NCBI GenBank assembly: GCA_963808625.1
Contig: CAWEHK010000015.1
Location: forward strand, 14,194-78,193
From: an uncultured delta proteobacterium
GTDB lineage: Bacteria; Desulfobacterota; Syntrophobacteria; Syntrophobacterales; Syntrophobacteraceae
Length of the DNA stretch: 64,000 nucleotides
Direction of reading: 5' to 3'
Made by a program: the position numbers and the translations under genes. Below, piece by piece: positions 1 through 64,000 of the stretch (position 1 is the stretch's first letter; each line of letters opens with the position of its first letter). The notes under the pieces were generated by a model. The model saw only the letters and a list, made by a program, of their open reading frames with translations. It was not told the DNA's origin and did not search any database.

Positions 1-1338
1 CTGAAACAGGACCGTGATTCGCTGCCGCAGGTCCTTAATTGGCATCTCGCGCAGGTCAATGCCATCGATTTCGATGGTCCCGCACTGGGGATCGTAAAAC
101 CGGCACAAAAGCTTGAGCAGCGTGGTTTTTCCTGCGCCGTTTCGGCCTACAATGGCGACCATTTGGCCGGCGGAGATCATTACATTGAAATTCTGGAGAG
201 TCCAGCGATCATTTTCCGGATAGCGGAAGGCAATCTCCCTGAAAGAGATCCCCTCTTTGATGTCCTGGGGCGCGGGATGGGGCGCGGCGGGGTCTTGCAG
301 GGTCGGTTCGAGGCTCAGGAATTCGAAAAGGTTTTCGAGGAAGAGGGCATTGCTGTATATTTGTCCAACATTTTCCAGGAGTGATCTCATCATTTGCTGA
401 CCCTGATTGAATGCCTGGTAGAAAAGGGCGAGCTCACCCAGGGTTATGGACTTCAGCAGCGTCCTCCATACCATCCATGCCATGCACGCACCGGTGACCA
501 GAAGGGCCAACAGGCGTGCTCCCAGTTCGTTCAGAGCCAAACTCCGAGCCAATTGCACCCGTTCCCGGCGCAGGCGGCTGCGCACCGTCCGAAAAGCTTC
601 CCGGAAATGCTGCCCCAAGCCAAAAATCCGCAGCTCGGGGGCAGTCTCCTTGGCGGTCAGGACCCAGTCGTAGTACCAGGTGCGGCGTTCATCAGCCGTC
701 CTCCTGACCCACATCTTGTGCTCGCGCAACTTCTGGCGCAAGACCACGAACAGGGCCGGGGCCGTACTTGCGATCAGGGCAACGGGAAGCCAGGGCCCAA
801 AGCTGAGCAGCACGGCAGCCATGGCCAGGAGGGTGGTGCTGCTTTGGAAGAGGTTGCCAAGGTTTTCCATTAAGGCCAGGGGCCGGTACGAGGCTTCAGA
901 ACGGGCGCGGTGGAGGTGGTCATAGAACTCCGGAGAATCATAAAAAGCGAGATCGAGCGCGATCGACTTCTCGTGGATGAGACCCGTGATGTAGTCCCGG
1001 AAAAGCTCTGTCTGGGCGGTTCGGACCCAGCCGCTGAGGCCCTTCAGGGAATCCGCCACAAGCAACACCGCCGCCATCAGAAGCACCAGAATCAAGGATG
1101 GCATAACGTCATCCCAGGATCGTGCCGTTTGAACCGCGGTGGTCAGGCTGTCAACGAGCAGTTTGGTTAGGTACACCGTGGCCACGGGGAGCAATCCCTG
1201 TAAGAGCAGGAGTGTCCCCCAGGCGAGTGCCCAGGAGCGGGTCGCATGCCAGACGAGAACGAGAGCCCGCGACAGGTAGGGAAGTTGGGTCATGGCTTTG
1301 TGGAACTTGGCGGTCAAAGTGGATGGACCTGTGGACAT
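1..1338 (-). CDS. ABC exporter, fused permease/ATP-binding protein (3' end beyond window)
   Basis: Manual translation from ATG 1338 gives MSTGPSTLTAKF...LLLLQGLLPVATVYLTKLLVD (TM domain) and later MVAIVGRNGAGKTTLLKLLCRFYDP (Walker A). Absent from the track because its stop lies outside the window. Confidence 0.9.
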   Translation of the reverse strand, partial: MSTGPSTLTAKFHKAMTQLPYLSRALVLVWHATRSWALAWGTLLLLQGLLPVATVYLTKLLVDSLTTAVQTARSWDDVMPSLILVLLMAAVLLVADSLKGLSGWVRTAQTELFRDYITGLIHEKSIALDLAFYDSPEFYDHLHRARSEASYRPLALMENLGNLFQSSTTLLAMAAVLLSFGPWLPVALIASTAPALFVVLRQKLREHKMWVRRTADERRTWYYDWVLTAKETAPELRIFGLGQHFREAFRTVRSRLRRERVQLARSLALNELGARLLALLVTGACMAWMVWRTLLKSITLGELALFYQAFNQGQQMMRSLLENVGQIYSNALFLENLFEFLSLEPTLQDPAAPHPAPQDIKEGISFREIAFRYPENDRWTLQNFNVMISAGQMVAIVGRNGAGKTTLLKLLCRFYDPQCGTIEIDGIDLREMPIKDLRQRITVLFQ

Positions 1339-1356
1339 ACTGAATCCGGTCGTAGC

Positions 1357-1485
1357 TGTTAGTAATATGGCTCTTGGCTCTTAGCTGTTAGCTCTTAGCT
1401 GTTAGCTCTTAGCTCTTAGCTCTGAGCTGCCTGGCTCTTAGCTCATAGCTCTTAGCGCTTAGGCTTGGTTCTGGCTCTTAGTCCT
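1357..1485. repeat. Degenerate heptamer tandem array (TTAGCTC/TTGGCTC)n
   Basis: ttagctgttagctcttagctgttagctcttagctcttagctc... read directly. Confidence 0.9.
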
Positions 1486-1618
1486 CAATTCTTGGCTTTT
1501 ACCTTTTAACTGGTAGGTCTTGATTCTTAGCTCTTACCACTCGGCTGTTGGCTGTTGGGACTTGGCTTTTTCGCTTTTGGTAAAGCTCCCCTTAATAAAG
1601 TGGGCATTATCCCCGGTC

Positions 1619-1695
1619 GTCATTCCCGCAGGTTCTTGCCGGGAATCCAGAAAGAAAAACCTGGATTCCCGTTGGAAGCATACGGAAAGAATGGC
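1619..1695. repeat. REP-like palindrome (GTCATTCCCGC...GGGAATCCAG / CTGGATTCCCG family)
   Basis: gtcattcccgcaggttcttgccgggaatccag...ctggattcccg; related copies near 6514, 49072, 53026, 53760, 56210. Confidence 0.8.
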
Positions 1696-1901
1696 GTTTG
1701 GATGCCTTTGAGGTTGTGCAAGCATTCGCTGCCATTCTTAGTTCCGGGGTTTGGATTGCAAAGTCAAGGAAAATCTGATGTTTGGTTTTTGGTGAACAGG
1801 GGGGTAACACCTTCGAGACGAAAGGTCCGGCACCCGGTGAAAGTGTTTCCGAATTGGCTGGAAAAATGCTAAACAAAAGCGCGATTAAATCAGATGAAAT
1901 C

Positions 1902-2636
1902 ATGCAGAAAGCGAGGTCGCCCGTGGTTGCCGCATCCCCGTTAAAGGCCCTGATCTTCGACTGTGACGGCGTTCTCGTCGACACGGAACCGCTCCATTAC
2001 CGGGCCTTCCAGGAGGTCCTCGGGCCGCTCGGACTGGGCTTCACGTTCGACCATTATCTTGGGCGCTACATCGGCTTCGACGACCGCGATGCCTTCCTCG
2101 AGGCGTTCAGGGAAGGAGGCCGTGCGCTTGACGATGTGACTCTGGCTGAACTGATTCGCGCGAAAGAGAAGACCCTGCAAGGCATGATCAGGCAGGGGAT
2201 CCCAAGCTTTCCCGGCGTCGTGACGCTGGTTCATGAACTGGCTGCTCACCAGGTCCCGCTGGCGGTAGCATCGGGGGCGCTGCGTCAGGAAGTAGAGGCG
2301 TTCCTTGATGCTCTTGGCCTCGCCGAATATTTCCCGGTGATTGTTGCGGCCAGCGACGTCAACCGGAGCAAGCCCGACCCGGAAACCTACCTCAAAGTGC
2401 TGAGCCGGCTGCAGGAGATGATGCCGGGGGAGGCCCTTAAACCCGGGTGCTGCATTGCCATTGAAGATACGCCGACGGGAATTCAGTCGGCCAAAGAGGC
2501 CGGTCTGTTCGTGATTGGCGTGACCAACTCCTTTGCCGCTGACCAGCTCGATGCTGCGGACCATAAGGTAGCGAGCCTCGAAGAGCTCAATGTTTTCAGG
2601 TTGGCCCAGTTGATTAATCAAAAGAAATCTTCGTAG
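1902..2636 (+). CDS. HAD-superfamily phosphatase (beta-phosphoglucomutase/CbbY-like)
   Basis: IFDCDGVLVDTE, KPDPETY and IAIEDTPTGIQSAKEAG motifs; start at ATG 1902 is my choice. Confidence 0.9.
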   Translation: MQKARSPVVAASPLKALIFDCDGVLVDTEPLHYRAFQEVLGPLGLGFTFDHYLGRYIGFDDRDAFLEAFREGGRALDDVTLAELIRAKEKTLQGMIRQGIPSFPGVVTLVHELAAHQVPLAVASGALRQEVEAFLDALGLAEYFPVIVAASDVNRSKPDPETYLKVLSRLQEMMPGEALKPGCCIAIEDTPTGIQSAKEAGLFVIGVTNSFAADQLDAADHKVASLEELNVFRLAQLINQKKSS

Positions 2637-2657
2637 ATAATTCTCCGGATTACTTTA

Positions 2658-4033
2658 ATGAAATTTGACAAAAGAACAGCGTTTATCTCTTTTTTGCTGA
2701 TGCTGCTGAGCTGGCAAGGACTGTCCTGCGGGGGAGAGGTGCCTTCGGGCCTTCCGTCTCAGCCGCTGACGCTGAAAGAGGCGGTATCCTATGCGCTGAA
2801 CTACAATCGAGGCTATCTTGCCGCCAAACGGGAGGTGGACTCGGTAAGTCAACAGGTGAAGCAGGCGCGCGCCGATTTTTATCCCAAAGTGGACGCCAGT
2901 TACGCCTTCACGAACTGGAAGGATCAACCCTACGCTATTTTTAATGACCTGCAATTCGATACTGCTCCTCAAATGACAATCGCTGGGAACTCGCGCTTAC
3001 CCAGCCCATCTTTACCGGTTTTGCGCTCAGCTCTCAGCTGAACATTGCGAAGATGAACTTGAAGATTTCGGAATATCGCCTGGATGAGACGAGGCTAAAT
3101 ACGGTGCGCGATGTTGAGCGGGGCTTCTGGAATGTGCTGCTTGGCCAGAAATTGTTGCAGGTGACAAGAGACAATGTCAGCAGCCTCGAAGTGCAGCGCC
3201 GGAATGCTCAGGCCAATTTCGATCAGGGACTCGTTGCGCAAAATGATGTGCTCAAAGCTGACGTAGCCCTGGCTCATGCCCGGCAGCGGGAAAGGTCGGC
3301 AACCAAGCAGCTCACCATCCTGAGATCGCGGCTGAACCAACTCCTCGACGTTGACCTTCAGATGATCATCACCCTGCACGAGGAAGAAATTTTCATGGTC
3401 GATGCTCCTCCGCTGGAACGTCTTTATACTTTGGCTGATGAGCGGCGTCCGGAGTATCTCTCCATCGAGACCTCCATCCGGCAGGCCCAGGAGGGCGTCA
3501 TTGCGGCCCGCAGTCGCTATTACCCGCGGCTTTCGGGCTTCGCTCAGTACTATCGGGATGGTGATAACTTCCTGGCTTCAAACAACCCCTTCGCCAATAA
3601 CGAGAATGCCGCCGTGGGATTGCGTGTCGACTGGAACTGGTTTGAAGGGGGAAAGACGGATGCCGCGGAGAAGGAGTATAAATATCGCAAAAAGGCGCTC
3701 GAAGAAAGACGCAGCGAGTTGAAACAGCAGATTCACCTCCAGGTGGAGGATGCCTACGAACAGCTCGGAGTGGCCAGGGAGAACCTCATCACGGCTGAAG
3801 CAGCGCGCCGGCAGGCTGAGGAAAATGAGCGCATGACCACGCTCCAATACCGGGAACAGTTGGTGATTTTCCTGGAAGTGTTGAACGCTCAGGTGCTGCT
3901 GTCCCAGTCACGCGTGGACTACTATGATGCTCTTTACGGTTTCAAGATTGCCTGGGCGGACCTGGAGAGGGCCGTCGGCGGGCCTTTCGTGGAAGATGCC
4001 GCATCGCCGAATGCACCGAGAAAGCAAAAATGA
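2658..4033 (+). CDS. TolC-family outer membrane efflux protein (one frameshift near 2970)
   Basis: Signal peptide, LTLKEAVSYAL, ARADFYPKVD, ARSRYYPRLS, EVLNAQ...ADLERAVG across ORFs 2658-3041 and 3053-4033. Confidence 0.9.
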
Positions 4034-5295
4034 CAGAAAACGGCATGCCGGCCGCAGGGCCGATCGAAAACAGGCGCATCCAAGGCCATCATTTGCGCTG
4101 GTTTGCCCTCGGGGTGATCACCTTTTTCCTGCTTGGCTTCGGCTACTGGTGGGTATTTACGCGGAACCGGGTCAGCACTGACAATGCCTACGTCAAGGCT
4201 GACAGCGCGCAAGTGAGCAGCCGGACGCCGGGAACCGTCCTTCGGGTGTTTGTGGAAAACGACTTTCCGGTGGAACGAGGGCAGGTGCTGGTAGAACTCG
4301 ATCCAGCGGACTACAAAGTCGCATTGGACAAGGCCCAGGCGCAACTGGCTCAGGACGAAGCGGAAGTCCTGGGGGCGGAGGTGGCGGTAGCGCAGATCGA
4401 TCAGCAGACGATGGCCCAGGTCCTGGCTGCGGAGGCTTCTTTGCAGGCTGCGCGGGACAACGAGCTGGAAGCACGCCACCGGATTGACGAGTTGGAGAAC
4501 CGGCAAGTCGCTGCTTCCGCAGATTTGTCGCTGACCAAAAAAGATTTTGAACGCTTCGAAAACCTCTACCGCCAGGGGGCTGTTCCAGAACGTCAGCAGG
4601 ATCAGGCGCGAAACGCTTTCAGCAAAGCGAAAGCGCAGTCAGGGGCAACGGAGGCGCAACGGGCGGCGGCGCGCGCGGCGCTGGCGGCGGCCACCGAGAG
4701 CGTCGGCCGCGCCCGGGCACAACGGGACGCGGCTCAGAGCGAGCGCGCTAACGTTGAAATTCAGCGCTACCGGGTTGCCGGTCTCAAGGGCAAGCGCGAT
4801 AAATCCAGGGCCGAAGTGGAAGCAGCCCGACTGAATCTCTCCTATTGCACTGTCAACGCGCCGATTGCCGGGGTGATTGCCCAGAAGAACATCCAGGTGG
4901 GCGACCGTGTCCAGCCCGGGCAGGCGCTCATGGCCGTGGTCCCCCTGCAGGAAATTTATGTGGAAGCGAATTTCAAAGAGACGCAACTGACTGGCGTCCG
5001 TTTGGGGCAACCGGCAAGAATTAAGGCCGATGTCTATCCCGGGTATTCCTATCAAGGCCGGGTGATCGGAGTGCGCGCTGGAACCGGGGCGGCTTTCTCG
5101 CTGCTTCCTGCGGAGAATGCCACCGGCAATTGGATCAAGGTGGTGCAGCGCGTACCCGTCAAAATTCAGTTTGACGATCCGGTGCCCCCGAATCATCCCT
5201 TGGTTGTGGGGATGTCCCTGGAGGTGACCATTGATACCTCGGACAAAAGGGGCAGCATGCTTATGAGCCAGTCGCGAGCAGGAAGTAAGCAGTAG
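4030..5295 (+). CDS. HlyD/EmrA-type membrane fusion protein
   Basis: N-terminal TM, STDNAYV, coiled coil, EANFKETQL, FSLLPAENATGNWIKVVQRVPVKI. Confidence 0.95.
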   Translation: MTENGMPAAGPIENRRIQGHHLRWFALGVITFFLLGFGYWWVFTRNRVSTDNAYVKADSAQVSSRTPGTVLRVFVENDFPVERGQVLVELDPADYKVALDKAQAQLAQDEAEVLGAEVAVAQIDQQTMAQVLAAEASLQAARDNELEARHRIDELENRQVAASADLSLTKKDFERFENLYRQGAVPERQQDQARNAFSKAKAQSGATEAQRAAARAALAAATESVGRARAQRDAAQSERANVEIQRYRVAGLKGKRDKSRAEVEAARLNLSYCTVNAPIAGVIAQKNIQVGDRVQPGQALMAVVPLQEIYVEANFKETQLTGVRLGQPARIKADVYPGYSYQGRVIGVRAGTGAAFSLLPAENATGNWIKVVQRVPVKIQFDDPVPPNHPLVVGMSLEVTIDTSDKRGSMLMSQSRAGSKQ

Positions 5296-5695
5296 GAAGT
5301 AAGCAGCATGGAATAAGGAGCGGGAGCAACGGCATTTTATGAAAAGCAGCAGCAGGCGATCGGAACGCCCTGTGCGAGCGAATTATGTGCAGTAACCAAG
5401 ATTCGTTCTGACAGTTGATCGAACGGAGCTAAAACCAGTCCGGACAGTGGCTGTGGTTTTGACTGAATCGGTTTATACAACTGAAACGCAAAGAAAATGC
5501 AGATAGAGAATTTGAATCTTGAACTTTTAGCGATTTGGTTTTTGGCTCTTCAAGGCAGGCATAGGCAATTTTCAAAGATGATGCTTCTCATCACTTGGTA
5601 AGAAATCGGCACGTAAATCTCCTTGACCGCATCTCCTTGACAGCATCCGGGACAGGTGCTACCCAAAAGCCACCAAAAAGCAATTTGCTATCACC

Positions 5696-6035
5696 GAATG
5701 GCTGAAAGCCGAAGGCGATGAAGCATACATTGGTGTTAACGATTTTGCCCAGAGCGAATTAGGCGACATTGTATTTATTGAAATGAAAACCGTAGATGAG
5801 GAATTGTCCTAAGGCGAATCGTTCGCCACGATTGAAGCTGTCAAGACTGTATCCGATTTGTTTCTGCCAGTTTCCGGGGAAGTGTTGGAGTTTGGCCGGT
5901 ATCTTAACACCAATTCTGAACTTTAACCATGATCCCTACGGAAAAGGTTGGATTGTGAAGATCGGGATGGCGGATAAGGCCGAAATGGCTGAGCTTTTCA
6001 CGCCCGCAAGGTACACTGAACTCCTTGGTGGATAG
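5696..6035 (+). pseudogene. gcvH: Glycine cleavage H protein remnant (5'-truncated, in-frame TAA 5810-5812, frameshift)
   Basis: [29 protein letters not shown]...[25 protein letters not shown]...NHDPYGKGWIVKI. Confidence 0.85.
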
Positions 6036-6060
6036 AACCAGACAGGTAAATGCATCCCGC

Positions 6061-6489
6061 ATGATTATTTTCAAGCATTTCTGGCCTGCAGTGTTATGGG
6101 CACTTTTGGTGCTTATTTTAACGGGTTTGCCCGGTAATTATTTCCCAGAGGTGCCTACGTTCTGGGACCTTCTGGAGCCCGATAAAATAGTCCATATTTT
6201 TATTTTTGGTGTTTTTACGGTGTTGATGGCATTAGGGTTAACCCGGCACTACGGAAAGCTTCGTTCTGCTTCTGCAATAACCACTCAGGCCATTGGAACA
6301 GGGATAGCCTATGGCGCTATCACGGAATTATTACAAGGTTATGTCTTTATCGGACGGACGGCCAGTATCTACGATTTCATTGCTAACAGCGTGGGTTGTC
6401 TTGCAGGTTATCTGCTTTTCAAGCTAGTTCTTTTAAAATATTTTCCGAATAGTGCTAAACTTCAGCCAGGCGAAGCCAAGGCTCATTGA
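6061..6489 (+). CDS. VanZ-family membrane protein
   Basis: DKIVHIFIFGV, YGAITELLQG, GRTASIYDFIANSVG. Confidence 0.9.
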   Translation: MIIFKHFWPAVLWALLVLILTGLPGNYFPEVPTFWDLLEPDKIVHIFIFGVFTVLMALGLTRHYGKLRSASAITTQAIGTGIAYGAITELLQGYVFIGRTASIYDFIANSVGCLAGYLLFKLVLLKYFPNSAKLQPGEAKAH

Positions 6490-6513
6490 TGTTAAGTAAA
6501 ACCCCTTAATCTA

Positions 6514-6596
6514 TTATTCTCGCACGGTTTTAAGCGGGAATCCAGCTTGTAAAAGGTCAAAACCTGGATTCCCGACAGAACCTTTCGGGAATGACG
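6514..6596. repeat. REP-like palindrome doublet
   Basis: attctcgc...gcgggaatccag...ctggattcccga...tcgggaatgac. Confidence 0.75.
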
Positions 6597-7012
6597 GTTG
6601 ATTATGTGCACCGCTGAAGACTGACGCTAATCGGAAAATTTGATATAGCTTGCCATACCCTGCAATAATTCAATATACCGTTCGGCTATCTGTAGGTTTC
6701 CCAATATTTTCGGATTTAACGGCTTGGATGACCAACAGGTGTCGGATGAAGTGGGAATGCAGACAAAATGCCTGGTTGATCAAGTCTCAGCCACTGCAAA
6801 TTATGACAAGATGCCTCGCCTTCGCTTTTCGAAGTGTAATCACGCTCTCATAAGGATGATCGTGTTGGCAATCAGGGATGAGATCCTGCATTCTCGAACG
6901 CGGGCAAGAATGCCCGCGCTCCCAAAACGCAAAGGCTCAGGAACGAAGTTTCTCATCCTCAAGAAGCATAGCATCGCAACCTCGCCAGATTCCCCTCTTC
7001 CCCCTTCCAAAT

Positions 7013-7102
7013 CCTTACTCCCTACCCCCTACTCCCTACTCCTTACTCCCTACTCCCTACTCCTTACTCCTTACTCCTTACTCCCTACTCCTTACTCCCT
7101 AC
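7013..7102. repeat. Heptamer tandem array (CTACTCC/TTACTCC)n
   Basis: ccttactccctaccccctactccctactccttactcc... immediately 3' of the minus-strand beta-CASP gene. Confidence 0.95.
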
Positions 7103-8705
7103 CCTCTTCTCTTCCCGCTTCCCTCATGACGGCATCGAGCCGTGCTTCCGTCCGCGCGAGCTCGGCTTCCACCTTCGTCCACAGTGCGCTGCTTGTTTCG
7201 GGAGGAGATGCCGCCAGCAATCCTTGCAGCGCCTTGGCTTTCTGCGCCAACCGGGAGAGCAGTTCTTCCGCTTGGGACCCTGCCTGGGCAGCAGGGACAG
7301 GCGCCACCTGTCCGGGGCGGAGCGCGATGACTTCGCCGAGGGCCGGGACATGCGCGGAAAGCCCCAAACGATCATTTACCAGTACGGCAAAGCTTTCACT
7401 GACGTCCGGCTCCCCGTGAATGACATAAACCTGCATCTTCGGATTTTCAAAATGAGCGAGCCAGTCGAGCAACACCGCCTGGTCCGCATGGGCGGAAAAA
7501 CCGCCAATGGTGAAAACCCTCGCGCGCACGGAAATTTTTTCACCATAAATCTTGACCGTCCGGTCGCCCTCGACAAGCCTTCGGCCAAGGCTTCCAGCCG
7601 CCTGAAAACCGACAATCACCAGGGATACCCCCTGGCGCCACAGATTGTGTTTCAGGTGATGTTTGATGCGTCCCGCCGTGCACATGCCGTTGCCGGCAAT
7701 GACAATGGCCGGCCCCGCAGTCTCGTTGATTGCTATTGATTCTTCCGCCGTCCGGGACAGAACCAGTTGCGGAAAGGTGAACGGATCACGCCCCTTCTGT
7801 ACCATCTCCGTGGCCGCTTCATCGTAGTAATCCTGCATGCGCCGGAAGATTTCGGTTGCGGCAATGGCCAGGGGGCTGTCCAGGTAAACCGGCATCGATG
7901 GGATCAGACCGTCCCGGAAAAACTCGCCGATGACATAGAGCAGCTCCTGCGTCCGTTCGACGGCAAAAGCGGGAATAATCACCTTTTCCCGATGTTGATA
8001 GCTGAAGCGAATCGCTTCGAGGAGCTCCGCGCGGCTCTCCTCCAGGGACTTGTGATTGCGGTTTCCGTAGGTCGATTCGACCAGCACGGTATCGGCAGTG
8101 AGAATGGACTGCGGGTCCTGGACGATGAGCTGGTCTTTGCGGCCCAGGTCGCCCGAGAAGACGACCTTATGGGCGGTCGCCGGCGGGCCGCTCCACACTT
8201 CGAGAATTGACGACCCCAGGATATGGCCGGCATTGCGAAAGCACACGCCCAGCCCGGAATCAACCTGGATCAGCTCGTCTCTTGGGATGGCTTCAAAGAG
8301 CGGGAAACAGGCCTCGGCATCTTTCGTCGTGTACAGGGGCGTGACCTCGGGATTGCCCTGGCGGCGATTCTTCCGGGTCTGGAGCTCGGCTTCCATTTCC
8401 TGAATGTGGGCGGAATCCAGGAGCAGGATCTTGGTGAGCTCAGCGGTGGGCAGGGTGGTGTAGATTCTTCCGCGGAACCCGTCCCGAACCAGTTTTGGCA
8501 AACGGCCGCAGTGATCGATGTGGGCATGGGTAAGGAACACGGCGGAAATATCGCCGGGACGGAACCCCCATGGGTCGCGATTGCGCCTTTCCATTTCCTT
8601 CCCGCCTTGAAACATTCCGCAGTCAATCAAATACTTCCTGCCGTTATCCAGAAGAAAACAGGACCCCGTTACACAACGAGCGGCGCCAAGGCATGTGATT
8701 TCCAT
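7092..8705 (-). CDS. MBL-fold beta-CASP ribonuclease (YSH1/TTHA0252-like)
   Basis: THAHIDHCGRLP, AGHILGS, FSGDLG, VESTYG, FSAHAD, HGE motifs. Confidence 0.95.
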   Translation of the reverse strand: MEITCLGAARCVTGSCFLLDNGRKYLIDCGMFQGGKEMERRNRDPWGFRPGDISAVFLTHAHIDHCGRLPKLVRDGFRGRIYTTLPTAELTKILLLDSAHIQEMEAELQTRKNRRQGNPEVTPLYTTKDAEACFPLFEAIPRDELIQVDSGLGVCFRNAGHILGSSILEVWSGPPATAHKVVFSGDLGRKDQLIVQDPQSILTADTVLVESTYGNRNHKSLEESRAELLEAIRFSYQHREKVIIPAFAVERTQELLYVIGEFFRDGLIPSMPVYLDSPLAIAATEIFRRMQDYYDEAATEMVQKGRDPFTFPQLVLSRTAEESIAINETAGPAIVIAGNGMCTAGRIKHHLKHNLWRQGVSLVIVGFQAAGSLGRRLVEGDRTVKIYGEKISVRARVFTIGGFSAHADQAVLLDWLAHFENPKMQVYVIHGEPDVSESFAVLVNDRLGLSAHVPALGEVIALRPGQVAPVPAAQAGSQAEELLSRLAQKAKALQGLLAASPPETSSALWTKVEAELARTEARLDAVMREAGREEGRE

Positions 8706-9138
8706 AAGGTACCCTTTCTTTTAAGGTGCAATGCAGTCAGGCAAGTAGCTATAATCTAGCAGATTCCCACGTATACTTGGGCGAAAATTCGTCGGGGTGT
8801 TGGTGGGCACTGATCAAGCTGCGCCCACCCTACACTGCTTGAGGTTCGGAGGCGTTCGCAGGGTGGGCACGTCACGTTGCCATCACCGCAACCGCGCAGG
8901 TACTCACGCCGAAGTGTACTTGTGCTTTCCCAAGGCGGTGGCGCCTCCTGCAAGGTTGACGATCAGCCTGTCCTGTTGTACGGTATGATTACACTTATCG
9001 ATACGGACCTCAGGGAATTTTCTGGATGTGAGAGCTCAGTCCCGTGTCAACCATGTTGCTCGGGGATGGCCTTGGAGGACATCTTGGAAAGCTCGCACGC
9101 AAAGATACTTTCTCGTATATCAAAGGAAAGGGCTCAGC

Positions 9139-10998
9139 ATGAAACTGCTTGTCGATGAGCGGGACGTAAAGTTTGTCCTTCACGAACAACTGCGCATTGA
9201 AGAGCTGTGCAAATATCCGAGGTACAGCAGCTTCTCTCAGGATCTCTTCGACATGGTGCTGGAAGAAGCCGGGAAACTGGCTGAGAAGGAATTCTACCCC
9301 GCCAACCGGGAGGGCGACCGGCAGGGGTGCCGCTTCGAGGACGGGCAGGTGCGAGTCCCGGAGGCGTTCCACCAGGCTTATGACCGGTATCGCGAGGGGG
9401 GATGGCTGCCCATAAGCGACCCGCCGGAAGTGGGAGGGCAGGGGTTTCCGGTGGTCCTGGGCCATTCCTGCATCGAGATTTTTGGGGCGGCCAACTGGGC
9501 GCTCTTGATGTATCCGGGGCTGACTCACGGCGCCGGGCGCCTGCTTGAGCAATACGGGACTCCCGAACAGCAGGAACAGTTCATGTTTAAACTCTTTTCC
9601 GGCGAATGGTCCGGGACCATGTGCCTCACCGAACCGCAGGCGGGAACCGATGTGGGGAATCTGCGCACGAGGGCCACGCGGCTCGATGATGGCACGTACA
9701 AGATATCCGGGCAAAAGATTTTCATTTCGGCGGGAATGCATGACCTGAGCGAAAATATCGTGCACATGGTGCTGGCGCGAATCGATGGGGCCCCGAAGGG
9801 AGTAAGGGGGATTTCCATCTTTATTGTGCCCCGGCTGCGCTACGGCGAGGATGGGGGGCTCGTGGACAATGACGTTGCCTGTGCCGGGATCGAGCACAAA
9901 CTGGGCATTCACGGGTGCGCGACCTGCACCCTCAACTTTGGTGAGAAGGGCGCCTGCATCGGTTATCTGCTGGGGAAAGAAAATACCGGCATGCGCATCA
10001 TGTTCGAGATGATGAACGAAGCGCGGCTCTTTGTCGGCATGCAGGGCCTGAGCCATGCCAGCACGGCCTATCTGCATGCGCTTGCAATATGCCAAGGAAC
10101 GGCTGCAGGGAGCCTCGGCGGAACGGATGAAGGATCCGGAAGCGCCGCGGGTACCCATTATTCACCACCCCGATGTGCGGCGGATGCTGATGTTTATGAA
10201 GAGCAGCACCGAGGGCATGCGGGCGCTGCTCTACCTGCGGCCTACTGCGTCGATCGGGTGCGGGCTGCGCCATCGGAGGAAGAAAGAGAGCGCTTCCAGG
10301 GACATGTGGACCTCTTGATTCCCATCTGCAAGGCGGTCGGGAGCGATCTGGGGTTTCGCGTCTGCGAGACGGCGATCCAGGTCTACGGGGGATATGGATA
10401 CATCAGCGACTATCCCGTCGAACAGTTCCTGAGGGATTGCAAGATTGCGTCCATCTACGAAGGAACCAACGGCATCCAGGCCCTCGATCTGGTCGGTAGA
10501 AAACTGACCTACAAGCGCGGCCAGCTCTTCAAGAACGGCCTTGCCGCGATGACCGAAATCCTTGAAAAAATCAAGAAGAACTTCAATCTGCGCGACCTGG
10601 TGCAAATCTATGAAGAGGCGCAGGAGAGCATCATTCAGGTGACCAAGTTTTTCGCCCTGAAAGGGATGACGGACGACTTCGAGGTGCCGTTGCTGTATGC
10701 GAAACCCTACCTGGATCTGTGCGGCGATGGGGCGATGGGATTTCTGCTCCTCTGGCAGGCGCACCTGGCCGACCGCAGGCTCCAGGAAATTTACCGCGAT
10801 CATCGTGCCCAGGACGCGAAGGCCCAGGCTGAAATCCTGGCAACCAACCGGAGCGCCGCTTTCTATTTTGGCAAGATTGCGTCGGCGCGCTTCTTCATCA
10901 ACCAGGTTTTGACCCTGACCCATGGCCGCGCCCGGGCCATCATGAACAACGACAAGTCGGCGTTGGAGATTCCTGAGCATGGATTTGCTTTGGGGTAG
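9139..10998 (+). CDS. Acyl-CoA dehydrogenase (compensating frameshifts ~10085-10235)
   Basis: [53 protein letters not shown]; the missing middle segment lies in frame 10055-10318. Confidence 0.95.
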
Positions 10999-11104
10999 TT
11001 GATGGATGATGGTTGATGGATGATAGTTATAGTTTTGATGGTTGATGGTTGATGGTTGATGGATGATAGATGATAGTTGATGGTTGATAGTTGATGGATG
11101 ATGG
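10998..11104. repeat. Heptamer tandem array (TTGATGG/TAGATGA)n
   Basis: ttgatggttgatggttgatggttgatggatgatagatgatag... Confidence 0.95.
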
Positions 11105-11160
11105 TTGCGCGCAGTCATATTGGTCGCCAAGAGCCAAGAGCTTCTTTGAGGAGAGTTTTC

Positions 11161-12351
11161 ATGAAAGTAAGAGATGTGGTGGTTGTCGATGGGGTGCGCA
11201 CGGCTTTTGGAAGGGCCGGGGAAAAGGGCTACTTCTGGCTGACGCGGGCCGACGACATGGTGGTGAAGGTGATCCGCGAATTGCTGCGGCGCAATCCCCA
11301 GGTGAATCCGGCAAGTGTTGAAGAAAATGTCTGGGGAGCAACCACGCAGGAAGGCGATCAGGGCTTGACCCTCGGGCGCACGACGGCGCTCCTGGCCGGA
11401 TTGCCCGAAAGCTGTGCCGGTTTTTCCATCGATCGCATGTGTGCCGGGGGGTTGACGGCGGTGACGGCGGCGGCATCGGAAATTGCCCTGGGGGCCTGTG
11501 ACGTGGCCATAGCCGGCGGCGTGGAACACATGAGCCACCATCCGATGGGCGCCACCGCCGATCCCAATCCGCGCTTCCTGGCCGAGAGGCTGGTTTCGGC
11601 GGACGCGCTGTCCATGGGGAAAACTGCGGAAAACCTCCACGACCTCTATCCCGAGATTTCCAAGGAGATGGCGGACGCCTACGCTTTGCACTCGCAGGAA
11701 AAGGCCGCTCGGGCCTATCGCGAAGGCAAGATTCAGCCGATGATCGTCCCCATGACCGTTTACACCAGGGAGGGCTGGGTGGTGGCGGACCGGGACCAGC
11801 AGCCCCGTCCCGAGACCACCATGGAAGGGCTGCAGGATCTCAAGACCCCGTTCCGGGCTCAAGGCCGGGTAACGGCGGGCAATTCTTCCGGGCTGAACGA
11901 TGGTGCGTGCGGCCTGCTGCTGATGAGTGAGGAGCGCGCTCTGGAACTGGGTGTGGTCCCAAAGATGCGCCTGGTGGGATATGCCTACGCCGGGGTGCGG
12001 CCGGAAATCATGGGCTTTGGTCCGGTCCCTTCAACGAAGAAGCTCTTTGCCAAAACCGGGCTGTCCATGGAAGACATGGGCCTGATTGAGCTGAACGAAG
12101 CCTTTGCCGTACAGTGCCTCGTGTTCATGAAGGAATTTGGGTTGCAATTGCCCGAGGATGAGCGGCTGAATCAACTCGGGGGTGCGATTGCCTTCGGCCA
12201 CCCGCTCGCGGCATCAGGGCCGCGCCTGGTGATGCACCTGATGCACCTTTTTGCCGCGCATCCCGAGGTGCGCTACGGCCTCACCGCACTCTGCGTCGGT
12301 CTGGGCCAGGGGGCATCAGCGATCTGGGAAAACCTGGCGGTTGGCTCTTAG
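11161..12351 (+). CDS. fadA: Acetyl-CoA C-acyltransferase (thiolase)
   Basis: [45 protein letters not shown]. Confidence 0.93.
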
Positions 12352-12525
12352 CGGTTAGCTCTTGGCCCTTGGCTCTTAGCTCTTAGCTCATAGCCCTTGG
12401 CTTTTGGCTCTTGGTGGTTGGTGGTTGCCGATCAGGGTCCAGCCGTTGCGCCTTGGCACCTCATCGCCCGCACAAATCAACCATCAACCATCAACCATCA
12501 ACGCTTTTTCTGACCACTGACCACT
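12346..12525. repeat. Heptamer arrays (TTAGCTC/TTGGCTC, then ATCAACC and TGACCAC)
   Basis: Read directly between the thiolase and fadB genes. Confidence 0.8.
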
Positions 12526-12545
12526 GCTTTTACAGGAGAAGGACC

Positions 12546-14591
12546 ATGGCCGAACCGATTACTCATTTCTATTACCGATTTTATGACTCACCGGTGGGCA
12601 AGATCGCGATCGTGACCATGGACAATGGTCAGGACTACCGGCGTCCCAACACCTTCAGTGAAGCAGCCATGCATTCTCTCAGCGAAACCCTGGATGTGAT
12701 CGTGCGGGAAGAGGATGTCCGGGGACTGATGCTTACGGGCAAGCCCTACATCTTTGCGGCGGGCGCCGATCTTACCGAGGTACCCTTCATCACCACCTTT
12801 GAACAGGGCTATCAGGTTGGGCGTCTCGGCCACGCCGTGATGAAAAGGATCATGGATCTACCCTATCCCACCCTGGCCGCGATCAACGGTGTGGCGCTGG
12901 GGGGAGGACTGGAAATTGCGCTTTACTGCAAGGTTCGGACAGTCCATCGGAGCGTCCAGGCCATCGGTTTCCCGGAATGTTTCCTGGGGCTCATCCCGGG
13001 CTGGGGTGGCTGCACCCTGGCGACGCGGCTGGTCGGGCCGGAGAAGGCGCTGCAGCTCATCATCTACAACGCCTTGAACCAGAACCGAATGATCAACGGT
13101 GCGGCGGCCTTCGAACTCGGGCTTGCCGACCGGCTCTTCGAAGGCGCCGAGTTTCTGGATGAATCCCTGCAGTTTCTGGTCGATATAATCGCGGGAAAGG
13201 TCGCTGTCGAGCGTGCTCCCGTGCAGAGTGCCGGGATCAAAAGCCTCATCGAGCAGGCGAAAGCCTTTGTCGAGAGTCGCATCCACGGCGCTGCCCCGGC
13301 CCCCTACCGGGCTCTGGAGCTCATTGCCGGGGCCTGTGACGGTGACCTCGATAAGGGTTTTGAAGCAGAGAACAGGGCCCTTGGCGACCTCATCAGATCG
13401 CGGCAATGCAAAGCGTCGATTTACTCCTTCGATCTAATCAATCGCTATGCCAAGAAATCGAAAGTTCCCAAGGAGGTCGCACGCAGACCCATCAACCGGG
13501 TTGGCATCATCGGCGCCGGGCTCATGGCGTCGCAGCTTGCCCAGCTTTTCATTTATCGCCTGGAAGTGCCGGTGGTGATGAAAGACATCAGCCGGGATTT
13601 GGTGGATAAAGGCTGCGCCTATGTTCGGCAGGAGCTCACGAAGCTGGTGGAAAAAGGGCGGGTGAGCGAAGGAAAGAGTCGCTATCTGGCAAGCCTTCTC
13701 AAGGGGACGCTCGACTATGAGGATTTTTCCGACTGCGATTTGGTCATCGAGGCGGTGTTTGAAAATATGGGTGTCAAGCAGCAGGTTTTTCGCGAGGCGG
13801 AGCAGTGCCTCAAGCCGGACGCCGTCCTTGCCACCAACACCTCATCCTTGAGCATCACCGAGATGGCCGGTGGCCTCGACCATCCGGAACGGGTGGTCGG
13901 CTTCCACTTCTTCAACCCGGTGGCGGTCATGCCGCTCGTCGAAGTCATCCGCGCCCAAAAGACCAATGAACCTACCTTGGCGACGGCCTTTGACCTGGCG
14001 GCCAAACTGCGCAAGACCGGCATTCTGGTGAAAGATTCTCCGGCCTTTCTGGTGAACCGGATTCTGGTCAGAATGTTGGTGGACTGCCTATCCGTGGTCG
14101 ACGAAGGGGCTGCCTTCAGTCAGGTGGATGCGGCGCTCCTGGCCCTGGGGCTGCCCATGGCGCCCTTCGAGCTGCTCGACCTGGTTGGCCTGCCGGTCGC
14201 CTTCCACGTCACCGAGACTCTCAACCAGGCCTTTGGACCCGAGCGCTTTCCACTGAATGCAAACGTCAAAGAACTGGTGAAAACCAAAAAAACGGCCTTT
14301 TACCTCCGAGATGGCAAACAAAAGCGGATTGACCCCGAAATCGAGGCGGCCTGGGTGCGGAGTGGAACCAAAGAGTTCCATCTCGAAGAAATCCAGGAGC
14401 GCATTTTGAGCAACCTTGCCCGGGAAACCGACCTTATTTTGCACGAAAAAGTCGTCGAAAGCTCTCGGGATGTCGACCTGGCAATGATTCTCGGGGCCGG
14501 GTGGCCGTTCTTCATGGGTGGTCTCACCATGTACCTGGACCTCGTCGGAATCACCCCCAAAGTCCTGCAAAAGGTCTTCTTCAGCTTTTAG
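12546..14591 (+). CDS. fadB: Enoyl-CoA hydratase / 3-hydroxyacyl-CoA dehydrogenase
   Basis: FAAGADL, ALGGGLEIAL, GIIGAGLMAS, ATNTSSLSIT, GFHFFNP. Confidence 0.93.
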   Translation: MAEPITHFYYRFYDSPVGKIAIVTMDNGQDYRRPNTFSEAAMHSLSETLDVIVREEDVRGLMLTGKPYIFAAGADLTEVPFITTFEQGYQVGRLGHAVMKRIMDLPYPTLAAINGVALGGGLEIALYCKVRTVHRSVQAIGFPECFLGLIPGWGGCTLATRLVGPEKALQLIIYNALNQNRMINGAAAFELGLADRLFEGAEFLDESLQFLVDIIAGKVAVERAPVQSAGIKSLIEQAKAFVESRIHGAAPAPYRALELIAGACDGDLDKGFEAENRALGDLIRSRQCKASIYSFDLINRYAKKSKVPKEVARRPINRVGIIGAGLMASQLAQLFIYRLEVPVVMKDISRDLVDKGCAYVRQELTKLVEKGRVSEGKSRYLASLLKGTLDYEDFSDCDLVIEAVFENMGVKQQVFREAEQCLKPDAVLATNTSSLSITEMAGGLDHPERVVGFHFFNPVAVMPLVEVIRAQKTNEPTLATAFDLAAKLRKTGILVKDSPAFLVNRILVRMLVDCLSVVDEGAAFSQVDAALLALGLPMAPFELLDLVGLPVAFHVTETLNQAFGPERFPLNANVKELVKTKKTAFYLRDGKQKRIDPEIEAAWVRSGTKEFHLEEIQERILSNLARETDLILHEKVVESSRDVDLAMILGAGWPFFMGGLTMYLDLVGITPKVLQKVFFSF

Positions 14592-14787
14592 AGGAGGGTC
14601 CGGGAGGCTTCCGCCGGCATCGAACGCTTCTGTGCGATCCTGCGCAGTAAAGCGCCCGGAATGGATCAAGGTTTTGTGTGGATAATCAGTCTGATCGTTT
14701 GCTTAATCAATATTATCGGTCTAGAATCAATCATGTTTCTATATTGTGGCCGTTCTGAGTTAAAATAGCAGTTTTTGCAGGTGAAGC

Positions 14788-15024
14788 ATGGAAAACAGCG
14801 TACCCCTGGAAGAGATTCTCAAATTGGCAAAACAGCTTTCTGCCAGAGATAAGCTCCGCCTGATTGAGCGAATTGCGCCCCAGATCGAAGGGGAACTTAA
14901 ACCGTCTGCGCGTCTCCCTCGCAGGTCCTTATTGGGGCTATGGCGCGGTCTTGATCTAACCGATCAGGACATTGCCGATGTGCGTCGAGAAATGTGGGCT
15001 GATTTTCCTCGTGAGGACATCTGA
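14788..15024 (+). CDS. Putative antitoxin
   Basis: 78-aa ORF (LSARDKLRLIE...SLLGLWRG) with TGATG overlap to the PIN gene. Confidence 0.75.
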   Translation: MENSVPLEEILKLAKQLSARDKLRLIERIAPQIEGELKPSARLPRRSLLGLWRGLDLTDQDIADVRREMWADFPREDI

Positions 15025-15426
15025 TGCCGGACTATGTGACAGATACACACGGGCTCATCTGGTCTGGAAGATAGTCCTCGCCTCGGAGCTCAGGCCAGAA
15101 AGTGCTTTGACGCATGTGATCGGGGAAAGTGCAATATTCACGTTGCCCACAATATGTCTGGTGGAGATCATCTATCTCCAGGAAAAAGGGCGGATTTCCC
15201 TTCGACATGAAAGCTCAATTGGAATGCTGAGCTGATGACTGGAGCAAGCGGATTAGTCCTGGCCGATCTGACACCCGATGTCGCCAATTTGATTTCAAGT
15301 ATCCCTCGCACGAAAGTTCCGGATATGCCTGACCGTATCATTGCCGCAACCGCCTTGTACCTGGATCTCGCGTTGATCACTCGTGACCGCAAGATCAGGA
15401 TCTCAGAAGTGAAGACGGTATGGTGA
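15024..15426 (+). CDS. vapC: VapC-like PIN-domain toxin (frameshifted)
   Basis: MPDYVTDTHGLIW...PTICLVEIIYLQEKGRI...DMPDRIIAATALYLDLALITRDRKI pieced across frames. Confidence 0.85.
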
Positions 15427-15637
15427 TCTTCGCCTTCTGCTCAGCTTGGCCATTTTAACGTAACCTTTCACTGCCCCTTTCGGGTCATCTGTATTTTTGA
15501 CAACCGTGAGTTATCTGTTAATGAGAAAGTCCAGCATCGTCTGAAGTGAACGTCTTCGCTAGGATCCACCATTCTGTGAGGACCTATGGACATCAGGAAG
15601 TCGAGCTCAGCTTAATAAGCAGCAAAGGCCTCGCACT

Positions 15638-15958
15638 TCACTTCCAGAGGGCACTGGTCAAAGCGGCCTGCCGCATCTCCCTGATTGCTTCTTCAATGCG
15701 GGAATCCGGCAGCGACGGCTCGAACAGGAGCAGAGTCGGGTCCAGCTTCGAGTTTGTGACGGCGGGGGCCAGTTGCTGCTGAATCATCGCTGCCAGGGAC
15801 GTGAGCTGCCGGTAGCTGTCATCGATAACGCGGAACTTATCCGGATGGAACTCGGGGGGGTAGCGACGCACCAGTCGCTGGTAGGCTTTTTCGATGGCAT
15901 CCTGATCGGCGTCGCCGGGGAGGTTCAGGTTTTGCAGTGCTTCTTCGCGGGTCATCAT
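15638..15958 (-). CDS. Small J-domain protein
   Basis: EALQNLNL...IEKAYQRLVRRYPPEFHPDKFRVIDDSY; YPPE occupies the usual HPD position and HPD follows. Confidence 0.85.
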   Translation of the reverse strand: MMTREEALQNLNLPGDADQDAIEKAYQRLVRRYPPEFHPDKFRVIDDSYRQLTSLAAMIQQQLAPAVTNSKLDPTLLLFEPSLPDSRIEEAIREMRQAALTSALWK

Positions 15959-18051
15959 CGTTTCTTTCGAGTCTTGGCAGGTTTTCTGGCGGATTTCGCC
16001 GAAGACAGCAGCAGATTTCTCATCTTGTCGAGCAGCGGCTTGGTCCCTGTCTCGCCGGCCTCCAGCCTCTTGAGAAGCATGTTGTTAAGGTGGATCAGCA
16101 AACGCTGCTGACGGGTGAGAATCTGCGGGTATTGCAACAGCTCATCCAGGAGCGGGCCAAGCGCATCGAGGGGCGCCATCGGCAGCTCGTCACGGTGTTG
16201 TTCCATGAAAAGCAGCACCGCTTCGACCTTGTCATTCTTACTGATCCCGTATATTCCAAAGGGAAAATGGTTCCGGCTCCTCTGCTGCATCTTCTCATGG
16301 CGCCTGAGATCGTCAAGGATGTACTGCCAGAATCCCTCCGGATGAACGGAATGGAGGATATTGAACCAGGAGAGGTGTCCTTCCCTGGTCAGGCGATCTT
16401 CCGGATAGCAGCCAAGGAAAAGTCGGGCAAGATCCAACACATCGTAATCATCGAGTTCTGCCAACTCCCGGCGAAGGATGCCGGGGTTCTTAGGCTTTCC
16501 GGGGCCAAATCCCCCAAAAAAGCCGGATAGAATACCCGCAAATTGTGCTCTTCCAGTGGCTTCAAACAGCTCGAGCTCCACCTCGATGTACAAATGCATC
16601 ACGAGGACCATCAACAGCTCTCTGCGGTGGGCATAGCGCTGCAGGAGCGGTCTGAGCGATCGCGCGTAGGGATAATAGAGCTGGACCCATTCCTTGGCGA
16701 GCCATCTCGTATCAGCAACGGTCGGCTCGGCAGCCTGGCCGAGGAACTTCTCGGCCCGACTGTGAAGGTCACGGTCGCGGTAACGTGCACCCGCCAGCAT
16801 GCTCAGTAATCCCAGCCGCGTACCAACGCACCCGGCGTCGAGGATGGCTCGCAGGAAGCCCACAAAGTCCCCTGGTTCCGGCATCACATCGAAGACAAAC
16901 TGCAGGTCGAAGCACAGATTGGGCTCCATCACCCGGACCAGCTCTCGTTGCTCCCTTGCAGAAAGCGTCGGGCTCCGCAGGGCAAGCTCCCCCAGAATGT
17001 TCCGATAGACCGTAAGCAGCGTCGTCGCCAGATGGGTGGTGTTCGCCTGCTGTTCCTGTTCCACCTTGTCCTCGTCATCATCATCAAAAAAATCTGGGGA
17101 GCCAGGTCCGCTCACATGGGAAGGGCCACCCTCAACGGTCATGCGCAGGCGGGCGAGAAGGGAGAACTTGGCTTCGAGATCGAGTCTTTTCAGCTCTTCC
17201 CGCAAGGCAGCGGGAGTGCGGTCCATCCCCCCGGACCAGTCATCAGAGTCGGACAAGAGCTTGCTCTTGATCTCCGCGGATCGTTCTCCAGCCAGGCGGG
17301 GAAAAGCGAAGGACATGGTGCGCACAAACGTCGCTCCCTGTTGACGGGTGGTCTCCGGAGCCAGTCGCCGGCACATAAGAGCAAGGTTGTGAACGAAAGG
17401 GTGCAGGACGATATCCCGGAGGGCCGGAGGCAGTTCCTTTGAAAGTGCGGACATGGTCCGATCCAGCCGCTTCAGGGTAGCCGCAGGGCAGCCGTCCCAT
17501 CCCTGGGACACGGTGCCTTTCTGGTTGAGGCGGCGGGCATTCGGAATGATCTGCCCGAGACGACGCACGTACTCACTTGATGGCTCTCCGGGGAGGAGCT
17601 CGGCCAACTGCTCGTAGTAGCGGCGGGTGATTTTGTCCGGTTCCCGCACGAATTTCTCCAAGAGGACCTTCAGCTTGGCGTCCTTCGCGCCGGACTCGGA
17701 AGCAAACCAGGCGAAGTTGGACCTGAGCTTTTCCGCACCGGGAGACAGGCCCTTCAGCTGGAGGATCTCCTGCCCGGTATTCCGGTTTTCCACGAGACCT
17801 TTGAGGAGCATCAGGAGACGGAAGTCAGGATCAGCGGGAAGTTTCTTGAGGGATTCAACTTCCGTGCAGAACCGCTCGAAAGCCGAACATTGCTTCACGG
17901 CCTGCCTGGTCAGGGCCTGCCAGGCCTCCCGGTACTCTTTGCTATGATCCGAGACGGCGTTTTCCGACTCGAGCAGCCGGAGCAATTCCCAGTAGCGGCC
18001 AGTGCGGTGGAACTTCTCAATGTCCCTCCGAACGCGCTTCTTCTTACTCAC
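15955..18051 (-). CDS. Hypothetical 698-aa helical protein in Hsp70 operon
   Basis: Intact ORF overlapping the Hsp70 stop and the J-protein start; Leu/Arg/Glu rich, acidic linker, basic termini. Confidence 0.8.
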   Translation of the reverse strand: MSKKKRVRRDIEKFHRTGRYWELLRLLESENAVSDHSKEYREAWQALTRQAVKQCSAFERFCTEVESLKKLPADPDFRLLMLLKGLVENRNTGQEILQLKGLSPGAEKLRSNFAWFASESGAKDAKLKVLLEKFVREPDKITRRYYEQLAELLPGEPSSEYVRRLGQIIPNARRLNQKGTVSQGWDGCPAATLKRLDRTMSALSKELPPALRDIVLHPFVHNLALMCRRLAPETTRQQGATFVRTMSFAFPRLAGERSAEIKSKLLSDSDDWSGGMDRTPAALREELKRLDLEAKFSLLARLRMTVEGGPSHVSGPGSPDFFDDDDEDKVEQEQQANTTHLATTLLTVYRNILGELALRSPTLSAREQRELVRVMEPNLCFDLQFVFDVMPEPGDFVGFLRAILDAGCVGTRLGLLSMLAGARYRDRDLHSRAEKFLGQAAEPTVADTRWLAKEWVQLYYPYARSLRPLLQRYAHRRELLMVLVMHLYIEVELELFEATGRAQFAGILSGFFGGFGPGKPKNPGILRRELAELDDYDVLDLARLFLGCYPEDRLTREGHLSWFNILHSVHPEGFWQYILDDLRRHEKMQQRSRNHFPFGIYGISKNDKVEAVLLFMEQHRDELPMAPLDALGPLLDELLQYPQILTRQQRLLIHLNNMLLKRLEAGETGTKPLLDKMRNLLLSSAKSARKPAKTRKKR

Positions 18052-19771
18052 CGGACGCCAGCTCCTCTTCCGCCCGTTCGATCACCTCCAGCAGTTGATC
18101 TTCGAGGTCGTCCAGCAGGCTTTCGGGTTCTCCGCCCCGGATGGCCTCCTCGTAGTTCCGTTTGAGCTTCCTGATTTCATTCCGCACGTTTTCAGACAGC
18201 CGCTGGTCATGGGCCAGGCGCCCGGCCTTTTCCGCCACGTAATTCACCGGGACTTCATCCGGTTCGCTTTCCTGGGCCTCCTCGATGGTTCTCCTTCTGA
18301 TGTCAAGGGTCACCTCTTTGCGGTTGTCAAAACCCTTCTGATCGATACAGATGCGGACCAGGCCTTCACGATCGTAGGCAAATTCCACAATTACGGGGGA
18401 ATTGGCCGGTGCCGGTTTGAGCGGGTAGGGAAACTCTCCGACCAGAGTATTTTCCGCACAGGAAAGGCTTTCCCCCTGGAACACCTCGACCTTGACCACC
18501 TCCTGCCGGTCGGCAATGGTCCAGTAGACTTGAGCGTGGCTGACGGGGATTCTCGTGTTCCTGCGGATAATGGTGGAGAAATGATCGGCCTCCCCGGTCT
18601 CAAAGTGTACCGAGTCCAGCGTCTTGACCCCCAGGGAATGAGCGGTGACATCAAGGAGGATTTGCCCCACGGCATCTCCGGTGATGAGCCCCCCTTGAAT
18701 GGCGGCCCCCAGCGCGACGCAGAGATCAGGATCGACCGAATGTTCGACGGGTTGCTCGAAAAGCGCCGAGAGTGCTTCAAAGACGGCGGGCATCCGGGTG
18801 GCTCCACCCACCAGGATGAGCTTGCCGATTTCGCGGGGTTCGAGATGGGCCTCTCGGAGCACCTCCTCGACCTTGCTCATGGTGCGCTCGATCAGATCCG
18901 CCGTCATGGCCTCAAACTGCTCCCGGCTCATTTCGAGATCGAGGTTCAAAGGACGTCCCTCGAACATGGTCACGGCCACTTCGTTGATTTTCACATAGGG
19001 ACGATCCGACAGCGCGATCTTGGTCCGTTCGGCAATATCGAGCAGCCGGACCTTGAGGCCGGGGTCCTCGTTCAGCTCTTTGCCGTCGAGCTGTGTTCGC
19101 AGCTCACCCAGCAGGTACTCCTTGAGGAGCTCGTCGAAGTCATCTCCTCCCAGGGAAGTGTCGCCGCTGGAAGCCAGCACTTCCTTGATATCGCCTTTGA
19201 TTTCCAGGATGGAGACATCGAACGTGCCGCCGCCCAGGTCATAGACCAGCACATAAGGGGATTCGCCATCCGCCTCGGAAGCAATGTGGTCGTAGACGAG
19301 GGCCGCCGCCGTCGGTTCGTTCACGATGCGGACCACCTCGAGACCGGCGAGCTCTCCTGCCCGGATGGTGGCTCTCCTCTGAGCGTCATCGAAATAGGCG
19401 GGGACCGTGATCACAACCTTCTCGACCGGCTGGCCCAGGCGCTCCGCCGCACGCTCGGCCAAATGTTTGAGAATGTAGGAGGAGATGACCTCCGGGGATA
19501 AGCTTTGCCGGCCCACGGTGACCGCCGATTCCTTTCCCATAAGCCGCTTGATCGAGGTAACGGTCGCCTCGGGAAAGGCTGCCCTCCGGTTTCTTGCCTG
19601 CCGCCCGACCACATGGCTGCCGTTTTCAGCCTCGAAGCTGACCACCGACGGCAAAATGGCCAGCCCCTCCTCGACGGGAATGGCTTCGGGGCGGCCATCC
19701 TTGAGAAAGGCAATGACAGAATTGGTGGTTCCAAGATCGATACCGCATACAATGGGTTTCATGATGTTCAT
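18044..19771 (-). CDS. Hsp70-family protein (accessory DnaK/HscC-like)
   Basis: GIDLGTTNS, VITVPAYF, IVNEPTAAAL, VYDLGGGTFDVS, LVGGATRMP; real start MNIMKP at 19771 or 19762. Confidence 0.95.
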   Translation of the reverse strand: MNIMKPIVCGIDLGTTNSVIAFLKDGRPEAIPVEEGLAILPSVVSFEAENGSHVVGRQARNRRAAFPEATVTSIKRLMGKESAVTVGRQSLSPEVISSYILKHLAERAAERLGQPVEKVVITVPAYFDDAQRRATIRAGELAGLEVVRIVNEPTAAALVYDHIASEADGESPYVLVYDLGGGTFDVSILEIKGDIKEVLASSGDTSLGGDDFDELLKEYLLGELRTQLDGKELNEDPGLKVRLLDIAERTKIALSDRPYVKINEVAVTMFEGRPLNLDLEMSREQFEAMTADLIERTMSKVEEVLREAHLEPREIGKLILVGGATRMPAVFEALSALFEQPVEHSVDPDLCVALGAAIQGGLITGDAVGQILLDVTAHSLGVKTLDSVHFETGEADHFSTIIRRNTRIPVSHAQVYWTIADRQEVVKVEVFQGESLSCAENTLVGEFPYPLKPAPANSPVIVEFAYDREGLVRICIDQKGFDNRKEVTLDIRRRTIEEAQESEPDEVPVNYVAEKAGRLAHDQRLSENVRNEIRKLKRNYEEAIRGGEPESLLDDLEDQLLEVIERAEEELASGE

Positions 19772-20319
19772 TTTCCTTCCGGGCTGACGAGGGGGACATC
19801 CTCCCTCTTGCCGACGATAACCCTCGCGGGTCTGAGGACTTTGCCATCCTGCAGATATCCGGGCTGAATGACTTCGAGAACGTCCAACAATGGGGCATCC
19901 GGGGATGGTATTGGTCACCACTTCGTGAATTCGCGCATCGAAGGGGATGCCTTCGGCGAGGACCATTTCGATGCCGAAGAAATGGCGAACCGGTGCATTC
20001 GTCTGGTTGACCATTTGCAGCACCTGGGCGTGCTGGCGCGACATCAGCCCGGGATTTCGGAAGGCTCGCTGGAGGTGGAAAAGCGCATCGCAAAGGTCGA
20101 TCAGGGGACCCATGTCGCGCTTCTTTTCCCTGCGGCAGAGGCCTGCTGCTCCCGGTGAACCTCTTCGAGCAGCACGCCTTGCTTCCTGAAAAGCTTCTTC
20201 AGACTTTGCGTTTCTTCGAGAATGAGACGGTGAGGGTCTTCCTCCTCCTCTCCCTCTTCCTTCTTTGGACGCAACCATCCAAGATTTCTAAACCACCCCT
20301 TAACATTTTGATAAGACAT
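19768..20319 (-). CDS. GrpE-like nucleotide exchange factor (frameshifted)
   Basis: GIPFDARIHEVV and, in another frame, VLEVIQPGYLQDGKVLRPARVIVG match the GrpE C-terminus. Confidence 0.85.
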
Positions 20320-20681
20320 AGAAAAGTTTGTCGCCTCCGCAAAAACAATCCTCATGTGTAGAGGGGAGCCAGGCCAAAAAGAGCACCCCTGTTGGGAAGA
20401 ACGTTGATTATACTCCAGTCAGGAGAAGCACGAAACCCTTATCAGTCAGAGGAGGAAGTTCCTTTTCAAAAGCTTGCCATGCTTGACTCGGATGCACACA
20501 ACTTTTGAGGTGAGGTGATAAGCTGAGAGGAAATCGATGAGAGTGATTTTTGATGTTTTTCGTCTGTTTCATCGTTTGAAATAGGCTTAAAATGAAAACA
20601 TGTCCTTCTTGACCGGCTCCTTAATGGAAGTTGTGGACAGGGTCCGAGGCATCAATAAGTCATATGGAGGGGAAACGAGCC

Positions 20682-20879
20682 ATGGTGAAGGATGCGAAGC
20701 TCCTGGCCCAGTTCGAGGAAGACCAGATAAGGACTGAAAGACTGAGCCATACAGAGGCCCTGGCCCTTTTTGAAGCCATGTGGCGGGAGGGCCTGGCGCT
20801 CGGCGTGCTGCGCTTGAAAGACCCTCTTGAAGGTATCGAAGTTGACATCCGTATTGCCAGGATTCTGAACCATAATTGA
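20682..20879 (+). CDS. Small hypothetical protein (antitoxin-like)
   Basis: GGAGG upstream; MVKDAKLLAQFE...EAMWREGLALGVL...DPLEGIEVDIRIARILN. Confidence 0.65.
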   Translation: MVKDAKLLAQFEEDQIRTERLSHTEALALFEAMWREGLALGVLRLKDPLEGIEVDIRIARILNHN

Positions 20880-20932
20880 AGAATTGCTCGCCAGTATTGG
20901 CAGGCCATCAAAGCAGCGCATTCCCCATGCTG

Positions 20933-21265
20933 TTACATGGAAAGCTTCTGGGCGATCTTGCGCATCTGGATGCCGTGAATGAGAGCGGCACCGCCCCTCA
21001 TGGCGGCAGCGACGTGGACGGCTTCGGTCATTTCTGCCAGATTTGACCCCTTTTCGAGGCACGTCTGGGTGTAGGCATCAATGCAATATGGGCATTGAAT
21101 GGTGTGTGCGACAGCCAGCGCGATCAGCGCTTTTTCCCTTTCGGTGAGCTCTCCTTCCCTGAAAACAGCCTGGTAATAGTCGAAGAACTTAGCGCCGAGC
21201 TCCGGCGCTTCCTCTGAGATTTCCTGAAACTTTCCCAAATCTTTCGGGTCGTAATAGCTTTCCAT
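20933..21265 (-). CDS. AhpD/CMD-family protein (arsenosugar-biosynthesis-associated peroxidase-like)
   Basis: MESYYDPKDLGKF...REKALIALAVAHTIQCPYCIDAY; AGGAGG RBS. Confidence 0.9.
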   Translation of the reverse strand: MESYYDPKDLGKFQEISEEAPELGAKFFDYYQAVFREGELTEREKALIALAVAHTIQCPYCIDAYTQTCLEKGSNLAEMTEAVHVAAAMRGGAALIHGIQMRKIAQKLSM

Positions 21266-21462
21266 CGTGATCAGCCTCCTCAACTGGAAGAGCGTGCTTG
21301 TTCCGGCAGAAAACCTTGCCCCGATCTGCTCGAACATCCTTGACACTCACCCCGGCGCATGCTATCGAAAATTCGTCTATTAGGGAACTTCTTTATCATC
21401 GCATTTCGCGGAGAGTTTTTCGTTGTTCTGCCACAGCTGAGAGAGTCTAAGGAAAAGATTTA

Positions 21463-22473
21463 AGTGGGTATGCACTTTACTCAACCGGCCGTGGAAGAAC
21501 AAAGACATCCGATTTCCGGCATTGATTATCCTGGAACATTCCAAGAGTTTGAGGAATGGTTTCAGCGGCGAAGAGGCCTGCCTCGAATTACATTGTCAGG
21601 CTTCGATGGCCGGAAGCTTTCTGTTGCCCCAGTTGCGGGGATATCACGGAAAGGCCCTCTATGATGGGCCGTGGTCTCTTTCTTTGCAGGAAATGTAAGC
21701 GACAAACTTCCGTTACTTCTGGAACATTGTTTCATAAAACTCACAAGCCGCTTCGAACTTGGTTTTTTGCCATGTGGTTTGTGACAAGCCAGAAGCATGG
21801 GGCCAGCGCTCTTGGCTTGCAAAGGGTTCTCGGCCTTGGAAGTTACAATACAGCGTGGACTTGGCTTCATAAACTGCGCCGTGCGGTGGTACGCCCTGGC
21901 GGGATCAATTGACCGGAGCCATTGAAATTGATGAAACTTATGTTGGAGGCGTGGGACGTAAAAGTCCGTGGCCGAGGTGCTAAGCGGAAATCGATTGTTG
22001 CCATAGCAACAGAAGTTCGGGGACGCGGTCCTGGCAGAATTCGCATGTCGGTTGTTGCCAGATGTTTCCGCGATAAGCCTTCATAAATTCCTTTCGAATA
22101 ACGTGGAAATGGGGCTGAAATCCGGACTGATGGATGGAACGGGTATAATGGCATCGAGAAATGGGTTTCAAGCATATTGTGACAAATATCTCCGCATAGT
22201 GGAGACCCTGCCCATATGGTTATGCCGCGTGTTCATCGTGTTGCATCCCTTTTAGATCGTTGGTGGCTTGGAATTCATCAAGGAGCTATAAGGCCAACAT
22301 CTTGATTATTATCTTGATGAGTTCACATTTAGGTTCAATCGACGCACATCCAAAGCCCGTGGTTTACTCTTCTATCGACTGATGGAGCAAACAGTGGATT
22401 GGTCCCTGTGTCCCGCCAAATGATCGTCGGTGGATCCACACTAGTAGATGGTTGAGCTAACTGCATACCCACT
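21463..22473 (+). mobile_element. IS1595-family insertion sequence (transposase frameshifted)
   Basis: 24-bp TIRs agtgggtatgcactttactcaacc / ggttgagctaactgcatacccact (3 mismatches), 8-bp TSD AAGATTTA at 21455-21462 and 22474-22481, Zn ribbon (CPSCG, CRKC), EIDETYVGG and YLDEFTFRFNRR. Confidence 0.95.
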
Positions 22474-22683
22474 AAGATTTATTTTGAAGGCAAATCTGTA
22501 GCGAATTCGACGGAAGCGAGATCGCTTTCAGGGAGTTGCGCAAACAATTAGGGACTGTGCAAGTGTTGATGGGGTACTATTCCCTGTGACTTTACCTCAC
22601 GGAGACAGAGGTTAGAGTGCTTGGCAATCGACACTCTCACCACCGACGATCTTTTTCACCCGAAGCCTTAGCAGGAGTCATCC

Positions 22684-24525
22684 ATGGAGAATCCCTCTGA
22701 TCAGCAATCTGTGAACGAACAGCCCTCCGGCCTTGGGCCCTCACATGGCCGCTTCAATATCAAGGATCCAGCTATTTGGACGAAGATGGTTTACCTGCTC
22801 ATTCTCGTAACTGGGGTTTATACAAGCACTCTCGTCCAGACCGACGAGGAGTTGCGAATATTATTTACCATTGGAGTTGTCATGGCTTGTGCCATTTCGA
22901 TGTATTTTTGGTGGGTAGTGGTAAAGGATTTCCACAAAGCTATAGCATTCGCACAAGATCAGAAGTCAACTTCCACGGGCCTCATCGAAAACGGAGCAAC
23001 ATTGACCTCCGTAATGCAGGTCATGGAAATTCAAAGAAACATGCAGCTTGAAAGGTTTACCGAACGAGTGGTGCTGCGATCGAACACTTTGATTATGCTT
23101 GGCATGATCGCTACGGCTTTGACCATCATCCTCGGTCTGCCCGGTATCCTTAGTTGCCCCCCGCCCGCAGCAATCAGATTGGATCGCACGGCCATCGAAG
23201 CTCCTCTGGGCGCGACGCGCGTTGATTCTGCCAAGGTTCTTAATGAGGAGATCAATAATGCAGACAAGTTAGACAATGGCTCTTCGTTGTCTGCGCCCGA
23301 TCCTGCTCTCGAACGTGTCCTTCGCTTGGCTCCCAAAGCGTTCGCATTTACGGCTCTTGCGCTTTTCTTCGCCGTTGTCATCTCTTTTTTAGGAAACTTG
23401 TTGCGAGAGGAGATTCGCGCGCGATTTTTCGACCCAATCGATCAATGGAAAACTTACCAGGATATATCCTCTGCGGTAGATGAGAATAATAAGCGTTTCG
23501 CAAAGACTTTTATTAAGGCCTTTGACAAACAGATCGGACCTAGCCTCCGCGAGATGACACTTGAATTGCAAAACCTGCCCAGTCAATTGACCGGGTCCGT
23601 GACTCTCATGCAAAAGGCCTCGGATTTGCTGGCTAAGTCAGCCCAGGGAGTAAAGGGGTCTTTCAGTGAGGTTGCTGCCGCTACCAAAGGTTATTTCGAC
23701 AAGGCTTCGTCTTTCTCCGAATCCTTGGCATCAACCAATTCCACTATGAGCAATATGACAAGCCAGCTGTCCGAGTTGCAAAGCAGGATCGAAACTCGGA
23801 TGGACGAGACGGTTGAGAAAACACTTGAACTCCAGACCCAAAACCTGGAGCTTTTGAAGCAGGAACAGGAGGCATATCGCAAGGAATTGGGCAAACTCCA
23901 GGCAACCAAGCTCGATATGATTAAACGCGAACTGGAGGAATATCGCAAGATGTTCGTTCAGGAGATCCCCAGCTTGTCCCAGGATGTCCTGGAAAAGCTT
24001 CATGCTGCAATGAAAGCGCCGTTGCAAGAAGTCGCTACAGCGGCGGCAAGAAAACTCTCCGAACTTGGTGACGACACGATCACGCGCGTAGTAACGCAAT
24101 GGAATATACATCTAAGAAACACGCAGGACACGCTGGGCAGAATAGAGAGCAGTGTGGGGCTGGTCAACAAAACGTTACGCGAACTTGGTGGCGCACTAGA
24201 ATGGGCTGCCGAGACTTGGCGGCCGCTGGCCGATACCACCGCCAACACGCTGGAGTCGCTGGCGCCCAGTTTGGAGGAGCTGACCAAAAGCGCCAATACG
24301 GCAAATAAGGCGCTTAACCCCCTTGTACTTGATCTGGAGAAGATGATCGGTCTGGCCGATGGCGGCGATGGGGAAGGGTCTTCTGCTTTCGAAAGGCTGG
24401 AGACAACAATTTTAGAAGTCAAGGCCGCGATCTACGATTTGAAAGTATTTTTGAACGAGACAGTGGCGGATGCGGCGCTGCTTGGCGAGATTACTGAGAA
24501 GCTCCGCACGATCGAACTCAACTAA
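22684..24525 (+). CDS. ZorA-like membrane protein (MotA/ExbB-like TM segments plus ~370-aa helical tail)
   Basis: Four hydrophobic segments including LIMLGMIATALTIILGL and KAFAFTALALFFAVVISFL, long helical tail, directly upstream of a MotB/OmpA protein. Confidence 0.7.
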   Translation: MENPSDQQSVNEQPSGLGPSHGRFNIKDPAIWTKMVYLLILVTGVYTSTLVQTDEELRILFTIGVVMACAISMYFWWVVVKDFHKAIAFAQDQKSTSTGLIENGATLTSVMQVMEIQRNMQLERFTERVVLRSNTLIMLGMIATALTIILGLPGILSCPPPAAIRLDRTAIEAPLGATRVDSAKVLNEEINNADKLDNGSSLSAPDPALERVLRLAPKAFAFTALALFFAVVISFLGNLLREEIRARFFDPIDQWKTYQDISSAVDENNKRFAKTFIKAFDKQIGPSLREMTLELQNLPSQLTGSVTLMQKASDLLAKSAQGVKGSFSEVAAATKGYFDKASSFSESLASTNSTMSNMTSQLSELQSRIETRMDETVEKTLELQTQNLELLKQEQEAYRKELGKLQATKLDMIKRELEEYRKMFVQEIPSLSQDVLEKLHAAMKAPLQEVATAAARKLSELGDDTITRVVTQWNIHLRNTQDTLGRIESSVGLVNKTLRELGGALEWAAETWRPLADTTANTLESLAPSLEELTKSANTANKALNPLVLDLEKMIGLADGGDGEGSSAFERLETTILEVKAAIYDLKVFLNETVADAALLGEITEKLRTIELN

Positions 24526-24564
24526 GCACCTCCATTGTCCAACTTATAAAAAGGTAAGAGTACC

Positions 24565-25479
24565 ATGTTCATAGGACGAAAAGAGGTCAATTTCTGGCCT
24601 GCATACGCTGATATGATGTTTGTGCTATTCATTCTGTCCTTTGTGATTGCGATAGGTGGCTACAGCCTGGGCAGGAAAGCTGAGGAATACCGGCAGAGGG
24701 CCTTCGCATCCGAGAAGAAAGCCATGGAGTTCAAAAAGCAACTCAAGGATAGAAACGAACCACTTACCAGAGCACAGAAGGCGGTTTCGTATTGGAAGAA
24801 CAAGGTTTCAAAACAGGAGATCGAACTCGCGAATCTGCAAATAGAAGTCGACAAATTGAAAATACGAGTCGCCGAATTGGAGCGAGGACACGAACCACCA
24901 GGGACACCAGGAGCCGCCCACTGCGGTCTTGCCGAAGACTTCGTGACAAAAGTAATGAGCGACTTGGAGAAGGCCCAGCTCGGCACGGATGTTGCTGAGC
25001 GAACAGGCTGCGGTGTAGAGTTGAAGGAAGCGCTCTTATTTGATGTCGGAAAGGCTGAGCTAACAGACAGGGCGAAGGCCACAACGGTGGTTTCTATCCT
25101 GCTTCAAAACGCGCGAAAGCTTATTGCCGAGAACTCCGAGGCACTCGACTCCATAATCATTGAGGGGCATGCTGACTGCAAGGGCACGAAGGAGGCCAAC
25201 TCCACGCTCGGTCTAGAGCGCTCTCAGGCGCTTTTCGCCATCGTCAAAGAGGTATTAAGTAGTTACGATAAGGAGACTCAATTCAAACTTGGTGCATACC
25301 TATCCAACCGTTCCTTTGGTGAGTTCCGGCCGCTTAAGGACGTGAAATGTTCGGCACAACATTACGACAAGGTAGAATGCCAGCGGAATCGTCGCGTGGA
25401 GATCACGGTCGTTGGTAGGGTGGGGACCCACAACAAACCCAATTGGGAGACTATGACCTTGACCGGCAATGACGATTGA
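24565..25479 (+). CDS. ZorB/MotB-like protein (TM Asp, coiled coil, OmpA-C-like domain)
   Basis: FWPAYADMMFVLF, LLFDVGKAEL, IIIEGHAD, SFGEFRP, NRRVEITV. Confidence 0.85.
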   Translation: MFIGRKEVNFWPAYADMMFVLFILSFVIAIGGYSLGRKAEEYRQRAFASEKKAMEFKKQLKDRNEPLTRAQKAVSYWKNKVSKQEIELANLQIEVDKLKIRVAELERGHEPPGTPGAAHCGLAEDFVTKVMSDLEKAQLGTDVAERTGCGVELKEALLFDVGKAELTDRAKATTVVSILLQNARKLIAENSEALDSIIIEGHADCKGTKEANSTLGLERSQALFAIVKEVLSSYDKETQFKLGAYLSNRSFGEFRPLKDVKCSAQHYDKVECQRNRRVEITVVGRVGTHNKPNWETMTLTGNDD

Positions 25480-25586
25480 AGCGCAAATTCAGGTAGCTTC
25501 TCGCCCCAAAGAACGTTCGATCAGCCGGTCATGACAGCATTGACAAGGAATGCGGCAATCCAGTTTCGTCGATGGTGGTTTCTTGA

Positions 25587-25703
25587 TTACTTGGCTTTTG
25601 GGCCGATGATAACTTTTCCACACTTTGGGCAGGAGACTTTCTTCCATTCATCCATCCAGAACTCATGCTTGCAGTTGCTGCATTTCACTTTTATCTCTGC
25701 CAT
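25587..25703 (-). CDS. 38-aa zinc-ribbon microprotein
   Basis: MAEIKVKCSNCKHEFWMDEWKKVSCPKCGKVIIGPKAK*; AGGA just upstream; below the ORF-track cutoff. Confidence 0.7.
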   Translation of the reverse strand: MAEIKVKCSNCKHEFWMDEWKKVSCPKCGKVIIGPKAK

Positions 25704-25937
25704 GTTTCCTAACCCCCTATTCTCGGTGAAAGAATATGACCCAACTAGGGCGACAAATATATACGGTTACCCAATCTCCCAGAAAATACCACCGCTCCAC
25801 ACAGTTCGACAATTAGCATGCCTGGTTGCCTAATCTCGCTATATTGTACAGGAAGTGCCAAATCTCGGGCACAATGCAGAAAAGCTTGTTACCCAAGGCG
25901 TTGGAGCCTATGGCAGTTAGCCTTGACTACCGATCGT

Positions 25938-27407
25938 TTACTCCGTCATAGCAGCTCTGTCTCTATATTTTATCGTATAGGTTGGATTCTCTAACATGAT
26001 GTTTTGACGAAAGAAATGTTGCAGGTTGTTCAATAGCGAAACGATCTCCCGTTTTCTTGGAGCGGAATCCGGGATGAGATGTTCAAAAAACCCCTGAGAA
26101 ACCCCTTCACCCCATTCATGAACAAGCCTTAATCGTGGAGAATCTAACTTCGGAAATTCCAGAGAGGTTTGGCAGGTGGTTCTCACCTCTATGGCCCGTC
26201 GCTCGCCATTATCAAGAAGCGGGATTTTCTTTTCTCCTCTTTCATCAACAACCGATGAAAGTCGTGGCAAAAGGGTGATCAACTGCGCGCCGGTAAATGG
26301 ATCAGGTGGCGCACTCGCCTGAACCTCGATGTTCTGGCGAGCGCGAGCAAGCTCAGCCTCGGCATCGAAAAATGTGTGAGAGTTCTCGGATAGGGCACAA
26401 GTGATAGCGTGGGATGCCTCTTGTTGATCGCAAAAGAAGTCGCAATTTGAGTCCGCTGAAAGCTCCTGAAGCGACATGCGAGGGGGGGAAGTAAGAGCAA
26501 AGACGCCTTGGGCAGCTTGGTTGTAAGTACAGAAGTCGATCTTTGAAAACTCTTCAAGCTGGGTGTTCTGGGCCTTGAAAAAATATACGGGGACGGGATC
26601 GAAACGATGCAGATATCTTGTTAGATCGCTCACGACCTTTGTCCCAAGATCGCCTTCGCGAAACATCCAGAATATGAACAACGGGGAAATATTGACTGGT
26701 GCATTGTTCTGAAACACAGGCTTCCGCAGCACAATCACGCCTGCCGAGACGTCAGGCACGTGTTTTTTCGCTAGGGGCGCTGCCACGCAACGCCCGAAGA
26801 GGGATGGCGTAAGCGAGTGCATGGGTGCTCTGACATTATCGCAAATCACTTCCTGTTGATCGAGATGATATCTCCTCAAGACCTCTCTGGGTGGGGTCTC
26901 CAAAACCAGGTCGGAGATGAGAAGGACCCCAGCAATTTTTTCATCATTGGCGAAGCGCTCTCCCATTACTTGAGCACACAAGGCCAGGTTGCTAAAATCG
27001 TCAATCATCGCCAAGGGCACGGCTTTACCATTCTTACCCATCCGGTCCGGCAGATTGGCGACACTGTTGCCGATGCCTTGGTGCCTGTAGTTGTTCACGT
27101 GCGATACGTCGCGAAGCCAAAGGCGCTCAAGGAACTCCCAGAGGGCAAAGAGGGCGCTCGCATTCTGATCACCGTGCTTATAATAAGGAGGCATCGATCT
27201 GGAAGTGTCCCAGAAGATCTGAATTTCCCTCTCTGGGAGAGAACTCTGGGAGGTCGAAAGGTCAGGTCCTGTCTGCAACGGCCGGCAGTAGCATTGTTGA
27301 TCAACCGAAGAGCTACAGGAGGCTACCGCGAAGAAAACCACAAGCATAAATGAAAGAATCGCCGTCTTAGATCCAGCTTTGCTGATCATATCCAAATTAC
27401 CGAACAT
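25938..27407 (-). CDS. Putative lipoprotein with vWA/MIDAS-like motif
   Basis: Hydrophobic signal with VASC lipobox; QIFWDTSRSM (DxSxS) and VLLISD; Cys-rich. Confidence 0.7.
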   Translation of the reverse strand: MFGNLDMISKAGSKTAILSFMLVVFFAVASCSSSVDQQCYCRPLQTGPDLSTSQSSLPEREIQIFWDTSRSMPPYYKHGDQNASALFALWEFLERLWLRDVSHVNNYRHQGIGNSVANLPDRMGKNGKAVPLAMIDDFSNLALCAQVMGERFANDEKIAGVLLISDLVLETPPREVLRRYHLDQQEVICDNVRAPMHSLTPSLFGRCVAAPLAKKHVPDVSAGVIVLRKPVFQNNAPVNISPLFIFWMFREGDLGTKVVSDLTRYLHRFDPVPVYFFKAQNTQLEEFSKIDFCTYNQAAQGVFALTSPPRMSLQELSADSNCDFFCDQQEASHAITCALSENSHTFFDAEAELARARQNIEVQASAPPDPFTGAQLITLLPRLSSVVDERGEKKIPLLDNGERRAIEVRTTCQTSLEFPKLDSPRLRLVHEWGEGVSQGFFEHLIPDSAPRKREIVSLLNNLQHFFRQNIMLENPTYTIKYRDRAAMTE

Positions 27408-28185
27408 TTGAGAGTTTACGCTGTTTACGCCTCTGCTCCCTCTCCAGCAATAGCTCCTGCACCTCCTTGAGTTCTCCTAATACCTTTTCTGGAACTGCCT
27501 TCTGTGTCTGGAGTTCTTGGAGACGCTCATAGACTCTCTGGCTGGAGAAAAAGAACACCCCTGCAAGACCTAGAATCGCCCATAACAACCATGAAGAGCT
27601 AGAGGAGGTCCCTATTGAAAGCCAGGAGTGCCCAAAAAAGTCGAGAAGAATAACCGAGATGGGCACAAAGATCAAAAGCCAAGATGTGATCTCCCCAACA
27701 ATAAATGCCCGTGCCTTGATGCTCAAGTCTCGCCTTGCAACCGTCACGTTGTTGAAAAATACCACACCTGCCAAACCCAAAATTGCCCAAACCAATAGCA
27801 AAGTAATAACAGTTTCCTCAAAAATAAAGCGTCCCCAAATCATTTCGATAACCGCAATAACAGATGGAAAAAACAGCAATAACCAACAGAGACTTTGGCC
27901 AAGAATAAAGATGAGGCGTATGCTCGGCGACCGTTCGTCTCGATCCGTCCTACCCGTGGTGAGAAGAAACACACCCAAAAGGCCCACGACTGCCGAAATC
28001 AGCAACAACGGCATGGGAATGCCTTTCAAAATCAGTGGCCCCCAAATTGTCTCAACGAGGGCAGCACCACAAGGAAAGAACAGCAGGAGCCAACACATGA
28101 CATGCCCCAAAACCAAAAGCACAGACATGCCACCTGGTGCTGCCACCTTCCACGATGAATAGGCATCTCGCTTGTCCTGCATCAT
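27397..28185 (-). CDS. Membrane protein with three internal TM-hairpin repeats and a C-terminal coiled coil
   Basis: Three copies of G-x3-(C/S)WLL(L/I)F(F/V)P...GL(L/A)GV. Confidence 0.75.
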   Translation of the reverse strand: MMQDKRDAYSSWKVAAPGGMSVLLVLGHVMCWLLLFFPCGAALVETIWGPLILKGIPMPLLLISAVVGLLGVFLLTTGRTDRDERSPSIRLIFILGQSLCWLLLFFPSVIAVIEMIWGRFIFEETVITLLLVWAILGLAGVVFFNNVTVARRDLSIKARAFIVGEITSWLLIFVPISVILLDFFGHSWLSIGTSSSSSWLLWAILGLAGVFFFSSQRVYERLQELQTQKAVPEKVLGELKEVQELLLEREQRRKQRKLSNVR

Positions 28186-28294
28186 GGGCTTAACTCTTTA
28201 ATATCTAAAGATTTACAATCAAAAGAGACCCAACTCCATGCTTTTTGGCATTCGCGTTTTGGTCGGTTGAACAAAAGGTGAGAACAACACACGT

Positions 28295-29254
28295 CTATTG
28301 AATTCTGACCCTTCCCTTCCGCAGCATAAGGCCGTTTTGGTCGGCAACTGCTGGGCTGACCAGGTCACTAATCGTTGCCACCGGCAGTTTCCTGTCGTCT
28401 TCATCATCAAAGAACTCACGGATATTGGCAAAAAAGTGATGCAACGGTACGAGTAGCACTTCGTTAGAGCCCTCTTGCCGAATTCTTGCCAGGTCGGCGT
28501 TCCCCGAGGCGGGCTCGATGGTGTACCTCGGCGGGATTCCAATGCCCTCGAAAAAGGCTCGCAGTTTGGCAATATCACCTTTGTGGTTTCCACCTTCGAA
28601 AGTCCAGAATGCTCGCCACTGCCTCACCACGATTTCTTCGAAGTTCAATTGCCGGTTACCCGATAACGGATGTGGAAATTGGGGCTTCAGTTCCGATTTC
28701 CGATGTTCTCGAACGGCCTCGGAAGCATTTTGCATCACGTTTCCGGGCAAATTGGCTTGCTTGCTAACCGAGGGGGCTGTTTCGTTTGCCGGAGGCTGCA
28801 CTTCCTCTACCGTTGCAGCCCCAACAGGGAGGGGAAGCATTCGGTAGATGCGTGATAACTGCAAGGTAAGATTGTTTGTTCTGATTCGAATTTCCTTATA
28901 GCTTTCTTCCAGCGCCAGGGTTCGGGCCTCCATAGCCACTACCGTGTCCCAAGCCGTCCCAAGCTCGGGTTTCATAGGTTCTTTATTCCCGAGTTGTCGC
29001 CGTTGTCCAATTTTCTCTTTCGCGATCCAACCGAACGCCACCCCAAGCCCTAAAGCACACCCAAAGCGAGCAAGCGAAATAGGGAGGCTCTCTGGACTTG
29101 GGAACGGCAGCAGGATGGTGAATAACACAAGCATCAACATGGCGATGCCAATAACCCAAATCCGCGTGTTTTGCTTGTGAAAGAAACTCGAGTTCGTGCT
29201 CACGATTATCCCCTCGGCTGGCTTACTTTGTGATGCTTCGAGTCCCTTTTTCAA
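28295..29254 (-). CDS. Hypothetical 2-TM membrane protein with coiled coil and soluble C-terminal domain
   Basis: 4-bp overlap with the stop of the large ORF; two TM segments, a heptad stretch, Pro-rich linker. Confidence 0.75.
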   Translation of the reverse strand: MKKGLEASQSKPAEGIIVSTNSSFFHKQNTRIWVIGIAMLMLVLFTILLPFPSPESLPISLARFGCALGLGVAFGWIAKEKIGQRRQLGNKEPMKPELGTAWDTVVAMEARTLALEESYKEIRIRTNNLTLQLSRIYRMLPLPVGAATVEEVQPPANETAPSVSKQANLPGNVMQNASEAVREHRKSELKPQFPHPLSGNRQLNFEEIVVRQWRAFWTFEGGNHKGDIAKLRAFFEGIGIPPRYTIEPASGNADLARIRQEGSNEVLLVPLHHFFANIREFFDDEDDRKLPVATISDLVSPAVADQNGLMLRKGRVRIQ

Positions 29255-32200
29255 ATGCGATTGGCCCGGGGTCGGTGCCTGAGGTATTCGACCAGGATCC
29301 TAAAGGGGCTCAACTGTAGGGACATCAAAACAGCGTCAGGCAATTCACGTAATTCTGACACCAGATCAAACTGGTCTCGGTCGTCAAACAAGTGGCGACA
29401 CAGCCGCGGAGTGGGCTGGCCTTGGTCCAATAAGAATTCAAGAGACTTTGCCGTCTTGCTCTCAATTCTGAAGGGCAGCTTCTTCTTCCATCTGTAGACA
29501 CTGCATCTCTGTCCCCGGTAAGTTTCTTCACCGTTGTCATGGTAATCGACAATATCCACAAGATTAAAAGTTTTCGGTTTTTTTCTGTAGCTGACCAAAT
29601 CAGCCTCACCCATCTGATCTGCAAGGCGACGGGCAAGCTCTGTCTTACTATCTTCGCTGATCCTGGCCCCCTTTTCTCGTGACTCGATCATCACCCGGAC
29701 CGACTGTTTGCCCTCCCTCAACAACTGATTGGCCCGGTCGTTAATGGTTGCCACATAAGGCTCTATGCTATCCTTAGTCGTTTCATTAAGCATCCAGCCC
29801 ATGCCCAAGAGGTCGATCTTCACAGGATAAACGCTGTCGATCCCGTCTTTCCCGCTCTCGATCAATTCCCCCTCTACCGCAAATGAACCCACTGCGGCGG
29901 GGCTCAAGTCCCTCCTATGACATTTCACCGCGATCGCCGCGGCCCACCGGCTGATGATCTCCCGCGCCAAGTCGTATGCGCCTTGGATTGTCGGATAAGA
30001 TTTGTCCTTGCCTGTGATAATATAGCGCATTGTCTCTTGCGGTTCATATCGAATACGATATAGGAGGGAATGCTCTGCCTTGTGGCCGAAGTCTCGATCC
30101 AGTTGACGCAACAGGTCGTCACCGCCAAACCTGAAACTCTCGGCCCACTGATGCCTTCCAAAACCTGGATAAAAACCACCCCACAGGTCGATAGAACCAC
30201 CGCCAAGGTCAGCGACCACGTAAACGTTGCCGCTGTTAGCTCCGGACGTTAGTTTCCCGGCTAGCGACTCCCATTGAAAATGGTTATCGAACTGGATGCC
30301 GGTCATGGCAGTCAAAGTGGCCGTAATTCTGTCGACATCGTCTTTAAATTTGGGGAATTGGTCCCACATCCGCAAGGGAAGGCCAAAGGTGACGCGAATC
30401 CTTTCGGGGAGTCCATGCTGAAGATCATCCTGCTCCATACCGACCCGAAGGGCCAGGCAAATCTCGATCAAATGAAGCAAGTACGATCTACGAAGCTGCA
30501 GCTGGTGGTCTTCAGACAACCCTCCCTGCGTGGTATCGAACCACTTAAACGATGTGCTGCCGCGACGGCCGCCCCAAACATCCTCATTGATCACTGATTT
30601 TTCCAGCGCATTGATCGTAAAGTCCTTCTTGTATCTCATCCCACCCAATTTTCCTGCCAAGCTAACTACCGTCGGGTTGAGCGAAGTCATTAGAGAGGGG
30701 ACGAGGGCAGATCCAGCCACATTAGGATTAGTGTTGAACGTTGGGAACCAAGTCCATGAGTCCATGGTAGTCCTCTCATCCTTGGTTACCACAAGCGTTT
30801 GATCAAGCTTGGCGGCGGTCGTGATGTTAACGCTTTTGGGACCGGCTTTTGCTGCTACCACTGTACTGTAGGTGCCAAAATCTACCCCCCACTGCTCAGG
30901 GCCAATGAGCCTGCTGACGTCTTTCATAAGTGCCACCCGAAACAAACCCACACCACGAGAGCGGTCAGTATCGTCTCGCAGCAACACTGTAAAAAACGTT
31001 GGTCTGCCGCCTCTCTGGAAAGAGAGCTCCGTTTCACTCAAATCAAACAGGGGCTGCCCAGAATAATGGTGGTGCAATAGTCTCCTTGACAACCCCTGAC
31101 TATTGCTTCCGGTCATGAACACGGCGAGGATGCTGTCCGTAGCGCTGAAATTGGCAAACGCGTAGTAGGCGTTCCATCCGTCCAGCTCGAATTTTGGCCA
31201 GAAAGCAATGGTGCATGGCTGTGGCCTTTGCTCGATCCTTACAGGCCACCTTTCCTCGTCGGGCCTACCCTTCAACTTGAACATGTAGCTGATGGTGGCC
31301 GCTGGCCCACTTATATTCTTGCTGTGCCTGGCTTCGTAGTTGATTAGGTCGGCATAAGCCGCCTTCACTGGATAGTCCGGGTAGATGGGCTCCTCGCCTT
31401 GTTGTAGCGTTACCCTGCCAGCAAGTGGAGCCACGGCGTTGAGCAACACCGCGGTGGTAGCAGGGATAATGTCAAACTCATCGGGCGTATGGATACACCA
31501 TGCCACGGTGCTCTCAGGGGTTCCCTTTTTTGTGTCAGCAAAGCAGAAACCGAATCGAAACCTTGCCACCAAATTCTTATAGAGGTCAGCCCAGACAGCG
31601 ATCCTTTTCTCGTTCCCGTTCTTTGAGAAAAAGATGAATGGTGGACACTTTTTGCTGTCACGCAGAAAATCGACTATCTTTATCACCTCAGTGGGAGTGT
31701 CCTGGGTGCTACTATCCCCAAGAGAGATATCTTTCACCGTTTGAAACCCAAATCGTAGGATCTGTTGTTTCATCTTTTGGCGATTCCGTCTACCCACCAC
31801 GGGCAAGGCCAGAGGCAGCGACGCTGAACCGTTGGACCAACGAATATTGAATAGTTGAGCCTCGTTATCGTCCAAGAGGTCGAACTCAAAGGATGGATCG
31901 TACACCCTTTCACTCGAAAGGTCGGGATGGTTCAGCAAGTATTGAAACCAGTAAGGCTTGTCACTTGAACCATGGAGGGTATCGTGCATGTCGCTCAGAA
32001 ATAGGAGCCACCCTTTAAGGGTCTTCCTGCCCTCCTGAATCCTGCGATCCGTGTCCTGAAGGTGGTCTTCAACTTTCGGCCAGTCGACGCCCGCAGAGGG
32101 GCAAAGCAGAGTCTCTGGGTCGGATACAGCCAGGAGCCCAGGAAAATCCTGGCTGTCGAGGTACAATCCAACCTGTCGCTCAAGGCGATTTGCCTCGTTA

Positions 32201-33948
32201 GGGATGGTCTCATTGTAACAATCAGTCAGAGAGATTTGTCCTTGGCCAATGTCTGGGAGATAGCGGTGTATTATGATTCTGCCGGCGGCCACCCCCTTGA
32301 GGAGCATTAATACCCGCTCGGCAAGCACCTTGCCCTTATCGAACGGAGCCGCCGCATTCGGATCCTCGGAGAAGCGACGCAAGAAGGACTCCAATAGAAA
32401 TCTGATGGAAGCGGTGCTTGGTACTGCGCGGGCATCGATGTGATCCAATCGGATCAGTGTTTCACTGGGCAGTTGATTAGTGATGTTCTCGATAGTGCCA
32501 ATTGCGCTTTCGTTGTATCCCGCCACGTCTTGGGGAAGGGCGGGCATGCAGCGCTCCGCGCTTGTGCGATCTCCGTCTAGGTGATTCGAAAGTGATTTCA
32601 GAATCCAAGCCCTAGGTACACCACCTTCTTGACCCTCAACACTGACCTGCAGCCAATCACGGACATAATCCACACCCCCAAGGTTGCGCAAGGTCCCGCT
32701 TTTCGGTTCGAAATCCAACAGCTGCTTGATTTGCTCCTGGTTTTGGAAGATCGATGGCTGAAAGTCGTGAAGCCGTTTCAGTGCCATCATTTTCAGTTCG
32801 AAAACCTTCTGGACCCGAGCAGTACTTAACTGCATTCGATCCAGGGCAGCGATCACCAGTCTTCCAGGGAAGAGAGACCATCTAACCGATTTAGGCCAAC
32901 GAGTGTAGGTCATGAAAACGGCCAACCGGTAACATAGAGAGACATTCCAGTTGATAAGGTTCGCGAATCGGAATGCCGGTCTAACCTCATCTTTGGCAAC
33001 GGCCACGCCGTTAAAAGTCCAGGCACTGTCCGGAAGGATCAGGTCTCCATCTTGGAGTTGTGGACAGACCATGGTGAAGAGCCCTGTTTCCATGCTGCTA
33101 TTTTGGGAAAAAAGATTTGAGGCTGCGATTGCGCCATAGTAGGGGACGGTCAGGATGTGATGGTAGCTCTGTCGTGTGTCGCTTTGCCAAGGGCGGGAAC
33201 CTGCTCGTTCTATATTAGGATGGCCCAACACCAGCGTCATAGCGAGCTTCTGGAGCTGATCCCGGAAATAAAGAAAAGCGCTGGATGCCCGCGTTTTCAT
33301 CTCCGAATTGCGCCTGTCGGCATCCTCGACGTGGCCTTGGACGGTGTCGCCCCCCAGTCGGAACCAAGGCAGGAACAGGCAGGCCGCAAGTAGCGATGAA
33401 GGATCGCGACGGCTTGCGAGGCTTTCGACGAGACGAGGCAGGCACCCTGCGCCTGTGCCTCCGACCGAGGACCCGGAAATCAAGAAACGGGAGCCCGGGT
33501 TCTTGATCTGATCTCGAATTCTGTAAAAAGGTGTCCCCTTTTCCGTGCTCCATTTGCTGTAGGTATGGTTGAACACTGTAGCGCCTACCGCTGCTTGTCC
33601 ATAATACCCATTCCGATACCTGACCTTTCGTTGTTCCTCGTCAAAAAGCCACTGACGCTGTGGTTCAACGATGGTCTCATTGAACGTATTACCTGTAAGC
33701 GTGTCATCGAAGGGCGCAAGATAATGGAAGCCCTCAACGTTCATCTCCAGGGATTGCATCCGATCGAACATTTCGATGAATTTTTGCCAGGCTGACGTTC
33801 CTTCGTCATCAGATGCATCAGCGTCGAGCAGATAAAAAGTTGGTAGGTGCCATCCGTCCTGGATCAGATAAGACAAGGCGGCGAGATCGATGTATGCCAG
33901 CGCAACGTGCTGTCCCGTACCCCCCACGGCTATGAAATGATTGCTCAC
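29251..33948 (-). CDS. ~1565-aa tubulin/FtsZ-like GTPase fused to an actin/Hsp70-fold ATPase domain
   Basis: GTG start after AAGGGG; N-terminal FIAVGGTGQHV, LLDAD, SSVGGTGAG, LFLPWF; C-terminal WGVDFGTYSTVVA and VVADLGGGSIDLW. Confidence 0.8.
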   Translation of the reverse strand: MSNHFIAVGGTGQHVALAYIDLAALSYLIQDGWHLPTFYLLDADASDDEGTSAWQKFIEMFDRMQSLEMNVEGFHYLAPFDDTLTGNTFNETIVEPQRQWLFDEEQRKVRYRNGYYGQAAVGATVFNHTYSKWSTEKGTPFYRIRDQIKNPGSRFLISGSSVGGTGAGCLPRLVESLASRRDPSSLLAACLFLPWFRLGGDTVQGHVEDADRRNSEMKTRASSAFLYFRDQLQKLAMTLVLGHPNIERAGSRPWQSDTRQSYHHILTVPYYGAIAASNLFSQNSSMETGLFTMVCPQLQDGDLILPDSAWTFNGVAVAKDEVRPAFRFANLINWNVSLCYRLAVFMTYTRWPKSVRWSLFPGRLVIAALDRMQLSTARVQKVFELKMMALKRLHDFQPSIFQNQEQIKQLLDFEPKSGTLRNLGGVDYVRDWLQVSVEGQEGGVPRAWILKSLSNHLDGDRTSAERCMPALPQDVAGYNESAIGTIENITNQLPSETLIRLDHIDARAVPSTASIRFLLESFLRRFSEDPNAAAPFDKGKVLAERVLMLLKGVAAGRIIIHRYLPDIGQGQISLTDCYNETIPNEANRLERQVGLYLDSQDFPGLLAVSDPETLLCPSAGVDWPKVEDHLQDTDRRIQEGRKTLKGWLLFLSDMHDTLHGSSDKPYWFQYLLNHPDLSSERVYDPSFEFDLLDDNEAQLFNIRWSNGSASLPLALPVVGRRNRQKMKQQILRFGFQTVKDISLGDSSTQDTPTEVIKIVDFLRDSKKCPPFIFFSKNGNEKRIAVWADLYKNLVARFRFGFCFADTKKGTPESTVAWCIHTPDEFDIIPATTAVLLNAVAPLAGRVTLQQGEEPIYPDYPVKAAYADLINYEARHSKNISGPAATISYMFKLKGRPDEERWPVRIEQRPQPCTIAFWPKFELDGWNAYYAFANFSATDSILAVFMTGSNSQGLSRRLLHHHYSGQPLFDLSETELSFQRGGRPTFFTVLLRDDTDRSRGVGLFRVALMKDVSRLIGPEQWGVDFGTYSTVVAAKAGPKSVNITTAAKLDQTLVVTKDERTTMDSWTWFPTFNTNPNVAGSALVPSLMTSLNPTVVSLAGKLGGMRYKKDFTINALEKSVINEDVWGGRRGSTSFKWFDTTQGGLSEDHQLQLRRSYLLHLIEICLALRVGMEQDDLQHGLPERIRVTFGLPLRMWDQFPKFKDDVDRITATLTAMTGIQFDNHFQWESLAGKLTSGANSGNVYVVADLGGGSIDLWGGFYPGFGRHQWAESFRFGGDDLLRQLDRDFGHKAEHSLLYRIRYEPQETMRYIITGKDKSYPTIQGAYDLAREIISRWAAAIAVKCHRRDLSPAAVGSFAVEGELIESGKDGIDSVYPVKIDLLGMGWMLNETTKDSIEPYVATINDRANQLLREGKQSVRVMIESREKGARISEDSKTELARRLADQMGEADLVSYRKKPKTFNLVDIVDYHDNGEETYRGQRCSVYRWKKKLPFRIESKTAKSLEFLLDQGQPTPRLCRHLFDDRDQFDLVSELRELPDAVLMSLQLSPFRILVEYLRHRPRANRI

Positions 33949-33980
33949 CGTCAAAGACCCCTTCTGTTTAATCAGTTTGT

Positions 33981-34436
33981 TTAGCGTTTTGATAGCCAAA
34001 CATAAAAGATCGGCAAAAGCGCCAATGCTGTGCCGATAAGTAGGCTTATGATCTGATGGGACGACTGGATGGTCCAGGTGTAGCGAAAGAATGAGCCGCA
34101 ACCCCACCAGATGAGACTCAGCACGAGCAGCCCCCCTATTGGAAACACCGTAACGGCCAAGAGCAATGGTTTTGTCCACAGGTTAGCCCAGCTATAATCA
34201 GGGGGACTGACTTTGGCCAATGCTCGACACTGGCCCATGTGAGCGAAAAGACAGACGAAGCATGCCACGATTCCGCAAAAAACAGGGACTCCGTAAACGA
34301 TCCATCCCCAGAACAAAATCAGCCAGTTGCACGAGCTAGCTGAAGTCGATTGCGCGTGGCATACGTTCCCGATCCATGCCTCGGCGGCAATCAGAATCGG
34401 GACCCCTCTTATGGTCCAGCTAAAGCGTCTTTTCAA
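33981..34436 (-). CDS. Small multi-TM membrane protein, first gene of the tubulin operon
   Basis: TTG start with GAGGT RBS; about 3 TM segments. Confidence 0.6.
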   Translation of the reverse strand: MKRRFSWTIRGVPILIAAEAWIGNVCHAQSTSASSCNWLILFWGWIVYGVPVFCGIVACFVCLFAHMGQCRALAKVSPPDYSWANLWTKPLLLAVTVFPIGGLLVLSLIWWGCGSFFRYTWTIQSSHQIISLLIGTALALLPIFYVWLSKR

Positions 34437-35234
34437 TGGCTTACCTCTGCGACGTCAAAAGGTTACTCCTTTAGAAATGCACAAAAAGGGAACAGCGTAT
34501 TCACCCTATAATTTAGGCTCGGTCAGCCTGTCAAGGGTAAATGGGTGTGATCAAGAGCTTTACCAGCATCCGGTGAAAAAAAAGACTTGAAGCAGGTTTT
34601 TAGGGAGTCTGAGAAAGGACATTTTGGGTGGAAATTGCATTGGGACAGCATGGGAGACCAACTGAGAGGGGGGCCGCGAGAAAACAAAGGAAGATCGAAA
34701 GAGGTTTTCAATGTTTATCCTGAGGTAAGGCAAAGAATCCGGGACTGTCTGCGATCTCCCCGGAGCCAAGAGCAAAATTTAGTAGTCCGGGAGAAAAAAC
34801 CCTTGGAAATCTTCACCGATTTATTGTATTCGAAAGCCGAACCATCTACTCAGGAAGACTATAAACAAGAAGTTCCACCCGAGGGTAACTGTCGGACCAT
34901 GTCGGCACCGAATCACTAAATAGGAACAACATGCGAAGAGTGGCCTATCAAGGATAGCTTCGGAATGTAGGTGCCATGCCGTTTGCGAGCCTGGAAGCCG
35001 GCATCGGAGCATATTCGCAAGGTTAAAACCCCGCTGGCAAAGAAGGCGAAGCAGAGCTCTGGTGCTTGAGTGCAGAAGTAGATCTAGGAATATCCCGCCA
35101 AAGTATGCTGTCATAATTCGCATGGAGCATATTGGAGCTGAAAAATATGGCGATTTATACACCATCTAATTCATCGCTAACGCAGCCTGCTGCGGTGCCA
35201 GCGAAGGGGAAGAAGGCCCAGGGAGAATGCGAAC

Positions 35235-36260
35235 ATGAGTAGATCACCACAGGAACTCGAAACCCAGTATCACAAGCTGGAGGGCACAGCGAACAGGTTT
35301 GCCTTATCGCTAATAGATCAGTTCGGGCACCTCTTGAAAGACCACGACATCCCACTCGGTATTCCCATCGAACACCGGGTGAAGTCATGGGACTCCATAG
35401 CCGAAAAAATCGAACGGAAAGAGATCGGCCTGAACGATCTCACCGAGCTCTCCGACTTCGTGGGGTTACGCCTCATACCACTATTCAAACGAGACGTGCT
35501 CAAAACCAGTGAGATTATCTGCAATAAATTTAGAGTTATCAAAGAGGAAGACCTTGTCAGCCGACTGAAGGAGGACCAATTCGGGTACCAATCCCGCCAT
35601 CTCCTAATAACCATACCGGAAGTCTGGCTCGAAGTGCCGTCGCTCGAGGAGTTTGCGTCACTGAAAGCAGAAATCCAGATAAGGACTCTCGCACAGCACA
35701 TGTGGGCTGCCGCCTCTCACTACCTACAGTACAAACGAGAGAGCGCTGTTCCGTTGCCTATACGACGCTCGATCCACCGCGTTTCGGCCCTCCTGGAGAC
35801 CGCCGACCTCGAGTTTGATCGAGTGCTTGAAGAGAGGGATGCCTACCGAAATAAATTTGAACAGGTGCCGCAGCAAGCATCACTTGACGTCGATCTCCTC
35901 GCACGAGTTCTCGACGATTCTTTGCCAAAAGAGAACAAGGTGCCTCAAGAGCACTACAGCGAGCTTCTTGACGATCTGAAAGCTTTCGGTATTGAGACCG
36001 TGGACGCGTTCCGGGATTTGGTCGTGTCGATGCGTGAGAAGGTTCTTGCACACGAGAGAAAGCAAGTTCTAGACGCAAAGAGAAGAAACTACATCGGCAC
36101 ATCCAAAGAGCGCAATGACCGGGGTCTCTTCTTCAGCCACGTAGGCCTTGCTCGACAGGCTTTGATAGAGAAGTTTGGGAAAGATAGATGGGAGAAATAC
36201 TTTTCGCAGATAAAGCAGAAGAAAGAAGGCTCGGATGATCACGAATCAGCACACCATTGA
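35235..36260 (+). CDS. RelA/SpoT synthetase-domain protein (small alarmone synthetase-like) with C-terminal extension
   Basis: RVKSWDSIAEKIERK, DFVGLRLI, FGYQSRHL, AEIQIRTLAQHMWAAASHYLQYK. Confidence 0.9.
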   Translation: MSRSPQELETQYHKLEGTANRFALSLIDQFGHLLKDHDIPLGIPIEHRVKSWDSIAEKIERKEIGLNDLTELSDFVGLRLIPLFKRDVLKTSEIICNKFRVIKEEDLVSRLKEDQFGYQSRHLLITIPEVWLEVPSLEEFASLKAEIQIRTLAQHMWAAASHYLQYKRESAVPLPIRRSIHRVSALLETADLEFDRVLEERDAYRNKFEQVPQQASLDVDLLARVLDDSLPKENKVPQEHYSELLDDLKAFGIETVDAFRDLVVSMREKVLAHERKQVLDAKRRNYIGTSKERNDRGLFFSHVGLARQALIEKFGKDRWEKYFSQIKQKKEGSDDHESAHH

Positions 36261-36369
36261 CGGGGCAACAGACAGGCTTCCAGCAAGACGCCGGCCTGAA
36301 TGACGAGGAGGGCGATCACGTCCTGGTTCCACTTTTCTAAAGAGCGAAAAGCGAGTCAGGTCAACGGGT

Positions 36370-36750
36370 CTACTTGTATTTTCCAGCCAGGGTTCTGAGC
36401 TTGGTTTTAAAGCTTCCGGGAAGGGCTTCACCGCTCTTACAGTTTGGGTTCAGCAGCATTTTGGCGAGCGCGCTTGCGATTGGAGCTTCTGCACCCAGCT
36501 CATCCGCGTCCTTGTCAAAATGTCACGGTTAGCCAAGCCAAGTGCCGCATCGCCATCATTGCATACAGCCGCATCAAGTTCGAGAGCAAGCCTTTCGGCG
36601 TACAAAGAAAACTCGGCTTCTGTGAGACAACTCTTACGGTGTTGTGATGCCTCATCACATAGTGGGAAAGGGTAATTTTGCTGAGAGTCTTGACTGTGCA
36701 AGATGTACCCCGTCGCCTTGGCCTGCCCTAGATTGTCAGGCTGTTCGTCG
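36370..36750 (-). pseudogene. Diverged orphan copy of the pentapeptide protein C-terminal domain
   Basis: LYAERLALELDAAVCNDGDAALGLANRDI...LLNPNCKSGEALPGSFKTKLRTLAGKYK* vs LYAEKLALELEPAVCNDGDAVLGLANRDI...LLNPNCKSGEALPGNFRRKLQALATKYQ* at 39117-39500. Confidence 0.85.
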
Positions 36751-36970
36751 TGTGAGCCGATACATCCACCCCGTTACGGGTCGCAATCGCCCAAAGACGC
36801 TCCTTATCGTTCCAGCCCAATACCGTCCCAGATTACGGCATTGGTGGTTTCATGGATTCGAACACAACAGCCAGGGCGCCCTTCGCTGATTTGTCTGACG
36901 ACTTTGTCAGCGATGATAATTCCGAGCGAGCCGGCGACGATGACTTCATTGGGAATTTTGATCTTTATCG

Positions 36971-37354
36971 TCACTTCTGAATCACGATCTGGCTGGGATT
37001 TTTCACAATTATTTCAGGCAGCCCTTCATAAATTTTGATGATTCCGGTCACCGTAACCTTCTTGTTCGAGTAGTACTCAGTGGGTTCGCCGATAGTATCG
37101 AAATCTTTCAAATCGCCCGTGAAAATAACGCACTTGAAAGCCGTCCGCCAATTCGCTCCAAGGTTTAGAAACCTGACCTTACCGCTCCTGGCAATGTGGG
37201 TGCTCAAGACTTCTCCAATGACGGTAACAAATTCGCCCTCATGTTGTTTGAGGACTTCGATATCGTCTGCCTTCAACTCGATGCTCCACGTTACGGTACT
37301 TAAGGTCATAGCCAAGAGCAGAACCATGCAAGCGCTCAGCAGTACTTTCTTCAT
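36971..37354 (-). CDS. Secreted OB-fold protein
   Basis: Signal peptide; VTVIGEVLS...FLNLG...KKVTVTGIIKIYEGLPEIIVKNPSQI. Confidence 0.8.
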   Translation of the reverse strand: MKKVLLSACMVLLLAMTLSTVTWSIELKADDIEVLKQHEGEFVTVIGEVLSTHIARSGKVRFLNLGANWRTAFKCVIFTGDLKDFDTIGEPTEYYSNKKVTVTGIIKIYEGLPEIIVKNPSQIVIQK

Positions 37355-37364
37355 TGGTGCCTCC

Positions 37365-38933
37365 TTACTGATCGTCGATAGTCGTTAGGGAATCAGCCAC
37401 GGCCAATCCCCCACAAACCCTGGCATGCGACTTGATCGTGGAATCCTTTTCCCGACTCCTCAGGGGGACAGATTGAAACATCGATGGGGCTGAGGAGCTG
37501 AAACCAAGGTTCTCCGTTATGCTCCGGCTCAGCCCAAGAGCGTTCTGTTTGTCACCATGCACCACATAGACGTGTTTCGTTTTGGAAAAATGCGAGAGCC
37601 ATTCCAATATTTGGCAGCCATCGGCATGCGACGAGAACATGCTGAATGTCTTTACTTTCATTTTCACGGGCCTCTCCACGTACCTGACCGTTTTCCTTCC
37701 GCCAATGTACTCCTCGATGGGAATACGGACCATTTTCGCGCCTTCCTGAAGCTTCCCACCCAGACTGCCGGGGGCTTGCCAACCAACGATCGCAAGGAGA
37801 TTCTTCGGGTCCTCAATCATGCGCTCCAAATGCTTGGGCGCGTTGCCATGATCGAGCATTCCACTGGCCGATAGATAGATGGAGGGAGTGTGGCTGTCAT
37901 GAGTTTGTAGTGATTTAGCGCTTGAGGTTTCCGAGATACCGGGGAATGACAACGGGTCACCGTGCAACGAGAGGTGCCCTAATGCTTCCCCATTGTAATA
38001 CTTGGTATAGCGCCTGTAGACCACGTTGATACTTTGGGCCGTGGCACTGTCAAGAAATACCCGGGTTTCTTTTGGGATTACTCCATCTCGCTTCAATTGT
38101 CCGATTATATAGAGCAATTTTTGCGTCTTCTCCAGGACAAATGCCGGGATGAGAACGCTGCCGCCCTGACTGAGAGTATCTCGAACCGCTTTGCCAAATT
38201 CGACGAAATTCATTTCTCCGCGCCGGACAGTTCCATAGGTGGATTCCACAAGGATGTAATCGGCGCTGGTGATGACAGCGGGGTCTCGCAAGATGGGAGT
38301 GTTCCTGTTGCCGAAATCGCCGGTCGATACGAGTTTAATAGTTTCGCCCCCGTGCTTCACCCACAATTCAATCATGGCTGATCCCAACACATGTCCAGCA
38401 TCTCTGAAAACTACAGACACATCGGGCGACAAGTTCACCATCTGATCGTACGAGACAGTCATAAACTGGTTCATGGCTTGAGCATAGTCGTCCCAGTCGT
38501 ATACTGACATTCCATGCTCTTTGGCGATGTTCATGGTCATTTCAAGCATGATCGCCAGGAGACTCTTGGTCGCATCGGTCCCAACGACTTTGCCTTTGAA
38601 CCCTTTCTTGTAAAGGAGGGGAATCCGCCCCGAATGGTCGATATGAGCATGGGTCAACAAAACGTAGTCGATGGTCGAAGGATCGAAATCAGTTTCCCGG
38701 TTATTTTCCTGATTTTCCGACCCATAGAAAAGGCCAAAATCGATAATGAGGCGAGTACTACCGGTGTCGACCAAATAGCAGGACCCTCCCACCATTTGTG
38801 CAGCTCCCAGGAACTGAAGATAAGGAGGATCAACTTTTGCGTAAGATTCTGGGGCAAGAAGAAAGATGAGGATCAACGCCGAATAGACTAATCGGAGTCT
38901 CGGTGCGCCATTCTTGATTGTCATGAATTTCAT
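37365..38933 (-). CDS. MBL-fold beta-CASP nuclease with predicted N-terminal signal peptide
   Basis: THAHIDHSGRIP, AGHVLGS, VESTYG, FSSHAD, VHGD; N-terminal RLVYSALILIFLLAPESYA|KV; exact start uncertain (38933 or 38924). Confidence 0.9.
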   Translation of the reverse strand: MKFMTIKNGAPRLRLVYSALILIFLLAPESYAKVDPPYLQFLGAAQMVGGSCYLVDTGSTRLIIDFGLFYGSENQENNRETDFDPSTIDYVLLTHAHIDHSGRIPLLYKKGFKGKVVGTDATKSLLAIMLEMTMNIAKEHGMSVYDWDDYAQAMNQFMTVSYDQMVNLSPDVSVVFRDAGHVLGSAMIELWVKHGGETIKLVSTGDFGNRNTPILRDPAVITSADYILVESTYGTVRRGEMNFVEFGKAVRDTLSQGGSVLIPAFVLEKTQKLLYIIGQLKRDGVIPKETRVFLDSATAQSINVVYRRYTKYYNGEALGHLSLHGDPLSFPGISETSSAKSLQTHDSHTPSIYLSASGMLDHGNAPKHLERMIEDPKNLLAIVGWQAPGSLGGKLQEGAKMVRIPIEEYIGGRKTVRYVERPVKMKVKTFSMFSSHADGCQILEWLSHFSKTKHVYVVHGDKQNALGLSRSITENLGFSSSAPSMFQSVPLRSREKDSTIKSHARVCGGLAVADSLTTIDDQ

Positions 38934-39116
38934 CGAATCCAACTCAATTTTCTTTCTTTCGATACCGTAACAACAAAATGGCGCCAAAAACTCCTCCACC
39001 AAATCATGGCGAACCGCCAAAGCCCGCCGAAGAATAATGGTTAATAAAATATCCAGTAAGCAACGACGCTGGCGAACCAGGTCCACTATATTGAAATGTG
39101 AACCAAATCACTAGAA

Positions 39117-41255
39117 CTACTGATATTTAGTGGCCAACGCTTGGAGCTTCCTTCTGAAGTTGCCAGGAAGCGCTTCGCCGCTCTTGCAGTTTGGGTTGAG
39201 CAGCATTTTGGCGAGCGCGGCTGCGATTGGGCCTTCTGCACCTAGCTCATCCAAGTCTTTTTCGAAAATGTCACGGTTAGCCAAGCCAAGTACCGCGTCG
39301 CCATCATTGCACACAGCCGGCTCCAGTTCCAGGGCAAGCTTTTCAGCATACAAAGGAATCTCCAACTCTGTGAGGCAACATTTGTCAGGTTCTGGGGCGT
39401 AGCCACATAATGGAAAAGGAAAATTTTGGTCGGAGTCTTTGCTGCAGAGCACATACCTAGCCACGCCTGCCCTTCCCAAATGGTCAGGCTGGGCAGTGGT
39501 CTCGTCCATTCCACCAAAAATATGTTCCAGCAACTTTTTGTCGCTCACGTTCTTTTTGAGGTCTTCCTTCAAATTGTAAAGGTCCTCCTCGCACGACGGC
39601 CTATGATCAACGTCTCGGAGGTCACAGCAACTCACTGTGGTGCGATCAAATTTGCCTTTGGAGATGCATGCTTTCTTAATGTTTGCACCCTGCAGATATG
39701 CCTCTCGCATATCCGTGCCCTAGAGTTTCGTCCCCGACAGGTTCGCCCCTTGGAGCTGAGCCCTCCAAAGATCTGCGAACTGTAATTCCGCAGAACGTAA
39801 GTCTGCACCCTGCAACCGCGCCTGTCTCAATACTGCCCCCTGCAGATGAGTACGGTTTAGGTCCGCACCCTGGAGCTGTGCCTCCGTAAGCTGCGCCCCC
39901 TGGAGCTGTGCTGCATTCAAATTCGCACTCTGCAGCTGTGCCCGCGTCAAGATCGCCCCCTGCAATCTCGCTGCTCCCAGGTTTGCGGCCTGCAGCAGAG
40001 CCTGATGCAATATTGCCCCCTGCAGATGAGTACGATATAAGTCCGCACCCTGCAGCTGCGCAAGTGAGAAATCTACACCGTTAAGTTTTGCGTCGCGCAA
40101 AACGGCTTTAGGAAGAACGGCTTTGCTCAGATTTGCACAGCACAAGTCACGACCTTGGAGGTCCAGGCCGATTACACTCTTTAGCGCGTTCTCAACGGTT
40201 TTTGGATCCTTGCTTCGGAGTGTCTCCATGACCTCCGCCGACGGCTCGCCAGCAACAAGGATCTTTCCCGATAGTTCGAGGCATCGGTGAAATGGTGCCC
40301 CATCCTTCTCAAAAAGCCAAACAGTGAGGGCCAAAGATACGTTGTCAGATATCGCTCTACGGCTTGGCGCTTCAGAGCACCAACTCGCTGGAACAACGCG
40401 CAGCACGAAGTCTTCCATGCGTTCGCCGGGCAGAACGGCAACGAAAAAGGAGAATACAAGAACGATTAGACTCGTCAGCGTCAACGCAAGTAGCCCATGA
40501 ACAGGTTGCTCCCGTTCTTTGGAGGTGGTCGCTTCCGGTTGATGCTTTGTTTGTCCATCGAAGGATATCCGAATGATCCGGACCTTTGCCAGGAGGTCTT
40601 TCATCAGCAGGCTGGGCCTGGTAATTAACTCTAACCACCAGCGGCGTGCCCTGCCATCTGGCGTCACAATCATTGGCCAGAACAGCCACAGCAATGCTAG
40701 GTCCAGCCCGACGGCCGCACGCTGGAGCCATGTTAACATTTCATCATGATAAGGTAGAAAGCGAGCCTGCGCCCAAATCAGCAGAACGAGAGGAAGGAGA
40801 ATTACCGTTACCCAGACAACAAGCGCCAGTAGGGATCGCATGAACCTCCCATAGCGGCAAACCAGCATCTGACTTAAGGGAAAGGAGAAAAGGCGCGTAC
40901 GCTGTTCCTCTTGGTATTCCTGATCCGCAAGCCTAGAGATGGCCGCATTAAGCAGGTGAAGCTTCCGCGATAACAAATATAATTGCAGCAGCAAATTGAA
41001 GTGGAGCAACACATAAAGCCAGGGAACGATAATGTAAAAGCCTACAATCGGAAGACCTACATTGAGAATCGGCAAGGTGACCAGGCTCAACTTGAGCAGT
41101 TGCACGTCCCTCGTTGAGCCGATGATAACCGCAATGTATAACCCAACCGAAAGGAAGGTGAGGTACACCTTCTGGACGTGATCTGCCGCAGTGTCAACCG
41201 CTTCCCGCAGGCGATTCGTCCGCTCCCATTGTGTGTCTTGCTCCGTAATCCTCAC
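39117..41255 (-). CDS. Multi-TM pentapeptide-repeat protein (frameshift near 39720)
   Basis: About five TM segments, then many AQLQG/ADL pentapeptides; continues in ORF 39117-39710. Confidence 0.85.
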
Positions 41256-41433
41256 GCCAGCCTCGTATCCCTACAGATCCTTTGTATAAGAAACAAAAAG
41301 CCCTCAGTGGTCCGTGGGTGAGAGCATGTTTGCCTGTTTGAGAATGGTGTAACTCAAAAACAAACTTGGCCCCGCAGGTTGACCGATTTCTTTGCCCAGA
41401 TTATCAGAGATTCAAGCGCTTTTCATTACATGG

Positions 41434-41868
41434 CTAGTTTGCACCGAATGACCTGACCCAAAACGCTTGAACCTCATACCACTCCCCTGATCTGTCTTGA
41501 AGCTCCAGAGTTACGGGGCGAATGAGGTTCTTACGGATCAATAGGCCGATGGCCTCGTTCGCTTCCACATAATTGAAAACGCCCAAGAGGCCTTTTTGAA
41601 TCTGCAAGGTGGTTTTTTTCTCGTTGCCAATGATCTTAAGGATCTCAACCGAAATAGATTCGATTCGCCGTTCGTGTTGGTAGACTCGATAAAGGAGGAC
41701 TCCGGTAAAAAGAATTACCAAGAAGAGCACAGCTAAAAGTAGTTCGATCTTTTTATGGGGGTCACCCTTCTTGGGGCCAGCACGGAAGAAGACTCCGACT
41801 ATGAGTCCGCCAAACGCGATTGAAAAACTGGCAATGGACAGCAATGTCTCCAATGAGATACTCATCAT
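41434..41868 (-). CDS. Hypothetical 2-TM membrane protein
   Basis: 144-aa ORF co-oriented with neighbours, two TM segments. Confidence 0.65.
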   Translation of the reverse strand: MMSISLETLLSIASFSIAFGGLIVGVFFRAGPKKGDPHKKIELLLAVLFLVILFTGVLLYRVYQHERRIESISVEILKIIGNEKKTTLQIQKGLLGVFNYVEANEAIGLLIRKNLIRPVTLELQDRSGEWYEVQAFWVRSFGAN

Positions 41869-41885
41869 CCTTCACATTCCAGTGT

Positions 41886-42314
41886 CTAAAAACCAACGCG
41901 TTCAGCCCCCAGCAGCGTTGCGGGCCCATTGTCACCCCCGAGTGGGTATTTCCCCCAAGGATTAGGTCCACCGTGAACTGATATTTGGACAACACGGCGG
42001 TGATCTTCTTTGAGGGTTACCTGCACGATTCTACTAGGTGGGACAAGAACTCTACTCCCTTCAATCCCTGCTGGGTCGTCTGGAGAGTCTCCTTTCGACA
42101 ACAATCTGACAACGATATTCTCAGCAGCGCCACCAATTGTGAGCTTGAGCTTATCGCCCTGTTTGAAGTCAGTCGGCTTCTCCAGATCAATCCAGCCAGA
42201 TCCCCATCGTGATGAAGCTCCCACGGCACCTGTGAGGGGTTCAGAGTATGCCACTTGCAGACCCATCAAAACCACTCCAAAGAACAAAATAACTGTTGCC
42301 AGAAGACGTTTCAT
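41886..42314 (-). CDS. Hypothetical secreted beta-rich protein
   Basis: AGGAGG RBS; signal peptide MKRLLATVILFFGVVLMGLQVAYS. Confidence 0.75.
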   Translation of the reverse strand: MKRLLATVILFFGVVLMGLQVAYSEPLTGAVGASSRWGSGWIDLEKPTDFKQGDKLKLTIGGAAENIVVRLLSKGDSPDDPAGIEGSRVLVPPSRIVQVTLKEDHRRVVQISVHGGPNPWGKYPLGGDNGPATLLGAERVGF

Positions 42315-42586
42315 TTCAAATCCTCCTTGATTCTAAGGGTACCTGTAAGCACTGATTCTAGTCGCACCAGACTGCCTGCGACTCTGCGGCCAACCGATTC
42401 GCCGCGATGGTAAAATCTTGCACCAAAAATATGATGCCACAAGATTGCCAGTTTCTGCAAATGTGAACTTTGACACACTTGAGCCTCCTACAAAAGTGTT
42501 CATGAGTATACAGTCAAAAGTGTCCGCCAGGTTCTGATATGACGATTTTCGCAGCAGCCCATTAGGCCTTCGCGGTCGCTACGGTC

Positions 42587-43647
42587 TCACCGATCCCTGT
42601 GGCCATTTGATTCAATGCGGATCGGATAGCGCGCTGCAAAACCTCCCCAGTCGCCATGTCGGTAGCCGATAACCGATTCATGGCGCAGATCGTACGGTAG
42701 TTCGGGGAGCATCTGGTCGCCTGCTGCAAACTCGCAAAGGAGGATCACCTGCTTGCCTTGTGCGTGCGAAAGTCCCAGTTCATACATCACATTGGCATTG
42801 TTACCGGTGATAACGGCAAGACCACACGTTGAGGTCCGGATCGCTCCATACAGTGCGCTGACCACATCACCCACCAGGTCGAGCTGATCGATCCTGACCG
42901 GCAAGAAGCCACAGGTTTCGATCTCGGGCTTGATTGCCTGGCAATAAAGGGGAAGGAATTCGGGACCAAATGGCATCATGACGAAGCACTTTCTTTTGAG
43001 CTGGTGGAGCAGGTGTTGCCTGACAGCGCGGGAGAGTGCGGCGATTTGTTCCCCGGCAAGATCCCTCAATGACAATGCCTCCCAAGCCAGCGCTGTTTCT
43101 GGATCAATCTCGAACCACTCACAAATGATCGCCTTGTTTTCATGCCAGCGAACACCAGCCACGCCGCCTGTGAACGGCAGGGGCAGGATTGGCTTTTCCA
43201 GTGCCAAAGCTAGGTCTATAACTTCTCTGGTTCCTTTAGCACCCTCAATCGCAACCATCACATCTACGGAGCCCACAAGTTTAAAGCGGCGTGACTGAAG
43301 GCTGCGGCCGTAAAGATGGGTGACGATGCCTTCCTTGAATCGCACAATGTTTGAGGAGTCCTTCTCCGGGTCCGCCAACAGGGTTTCAATGTGGTTTTCC
43401 ATCGCGTCTCCGCGTGCCTTCAACGACGCGCAAGCCCCTTTCACAAAAGACCAGTCGCCGGATGGACTCCCAGCGTCGTGAACAAAGCCCTTGAAGCCTC
43501 CGGTTACCAGCATCAGGCCCTCTTCGAGCGCCAGTTGTGCCCCGAGACTCTCGGCAAAGAGGGCATTCTCAGGCCGAATACGGGTCCCTCCACATAATCC
43601 TATCCGTCGGCGCCGAACTGCCGAAGAAAAGTTTCATCCGAATCCAT
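42587..43647 (-). CDS. SLOG (LOG/DprA-like) domain fused to a nucleoside-deoxyribosyltransferase/TIR-like domain
   Basis: RIGLCGG...LGAQLA...LVTGG...VAIEGAKGT...KPILPLPFTGG, then CFVMMPF...NANVMYELGLSHAQGKQVILL...LPYDLRH; 5' end apparently frameshifted. Confidence 0.7.
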
Positions 43648-44172
43648 GATATTCGTCCACCTCTCGCTGCTGTTGCCTTGCAGGAATTGGCCATCGTTCC
43701 TGGAAATCCCATCTTGCATCTTGGTAGGGATTCAGCATTCAAAGAACTCCGTTATCAACTGGTCGTCCACATTGACAGGAATTCGGCTGGAGTTGTTGCT
43801 GATAAGGCCAGCGAAGGGCCTTTCCTCCATATCTTCAAGTGCTGGCGCGATGCGTGAAGCTCGTCCAGAGTTCCCCTGTAACCTGCATGTGCGTCAGATT
43901 CCAATCGGCATGCCAGATTTCCGCTATAATTACCTCCTTATACATGATTTTATGGTCTTCTGTGAAGGGTTCGAAAATGTTTATTGCTTGGGAGAGGACA
44001 TGTCTGAATGTCCGAATAGTTGTCAGAAAATCTGTTGCCAGAAAACCGTGGCCAAATGTTCTCACCCCATGAGGCATGTGTTATGTTAGAAACCTTTCTT
44101 TGCCTGACTTGTCAAGCAAATCGAGGGGAGAAAGGTAAGCTCCATGGAATATCACCTTGGGTGTTTTGAGGA

Positions 44173-44774
44173 ATGAAGGTCCTTGCTGTTTACGGAAGTC
44201 CGCGCCGCCGGGGCAACACCTCCCTGCTGCTGAAGAAGGCTGTGGAGGGGGCCAGTGAGGCTGGGGCGGAGGTCGAAGAGATCGTCCTTCGCGATCTCAA
44301 AATGGTCCCTTGCCTGGAGATTTATGGCTGCAAGAAAGCCGGCCGGTGCGTCATCCAGGACGACTTTCAGCGGGTCTACGATCAGTTGCTGGCATGCCGG
44401 GGACTGATGCTGGCGTCGCCGATTTTTTTCTACGCGGTGAGCGCTCATACCAAGGTCCTCATGGACCGGTGCCAGTCCCTGTGGGTAAAGAAGTACTGGA
44501 TCGACAAGGTCCCCTTCGGTCAAGGGGAAATCAAGCGCAAGGGCCTGTTTATTTCCGCCGGGGCCACCAGCGGGAAGAGCTCTTTGACGGGGCACTCCTC
44601 AGCGTGCGCTATTTCTTTGATGTCCTCGATATGGAAGTCTGGCGAACCTTGCTTCATCGCGGCCTGGACCACGAAGGGGACGTCCTGCAGCACCCCGAGT
44701 ATCTCGAAGAAGCTTATCGAGCGGGGAAGGAACTAGTGATCAGTGGTCAGTGGTCAGTGGACAGTGAACAGTAA
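44173..44774 (+). CDS. Flavodoxin-like / iron-sulfur flavoprotein (frameshift ~44575)
   Basis: GSPRRRGNT, PCLEIYGC...CVIQDDF, ASPIFFY, KVLMDRCQ. Confidence 0.9.
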
Positions 44775-45105
44775 TGAGTGATGAGTGGACAGTAGAAAGT
44801 GATGTCTACGGTGTATCTCTATTTTTGGAGTTCGTGGTAAGTTGTTTGATCATGAGGGGCAGACGCGTAGGTTGGGTTTCGTTCCGTTGCGAAACACGCA
44901 TATAATTGTGGAGGTCCCGGAGGAACGAAACCCAACAAAAGCCGACCAACGGAAGCGGAATGTTGGATTTCGTTCCTGATCGGTCAAGGCATCGGGAAAC
45001 GCAATCATGGTGAGGAAAGAAACCCAACCTACGAAGCGCCTGGATCTTATCACTCATCACTCATCACTCACCACTGACTACTGACCACTGATCACTGATC
45101 ACTGT
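44735..45105. repeat. Inverted heptamer arrays (CAGTGGT... / ...ACCACTG) enclosing a GTAG-type REP doublet at 44866-45033
   Basis: cagtggtcagtggtcagtgg; cgtaggttgggtttcgttcc...gaaacccaacctacg; accactgactactgaccactgatcactg. Confidence 0.85.
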
Positions 45106-45106
45106 C

Positions 45107-46886
45107 ATGGAGGTAAGAAAAGATTCTTCAGAACAGCTCCTGGCGCGCAGTCGACCTCATTCGTCCCTATTTCAGGCGCTATGCCTTGCGGGTGTCGGCG
45201 GGTTTTTTCGCCCTTATGGCGGTGGATTTCCTGCAGCTCGTTATCCCGCGCGTGATCAAGACCGCAGTCGATGCGCTGCAGTTGGGATCAGCTACGCCGC
45301 GCAGCCTGCTGATATCCGGGGCATACATTATCCTTTTGGCCCTGGCCATCGCGGTTCTGCGCTTCTTTTGGCGCAATTTGCTTCTAGGCTTTTCCCGGTC
45401 TTTGGAGACCGATCTTCGAGGCCGTCTCTTCGCTCACGTTTTGACCCTCGACCGGGCCTTTTTCCAGCGGCGCACGGTCGGGGAAATCATGGCCCTGGCC
45501 ACCAATGACCTGTCATCGGTCCAACTGGCGAGCGGTATGGGCCTGGTGGCTTTTGTGGATGCCGCCTTCATGGGCGTGGCGGCCATCGCCTTCATGGCTT
45601 ATATCAATCCCGGATTGACGGCCATCGCCATCGCTCCCATGCCGCTCCTTGCCATCCTGACCCGCTATCTGTCCGCACGTCTGCACCGGCATTTCAAGAA
45701 AGTTCAAGAACAGTTTTCCTCGCTGACGGAGTTCGCCCGTTCGACGTTTTCCGGGATGAGGCTGATCAAGGCTTACAACCAGGAAAAACTCCAGAGTGAG
45801 CGCTTCGAACGCATGGGCAGGACCTACGTGCGCGACAATCTCCGACTTTCCTTTGTCTACGGCACCCTCTTTCCGGTTTCCGGATTCATTGGCAGTGCCA
45901 GTCTTCTCCTGGTCCTTATCTTTGGCGGCCGGATGGTGATCACGGGGGTGATCACGGCGGGTGATTTCGTCGCCTTCATCAACTATCTTCTGCTCATGAC
46001 CTGGCCCATGATGGCAATCGGTTGGGTGGCGGACCTGTTTCAGCGCGGGATGACGTCGCTGGGAAGAATCCAGGCCCTGTTTGATGAAAGGCCGAGCCTG
46101 CAAGACCCGGCCAGCCCGGTGCCGGCGCCTGCCTTGAAAGGAGGGATAGAGGTCCGCAACCTTGCCTTTACCTATCCCCAACAAACCCGGGCAGCGCTTC
46201 ACGACCTCAACCTGGAAGTCCGCGAGGGCCAATTCCTCGGCATTGTCGGGAGGACCGGTTCGGGGAAGACTACCCTGTGCCATCTCCTGACCAGACTCTA
46301 CCCGGTTGCGGACGGCACGATTTTCTTCGATGGTCGGGATGTGAACGGGCTGCCCCTTGCTGCGATAAGAGAAGCGATTGCCTATGTTCCCCAGGAGGTG
46401 ATCCTCTTTTCGGACACCATCGCCTTCAACATCACCATGGGTAAACCGGAAGCGGCACAGGAGGAGATTGAAGCGGCGGCAAAAGCTGCTGCCATCCACG
46501 ATGAGATCATGGCGATGAAGGATGGGTATCAGACCCGGATTGGGGAGCGGGGCGTGAAGTTGTCGGGCGGCCAGCGACAGCGGGTGGCCATCGCCCGTGC
46601 CTTGCTGCTCGATCGGCCCATGATCATCATCGACGACGGCCTTTCCGCGGTGGACATGGAAACCGAGCATGCGATCATTCGCTCGATTGCCGGCTACCTC
46701 AAGGGCCACACCTGCATCATCGTGTCCCATCGCATCGCCCCCCTCGCCGATGCCGACGAGATCCTGGTCATGGAACGCGGGCGCATTGTCGCTCGGGGGA
46801 ATCACGATGAGTTCCTTGAGGCGAGCCCCTTTTACGCGACCATTTATCGGCAGCAGAGTGTTGAAGGGTTGATGGTTGATGGTTGA
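45107..46886 (+). CDS. Multidrug-type ABC exporter subunit 1 (MdlA/YheI-like; probable 5' frameshift)
   Basis: TM domain; GRTGSGKT, LSGGQRQRVAIARALL, degenerate Walker B IIDDG. Confidence 0.92.
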
Positions 46887-47168
46887 GGGTTGATGGTTGA
46901 GGGTTGATAGTTGATGGATGAAGGGTTGATAGTTGGTGGTGACAGATGATGGTTGATGGCTGGAGGGTTGATCGTTGATGGTAGAAGTGAGGAAACGGTT
47001 GGTTGTTAAGTAGCCGCGTCGTCGCACCGAGAGATTTGTTGATTCCCCAGAGATGTTCATCTTGAAGGTTCCCCCCCCCATCTCCCAAACATCTCCGCCA
47101 TGAACCATGTAACCATCACTACATCAACTATCAACCATCAACCATCAACCACAATCCCATCAACCATC
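46868..47168. repeat. Inverted heptamer arrays (TTGATGG/TTGAGGG)n ... (ATCAACC)n
   Basis: Read directly between the two ABC genes. Confidence 0.85.
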
Positions 47169-47181
47169 ACAAGGGTTCTTC

Positions 47182-49009
47182 ATGCAGCATAATTACGGTT
47201 ATTTTGAAGACGATCATATCGGTCAGATGGGTGACGTCAGGCTCTGGCGGCGTTTGTTCGGGTTCATCCTCCCCCAGTGGCGATGGGTGGCGGTTGCGGT
47301 TCTGCTGTCCTTCATTGTAACCGCGACCAGCCTGACATTGCCGCGTCTGATCCAGGTGGGAATGGATCGTTATATCATCGGCGCGGACCTTGGGCTGGAA
47401 GAACGCCTGTCGGGGTTGACGCAGCTCGGGCTGCTGTTTCTGGGGGTGATCGTAATCGGTTTCGTCACCAATTTCTTCCAGGTCATTGCCCTCGAATGGA
47501 CCGGACAAAACATCATGCACGCCATTCGTCAGCACCTCTTCACTCACGTGCTGAGCCTGAATCTCGCTTTCTTCAACGCGCATCCGGTGGGAAGACTGGT
47601 CACGCGCCTCACCAACGACATCCAGAACATGTATGAAATGTTCACCTCGGTCATCATCACGCTCTTTAACGATGGCGTCCGCCTCCTGGGTATTCTCGCC
47701 ATTCTCTACTGGATGAACTGGCGTCTGGCCTTGCTGCTCTGTGCCACCTTTCCGATCATGCTCGTCATCACCTTCTGGTTTGGCCGTTTGAGCCGCGACG
47801 CCTTTCGGCGAATTGCGCACCCATCTGGCGGCGATCAATGCGTTCCTCCAGGAAGCCGTCTCAGGAGTCTCCGTCATCCAGCTCTTTCTGAGGGAAAAGG
47901 ACGCCCACCGGAGGTTCGCGAAGCTGAGCGACCGGTATTATCACTCAGCCTATTATCAAATCTGGATCTTCGGCATTTTCATCCCGTTGATCGAAGTGAT
48001 GAGCTCCGTCTCGTTGGCCTTGATCATCTGGTACGGAGGCAAGGAAATCCTGCAGGAACACATGACCATAGGGGTGCTGGCAGCCTTCATCGCGTACATG
48101 AGGCTTTTTTTCCAGCCCGTGCGCGAGCTCTCCCAGAAATACTCCATCGTGCAGTCTGCCATGGCTTCGGCAGAGCGGATCTTCCACCTCCTGGAGACCA
48201 GGGATGTCCTGCCGACGGTGGAGCATCCGGTTGTTCCCGGGAGACGTCCGGGGCGAAATTGCGTTCACGCAGGTGGATTTTGCTTACGAGCCGGGCCAGC
48301 CCGGTAATCAGGGACCTTTCATTTCAGACGCGTGCGGGTGAAACACTGGCGATTGTGGGCGCTACGGGGTCCGGAAAGACAACGCTGATCAACCTTCTCG
48401 AGCGGTTTTACGATCCCTGCGAGGGGTCCATCAGTCTGGATGGTGTGGATCTGCGCCAGTTTGACCCGAACTGGCTGAGGGAACAAATCGGATTGGTCAT
48501 GCAGGACGTGTTCATTGTGCCTGGCACGGTAAGAGAAAATATTGTGCTGGACCGGCGAGCTTTCTCGAGAGGAACTGGAAAGGATCGTCGAGCTCTCCCA
48601 GCTTTCGGCAATGGTCAGGAGGCTTCCCCAGGGACTGGAAACCAAAATCGGGGAAGGCGCCATGGACCTCTCGGCCGGTCAGAAACAACTCCTCGCTCTT
48701 GCCCGGGTGTTTGCCCGGAATCCCCGCATCCTGGTGCTGGACGAGGCCACGGCAAATGTGGACACGGAAACGGAAATGTTTGTGGAACAGGCCATCCAGG
48801 CCGCTCTGGCAAACCGCACGAGCATCGTCATCGCCCATCGCCTGTCCACCATCCGGAGGGCTGACCGCATTCTGGTCATGGACCATGGTCGGATCGTGGA
48901 ACAGGGAACCCATGAAGCCCTGATGGAGCAACATGGGCTCTATTACCACCTGCAGACCTTGCAGAATGGAGAGCAGTGGTCAGTGAACAGTGGCAGGGTT
49001 AGTGATTAG
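47182..49009 (+). CDS. Multidrug-type ABC exporter subunit 2 (MdlB/YheH-like; several frameshifts)
   Basis: PVGRLVTRLTND, GATGSGKTT, LSAGQKQLL, VLDEATANVD, IAHRLSTI. Confidence 0.92.
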
Positions 49010-49036
49010 TGGCTAGTGGTTAGTGACTGGTGATTA

Positions 49037-49167
49037 GAAGCTATCTCAATATCGTCAAGGCGCTACTCAATCGTCATTCCGGCGAAAGCCGGAATCCAGG
49101 TTTTCCGTGGCGTTCTGGACCCCGGCTTCCGCCGGGGTGACGATATGGGCCAGTTTTGGATAGCTTC
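49037..49167. mobile_element. 131-bp MITE with internal REP-like hairpins
   Basis: TIRs gaagctatctcaa / ttttggatagcttc, TTA on both sides (49034-49036, 49168-49170), inserted in a heptamer array. Confidence 0.7.
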
Positions 49168-49301
49168 TTAGTGGTTGGCTTCTCCAACGCACCGTGTTCC
49201 CGCAGCTTTCACCGCTCACTCATGGCTCCCAGCCCCGCTTTTTGTGCCCACTTAATCGGACACCCAGCACTGCTAGCACTCACGCCCTCGCCCACCTATC
49301 T

Positions 49302-50467
49302 CTAGCGCAAAAAAGCCCCGATCTTTCCTGCCGCCTCCAGTTGCTTGCGGGCATCAGCACCGCGGATCTCGTCGCTCCTTCCACCCATTTCCAGGACGCG
49401 CTCGGAAGTTAGCCAGAGCATGTCCTCGACGGTCTCCAGCAGCTTGGAGCAATAGGGGCAGTTTGCGTTCGAGGGGGCCTGATCTAACAGCACGTCGCAG
49501 CCGGGGCATCGATACCCGCCCAGTCTCACCCCGAAAGGATAAAGCAGGCGATGGACACGACCCTGGTTGACGGCGTCAAGGGTGGCATTGAGTCCCAGGA
49601 CAGCCTTCTTGGCCGCGGGCTCGGTTTTTTGAGCCATGGTTACGAGGTCTTCCACCAACGCCAGTTCCTGACTACGTTCCAGCTTCTCGATGGAGGGAAA
49701 GGAAAGTTCGAGGACTTCGTTGGCTTTTGCCGACGACGCGATCCTCAGTCGGTCCACCACGCGAGGCGCCACCGCTTTGGGTAAGAGGCGCTGCAGTTCC
49801 GCCGTAACGTCTTCGGGACCTGCCAGGAGGATGCGGTCGATGTCATATTTCTTGATAAGATCGTACAGGATGTCGGAAACATCCTTTAAGAAACCACCCG
49901 CTCCAGGTCGCCGCCCGCCGCTGAAAGATCATCTGCGAGCGCATATGGTCGCTTCCCGCAGTGCTGCGGTGCTTGACCGGGGGTTCCTGGAAAACGTCGG
50001 ATACTTCCTCGATAACGCCCATGGAAATGACAAAGAAGCGAGCTCGTTCGCGATCCACGAGCACCACTCCATAGCGTTCGTATTCACCCATGGTTTCGAG
50101 CAAAGGCCGAACATAAGGGGTGTTTCCAAACCAGGCTTGGGTCGCCATGCGAACCGGCAGGTCTTCCTCAAAGTAAAAAGATTCCGAAACATCGCAGAAG
50201 AGCATCAGGCTCTTTCCCTTTGCCAGATGAAAATCCACCTTCTGGCGAATCCAACCGGCATCTTCGCGGAAGTGTCGAAGTTTCGCTTCATCTTCGATCT
50301 GTGATTCAAGGTCCTTCAACATCGTTTCGAGGGCCACTTTGTGACCGCTGCGGCGATTCAGAGGGATCATTGACCTCCAGGTCCAAATAGACGCTCAAAA
50401 CGGGAGAACCCTCTCGAACAGTCCGTCCTGCCAAATCGTGAATCATGTGCGGTTGCAGTACCTTCAT
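49302..50467 (-). CDS. Bacterial eRF1-like (baeRF) protein (frameshifted)
   Basis: PVLSVYLDL, PYVRPLL...YGVVLVDRERARFF, ILLAGPEDV, AVLGLNATLDAVNQGRV, CPGC/CPYC, GKIGAFLR. Confidence 0.8.
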
Positions 50468-50779
50468 GGCTTAACCCTCCCCTTGTTGAGATTGTTCATG
50501 CCCTTTGCTTCCGACGACTACTTGCTTGGTACTTGGCGTGTTGGCTATTGCTTGGCGGTTGGCTGCTTGGCTGTTGGTGCTTAGCTCTGGGGTCGCATGG
50601 CCAGAGTTGCGAGCACCATCGTGTAAGCGGACAATATAACCATTCCTCTAAGGATGAAGTGCTGCGCAGTCGACCAACCGCAACTCAGCTGACCAGACGC
50701 GGGACACGTGAAATGTCAGGTGTTGAGTCTCCAACTTCTTGCATAGGAATCGCGTGATCACTGTCCACGAGCGCAATGG

Positions 50780-51507
50780 TCACGAACCACTAAGCTCCAC
50801 TGGACAATTGTCAGAAAAGAACCGAATGATCGGTGCAATCACTACGATGAGAGGGGCAATGGCCAGAGCGGGTAAGAAATTGGCGAGTCGAATGTCCTTC
50901 AGGTCCAGGAGCTTGAGGCTGATGCCGACAATGATCAATCCTCCCGTGGCGGTCATTTCCGCGATCATTGGGTCCGTGAGCAGCCTTGAGAGGGTGGATG
51001 CGAAGAAAGTTATGCCTCCCTGGTAAAGGAGGATGCTCAGGGCCGACAGGGACACCCCCCAGCCGAGACTTGCGGAAAAGGCTACAGCGGCAAATCCATC
51101 CAGGACCGACTTCACCGCCAGCAACCGATAGTCACCCGACATGCCATCCTGGATCGAGCCCAGAATGGCCATGGGGCCTACACAAAAGACCAGGCTGGCG
51201 GTGACAAATCCTTCACCGAAAAGCGGGTTCCCGCCCTTGGTCAAAGCTGACTGGAGCAAGGCCCCGAAGCGCTCGAGTCCGTCATGAATTCTCAAGAGCT
51301 CGCCCAGCAACCCACCCATGAGAACGGCCCCGAGAACGAACATGACGTTCCTTGTCCCGAGGGCCATCTGGAGCCCGACCAGCAGGTGAGCAGGCCAAGG
51401 CCGTTGAGCACGGTCTGGCGCATCCGTTCCGGCAGCCGCGAACCAATGGATACCCCGATGACACTCCCCGTAACGATAGACCCTACATTGATCGCGGTCC
51501 CTAGCAT
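50780..51507 (-). CDS. DUF554-family membrane protein (frameshift ~51385)
   Basis: MLGTAINV, EGFVTASLVFCVGPMAILGSIQDG, KSVLDG, IRLANFLPAL. Confidence 0.9.
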
Positions 51508-51757
51508 GATGTTGACTCCGTGTCAACTGGAACCGAAAACCGGGCTTTCGGATCCTGAAGCAAAGGTGTAAAATAATGGATAGCCGACACCTATGGAAGA
51601 AGAAATTATGCGAATACTTATAGCGTACCAAGTTGACCCGTGCAAGTTGATTCTTGACATGCACGACATTATATTGCTTATTATCTTAAAAGTCAAGAAT
51701 TTGGAGAGGGTCGTCCCGAGTTTTACGTGACCATGGATTTTAGAAAGGAGCGAACGG

Positions 51758-51950
51758 ATGGCAGTATTTAAATGCAATAAATGCGGCAATACGATTGATG
51801 TCGATGTCTCCGCCCGAAATTTGTCCTTCCTGCAAAGAGAAGTGTGAATTTGTTGACGTCAGTTGCTACATTCCCGAATGTGGAGGACCGGGATCGGGCA
51901 ACATCAATCCTCAAGTTTTCCAGGAGAGCTACAAGTCGGACAAGAAGTAG
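51758..51950 (+). CDS. Small rubredoxin-like protein (one extra base)
   Basis: AAGGAG RBS; MAVFKCNKCG...PPEICPSCKEKCEFVDVSCYIPECGGP. Confidence 0.75.
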
Positions 51951-52266
51951 TTGGTCCTGGAGCCTTTATCGACAATAGGTTTCTCCGATCCCGAGGCATC
52001 ATCTTTTCCGCTTCCCCTCTGATTCGCCAAGGTCCCCGTCGATGCACCGCTTCCAAGTACTTTCCATCAGGCAATTTCTTCGGGATTTGTGAATGATAAA
52101 CGGGCGGTGAAATCCCGCTCGAGCAACCCGCGCAGTCTTTGCCGATGCAATATCCGGTGGGGATTGTGTTGTAGCCAGGAAATGTTTTGCTGCACATGGT
52201 CTTTTGACGCGAAAGCGGGGGGTGCAAGCAATGGTTTTTCATGGGTTTCCGGCAGAGAAGGGGAGA

Positions 52267-52696
52267 ATGGCAATGAAGGATAAGCGCAGCTTACATTTGA
52301 AGGTTTTAGAGCTCTGTAACTGTTACGCAACCACAGATTACCTGAAAGAGATGTCGGTGTTGCCCGGAGAAATGGATAAAGAGGAAGGGGCGCTCAAGTG
52401 GGTGGCGCTCACCGTGTTGCATGGGATCAATGGGAATGCCAAAAAAATCTACCCTGAGCAGGGAAAAGGATGGACAGATCAGGGTTGTTGCCAAATATCG
52501 CAAATCGGAGCTGCCTTCCCCCGGCGGTGAGGTTGGCGGGAAGGTGCTGGATGTATTGAAAGAGATTACCCACATCGAGGGCGAGGGAGGCAAAATCCCC
52601 CTGGCCATAGCGATTCGTGACAGCAGCTTTGAGGTGACGGTCAAGCTGGAGCAGGATGAGGAAAGCGAGACGGTCACCATCGAATTTCCAAAATAG
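52267..52696 (+). CDS. Conserved-looking hypothetical protein (frameshift in A-run at 52441)
   Basis: ORFs 52204-52530 and 52421-52696 join at the poly-A run. Confidence 0.7.
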
Positions 52697-52813
52697 GTTA
52701 CAGTGACGCGTCGTTAATCGTTATCGGTTATTCGTTTTCGTGACGTCACCATCGAATTTCCAAAGCAGATGATAGTTGTTCCGCAACAGCGTCACCGCAA
52801 GGACCCTTGATTT

Positions 52814-53104
52814 GTGGGGCAGGCTTTCCAGCCTGCCTTTTGGCGGTCCCGGCATACCAGGACGGAAAGCCTGCCCTGCCCTGCTCTGCTCTGGGCTTGG
52901 CGCTTTGTCAAGGCAGTGTGGAAAGGTGGGTGCGTCTCTTTGTGCCCAATGGGACCGCGCGGAAGCTTAATCCGGCGTGTAACAAGTACAGCACAGCAGA
53001 ATAAAGTGTCCCTTACCACCCGGTCGTCATTCCCGCATGCTCTTAGCGGGAATCCAGGGAATTTGCACAGCCTGGATTCCCGCCAGAAACGCGCGGGAAT
53101 GACG
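52814..53104. repeat. REP-like palindromes (GGGGCAGGCTTTCCAGCCTGCC and GTCATTCCCGC families)
   Basis: gtggggcaggctttccagcctgcc (also at 56141) and gtcattcccgc...gcgggaatccag...ctggattcccgc...gcgggaatgac. Confidence 0.8.
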
Positions 53105-53139
53105 AGTAGCATTCAGACACCCATTTATGCCTGGGTATA

Positions 53140-53601
53140 CTAACTTACCGAAACGTTTGGAGTTTGATCTGCTTTTTGCAGGCTTCCCAGGACGTGGTCC
53201 AACACGCCGTTGATGAAGGCCCCGGAATCCTCGCTCCCGAATTTCTTGCCCAGGTCAATCGCTTCGTTTATGGACACCTTGGGGGGGACATCAGGGCAGT
53301 AGAGCATTTCGAACAGGGCAATGCGTAAAATGTTCCGGTCGACGATTGACATACGGTCGAGCCGCCAGTTATCGGACGCCGAGACAATGATCTGATCAAT
53401 TTCCGCCTGATGCACGTAGACCCCACGGACCAGGTGCTCGGCAAAAGGACGCACCACGTCAGGCACTTGCACCTCTTGCTCTTCGCCAGCGGTCATGAGC
53501 TCATAATGCAGGAAGATGGCCTCATCGGGGGGAGATGCGGTCATATCGATGCGGTAGAGAATCTGGAGTGCGGTTTCTCGGGAACGCCTGCGTTGGCCCA
53601 T
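53140..53601 (-). CDS. nusB: Transcription antitermination factor NusB
   Basis: [49 protein letters not shown]. Confidence 0.97.
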
Positions 53602-53722
53602 TTAGGGTTTCTCGGTTACCTTTCTTCAACCACGAAGGACACGAAGTGCCCGAGGAAGAGCACCGAGATTGGTGAGGACGCATTCCTTGGTGTTCTTCGT
53701 GGTGAGTTCTTGTTTAAGGTGC

Positions 53723-53879
53723 ACGGCAAGCAATAATCGTCCGGCCAAGGATTCCGATCGTCATTCCCGCATGTCCCTGGCAGGAACCCAGAAAAATCGC
53801 GCAGCCTGGATTCCCGCCAAAAGCACGCGGGAATGACGAACAGGGTTCAATCCCGGATCATGATTTATTGCTTTCCGCC
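53723..53879. repeat. MITE-like element containing a GTCATTCCCGC REP doublet
   Basis: Imperfect terminal IRs ggcaagcaataatc / gatttattgctttcc flank the hairpins at 53760-53838. Confidence 0.6.
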
Positions 53880-54001
53880 TAAATGTTCATGAAAGGATGT
53901 TTCACCCCCAATGCTGAAAATTGATACCCCAAAAGTCCAATGATTTCATGGGGGTCATTGTCACGGTAAAAGCCTGCTCTTGCGGGGCTCCGGCTTGAGG
54001 C

Positions 54002-54469
54002 TCAAGAAGCGAGCTGCTTCATCAGGTTGGCCATCTCGATGGCGGCCATGGCCGCATCCCATCCCTTGTTGCCCGCCTTGGACCCGGCTCGCTCGATGGC
54101 CTGTTCGATGGTGTCGGTGGTAAGCACTCCGAAGGCAATCGGGGTGCCGGTTTCCAGGCTCACATTGGCAATCCCTTTGGAAACCTCACTGGCGACATAA
54201 TCGAAATGAGGAGTGGCCCCCCGGATTACTGCTCCCAGACAGATCACCGCATCGTAGTGTCCGGAAACGGCGGCTTTCTTGGCCATGAGGGGGATTTCGA
54301 ACGCTCCGGGCACTTTGAAGACCTCAATGTTATCGTCATCTGCCCCGTTCCGCCTGAGCGCATCCAGCGCTCCCCCCAGGAGGCGATCGCAAATAAAATC
54401 GTTAAACCGACTGACAATGATCCCAAAGCGAAGCTCCTGTGCCAGCAGTTTCCCTTCGTAAATCTTCAT
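54002..54469 (-). CDS. ribH: 6,7-dimethyl-8-ribityllumazine synthase
   Basis: [42 protein letters not shown]. Confidence 0.98.
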
Positions 54470-54489
54470 CCCTTTCCCCTCCACCTAAA

Positions 54490-54621
54490 AAATCCGACAT
54501 CCGCCATCCCAAACCCGTCACATCCGCAATCCGACATCCGCAATCCACATCCAATCCGCAATCCGCCATCCGAAATCCGACATCCGACATCCGACATCCG
54601 CAATCCGACATCCGAAATCCG
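54490..54621. repeat. Heptamer tandem array (ATCCGAC/ATCCGCA)n
   Basis: atccgacatccgacatccgcaatccgac... Confidence 0.95.
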
Positions 54622-55833
54622 TCAAACACAGCTCAGCAGGTGCCCCATTTTGGTGCACTTGGCCGTGAGGTAATCGATGTTGCATTCATTGGGCGGGATT
54701 TCCAGCGGAACGCGCTCGACAATCCTGATCCCATAGCCCTGGAGGCCCACCAATTTTTTGGGGTTGTTAGTCATAAGGCGCATTTTTTTGATCCCCAAAT
54801 CCACGAGCATCTGGGCGCCGATGCCGTAATCCCGCAGGTCCGCCTGAAGCCCCAGCGCCTGGTTCGCTTCCACCGTATCCATCGCCCTGTTCCTGCAGAT
54901 TATAGGCCTTAATTTTGTTGAACAGTCCAATGCCTCGACCTTCGTGGTTGCGCATATAGAGGATCACGCCTTTGCCTTCTCTGCCGATGCGCAGCATGGC
55001 CGCCCGCAGTTGCCCGCCGCAGTCGCACCGGAGCGACCCGAAGACATCGCCGGTGAGGCATTCCGAATGCACGCGCACGAGGACCTCCTCATCCGGGTCA
55101 AATTCGCCCTTCACCAGGGCCAGGTGCGTGTAGTCATCGATGTCGTTGGTGTAGGCAATGACCTGGAATTCGCCGCCCGAAGCAGTGGGAAGTGTGGCCG
55201 TTGCGGCGCGATGAACAAAAATTTCGTTCTGCATCCGGTACTGGATGACATCGGCGATGGTGACGATTTTGAGGTCGTGTTCTTCCGCGAATTTTTCGAG
55301 ATCGGGCATGCGCGCCATGGTGCCGTCGTCTTTCATGACTTCACAGATGACGCCCGCCGGTTTGAGCCCGGCCAGTCTGGACGAGGTCCACCGATCCTTC
55401 CGTCTGGCCGGTGCGAACCAGTACCCCACCCTTGCGGGCGCGGATGGGGAAAACATGTCCCGGGCTCACCAGGTCATCCGGTTTGACATTGTCGGCAATG
55501 GCGGTGAGGATCGTCCTGGCGCGGTCTGCGGCACTGATCCCGGTGGTGACCCCGACTCGTGCTTCAACCGAGACGGTGAAAGCGGTTTCGAACTTCGACC
55601 GATTCTGCGAGACCATCATCGGGAGCCGCAACCGCTCGACCCAGTCGTGGGTGAGCGAGAGACAAACCAGTCCCCGCCCATACCTGGCCATGAAATTGAT
55701 TGCTTCGGGTGTCGCTTTTTCTGCGGCCATGTAAAGGTCGCCCTCATTTTCACGGTCCTCATCATCCACCAAAATGACCATCTTGCCCTGGCGAATGTCT
55801 TCCAAGGCCTCGGGAATAGATTGCCAAAGGCAT
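54622..55833 (-). CDS. ribBA: Bifunctional DHBP synthase / GTP cyclohydrolase II (several frameshifts)
   Basis: [57 protein letters not shown]. Confidence 0.95.
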
Positions 55834-56291
55834 GTTTTGTTGCTCCTTTTCAAAACTAAATTACGCAAGCAATTCCTGCGGACTGCATTTTACTAACTCG
55901 TTCTCATCCGGAAAGTGGCACTTGCATCCGAAGCAGGGGCTTCCAGCCCCGATCTCGCCTGGAAGCCCCTCCTACAAGACGGGCTTTCCGGATGGACACT
56001 AACTCAGTTTCTATAACATCAACCAGGCCTATACTCAATGGCGTCCCGAAAATAGTGACCGGCAGTCCGAAGGGGGGCAGGCTTTCGAGCCTGCTCTGGG
56101 TTCGATGACACCCAGCCTTAGGTGCCGGCCATCCTATGCTGTGGGGCAGGCTTTCCAGCCTGCCATGGCCAGTGCGTTTAGAGCGTTGAAGTTCTCCCAA
56201 ATCACCTTGCGTCATTCGGACAAGCCGGAATCCAGCTTCGACTTCTGATTCGGCTTCGCGTTGACGATCGGGAATATTTTTCGATACGCTA

Positions 56292-56954
56292 TTAGAGAAA
56301 TCCATGCTTCTGCAAAAACGCGGCATCAATGCGGCTCGTTTCAACGGGGGTTTTGCTCGTGCTCAGGAAACCTTTCAGCATCTTCTCGACATATTTGCCC
56401 AGCAGGTCCGTTTCGAGATTGACGGCCTCCCCGATCTTCACCTCCCCGATGGTGGTTTCGGCAAAAGTATGAGGCACGACATTGACCTCGAAAGCCCCTT
56501 CGCTGCAGCCGTTGACGGTGAGACTGATGCCGTTGATCGCGATGGAGCCCTTTTCAATGACGTAGCGCTGCAAATCCGGCGGCGTCTCGAACACCAGCCG
56601 CCAGGAACGACCTTCCTGACGGCGGTCGCGAAGAGTCCCGAGGCCGTCGACGTGGCCGGTCACCAGGTGCCCGCCGAGGCGGTCCCCGAGGCGCAGGGCC
56701 TGCTCCAGGTTGAGGCGACTGCCGGGTGGCTTTCGCCCCAGCGTGGTCCGGCTCAGGGTCTCGGCCGAGACATCAACCGTGAAGACGTTTCCCTGAAAAG
56801 AAACGACGGTCAGGCAGGCCCCGTCCACGGCAATGCTTTCCCCCAAGGTCAGCGCTTCCATGGCGTAATGGGCCTGGACAACCATGGCGGCATCCTGGCC
56901 GTGGCGCTCAGTCCTCAGCAGAGTCCCCAGACCCTGGATCAATCCTGTGAACAT
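56292..56954 (-). CDS. ribE: Riboflavin synthase
   Basis: MFTGLI, SIAVDGACLTV, GGHLVTGHVDG, KGSIAINGISLTV. Confidence 0.97.
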   Translation of the reverse strand: MFTGLIQGLGTLLRTERHGQDAAMVVQAHYAMEALTLGESIAVDGACLTVVSFQGNVFTVDVSAETLSRTTLGRKPPGSRLNLEQALRLGDRLGGHLVTGHVDGLGTLRDRRQEGRSWRLVFETPPDLQRYVIEKGSIAINGISLTVNGCSEGAFEVNVVPHTFAETTIGEVKIGEAVNLETDLLGKYVEKMLKGFLSTSKTPVETSRIDAAFLQKHGFL

Positions 56955-58094
56955 AGTGGCTCCATCTCAATATACTCGTGATTCTCTTCGCGAAATCGTC
57001 CGGAAAGCATCACATCCTCCCCGAACCGCCTGACGCGAACATCATAGACCGGCAGCGCTTCGGACATGTGCTCCCTGGTGAGCCCTCGTACCATGGGAAT
57101 GGCTTCCGAGTCTCCCAGGATCTTTGGGGCGTAAAAGAAGTAAAAATCGTCCGCCAGGTGCTGTTCGAGAAACGCCCCCACCACGCGGCTTCCGCCTTCC
57201 ACCAGGAGGCTGGTGATCTGGCGCTTTCCGCATTCCTTCAGCAAACTCAAAAGATCAACGCGCCCCTTCTCCCCTGGCAATCTCACCACCACCACTCCCT
57301 TTGCCTCCAGCTCGCAGCTCTTTCTGCCGGGGCGCATCCTCCGTGCACACTGCCCACACCGGAACCTCCCTGGCCGTTCTCACGAGGTGACTGGTCGCAG
57401 TGAGCCGAAGTCGGCTATCCAGGACAATGCGCACGGGCTGGCGGCATGGCGGCCTTTTGCGAAGGCGCGCGGTAAGCTGCGGGTCATCGGCAAGGGCCGT
57501 ATCGATGCCAACCAGAATGCCATCCGCCGCGCATCGCAACTGATGCACGAAGCGTCGCGAGCGTTCATTGCTGATCCAGCGGGAGTCTCCGGTCCGGGTG
57601 GCAATCCGCCCGTCGAGGGTGGCCGCAACCTTGACGGTCACCAACGGAAGCCCGGTCGAGCTGTGCTTGATGAAGGCCTGATTGAGCAAACGGCATTCCC
57701 GCTCGAGGACCCCGACCTCCACGGCAATGCCCCGCTCCCGGAGGGCCTCGGTGCCGCCGCCCGCAACATGAGGATTGGGGTCGGCCATCCCCACCACCAC
57801 CCGTGAGACCCCGCTTTCAGCTACCGCCATGGTACAGGGTGGGGTTCGCCCGTAGTGGTTGCACGGTTCCAGAGTGACATACAGGGTAGCCCCAACCGCC
57901 TTCTCACCAGCTTCCCGAAGCGCATTGACTTCCGCGTGCGGTCCTCCCACCTGCTCATGGTAGCCCCGCCCAACGATCTCGCCACCCGCAACGACCACTG
58001 CCCCCACCATCGGGTTCGGGCTGGTCCGGCCCCGGCCTTTGGCGGCCAGGCGGAGGGCGGTTTTCATGTAAACATGGTCTTGATCCGACATCAT
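56939..58094 (-). CDS. ribD: Bifunctional riboflavin deaminase/reductase (frameshift ~57320)
   Basis: PNPMVGAV, HAEVNAL, TLEPCNHYGRTPPC, ATLDGRIA, LVEGG. Confidence 0.96.
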
Positions 58095-58134
58095 AATTCG
58101 CCCATTTATGAACCCATCGGCGCATCCGGAAACA

Positions 58135-59554
58135 TCACAAATCAAGAGGGCTCTTGGCCTCCTTGATCGTAACACTTTTCACGGTGTGCGTGTAAACCAT
58201 GGTGGTTTTGAGATCGCTGTGCCCCAGCAATTCCTGAATCGTTCGGATATCGTAATTCGCCTGGAGCAAGATGACTGGCAAAGCTGTGACGAAAGGTATG
58301 AGCGGATGCCCGCTTGCAGATTCTCGCCTTCCCGACAGCCTGCTTGATCGCCTTTTGCACATGAGTCTCATGCAGATAATACCGCCGATACTCGCCGGTT
58401 TCAGGAACGAGAGTCAATTGTCTGGCCGGGAAAAACCATTGCCAGATGAACTCCTTTGCCGCCTTCGGGTACTTCTTCTCCAACGCATTTACCAGAAACA
58501 CCCCCGCATAGCCTCGATCCAGATCGCGCTGGTGGAGTTCCTTCAAGGATTCAAGATGCTTTCGAAGTTCCGGGAGGATCCTTTCAGGAAGCGGCACCGT
58601 GCGGTCCTTTTGGCCTTTGCCGTCATGAACGGTCAAAATCCCGGCATCAAAATTAAAACAATGCACGCGCAGCCGCAGACATTCGAAAAGCCGCAGCCCG
58701 CAGCCATACAACAGCTTCACCACAAGGTTATACGGAGGCGCAAGATGCCTCAAGACCGCCTCGATCTCATCACGGGACAACACCACCGGGATGTAGGGTT
58801 TTCGTTTAGCCCTGACAACCCCCTCGACCTTGCCGAAGTCCTTGTTGAGGACATGTCGATAAAAAAACAACAGAGCATTAAACGCCTGGTTCTGGGTTGA
58901 AGCCGAGACCTTGCGGTCAACCGCCAAAAAGGTGAGGAACTGCCTTGACATGATCCGAAGCCAGCGATTTTGGGTCCACACTCCGCGTAAAGGTCTGGTA
59001 GTGTCGCACCCACTGCGTATAGGTCTTCAAGGTCTTCGGGGAATAGTGGCGAACCTGGATTTCTTGAGCCAACTTTGCATACTCGGCTTTCCAGGAGACT
59101 CCCGTCGTCACCTTACGGGCTGAAAAGGTGAGGAGGAGCGGGAGAGACGGTTCCTTGGGAACTTCCCTGGGAGGGCGATCTTCCTTGGGGTGTCAGCTTG
59201 GTTGAGAGACGAGATCGGGTAGTAAGGGGAGATTCATCGGGGAGCTTCCCGGAGAGAGGCTCTTCTGGGGCGAATGGAGCTCATCATGGTGATCCAGGGA
59301 GTGGATAAGTTCATAATAAAGCGATATGGCGCGTGACGCTTCCTGTTGTTGCACCGTTGTCTGACGTTTCTCCTGCAATTTATGGAGAAAATGAGCGAGA
59401 CTGCTCACTATGTGTTTCAGGAGAGTGATACTTCCGCAAAAATCCAGTAAAAGCGCAGCCATTTCAAGTGAGACCCAAGTGCGCTTTGCGGAACGGCCTT
59501 CTGCAGCAAAGACGCCTCAAATTTTGCCTGCAACGCCGATGGGACCTTGAGCAT
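58135..59554 (-). CDS. intI: Integron integrase with N-terminal extension (frameshifted)
   Basis: RHYSPKT, VSASTQNQAFNALLFFY, LYGCGLRLFE, GKGQKDR, integron-specific patch WQWFFPA...YRRYYLH, HTFRHSFASHL, IRTIQELLGHSDLKTTMVYTH. Confidence 0.93.
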
Positions 59555-59851
59555 CTGGAGTTCTCCGCATTTGGATATCCTTCAATTTTGCATGATATAC
59601 TGAATTAATTACCTAAACGATGCGAAAAGGCTTGTCAAGAGTCTGTATGTAATATATTGAAAAAACTGAGTGAAGTGGGAAGTCAAGATTGGAGCAAGTG
59701 CCCGCAGCAAAGCCCAGGCGTTGTGGGGTTGCCCCCCACCTTCCCACCTCGTAGAGTTATACACAAACAGCAGAATCACTTGGGCTTTTCTCCCCCAACC
59801 GTGTTTGCGACGGAATCAGGGAGCATGGTAGAGCAAAGATAAGGAGTTCCC

Positions 59852-61193
59852 ATGGATTCATTGATTGTTGGCTTACGGGCTCAAGATTGTCATGAGGGAC
59901 TTAAGAATACATCTCCTTTTGGACCAAGAGATGTGCACTACAAGAAGACCTTATTGATTGGTAAAGCTGCGTCACTTGCAATGCACCTTCGAGGCTTATT
60001 ATTCATCCAAGATTACAAAATCAGTTAGAATATGCCGCTGCATCATTGGGCATATCAAGTTTGGAGATTGACGCTGTTGTGCGGGAATCTAGAGGCGGTT
60101 GATTTCATTTCGGTAGTCCGTTCTGGCGATAAGGTGAGGCGTATTGATATTCGAGTCCCTGAGTTTCGATCAGGGTATACAGACTTGGGTGAGAGGTGGA
60201 AACAACTCAAGCCATCCGAAATCGAGCAGGCTAGCATCAATGTTTTAAACTTGCTATACAAAGGCCCAAATGACCAGTCCCATCTAATGCGATCATTAGG
60301 ACTTGGTAGCACCGAAGAATCAATCATGTTCGATGTGATGGAGTCTGGGTTGCTAATAGCCAGCGAAACTGTTGATGGACAGCCTTTGATATACACACCA
60401 CTCGCAGTAGATGGCAACCCTAGCGTCTATTTGCGATGGGCAGAGAAATTCCCTAGTGAGGTGGGCTCCGCTATCAATACCCTAAGAAACTACCAGGGAA
60501 TGCCTATCACTGACCCCACTATCTTAAAAAGTGAAGTATTTAATGATGCAGTCATGACCGGGGTTCTAATGCCGGTTAAGGTAAGTGGTGCAACAGGCGA
60601 CCAAAAGTTTCTCTTTGCTCCTCATGGTGGTCTATCACCGGAAGAGGCTGTGATCATGGATAAAGCACGTGCTCTTATCGGCTGCGTTCGGTATGGGCAA
60701 AAATTCGCTGAGGGACGCCGAATCAAATTCCCACGGCTTATTCTGGAACAATTGAGAAGCCATAAGCGATTCAAGAAAAGGGCATCCAGATCTATTTACT
60801 CAGTATGGACTCCTGACAGAGAAATTCATTGGGCATCCTATAGATGAAGGCGGTGGCCGTTGGAATTTCGAAGTAGATGATACTGATGAGAATATCAAGG
60901 CTCTGGACGTCGCGCTTGAAATGCTTCAGCATGGTGAGACACCATCAGCAAGAATTGACTTAGACGCCAAAAAGGCATTATTAAATTCCTCCGGCTATTC
61001 AGGACCGTTATCGACAAGGGTGCGCTTATCGAAAGAAATTCGCACTTCAAAGAAGACCAAAGCAGAAATCATCCGCCAAATGAGCAATCTAATGCGTGGA
61101 GTAACTTCTGATGACGAGCTAAGACAAAGATCTGCATCTCAAGCTTCGATTTCGCAAGATTCTTTTTTATCAAAGCTATTGGTGCCCTATTGA
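59852..61193 (+). CDS. Integron cassette 1, gene A: hypothetical protein (frameshifted; end uncertain)
   Basis: AAGGAG RBS and ATG 59852 (MDSLIVGLRAQDCHEG...); continues through ORFs 60032-60847 and 60921-61193. Confidence 0.65.
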
Positions 61194-62195
61194 AGTCGAA
61201 CTTAGCCAATATGAAACCTCTGAAAAAACGGTCAAGCGCGTCTCTTTGACAGATTTAGACGTTCTTGGGATTCGATACGATAATCTTTTCACACGCTCCG
61301 TGGTGGTAGGAGACTGCAAAAGCGGGAAAAACGTCCCTGATATAAGTAGGCTATTTTGGATAAAAGGTGTTAGCGATTATTTCGGAGCGGACCAAGCCTA
61401 TTTCATTCCAGCTACGTATCTGTGATCATGCAAGAGGCATTGCACCCAAATTGGGTCTGCGAATCCTTGACGAATCGGCCCTTTTTTCATTGGAGGGCAA
61501 CTTGAATATCGCCGAACAAGTTCTTCCGTGGAGTGATATACCGACATATCAATCTATTTCACAGTTTTGGGGGAATCGATATCCCCAAGGGCACTAAGCC
61601 TAACGAAGATCAGCTACGGTTCAAAAAAGTCTATTCCTATTTGTCCTATTCGTATTGGTACATTAGCCAACACCGCAATCTGCTTAGCACTATCGAGCAG
61701 TTCCGAGAAGTTGCCACATCGCTGGATGCCAGGAATCCCAAACATATCCTATTAGCGTACAGCGGGCTTGAGCGCTTTGCACATAGCATATTGGAAGCCA
61801 TTACGTTTGTATTTGCCCAAGGTTCTAGAAATATTCCAGCTGATTCAAGGAAATATATTTACGGTGGCAATCTTGAACTCAAGGAGAAGGAACAGTTTTT
61901 TATGTTGCTACGTTCTCTCACCAAATCTAATGAACAGCTTGACCCACCGTACTTACAAGACATCATCGAGTTAATTGGTCGCATGCTTCGAAATCCCGTC
62001 GGTGCCTGCGATGTCCTTCGGCATATAAGTGCCATCTACTTATGGTGCGTTCATTTAGAAAACAAAAATCTAGTACCCTTAAAAGATAGTGAGGAGAATA
62101 CAGCGGCTGTTGTTCTAGCGCGTGATGCTGCAAACACCTTTTGCAAGGCGAGTGGGATACCCTTAGAACTGTTCGGAAGCTTAACTTCTTTATAA
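61111..62195 (+). CDS. Integron cassette 1, gene B: PD-(D/E)xK-like nuclease domain plus helical C-terminus (interrupted)
   Basis: Manual frame: DKDLHLKLRFRKILF...LTDLDVLG...VVVGDCKSG...RLFWIKG; in-frame TAA after MTS and two frameshifts. Confidence 0.6.
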
Positions 62196-62273
62196 AAGCA
62201 TGCATTTGTCTCAGCATGATAGTGGACATGGGGACACAATTGACTTGTAAATTTGGCGAGTTTACACAAAAAG

Positions 62274-62333
62274 CCCCAACCAGGCGCTTGCAGCCGACGG
62301 AAGGGGCCGCGCAGCTGAAGCGCAGCGTTCACA
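62274..62333 (+). other. attC site 1 (60 bp)
   Basis: ccccAAC-cagg-cgctt(g)cagc...gctg-aagcg-cagc-GTTcaca, paired boxes with one extrahelical base. Confidence 0.85.
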
Positions 62334-62349
62334 GGAGGAGACAACGAAG

Positions 62350-63764
62350 ATGAACATCCTATTGGAGAAGGATAAGTCCACGCCTGTTGATGTCCATCTG
62401 GCCATATCCGCCTTGCGAGTTCTCTGTAGAGACCTGTTCTTCACAGCGGCGGACGACCGCGACATCGGCAAGCATTCAACGGAGTACATTGATACCGACG
62501 GCGAATTCGCTCGAATCGGAAAGAGGATCGGCGGTGGGAAGTACGACATGTGCTTCTACCTCACCAATCGCGAGTTCGCAGACAACTACTTCGTGCATAC
62601 CCATTCCGACATCGTGGTGCTGTCTCTTGCGCATTGGGAGTACTACTCGCCTGCCCCCTTCGAGAATGGTTTCCTGCACTACATTGCAAGGTACGTGGCC
62701 TTGACCCTTACGCCAGGACTCAAACACGATGACGTGACCGGCTGCGTCTATGATGTCCACTACTACAAACCCGGGGTTGACCTCTGCCTCAAGGAAGGTC
62801 GCGTCTGCTCGGCCTGCAACAAGCAGGTCCTGAAGGCTATCAATGGGGACAAGAGGAAGGAAGCGATCTACCGCGACGTCGTGTCAATCCTTCACGCCGT
62901 AGCGAACACCACACGGTCGGGTAGGAGTGTCTATTCAGTGATTGAGGACGCGGCAGCCAAGGATATGAACTGGCAGTCATTCGAGGACGCTGTCGCTCAG
63001 CATTATCGCAACCTCGGCGCGCAGGTGGAGCAGAACGTCAATCGTGCAGGGTTTCAGATTGACGCATTCGTCACCGAGAAGACACCATCGGGGCGGCCGG
63101 TTCGCACGATCATCGAATGCAAATTCACCAGAGACAAGGTCGGGAATCGAATTGTCAACGACTTCGCACGGGTTGCGGAGACAATCCGCAGCGCTGGTCT
63201 CGCAGACACGGCGATTCTCGTCTCATACAACGGATTCACGCAGGATGCGCACCTTGTGGCAAAGAACACGAAAGTCACCCTGCTCCATTTCAAAGACCTT
63301 GCGCCGTCCCAGCCCTCCGGCGGAGCGCCGGGTAGTGGGAAGCCAGAGAACAAGGCTGCCGCGGCGACCGCCCCTCAGCCGAAGGCAACACCCGACGTAT
63401 TTGTGATCATGCCGTTCAGCCCAGACATGGACGACTTGTATTTCTTGGGATTCACCAGACCGTCAAGAATTGCGGCGGAGCCTGCATAAGGATGGATCAG
63501 GAGCAATTCACAGGGAGTATTCTTGAGCAGTTGTGCGGGCACATTGCGAATGCCAAGGTTATTGTTGCCGAAGTGTCGCGCCACAATCCGAACGTGTACT
63601 ACGAAGTCGGCTACGCCCACGCCTTGAAACGTCCCGTCATCCTGGTGACGAATGACATCAAGAACTGCCCATTCGACCTTGCCGGTTTCAGCCACATCGC
63701 GTACACAAACATTAGGGACCTACAGACGAAACTGGGGGAACGATTGCAGGTCTTGCTCAGGTGA
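62350..63764 (+). CDS. Integron cassette 2: Cys/His domain + Mrr-like restriction endonuclease + NDT/TIR-like domain (frameshift ~63450-63490)
   Basis: AGGAGG RBS; WQSFEDAVA...QIDAFV...IIECKF; VFVIMPFS...NPNVYYEVGYAHALKRPVILV...PFDL. Confidence 0.8.
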
Positions 63765-63774
63765 CAAAGACAGG

Positions 63775-63834
63775 AGCGAACAACGGCGTGGTCCGTACGT
63801 CGCTCCGCGCCGCCGGACACGCCGGGCGTTCGGC
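63775..63834 (+). other. attC site 2 (60 bp)
   Basis: agcgAAC-aac-ggcgtg(g)tccg...cgga-cacgcc-gggc-GTTcggc. Confidence 0.88.
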
Positions 63835-64000
63835 AAACAAAGACCCACACCATGTCGGATCGTGAGAGTCATATTAAGCCCGTCGTCGGAGCTCGGAGCT
63901 CGGAGCTCGGAGGGGTCGGCTCGGAGGGGTCGTACCAACCCAAGTAGCTTAGATTACATATGATTCACCTCTCAAAAGGGTATTATTTCGAGCTTAGAAC

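Follow-up and report, generated by a model that had tools for sequence, protein, structure and literature searches.

Zorya are anti-phage systems in which ZorA and ZorB are accompanied by effectors. FtsZ-like/vWA/OmpA operons were predicted by Makarova and Koonin (2010; PMC2875224) to be membrane-associated machines, with a membrane-remodelling or cytoskeletal role proposed for the FtsZl1 operons, and FtsZl1 itself is described, in the part of that paper used here, as an FtsZ-like domain followed by a long coiled coil and an alpha-helical C-terminal domain. Tubulin and HSP70 components were placed by Kaur, Burroughs, Iyer and Aravind (2020; PMC7159879) in vWA-/GTPase-centred conflict systems, multi-gene and sporadic, which in the available part of their text are interpreted as NTP-dependent conflict systems. 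That part contains no mention of a tubulin-Hsp70 fusion, and the terms Hsp70, DnaK and MotB do not occur in the main text of PMC2875224; likewise, no description of a fusion of FtsZ-like and Hsp70-like domains was found in the literature searched.

Here we analysed a 64,000-nucleotide stretch of DNA (the window) from an uncultured delta proteobacterium, in which one gene encodes such a fusion (Table 1). The initial annotation had called a single polypeptide, and both the ORF list and the translation confirmed one unbroken minus-strand gene with exactly its coordinates and a 1565-aa product. As the open frame begins upstream at 34179, the start had to be chosen: GTG at 33948 is the likely start codon, because it is preceded at a distance of 9-15 nt by GAAGGGG, the gene before it has its stop at 33981, and the homologue P0003 begins at the equivalent residue. 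All four nucleotide-binding motifs reported earlier were found in this frame (FIAVGGTG starting at aa 5, SSVGGTGAG at aa 160, GVDFGTYST at aa 1021 and ADLGGGSID at aa 1246). Upon aligning 50 full-length fused homologues of ~20-30% identity, we found G163, G164, T165, G166, D1023, G1025, E1227, D1247, G1249, G1250 and D1254 to be invariant and G9, G10 and G12 to be conserved in at least 90%, indicating that the motifs are not chance occurrences. Judging from this conservation, GGTG, D1023, E1227, D1247, D1254 and K1135 likely mark active sites.

Table 1. Features of the fused gene and its neighbours in the window
Feature	Position	Strand	Basis
Small membrane protein, 151 aa, 3 hydrophobic segments	33981..34436	-	ORF list, hydropathy
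Whole fused gene	29251..33948	-	GTG 33948 to stop 29251-29253, 1565 aa
FtsZ/tubulin-like core, aa 1-335	32944..33948	-	AF2 model, Foldseek, VIA, conservation
Helical extension of N module, aa 336-467	32548..32943	-	Model secondary structure; split-protein alignment
Middle module, aa 468-834	31447..32547	-	hhalign against split middle protein
Beta-strand-rich domain ahead of ATPase, aa 835-1014	30907..31446	-	Model strands, conservation
Hsp70/actin-fold (ASKHA) ATPase domain, aa 1015-1454	29587..30906	-	AF2, Foldseek, VIA, hhalign
C-terminal tail, aa 1455-1565	29254..29586	-	Model; alignment
319-aa protein, 1-2 N-terminal hydrophobic segments	28295..29254	-	ORF list, hydropathy
262-aa multi-pass membrane protein	27397..28185	-	ORF list, hydropathy
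489-aa predicted lipoprotein	25938..27407	-	Signal-peptide-like hydrophobic segment, then Cys
MotB/ZorB-like protein, 304 aa	24565..25479	+	PADLOC ZorB, OmpA-type domain, TM Asp
613-aa protein, 3 hydrophobic segments, ~370-aa coiled-coil tail	22684..24525	+	Hydropathy

The fused protein is a member of a widespread, unnamed family, matched by no Pfam, NCBIfam or PADLOC model, with the window's own sequence below every Pfam threshold. It had been cautioned that the fusion may be the product of an indel error, which in this metagenome-derived genome would have joined two or three neighbouring genes, and the assembly is indeed a draft (54 contigs, 84.6% complete). Against such an artefact, beyond the intact frame, stands an independent homologue of the same length, P0003, that is colinear with the fused protein end to end (65% identity, 100% coverage); P0004 is colinear with it at 27% identity and 92% coverage. 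At six further loci, too, the gene is one open frame, of 1430-1638 aa. Among the best 150 of 1913 homologue representatives (50%-identity) at E<=1e-3, 52 from many sources were of fused size (at least 1200 aa; range 1285-1747 aa), and 48 of these 52 contained both Hsp70-type phosphate motifs. Given the colinear full-length homologues and the 52 fused representatives, we regard an indel-made fusion as refuted for practical purposes.

In six split operons, the same parts occur as adjacent genes in the order N, middle, C, encoding an FtsZ-like protein of ~460 aa, a middle protein of 550-610 aa and an Hsp70-like protein of ~850 aa, which supports the partnership between the two NTPase domains that had been proposed. 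All three line up in order along the fused protein: the N-module extension ends (aa 467) where the stand-alone ~460-aa homologues end in the alignment, aa 500-679 share homology with the separate middle protein at its residues 36-206 (hhalign of 50 fused against 6 middle proteins: 96.5%, E 9.1e-10, 159 columns; 5% with a shallower 7-sequence alignment), and the C protein of the split operons aligns through its aa 126-710 with aa 851-1417 (E 1e-13). By these alignments, the fused protein corresponds to three genes joined, not two. This bears on the in-frame ATG at 32547 (MPALPQ, starting at aa 468) with GGAG 6 nt upstream, both of which are present and had been suggested to mark an ancestral junction between two genes. 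M468 does sit at a junction, the N-domain/middle-module boundary, which is the first of the split-gene boundaries. It is unlikely, however, that the ATG and GGAG are the relic start of a once-separate gene, because the fusion predates a clade of ~20-30% identity and M468 is absent in P0004. In a tree of 138 N domains, 53 of them from fused forms, 52 of the 53 fell into one group on a branch with 98% local support, which held these 52 fused rows and 2 short rows, and the fused label needed 4 changes vs 42.4 in shuffles. The fusion is an old one, and it defines essentially a single clade.

The AF2 model of aa 1-467 (pLDDT 84.5, pTM 0.89) was matched in Foldseek by FtsZ, tubulin or CetZ throughout the top 50 matches listed, and VIA aligned model residues 1-327 with FtsZ 12-306 (Z 17.3, rmsd 4.0 A, 221 aligned residues). 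Of 103 members of the N-domain family, 62 matched PF00091 (Pfam Tubulin) and 61 PF13809 (Tubulin_2), and the window's own N domain matched neither. Assignment of the N module (aa 1-467) to a divergent FtsZ/tubulin-superfamily GTP-binding domain is thus supported by the predicted structure. Its core holds loops that, with names borrowed from FtsZ, we take to be T1 (GGTGQH, aa 9-14), a T2-like DxD (aa 42-44), a T3-like GxxGxPxVG (aa 114-122) and T4 (GSxVGGTGAG, aa 159-168), next to a conserved WF (aa 195-196). An FtsZ-type T7 catalytic motif was not seen among the conserved columns of the N-domain alignment; at two polar positions conserved family-wide (N in 93/103, E in 85/103), the window protein has R and H. 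The fused protein thus shares with FtsZl1/PF13809, as far as PMC2875224 was available, an N-terminal GTP-binding domain that is FtsZ-like, carries T1 and T4 loops and has diverged strongly, a sporadic distribution, a separate canonical FtsZ in the same genome, and an operon with OmpA-type, vWA-type and membrane proteins. Unlike FtsZl1 as described there, it continues after the FtsZ-like domain with another kind of middle module and then an Hsp70-like ATPase, and the window protein lies below the PF13809 threshold, with no PF13809 match in the whole genome.

The middle module gave no Pfam match and no PDB sequence match. The AF2 model of aa 835-1565 (pLDDT 88.4, pTM 0.91) begins with the beta-rich domain, whose strands lie at model residues 42-170 with high pLDDT and whose PDxPV and WP motifs are kept in fused and split forms. 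For the ATPase, Foldseek returned DnaK, Ssz1 and BiP at E from 5.6e-8 (488 matches at E<=1e-3), and VIA with model residues 181-620 gave Z 14.1 for MreB and 13.2 for DnaK, within a range of Z 12-14 across about 250-310 residues for ASKHA structures. By structure, MreB, FtsA, PilM and DnaK tie, and by sequence the C module is closer to Hsp70 than to actin (hhalign against the Hsp70 profile: 95.95%, E 5e-9; second run 95%, E 3.9e-8). The models hence bear out both folds that the initial annotation had named from the loops; its further step, a fusion of two cytoskeletal NTPase folds, holds for the folds and leaves the cytoskeletal character putative, with no FtsZ-type T7 motif seen among the conserved columns. 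Using Hsp70 names, we take as landmarks phosphate-1 VDFGT (D1023), FKW (K1135), ES-A (E1227), phosphate-2 DLGGGS-D (D1247, D1254), S..GG (S1271, G1275), LLG-GW (G1382, W1385) and K1435. The C domain shares its fold with the Hsp70/DnaK NBD (PF00012) and with ASKHA proteins (MreB, FtsA, PilM, ParM), and with Hsp70 it shares the phosphate-1, phosphate-2 and connecting motifs with conserved Asp, Glu and Lys. Unlike in Hsp70, no Pfam HSP70 match occurs on the fused protein, so that the kinship is visible only profile to profile, the beta-rich domain precedes the ATPase, the ATPase is fused to an FtsZ-like domain, and no recognisable substrate-binding domain or lid follows it; the C-terminal tail has mixed strands and helices and a conserved SP...E near its end.

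We found the fused gene to belong to a conserved cassette. A five-gene minus-strand operon encodes the small membrane protein, the fused protein, two membrane proteins and the vWA-motif lipoprotein, and convergent to it lies a pair made up of the 3-TM coiled-coil protein and the MotB/ZorB-like peptidoglycan anchor. As a hydropathy scan detected no hydrophobic segment, the fused protein is presumably cytoplasmic; the TM-less fusion protein is flanked by membrane-protein genes, an apparent link to the envelope. The 151-aa gene opens the operon, with 32 nt between its end and the fused gene, and small multi-TM proteins at the equivalent position in other loci (clusters c9, c17, c4) are candidate counterparts by position and TM segments. 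The 319-aa gene, whose start overlaps the fused-gene stop, encodes a protein with no family match and no BLAST link to the same-position membrane protein of L017, L023 and L027 (cluster c16), and the 262-aa membrane protein had no significant family match either. The lipoprotein is termed vWA-like by motif only, for its DTSRSM (DxSxS, MIDAS-like) and a later SD motif. It matched no Pfam, NCBIfam or PADLOC model, and it is common to fused and split types (hhalign against the split-operon lipoprotein: 94.9%, E 4.1e-8), the split-type lipoprotein profile finding no PDB sequence. The 304-aa protein combines a single N-terminal TM helix bearing a conserved Asp (WPAYADMMFVLF) with an OmpA-type peptidoglycan-binding domain (Pfam OmpA 25.3 bits, under the 27.2 cut-off), and matched PADLOC ZorB at E 3.5e-16 (57.4 bits), a match that cannot tell ZorB from other MotB relatives because PADLOC holds no generic MotB model. 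The ZorB models were matched by 6/6 tested MotB-like proteins, and the Asp-in-TM motif recurred in 6/6 MotB-like homologues. Directly upstream, the 613-aa protein is ZorA-like in architecture, with weak, tail-only matches to PADLOC ZorA (best E 1.3e-4) and 4% in hhalign for its TM region against MotA/ExbB. Across the seven fused-type loci, a cluster-c3 MotB-like homologue lies near the fused gene in all seven and the lipoprotein gene is present in six, while the MotB-like pair is absent from split-type operons (0/6), which places this stator-like pair outside the universal core.

The cassette resembles Zorya in that a membrane protein ending in a long coiled coil is followed by a peptidoglycan-binding, MotB-like protein whose TM helix bears an Asp, and in that this pair adjoins large cytoplasmic nucleotide-dependent proteins. 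It differs in that scanning the neighbours gave no match to ZorC, D, E, F or G and revealed no known Zorya effector, the resemblance of the tail protein to ZorA models is weak and confined to the coiled coil, and split-type relatives do without the pair. With the DO-GTPase/GAP1 systems of PMC7159879, in the part available, it shares the recruitment of tubulin- and HSP70-family proteins together with vWA and membrane proteins; there, however, tubulin and HSP70 themes sit in separate non-overlapping neighbourhoods centred on DO-GTPases and GAP1, and the cassette partner proteins checked here showed no Walker A motif. In line with the two papers cited, we suggest, at a probability of about 0.5, that the cassette encodes a nucleotide-driven machine that spans the envelope and serves in sensing, most likely as a conflict (anti-phage/anti-invader) system. 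A disturbance of the envelope would be reported by the lipoprotein together with the wall-anchored, ion-driven stator-like pair, and would be relayed through the coiled-coil tail and the small membrane proteins to the fusion protein in the cytoplasm. On binding GTP, the FtsZ-like domain may then self-assemble or switch, and the Hsp70-like module may use ATP hydrolysis to clamp and release, or to remodel, a target. Against sensing or defence, PADLOC models match neither the fused protein nor the lipoprotein; also counted against it were the pairless split operons, the motif-only vWA call and the 4% MotA/ExbB match, as well as the missing T7-type motif and the sub-threshold Pfam scores of the window sequence.

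It is rather improbable that the fusion is instead a self-contained, chaperone-like assembly device, in which the Hsp70-like module would load, hold or dismantle FtsZ-like oligomers with the beta-rich domain binding the client, or would act on the exported lipoprotein and membrane partners in the biogenesis of an envelope structure, not in sensing. The Hsp70 profile homology with all catalytic-type residues conserved is consistent with this device, as are the canonical Hsp70 and the zinc-ribbon protein with a J-domain-like stretch that split-type operons add, and an Hsp70 / 698-aa / DnaJ-like operon located about 2.4 kb from the cassette in the window. That operon, however, is absent from the other six fused-type loci, Pfam detects no Hsp70 substrate-binding domain in the fused protein, DnaK structural alignments reaching beyond the ATPase domain gain few residues, and no nucleotide-exchange factor was seen in the cassette.

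Somewhat less doubtful, though still tentative, is a membrane-remodelling or cytoskeletal machine whose FtsZ-like part would polymerise on the membrane and whose actin/Hsp70-fold part would form or regulate filaments, so that, together with the wall anchor and membrane proteins, the envelope would be shaped, constricted or vesiculated in a housekeeping or developmental role. The FtsZ two-subdomain fold of the N domain, the filament formers MreB, FtsA, BeeR and MamK among the best structural matches of the C domain, and, in parallel with FtsZl1 operons (PMC2875224, available in part), the OmpA-type and vWA-motif partners argue for it; with a canonical FtsZ elsewhere in the genome, such a machine would be accessory. 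In related loci, the genes on either side mostly have metabolic or housekeeping roles and form no clear defence island, which favours remodelling and was counted against the sensing and defence reading. On the other hand, the C domain is Hsp70-like rather than MreB-like by sequence, a T7-type motif was not seen, and a 1565-aa covalent link would constrain the geometry of two different filaments. The fused gene was moreover found in none of 40 relatives and, across the phylum, in 2 of 401 genomes, one of them that of the window itself; so sporadic a distribution would be unusual for a housekeeping shape system.

For the sensing and conflict reading, we take this sporadic spread as one of several hints of mobility or conflict. 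Another is that relatives are spread over different phyla (Bacteroidota MAGs; L002 is titled proteobacterium), and the L002 copy is adjoined by a phage-type integrase and the L025 copy by a TerB protein. In the window, GC is 0.485-0.53 over 20-44 kb vs 0.55-0.59 on either side (8-20 kb and 44-50 kb), and an IS1595-type fragment lies at 21556-21909.

The initial annotation had described one 4.7-kb frame carrying a tubulin/FtsZ-like GTPase and an actin/Hsp70-fold ATPase, and we confirmed this observation, with the coordinates proving exact and every cited motif being found (see table). In the ORF listing, the open frame on the minus strand runs from 34179 to a stop codon at 29251-29253, and its first 77 codons overlap the upstream membrane-protein gene, which stops at 33981. 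The GTG at 33948 is likely the start of the fused gene, since GAAGGGG lies 9-15 nt upstream of it and the closest homologue starts at the equivalent position; this gives a protein of 1565 aa. A word-indexed protein search returned two independent full-length homologues, one of 1565 aa (65% identity, 100% of length) and one of 1516 aa (27% identity, 92% of length), both colinear with the window protein. Scans of contigs yielded 27 loci from metagenomes and 1 from a genome collection, the use of just two peptide patterns in the latter scan being the probable reason for this single relative; 6 of the 28 loci each had a single open frame, 1430-1638 aa long, in which either the two pairs of motifs or the second Hsp70 motif was present. 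Upon searching 1.84 billion representatives with a 21-sequence N-domain profile (HMMER), we obtained 1913 relatives at E<=1e-3, of which 1035 reached E<=1e-10 and 147 reached E<=1e-30. Among the best 150 of the 1913, 52 were at least 1200 aa long, 9 measured 700-1199 aa, 85 measured 400-699 aa and 4 were shorter than 400 aa, and DxG[TS] together with DxGGG[ST] occurred beyond residue 700 in 48 of the 52 long proteins. Because there are colinear full-length homologues and many independent fused representatives (52 of the best 150), the caveat that an indel in the draft genome could have created an apparent fusion can for practical purposes be dismissed.

The N-terminal module (aa 1-467) was modeled with AlphaFold2 from a 103-member family alignment (pLDDT 84.5, pTM 0.89). 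Foldseek returned 77 matches at E<=1e-3, and all of the top 50 listed from the PDB were FtsZ, tubulin or CetZ (E from 7e-5). Re-alignment to Staphylococcus aureus FtsZ with VIA gave a Z of 17.3 and an rmsd of 4.0 A over 221 residues, with model residues 1-327 covering FtsZ 12-306. We take this span to comprise both FtsZ subdomains, recovering the fold that had been proposed from two loop motifs, and aa 336-467 form a modeled helical extension. At the sequence level, GGTGQH at aa 9-14 is of T1 type and VGGTGAG at aa 162-168 is a T4-type loop, which shows no variation at G163, G164 or G166 across the 103 sequences. The classical T4 signature carries S, A or G before its GGTG[SA]G-type core; in the window protein, the residue preceding GGTGAG is V. 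The conserved columns comprise GGTGQ (aa 9-13), D42/D44, G114..P119..G122, GS..GGTGAG (aa 159-168), W195-F196 and G242, which we take to be the T1, T2, T3, T4 and T5 loops of FtsZ, and, as these loop residues are conserved, the N-terminal domain likely binds GTP. Columns with a conservation of 60% or more in the 103 sequences included no NxDxxD-like T7 motif, and at two positions where 93/103 have N and 85/103 have E, the window protein carries R220 and H263, respectively.

In whole-protein family scans, the window protein matched no Pfam, PADLOC or NCBIfam model, with 0 matches to PF00091 (Tubulin) at E<=0.1 and none to PF13809 (Tubulin_2), and PF13809 had no match anywhere in the window's genome. 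Among the 103 aligned family members, 62 matched PF00091 (E<=0.01, best 5.2e-8) and 61 matched PF13809 (E<=0.01, best 5.9e-10). The stand-alone 467-aa protein of L014, one of the loci where the modules are separate genes, scored E 1.1e-7 and 32.7 bits against PF00091 (cut-off 33) and 27.1 bits against PF13809 (cut-off 27). We rejected an identity as the canonical division FtsZ, since a separate canonical FtsZ is encoded on another contig of the same genome. That gene is itself covered by two overlapping Pfam Tubulin matches, each in its own frame (127.1 and 31.5 bits), pointing to a frameshift or an error of assembly in the draft.

The C-terminal module (aa 835-1565) begins well before the first Hsp70 motif, since window residues 851-1417 align by BLASTP with residues 126-710 of an 883-aa split-type protein of L014 (E 1e-13). 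With an AlphaFold2 model of this module (65 sequences; pLDDT 88.4, pTM 0.91), Foldseek listed DnaK, Ssz1 and BiP first, followed by BeeR, MreB and MamK, with E from 5.6e-8 and 488 matches at E<=1e-3. Re-aligning model residues 181-620 (protein aa 1015-1454), we obtained a Z of 14.1 for MreB 4czk (rmsd 3.3 A, 276 residues) and of 13.2 for DnaK (294 residues), while FtsA, PilM, Hsp110, EutJ and ParM came within 1-2 Z, the differences of up to ~1 Z for FtsA, PilM and DnaK amounting to ties; a few DnaK alignments reached model residue ~713, and these added few aligned residues. The predicted fold is ASKHA, in keeping with the actin/Hsp70 assignment of the initial annotation, with MreB, DnaK, FtsA and PilM near-tied. 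Structure alone picks neither an actin-like nor an Hsp70-like identity, and sequence comparison favors Hsp70: by hhalign, the C-module profile aligned with six bona fide Hsp70s at 95.95% (E 5e-9, 199 columns), and a 50-sequence full-length profile aligned with the Hsp70 alignment at 95% (E 3.9e-8). Pfam HSP70 (PF00012) did not match the window protein, and the module appears to be an Hsp70 homologue, yet one outside the threshold of the curated family. Invariant in 50 fused proteins were D1023, G1025, K1135, E1227, D1247, G1249-G1250, D1254, S1271, G1382, W1385 and K1435, presumably the phosphate-1, catalytic Lys/Glu, phosphate-2, adenosine and connect motifs of Hsp70, and the ATPase is probably active because these nucleotide-site residues are invariant. 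A confidently modeled beta-strand domain (aa 835-1014) precedes the ATPase and a tail of ~110 aa follows it. The ESM Atlas returned 30 matches for residues 835-1565, namely 29 "hypothetical protein" clusters, the three listed being of 706-745 aa, and one Ppx/GppA cluster, and all of these serve as leads only.

At six split-type loci (L009, L010, L014, L019, L020 and L022), the same parts occur as individual genes that lie next to one another in unchanged order: the FtsZ-like protein measures 450-527 aa, the "middle" protein 551-582 aa and the Hsp70-like protein 836-883 aa. The split middle protein found nothing in the window protein by BLASTP and reached 5% with a 7-sequence profile; with a 50-sequence fused profile, it scored 96.5% (E 9.1e-10), and window residues 500-679 aligned with middle-protein residues 36-206. 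Because residue 1 of the middle protein extrapolates to window aa ~465 and the stand-alone N-terminal proteins end opposite window aa 440-467, M468, the in-frame methionine proposed as an ancestral junction between two genes, lies on a true module boundary. It is unlikely that its ATG and the GGAG before it are a relic of a separate gene, given that members of the fused clade are only ~20-30% identical to the window protein and that the homologous protein P0004 does not conserve M468. Hence the proposed fusion of tubulin and actin/Hsp70 folds is supported in that FtsZ-like and Hsp70-like parts are joined, with the corrections that three genes, including the middle module, correspond to it rather than two and that the C-terminal part is Hsp70-like by sequence. 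A PDB sequence search with a 3-sequence profile gave two chance-level matches (E ~0.5), and the ESM Atlas gave no usable match to residues 468-1010. On an unrooted FastTree tree of 138 N-terminal domains, a branch with 98% local support united 52 fused rows with 2 short rows, which may be fragments, and one long-branched fused outlier stood elsewhere. The fused/split label required 4 changes on the tree versus 42.4 in shuffles, a pattern that, with the root absent, would fit a single fusion or a single fission equally.

In the window, the fused gene is one of five tightly packed genes on the minus strand, two junctions having overlapping ends, and a convergent pair of genes completes the cassette (table). 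A promoter and terminator scan of 25500-35300 found no more sites than in shuffles. We counted partners by all-against-all BLAST of the ORFs at seven fused-type loci (the window, L002, L006, L017, L023, L025 and L027). All six OmpA-type proteins tested matched the PADLOC models of ZorB (MotB), the window protein at E 3.5e-16, and an Asp within the transmembrane segment was present in the six inspected. In L025, the long protein that ends in the OmpA/MotB-like domain may represent the coiled-coil gene and the MotB-like gene joined into one. The coiled-coil proteins gave weak, tail-only matches to ZorA models (best E 1.3e-4, the window protein; PADLOC), the 613-aa protein had no Pfam MotA_ExbB match, and hhalign placed the membrane part on MotA/ExbB with the expected helices aligned, but at 4% probability, which is why the ZorA/MotA reading of this protein stays architectural.

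Features of the fused gene, its cassette and surroundings (window coordinates unless a locus or contig is named)
Feature	Position	Strand or place	Detail
Fusion protein	29251-33948	-	without hydrophobic segment
FIAVGGTG	aa 5	fusion protein	motif scan
SSVGGTGAG	aa 160	fusion protein	motif scan
MPALPQ	aa 468, ATG 32547		GGAG 6 nt before ATG
GVDFGTYST	aa 1021	fusion protein	motif scan
ADLGGGSID	aa 1246	fusion protein	motif scan
Membrane protein, 151 aa		-, first of five genes	hydropathy
319-aa protein		-	1-2 TM segments
262-aa protein		-	multi-pass membrane protein
Lipoprotein-like protein, 489 aa		-	DTSRSM
613-aa protein		convergent pair	three hydrophobic segments and ~370-aa coiled coil
304-aa protein		convergent pair	one TM helix with Asp (WPAYADMMFVLF) and OmpA-type domain
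OmpA-type protein		7/7 fused-type loci	in L025, part of 684-aa protein
Lipoprotein		6/7 fused-type loci	BLAST clusters
Membrane/coiled-coil protein		directly upstream of OmpA-type gene; 4/7 fused-type loci by cluster	singletons in the same place in window and L002
684-aa protein	L025 15044-17098		OmpA/MotB-like domain aa 584-655, C-terminal part
FHA, PP2C phosphatase, Ser/Thr kinase domains	L002 7711-9771; L008 2853-3962; L017 3403-4233	near some copies	
Canonical FtsZ	contig C26 of the window's genome (G000), 35495-35975		loci L030, L031
Beta-CASP metallo-beta-lactamase RNA/DNA-nuclease-type proteins	7092-8705 and 37365-39086 (-)	flank the region	
Second Hsp70 set	15641-20278	-	~2.4 kb from cassette
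118-aa ORF	21556-21909	+	IS1595-type transposase zinc ribbon, E 2.1e-9
RelA/SpoT-type protein	35235-36260	+	divergent, ~800 nt upstream of operon
Pentapeptide-repeat protein	39720-41255	beside 37365-39086	
SLOG-family match	42587-43513	beside 37365-39086	weak
Phage-type integrase and Mrr-type restriction endonuclease domain protein	58142-58981 and 62350-63489	near right end	

The MotB-like/coiled-coil pair was present at 0 of the 6 split-type loci. There, the three core genes are followed by a ~110-aa protein and a lipoprotein with DISGSM and TDG motifs, which is homologous to the lipoprotein of the fused type (94.9%, E 4.1e-8). As the lipoprotein is thus common to both types and the stator-like pair is missing from the split type, the predicted shared core consists of the FtsZ-like, middle and Hsp70-like modules together with the small membrane protein and the lipoprotein. 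The latter had no Pfam vWA match and no PDB sequence match in either type, and we call it "vWA-like" from its DxSxS and SD/TDG-type motifs alone. A canonical Hsp70 (Pfam E 1e-71 to 1e-87) closes the split-type operons, and 4 of the 6 loci also encode a protein that starts with a zinc ribbon and has a J-domain-like "NHYEVL" stretch. These genes would favor a chaperone-like role in biogenesis, while the window protein, on which Pfam found no Hsp70 substrate-binding domain or lid, tells against it, and we consider such a role improbable. In L014, a 1329-aa TPR protein stands where the zinc-ribbon/J-like protein is found elsewhere.

The closest comparison is with the FtsZl1/Tubulin_2 operons, which, like the cassette, combine a divergent FtsZ-like domain with vWA, OmpA and membrane partners, the vWA assignment resting here on motif. 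In the available text of Makarova and Koonin (PMC2875224), FtsZl1 consists of an FtsZ-like domain, a long coiled coil and an alpha-helical C-terminal domain, whereas the fusion protein continues after aa 467 with a module homologous to the middle protein, a beta-rich domain and an Hsp70-like ATPase; Hsp70, DnaK and MotB do not occur in that paper's main text as available. The membrane-remodeling or cytoskeletal role originally proposed for FtsZl1 operons seems to us less likely for the cassette than a role in defense. FHA, PP2C phosphatase and Ser/Thr kinase domains lie near some copies, in L002 with the FHA domain at the head of the coiled-coil protein, and such kinase-type genes resemble the kinase association reported for FtsZl1 operons. 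The accessible part of Santana-Molina et al. 2023 (PMC9871819) mentions an "irregular domain architecture" of Tubulin_2 proteins; the words Hsp70, actin and "fused" do not appear there. Within DO-GTPase/GAP1 systems, Kaur et al. 2020 (PMC7159879), in the text available, distinguish a tubulin theme from an HSP70 theme, the two being without overlap, and we rejected membership of those systems on a motif scan only, in which their hallmark Walker A GxxxxGK[ST] was found in 0 of 24 partner proteins. With Zorya, the cassette shares the MotB-like/tail pair, and it differs in that the effectors are absent: the fused protein and the scanned cassette and neighbor proteins gave no PADLOC match to zorC/D, zorE or zorF/G, and membership of Zorya types I-III was therefore rejected. 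The window's wall-anchor candidate is MotB-like with a transmembrane Asp and a peptidoglycan-binding domain, as expected of ZorB, features that do not separate ZorB from other MotB relatives. In the literature covered, largely open-access main text, we found no tubulin/FtsZ-like-Hsp70-like fusion described. What emerges is a large unannotated clade in which one polypeptide joins a predicted FtsZ-like GTPase to an Hsp70-like ATPase by way of a middle module; at fused-type loci, this polypeptide is coupled to a putative stator-like wall anchor.

The distribution is that of a self-contained, horizontally moving cassette and not that of a clear defense island. The fusion protein was found in none of 40 related genomes, and in a sample of 401 genomes of the phylum, the N-domain profile had two matches at E<=1e-10, namely the window's own genome and one weak match at 6e-12. 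Named members are all "hypothetical protein" and include Bacteroidota metagenome-assembled genomes, and L002 is titled uncultured proteobacterium. The GC content is 0.485-0.53 across 20-44 kb versus 0.55-0.59 on either side (8-20 and 44-50 kb), and an IS1595-type fragment lies near the cassette. This 118-aa ORF, located at the edge of the lower-GC stretch, is probably an IS remnant. Flanks at other loci were varied and mostly metabolic, with a phage-type integrase beside the L002 copy, TerB, and kinase/PP2C/FHA genes.

What is established comprises the domain identities, the conserved nucleotide sites, the fused/split relation, partner proteins in the membrane or anchored to the wall, and a sporadic spread. 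We favor a role of the cassette in conflict (defense), to which we give a probability of roughly one half. We propose that the cassette would span the envelope, where the lipoprotein and the MotB-like/coiled-coil pair could sense or transmit an envelope event; the fusion protein, in the cytoplasm, would answer by GTP-dependent assembly or switching via its FtsZ-like domain, with the Hsp70-like module performing an ATP-driven clamp or remodeling step. More specifically, and tentatively, the cassette might belong to an unrecognized envelope-surveillance (anti-phage) class, in which an ion-driven ZorAB-like stator anchored to the wall and a vWA-type lipoprotein in the periplasm would trigger a covalent tubulin-fold/actin-fold dual NTPase that serves in the cytoplasm as immune effector or signal amplifier. 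If so, it is conceivable that the fusion combines GTP-dependent FtsZ-like self-assembly with an Hsp70-like ATP clamp and is not a cytoskeleton.

FtsZ/tubulin and actin/Hsp70 represent the two great nucleotide-driven assembly folds, and they are normally separate proteins. Their joined form recurs in at least 52 clusters at 50% identity, as well as in Bacteroidota and proteobacterium records, and has split relatives; such a recurrent fusion with split three-gene relatives is therefore a textbook indication that the two folds are coupled physically and functionally. The family and its operon are invisible to current annotation, because all named members seen are "hypothetical protein" and no curated model matches the fusion protein. 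Should a defense or envelope-sensing machine be borne out, Zorya-like stator logic would extend to a new kind of effector, and the FtsZ-like (Tubulin_2) proteins, unexplained since 2010, would gain a testable role, for which the conserved motifs permit clean point mutants.

Several further genes surround the cassette (table). A second Hsp70 set, which the other six fused-type loci lack, comprises a 744-aa Hsp70 (Pfam E 2.2e-131) with an N-terminal extension of ~176 aa, a 698-aa protein without family match and a protein of 106 aa that weakly matches DnaJ (22.6 bits), and may or may not be part of the cassette system. On the other side of the operon, the protein resembling RelA/SpoT-type small alarmone synthetases (Pfam RelA_SpoT E 2.4e-19) also matches the PADLOC candidate defense family PDC-S33 (E 1.5e-15). 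Two beta-CASP proteins flank the region, the second standing beside the pentapeptide-repeat protein and the SLOG-family match. Toward the right end of the window, where the GC content dips to 0.447 at 60-62 kb, the integrase and the Mrr-type protein may constitute a separate mobile or defense islet.
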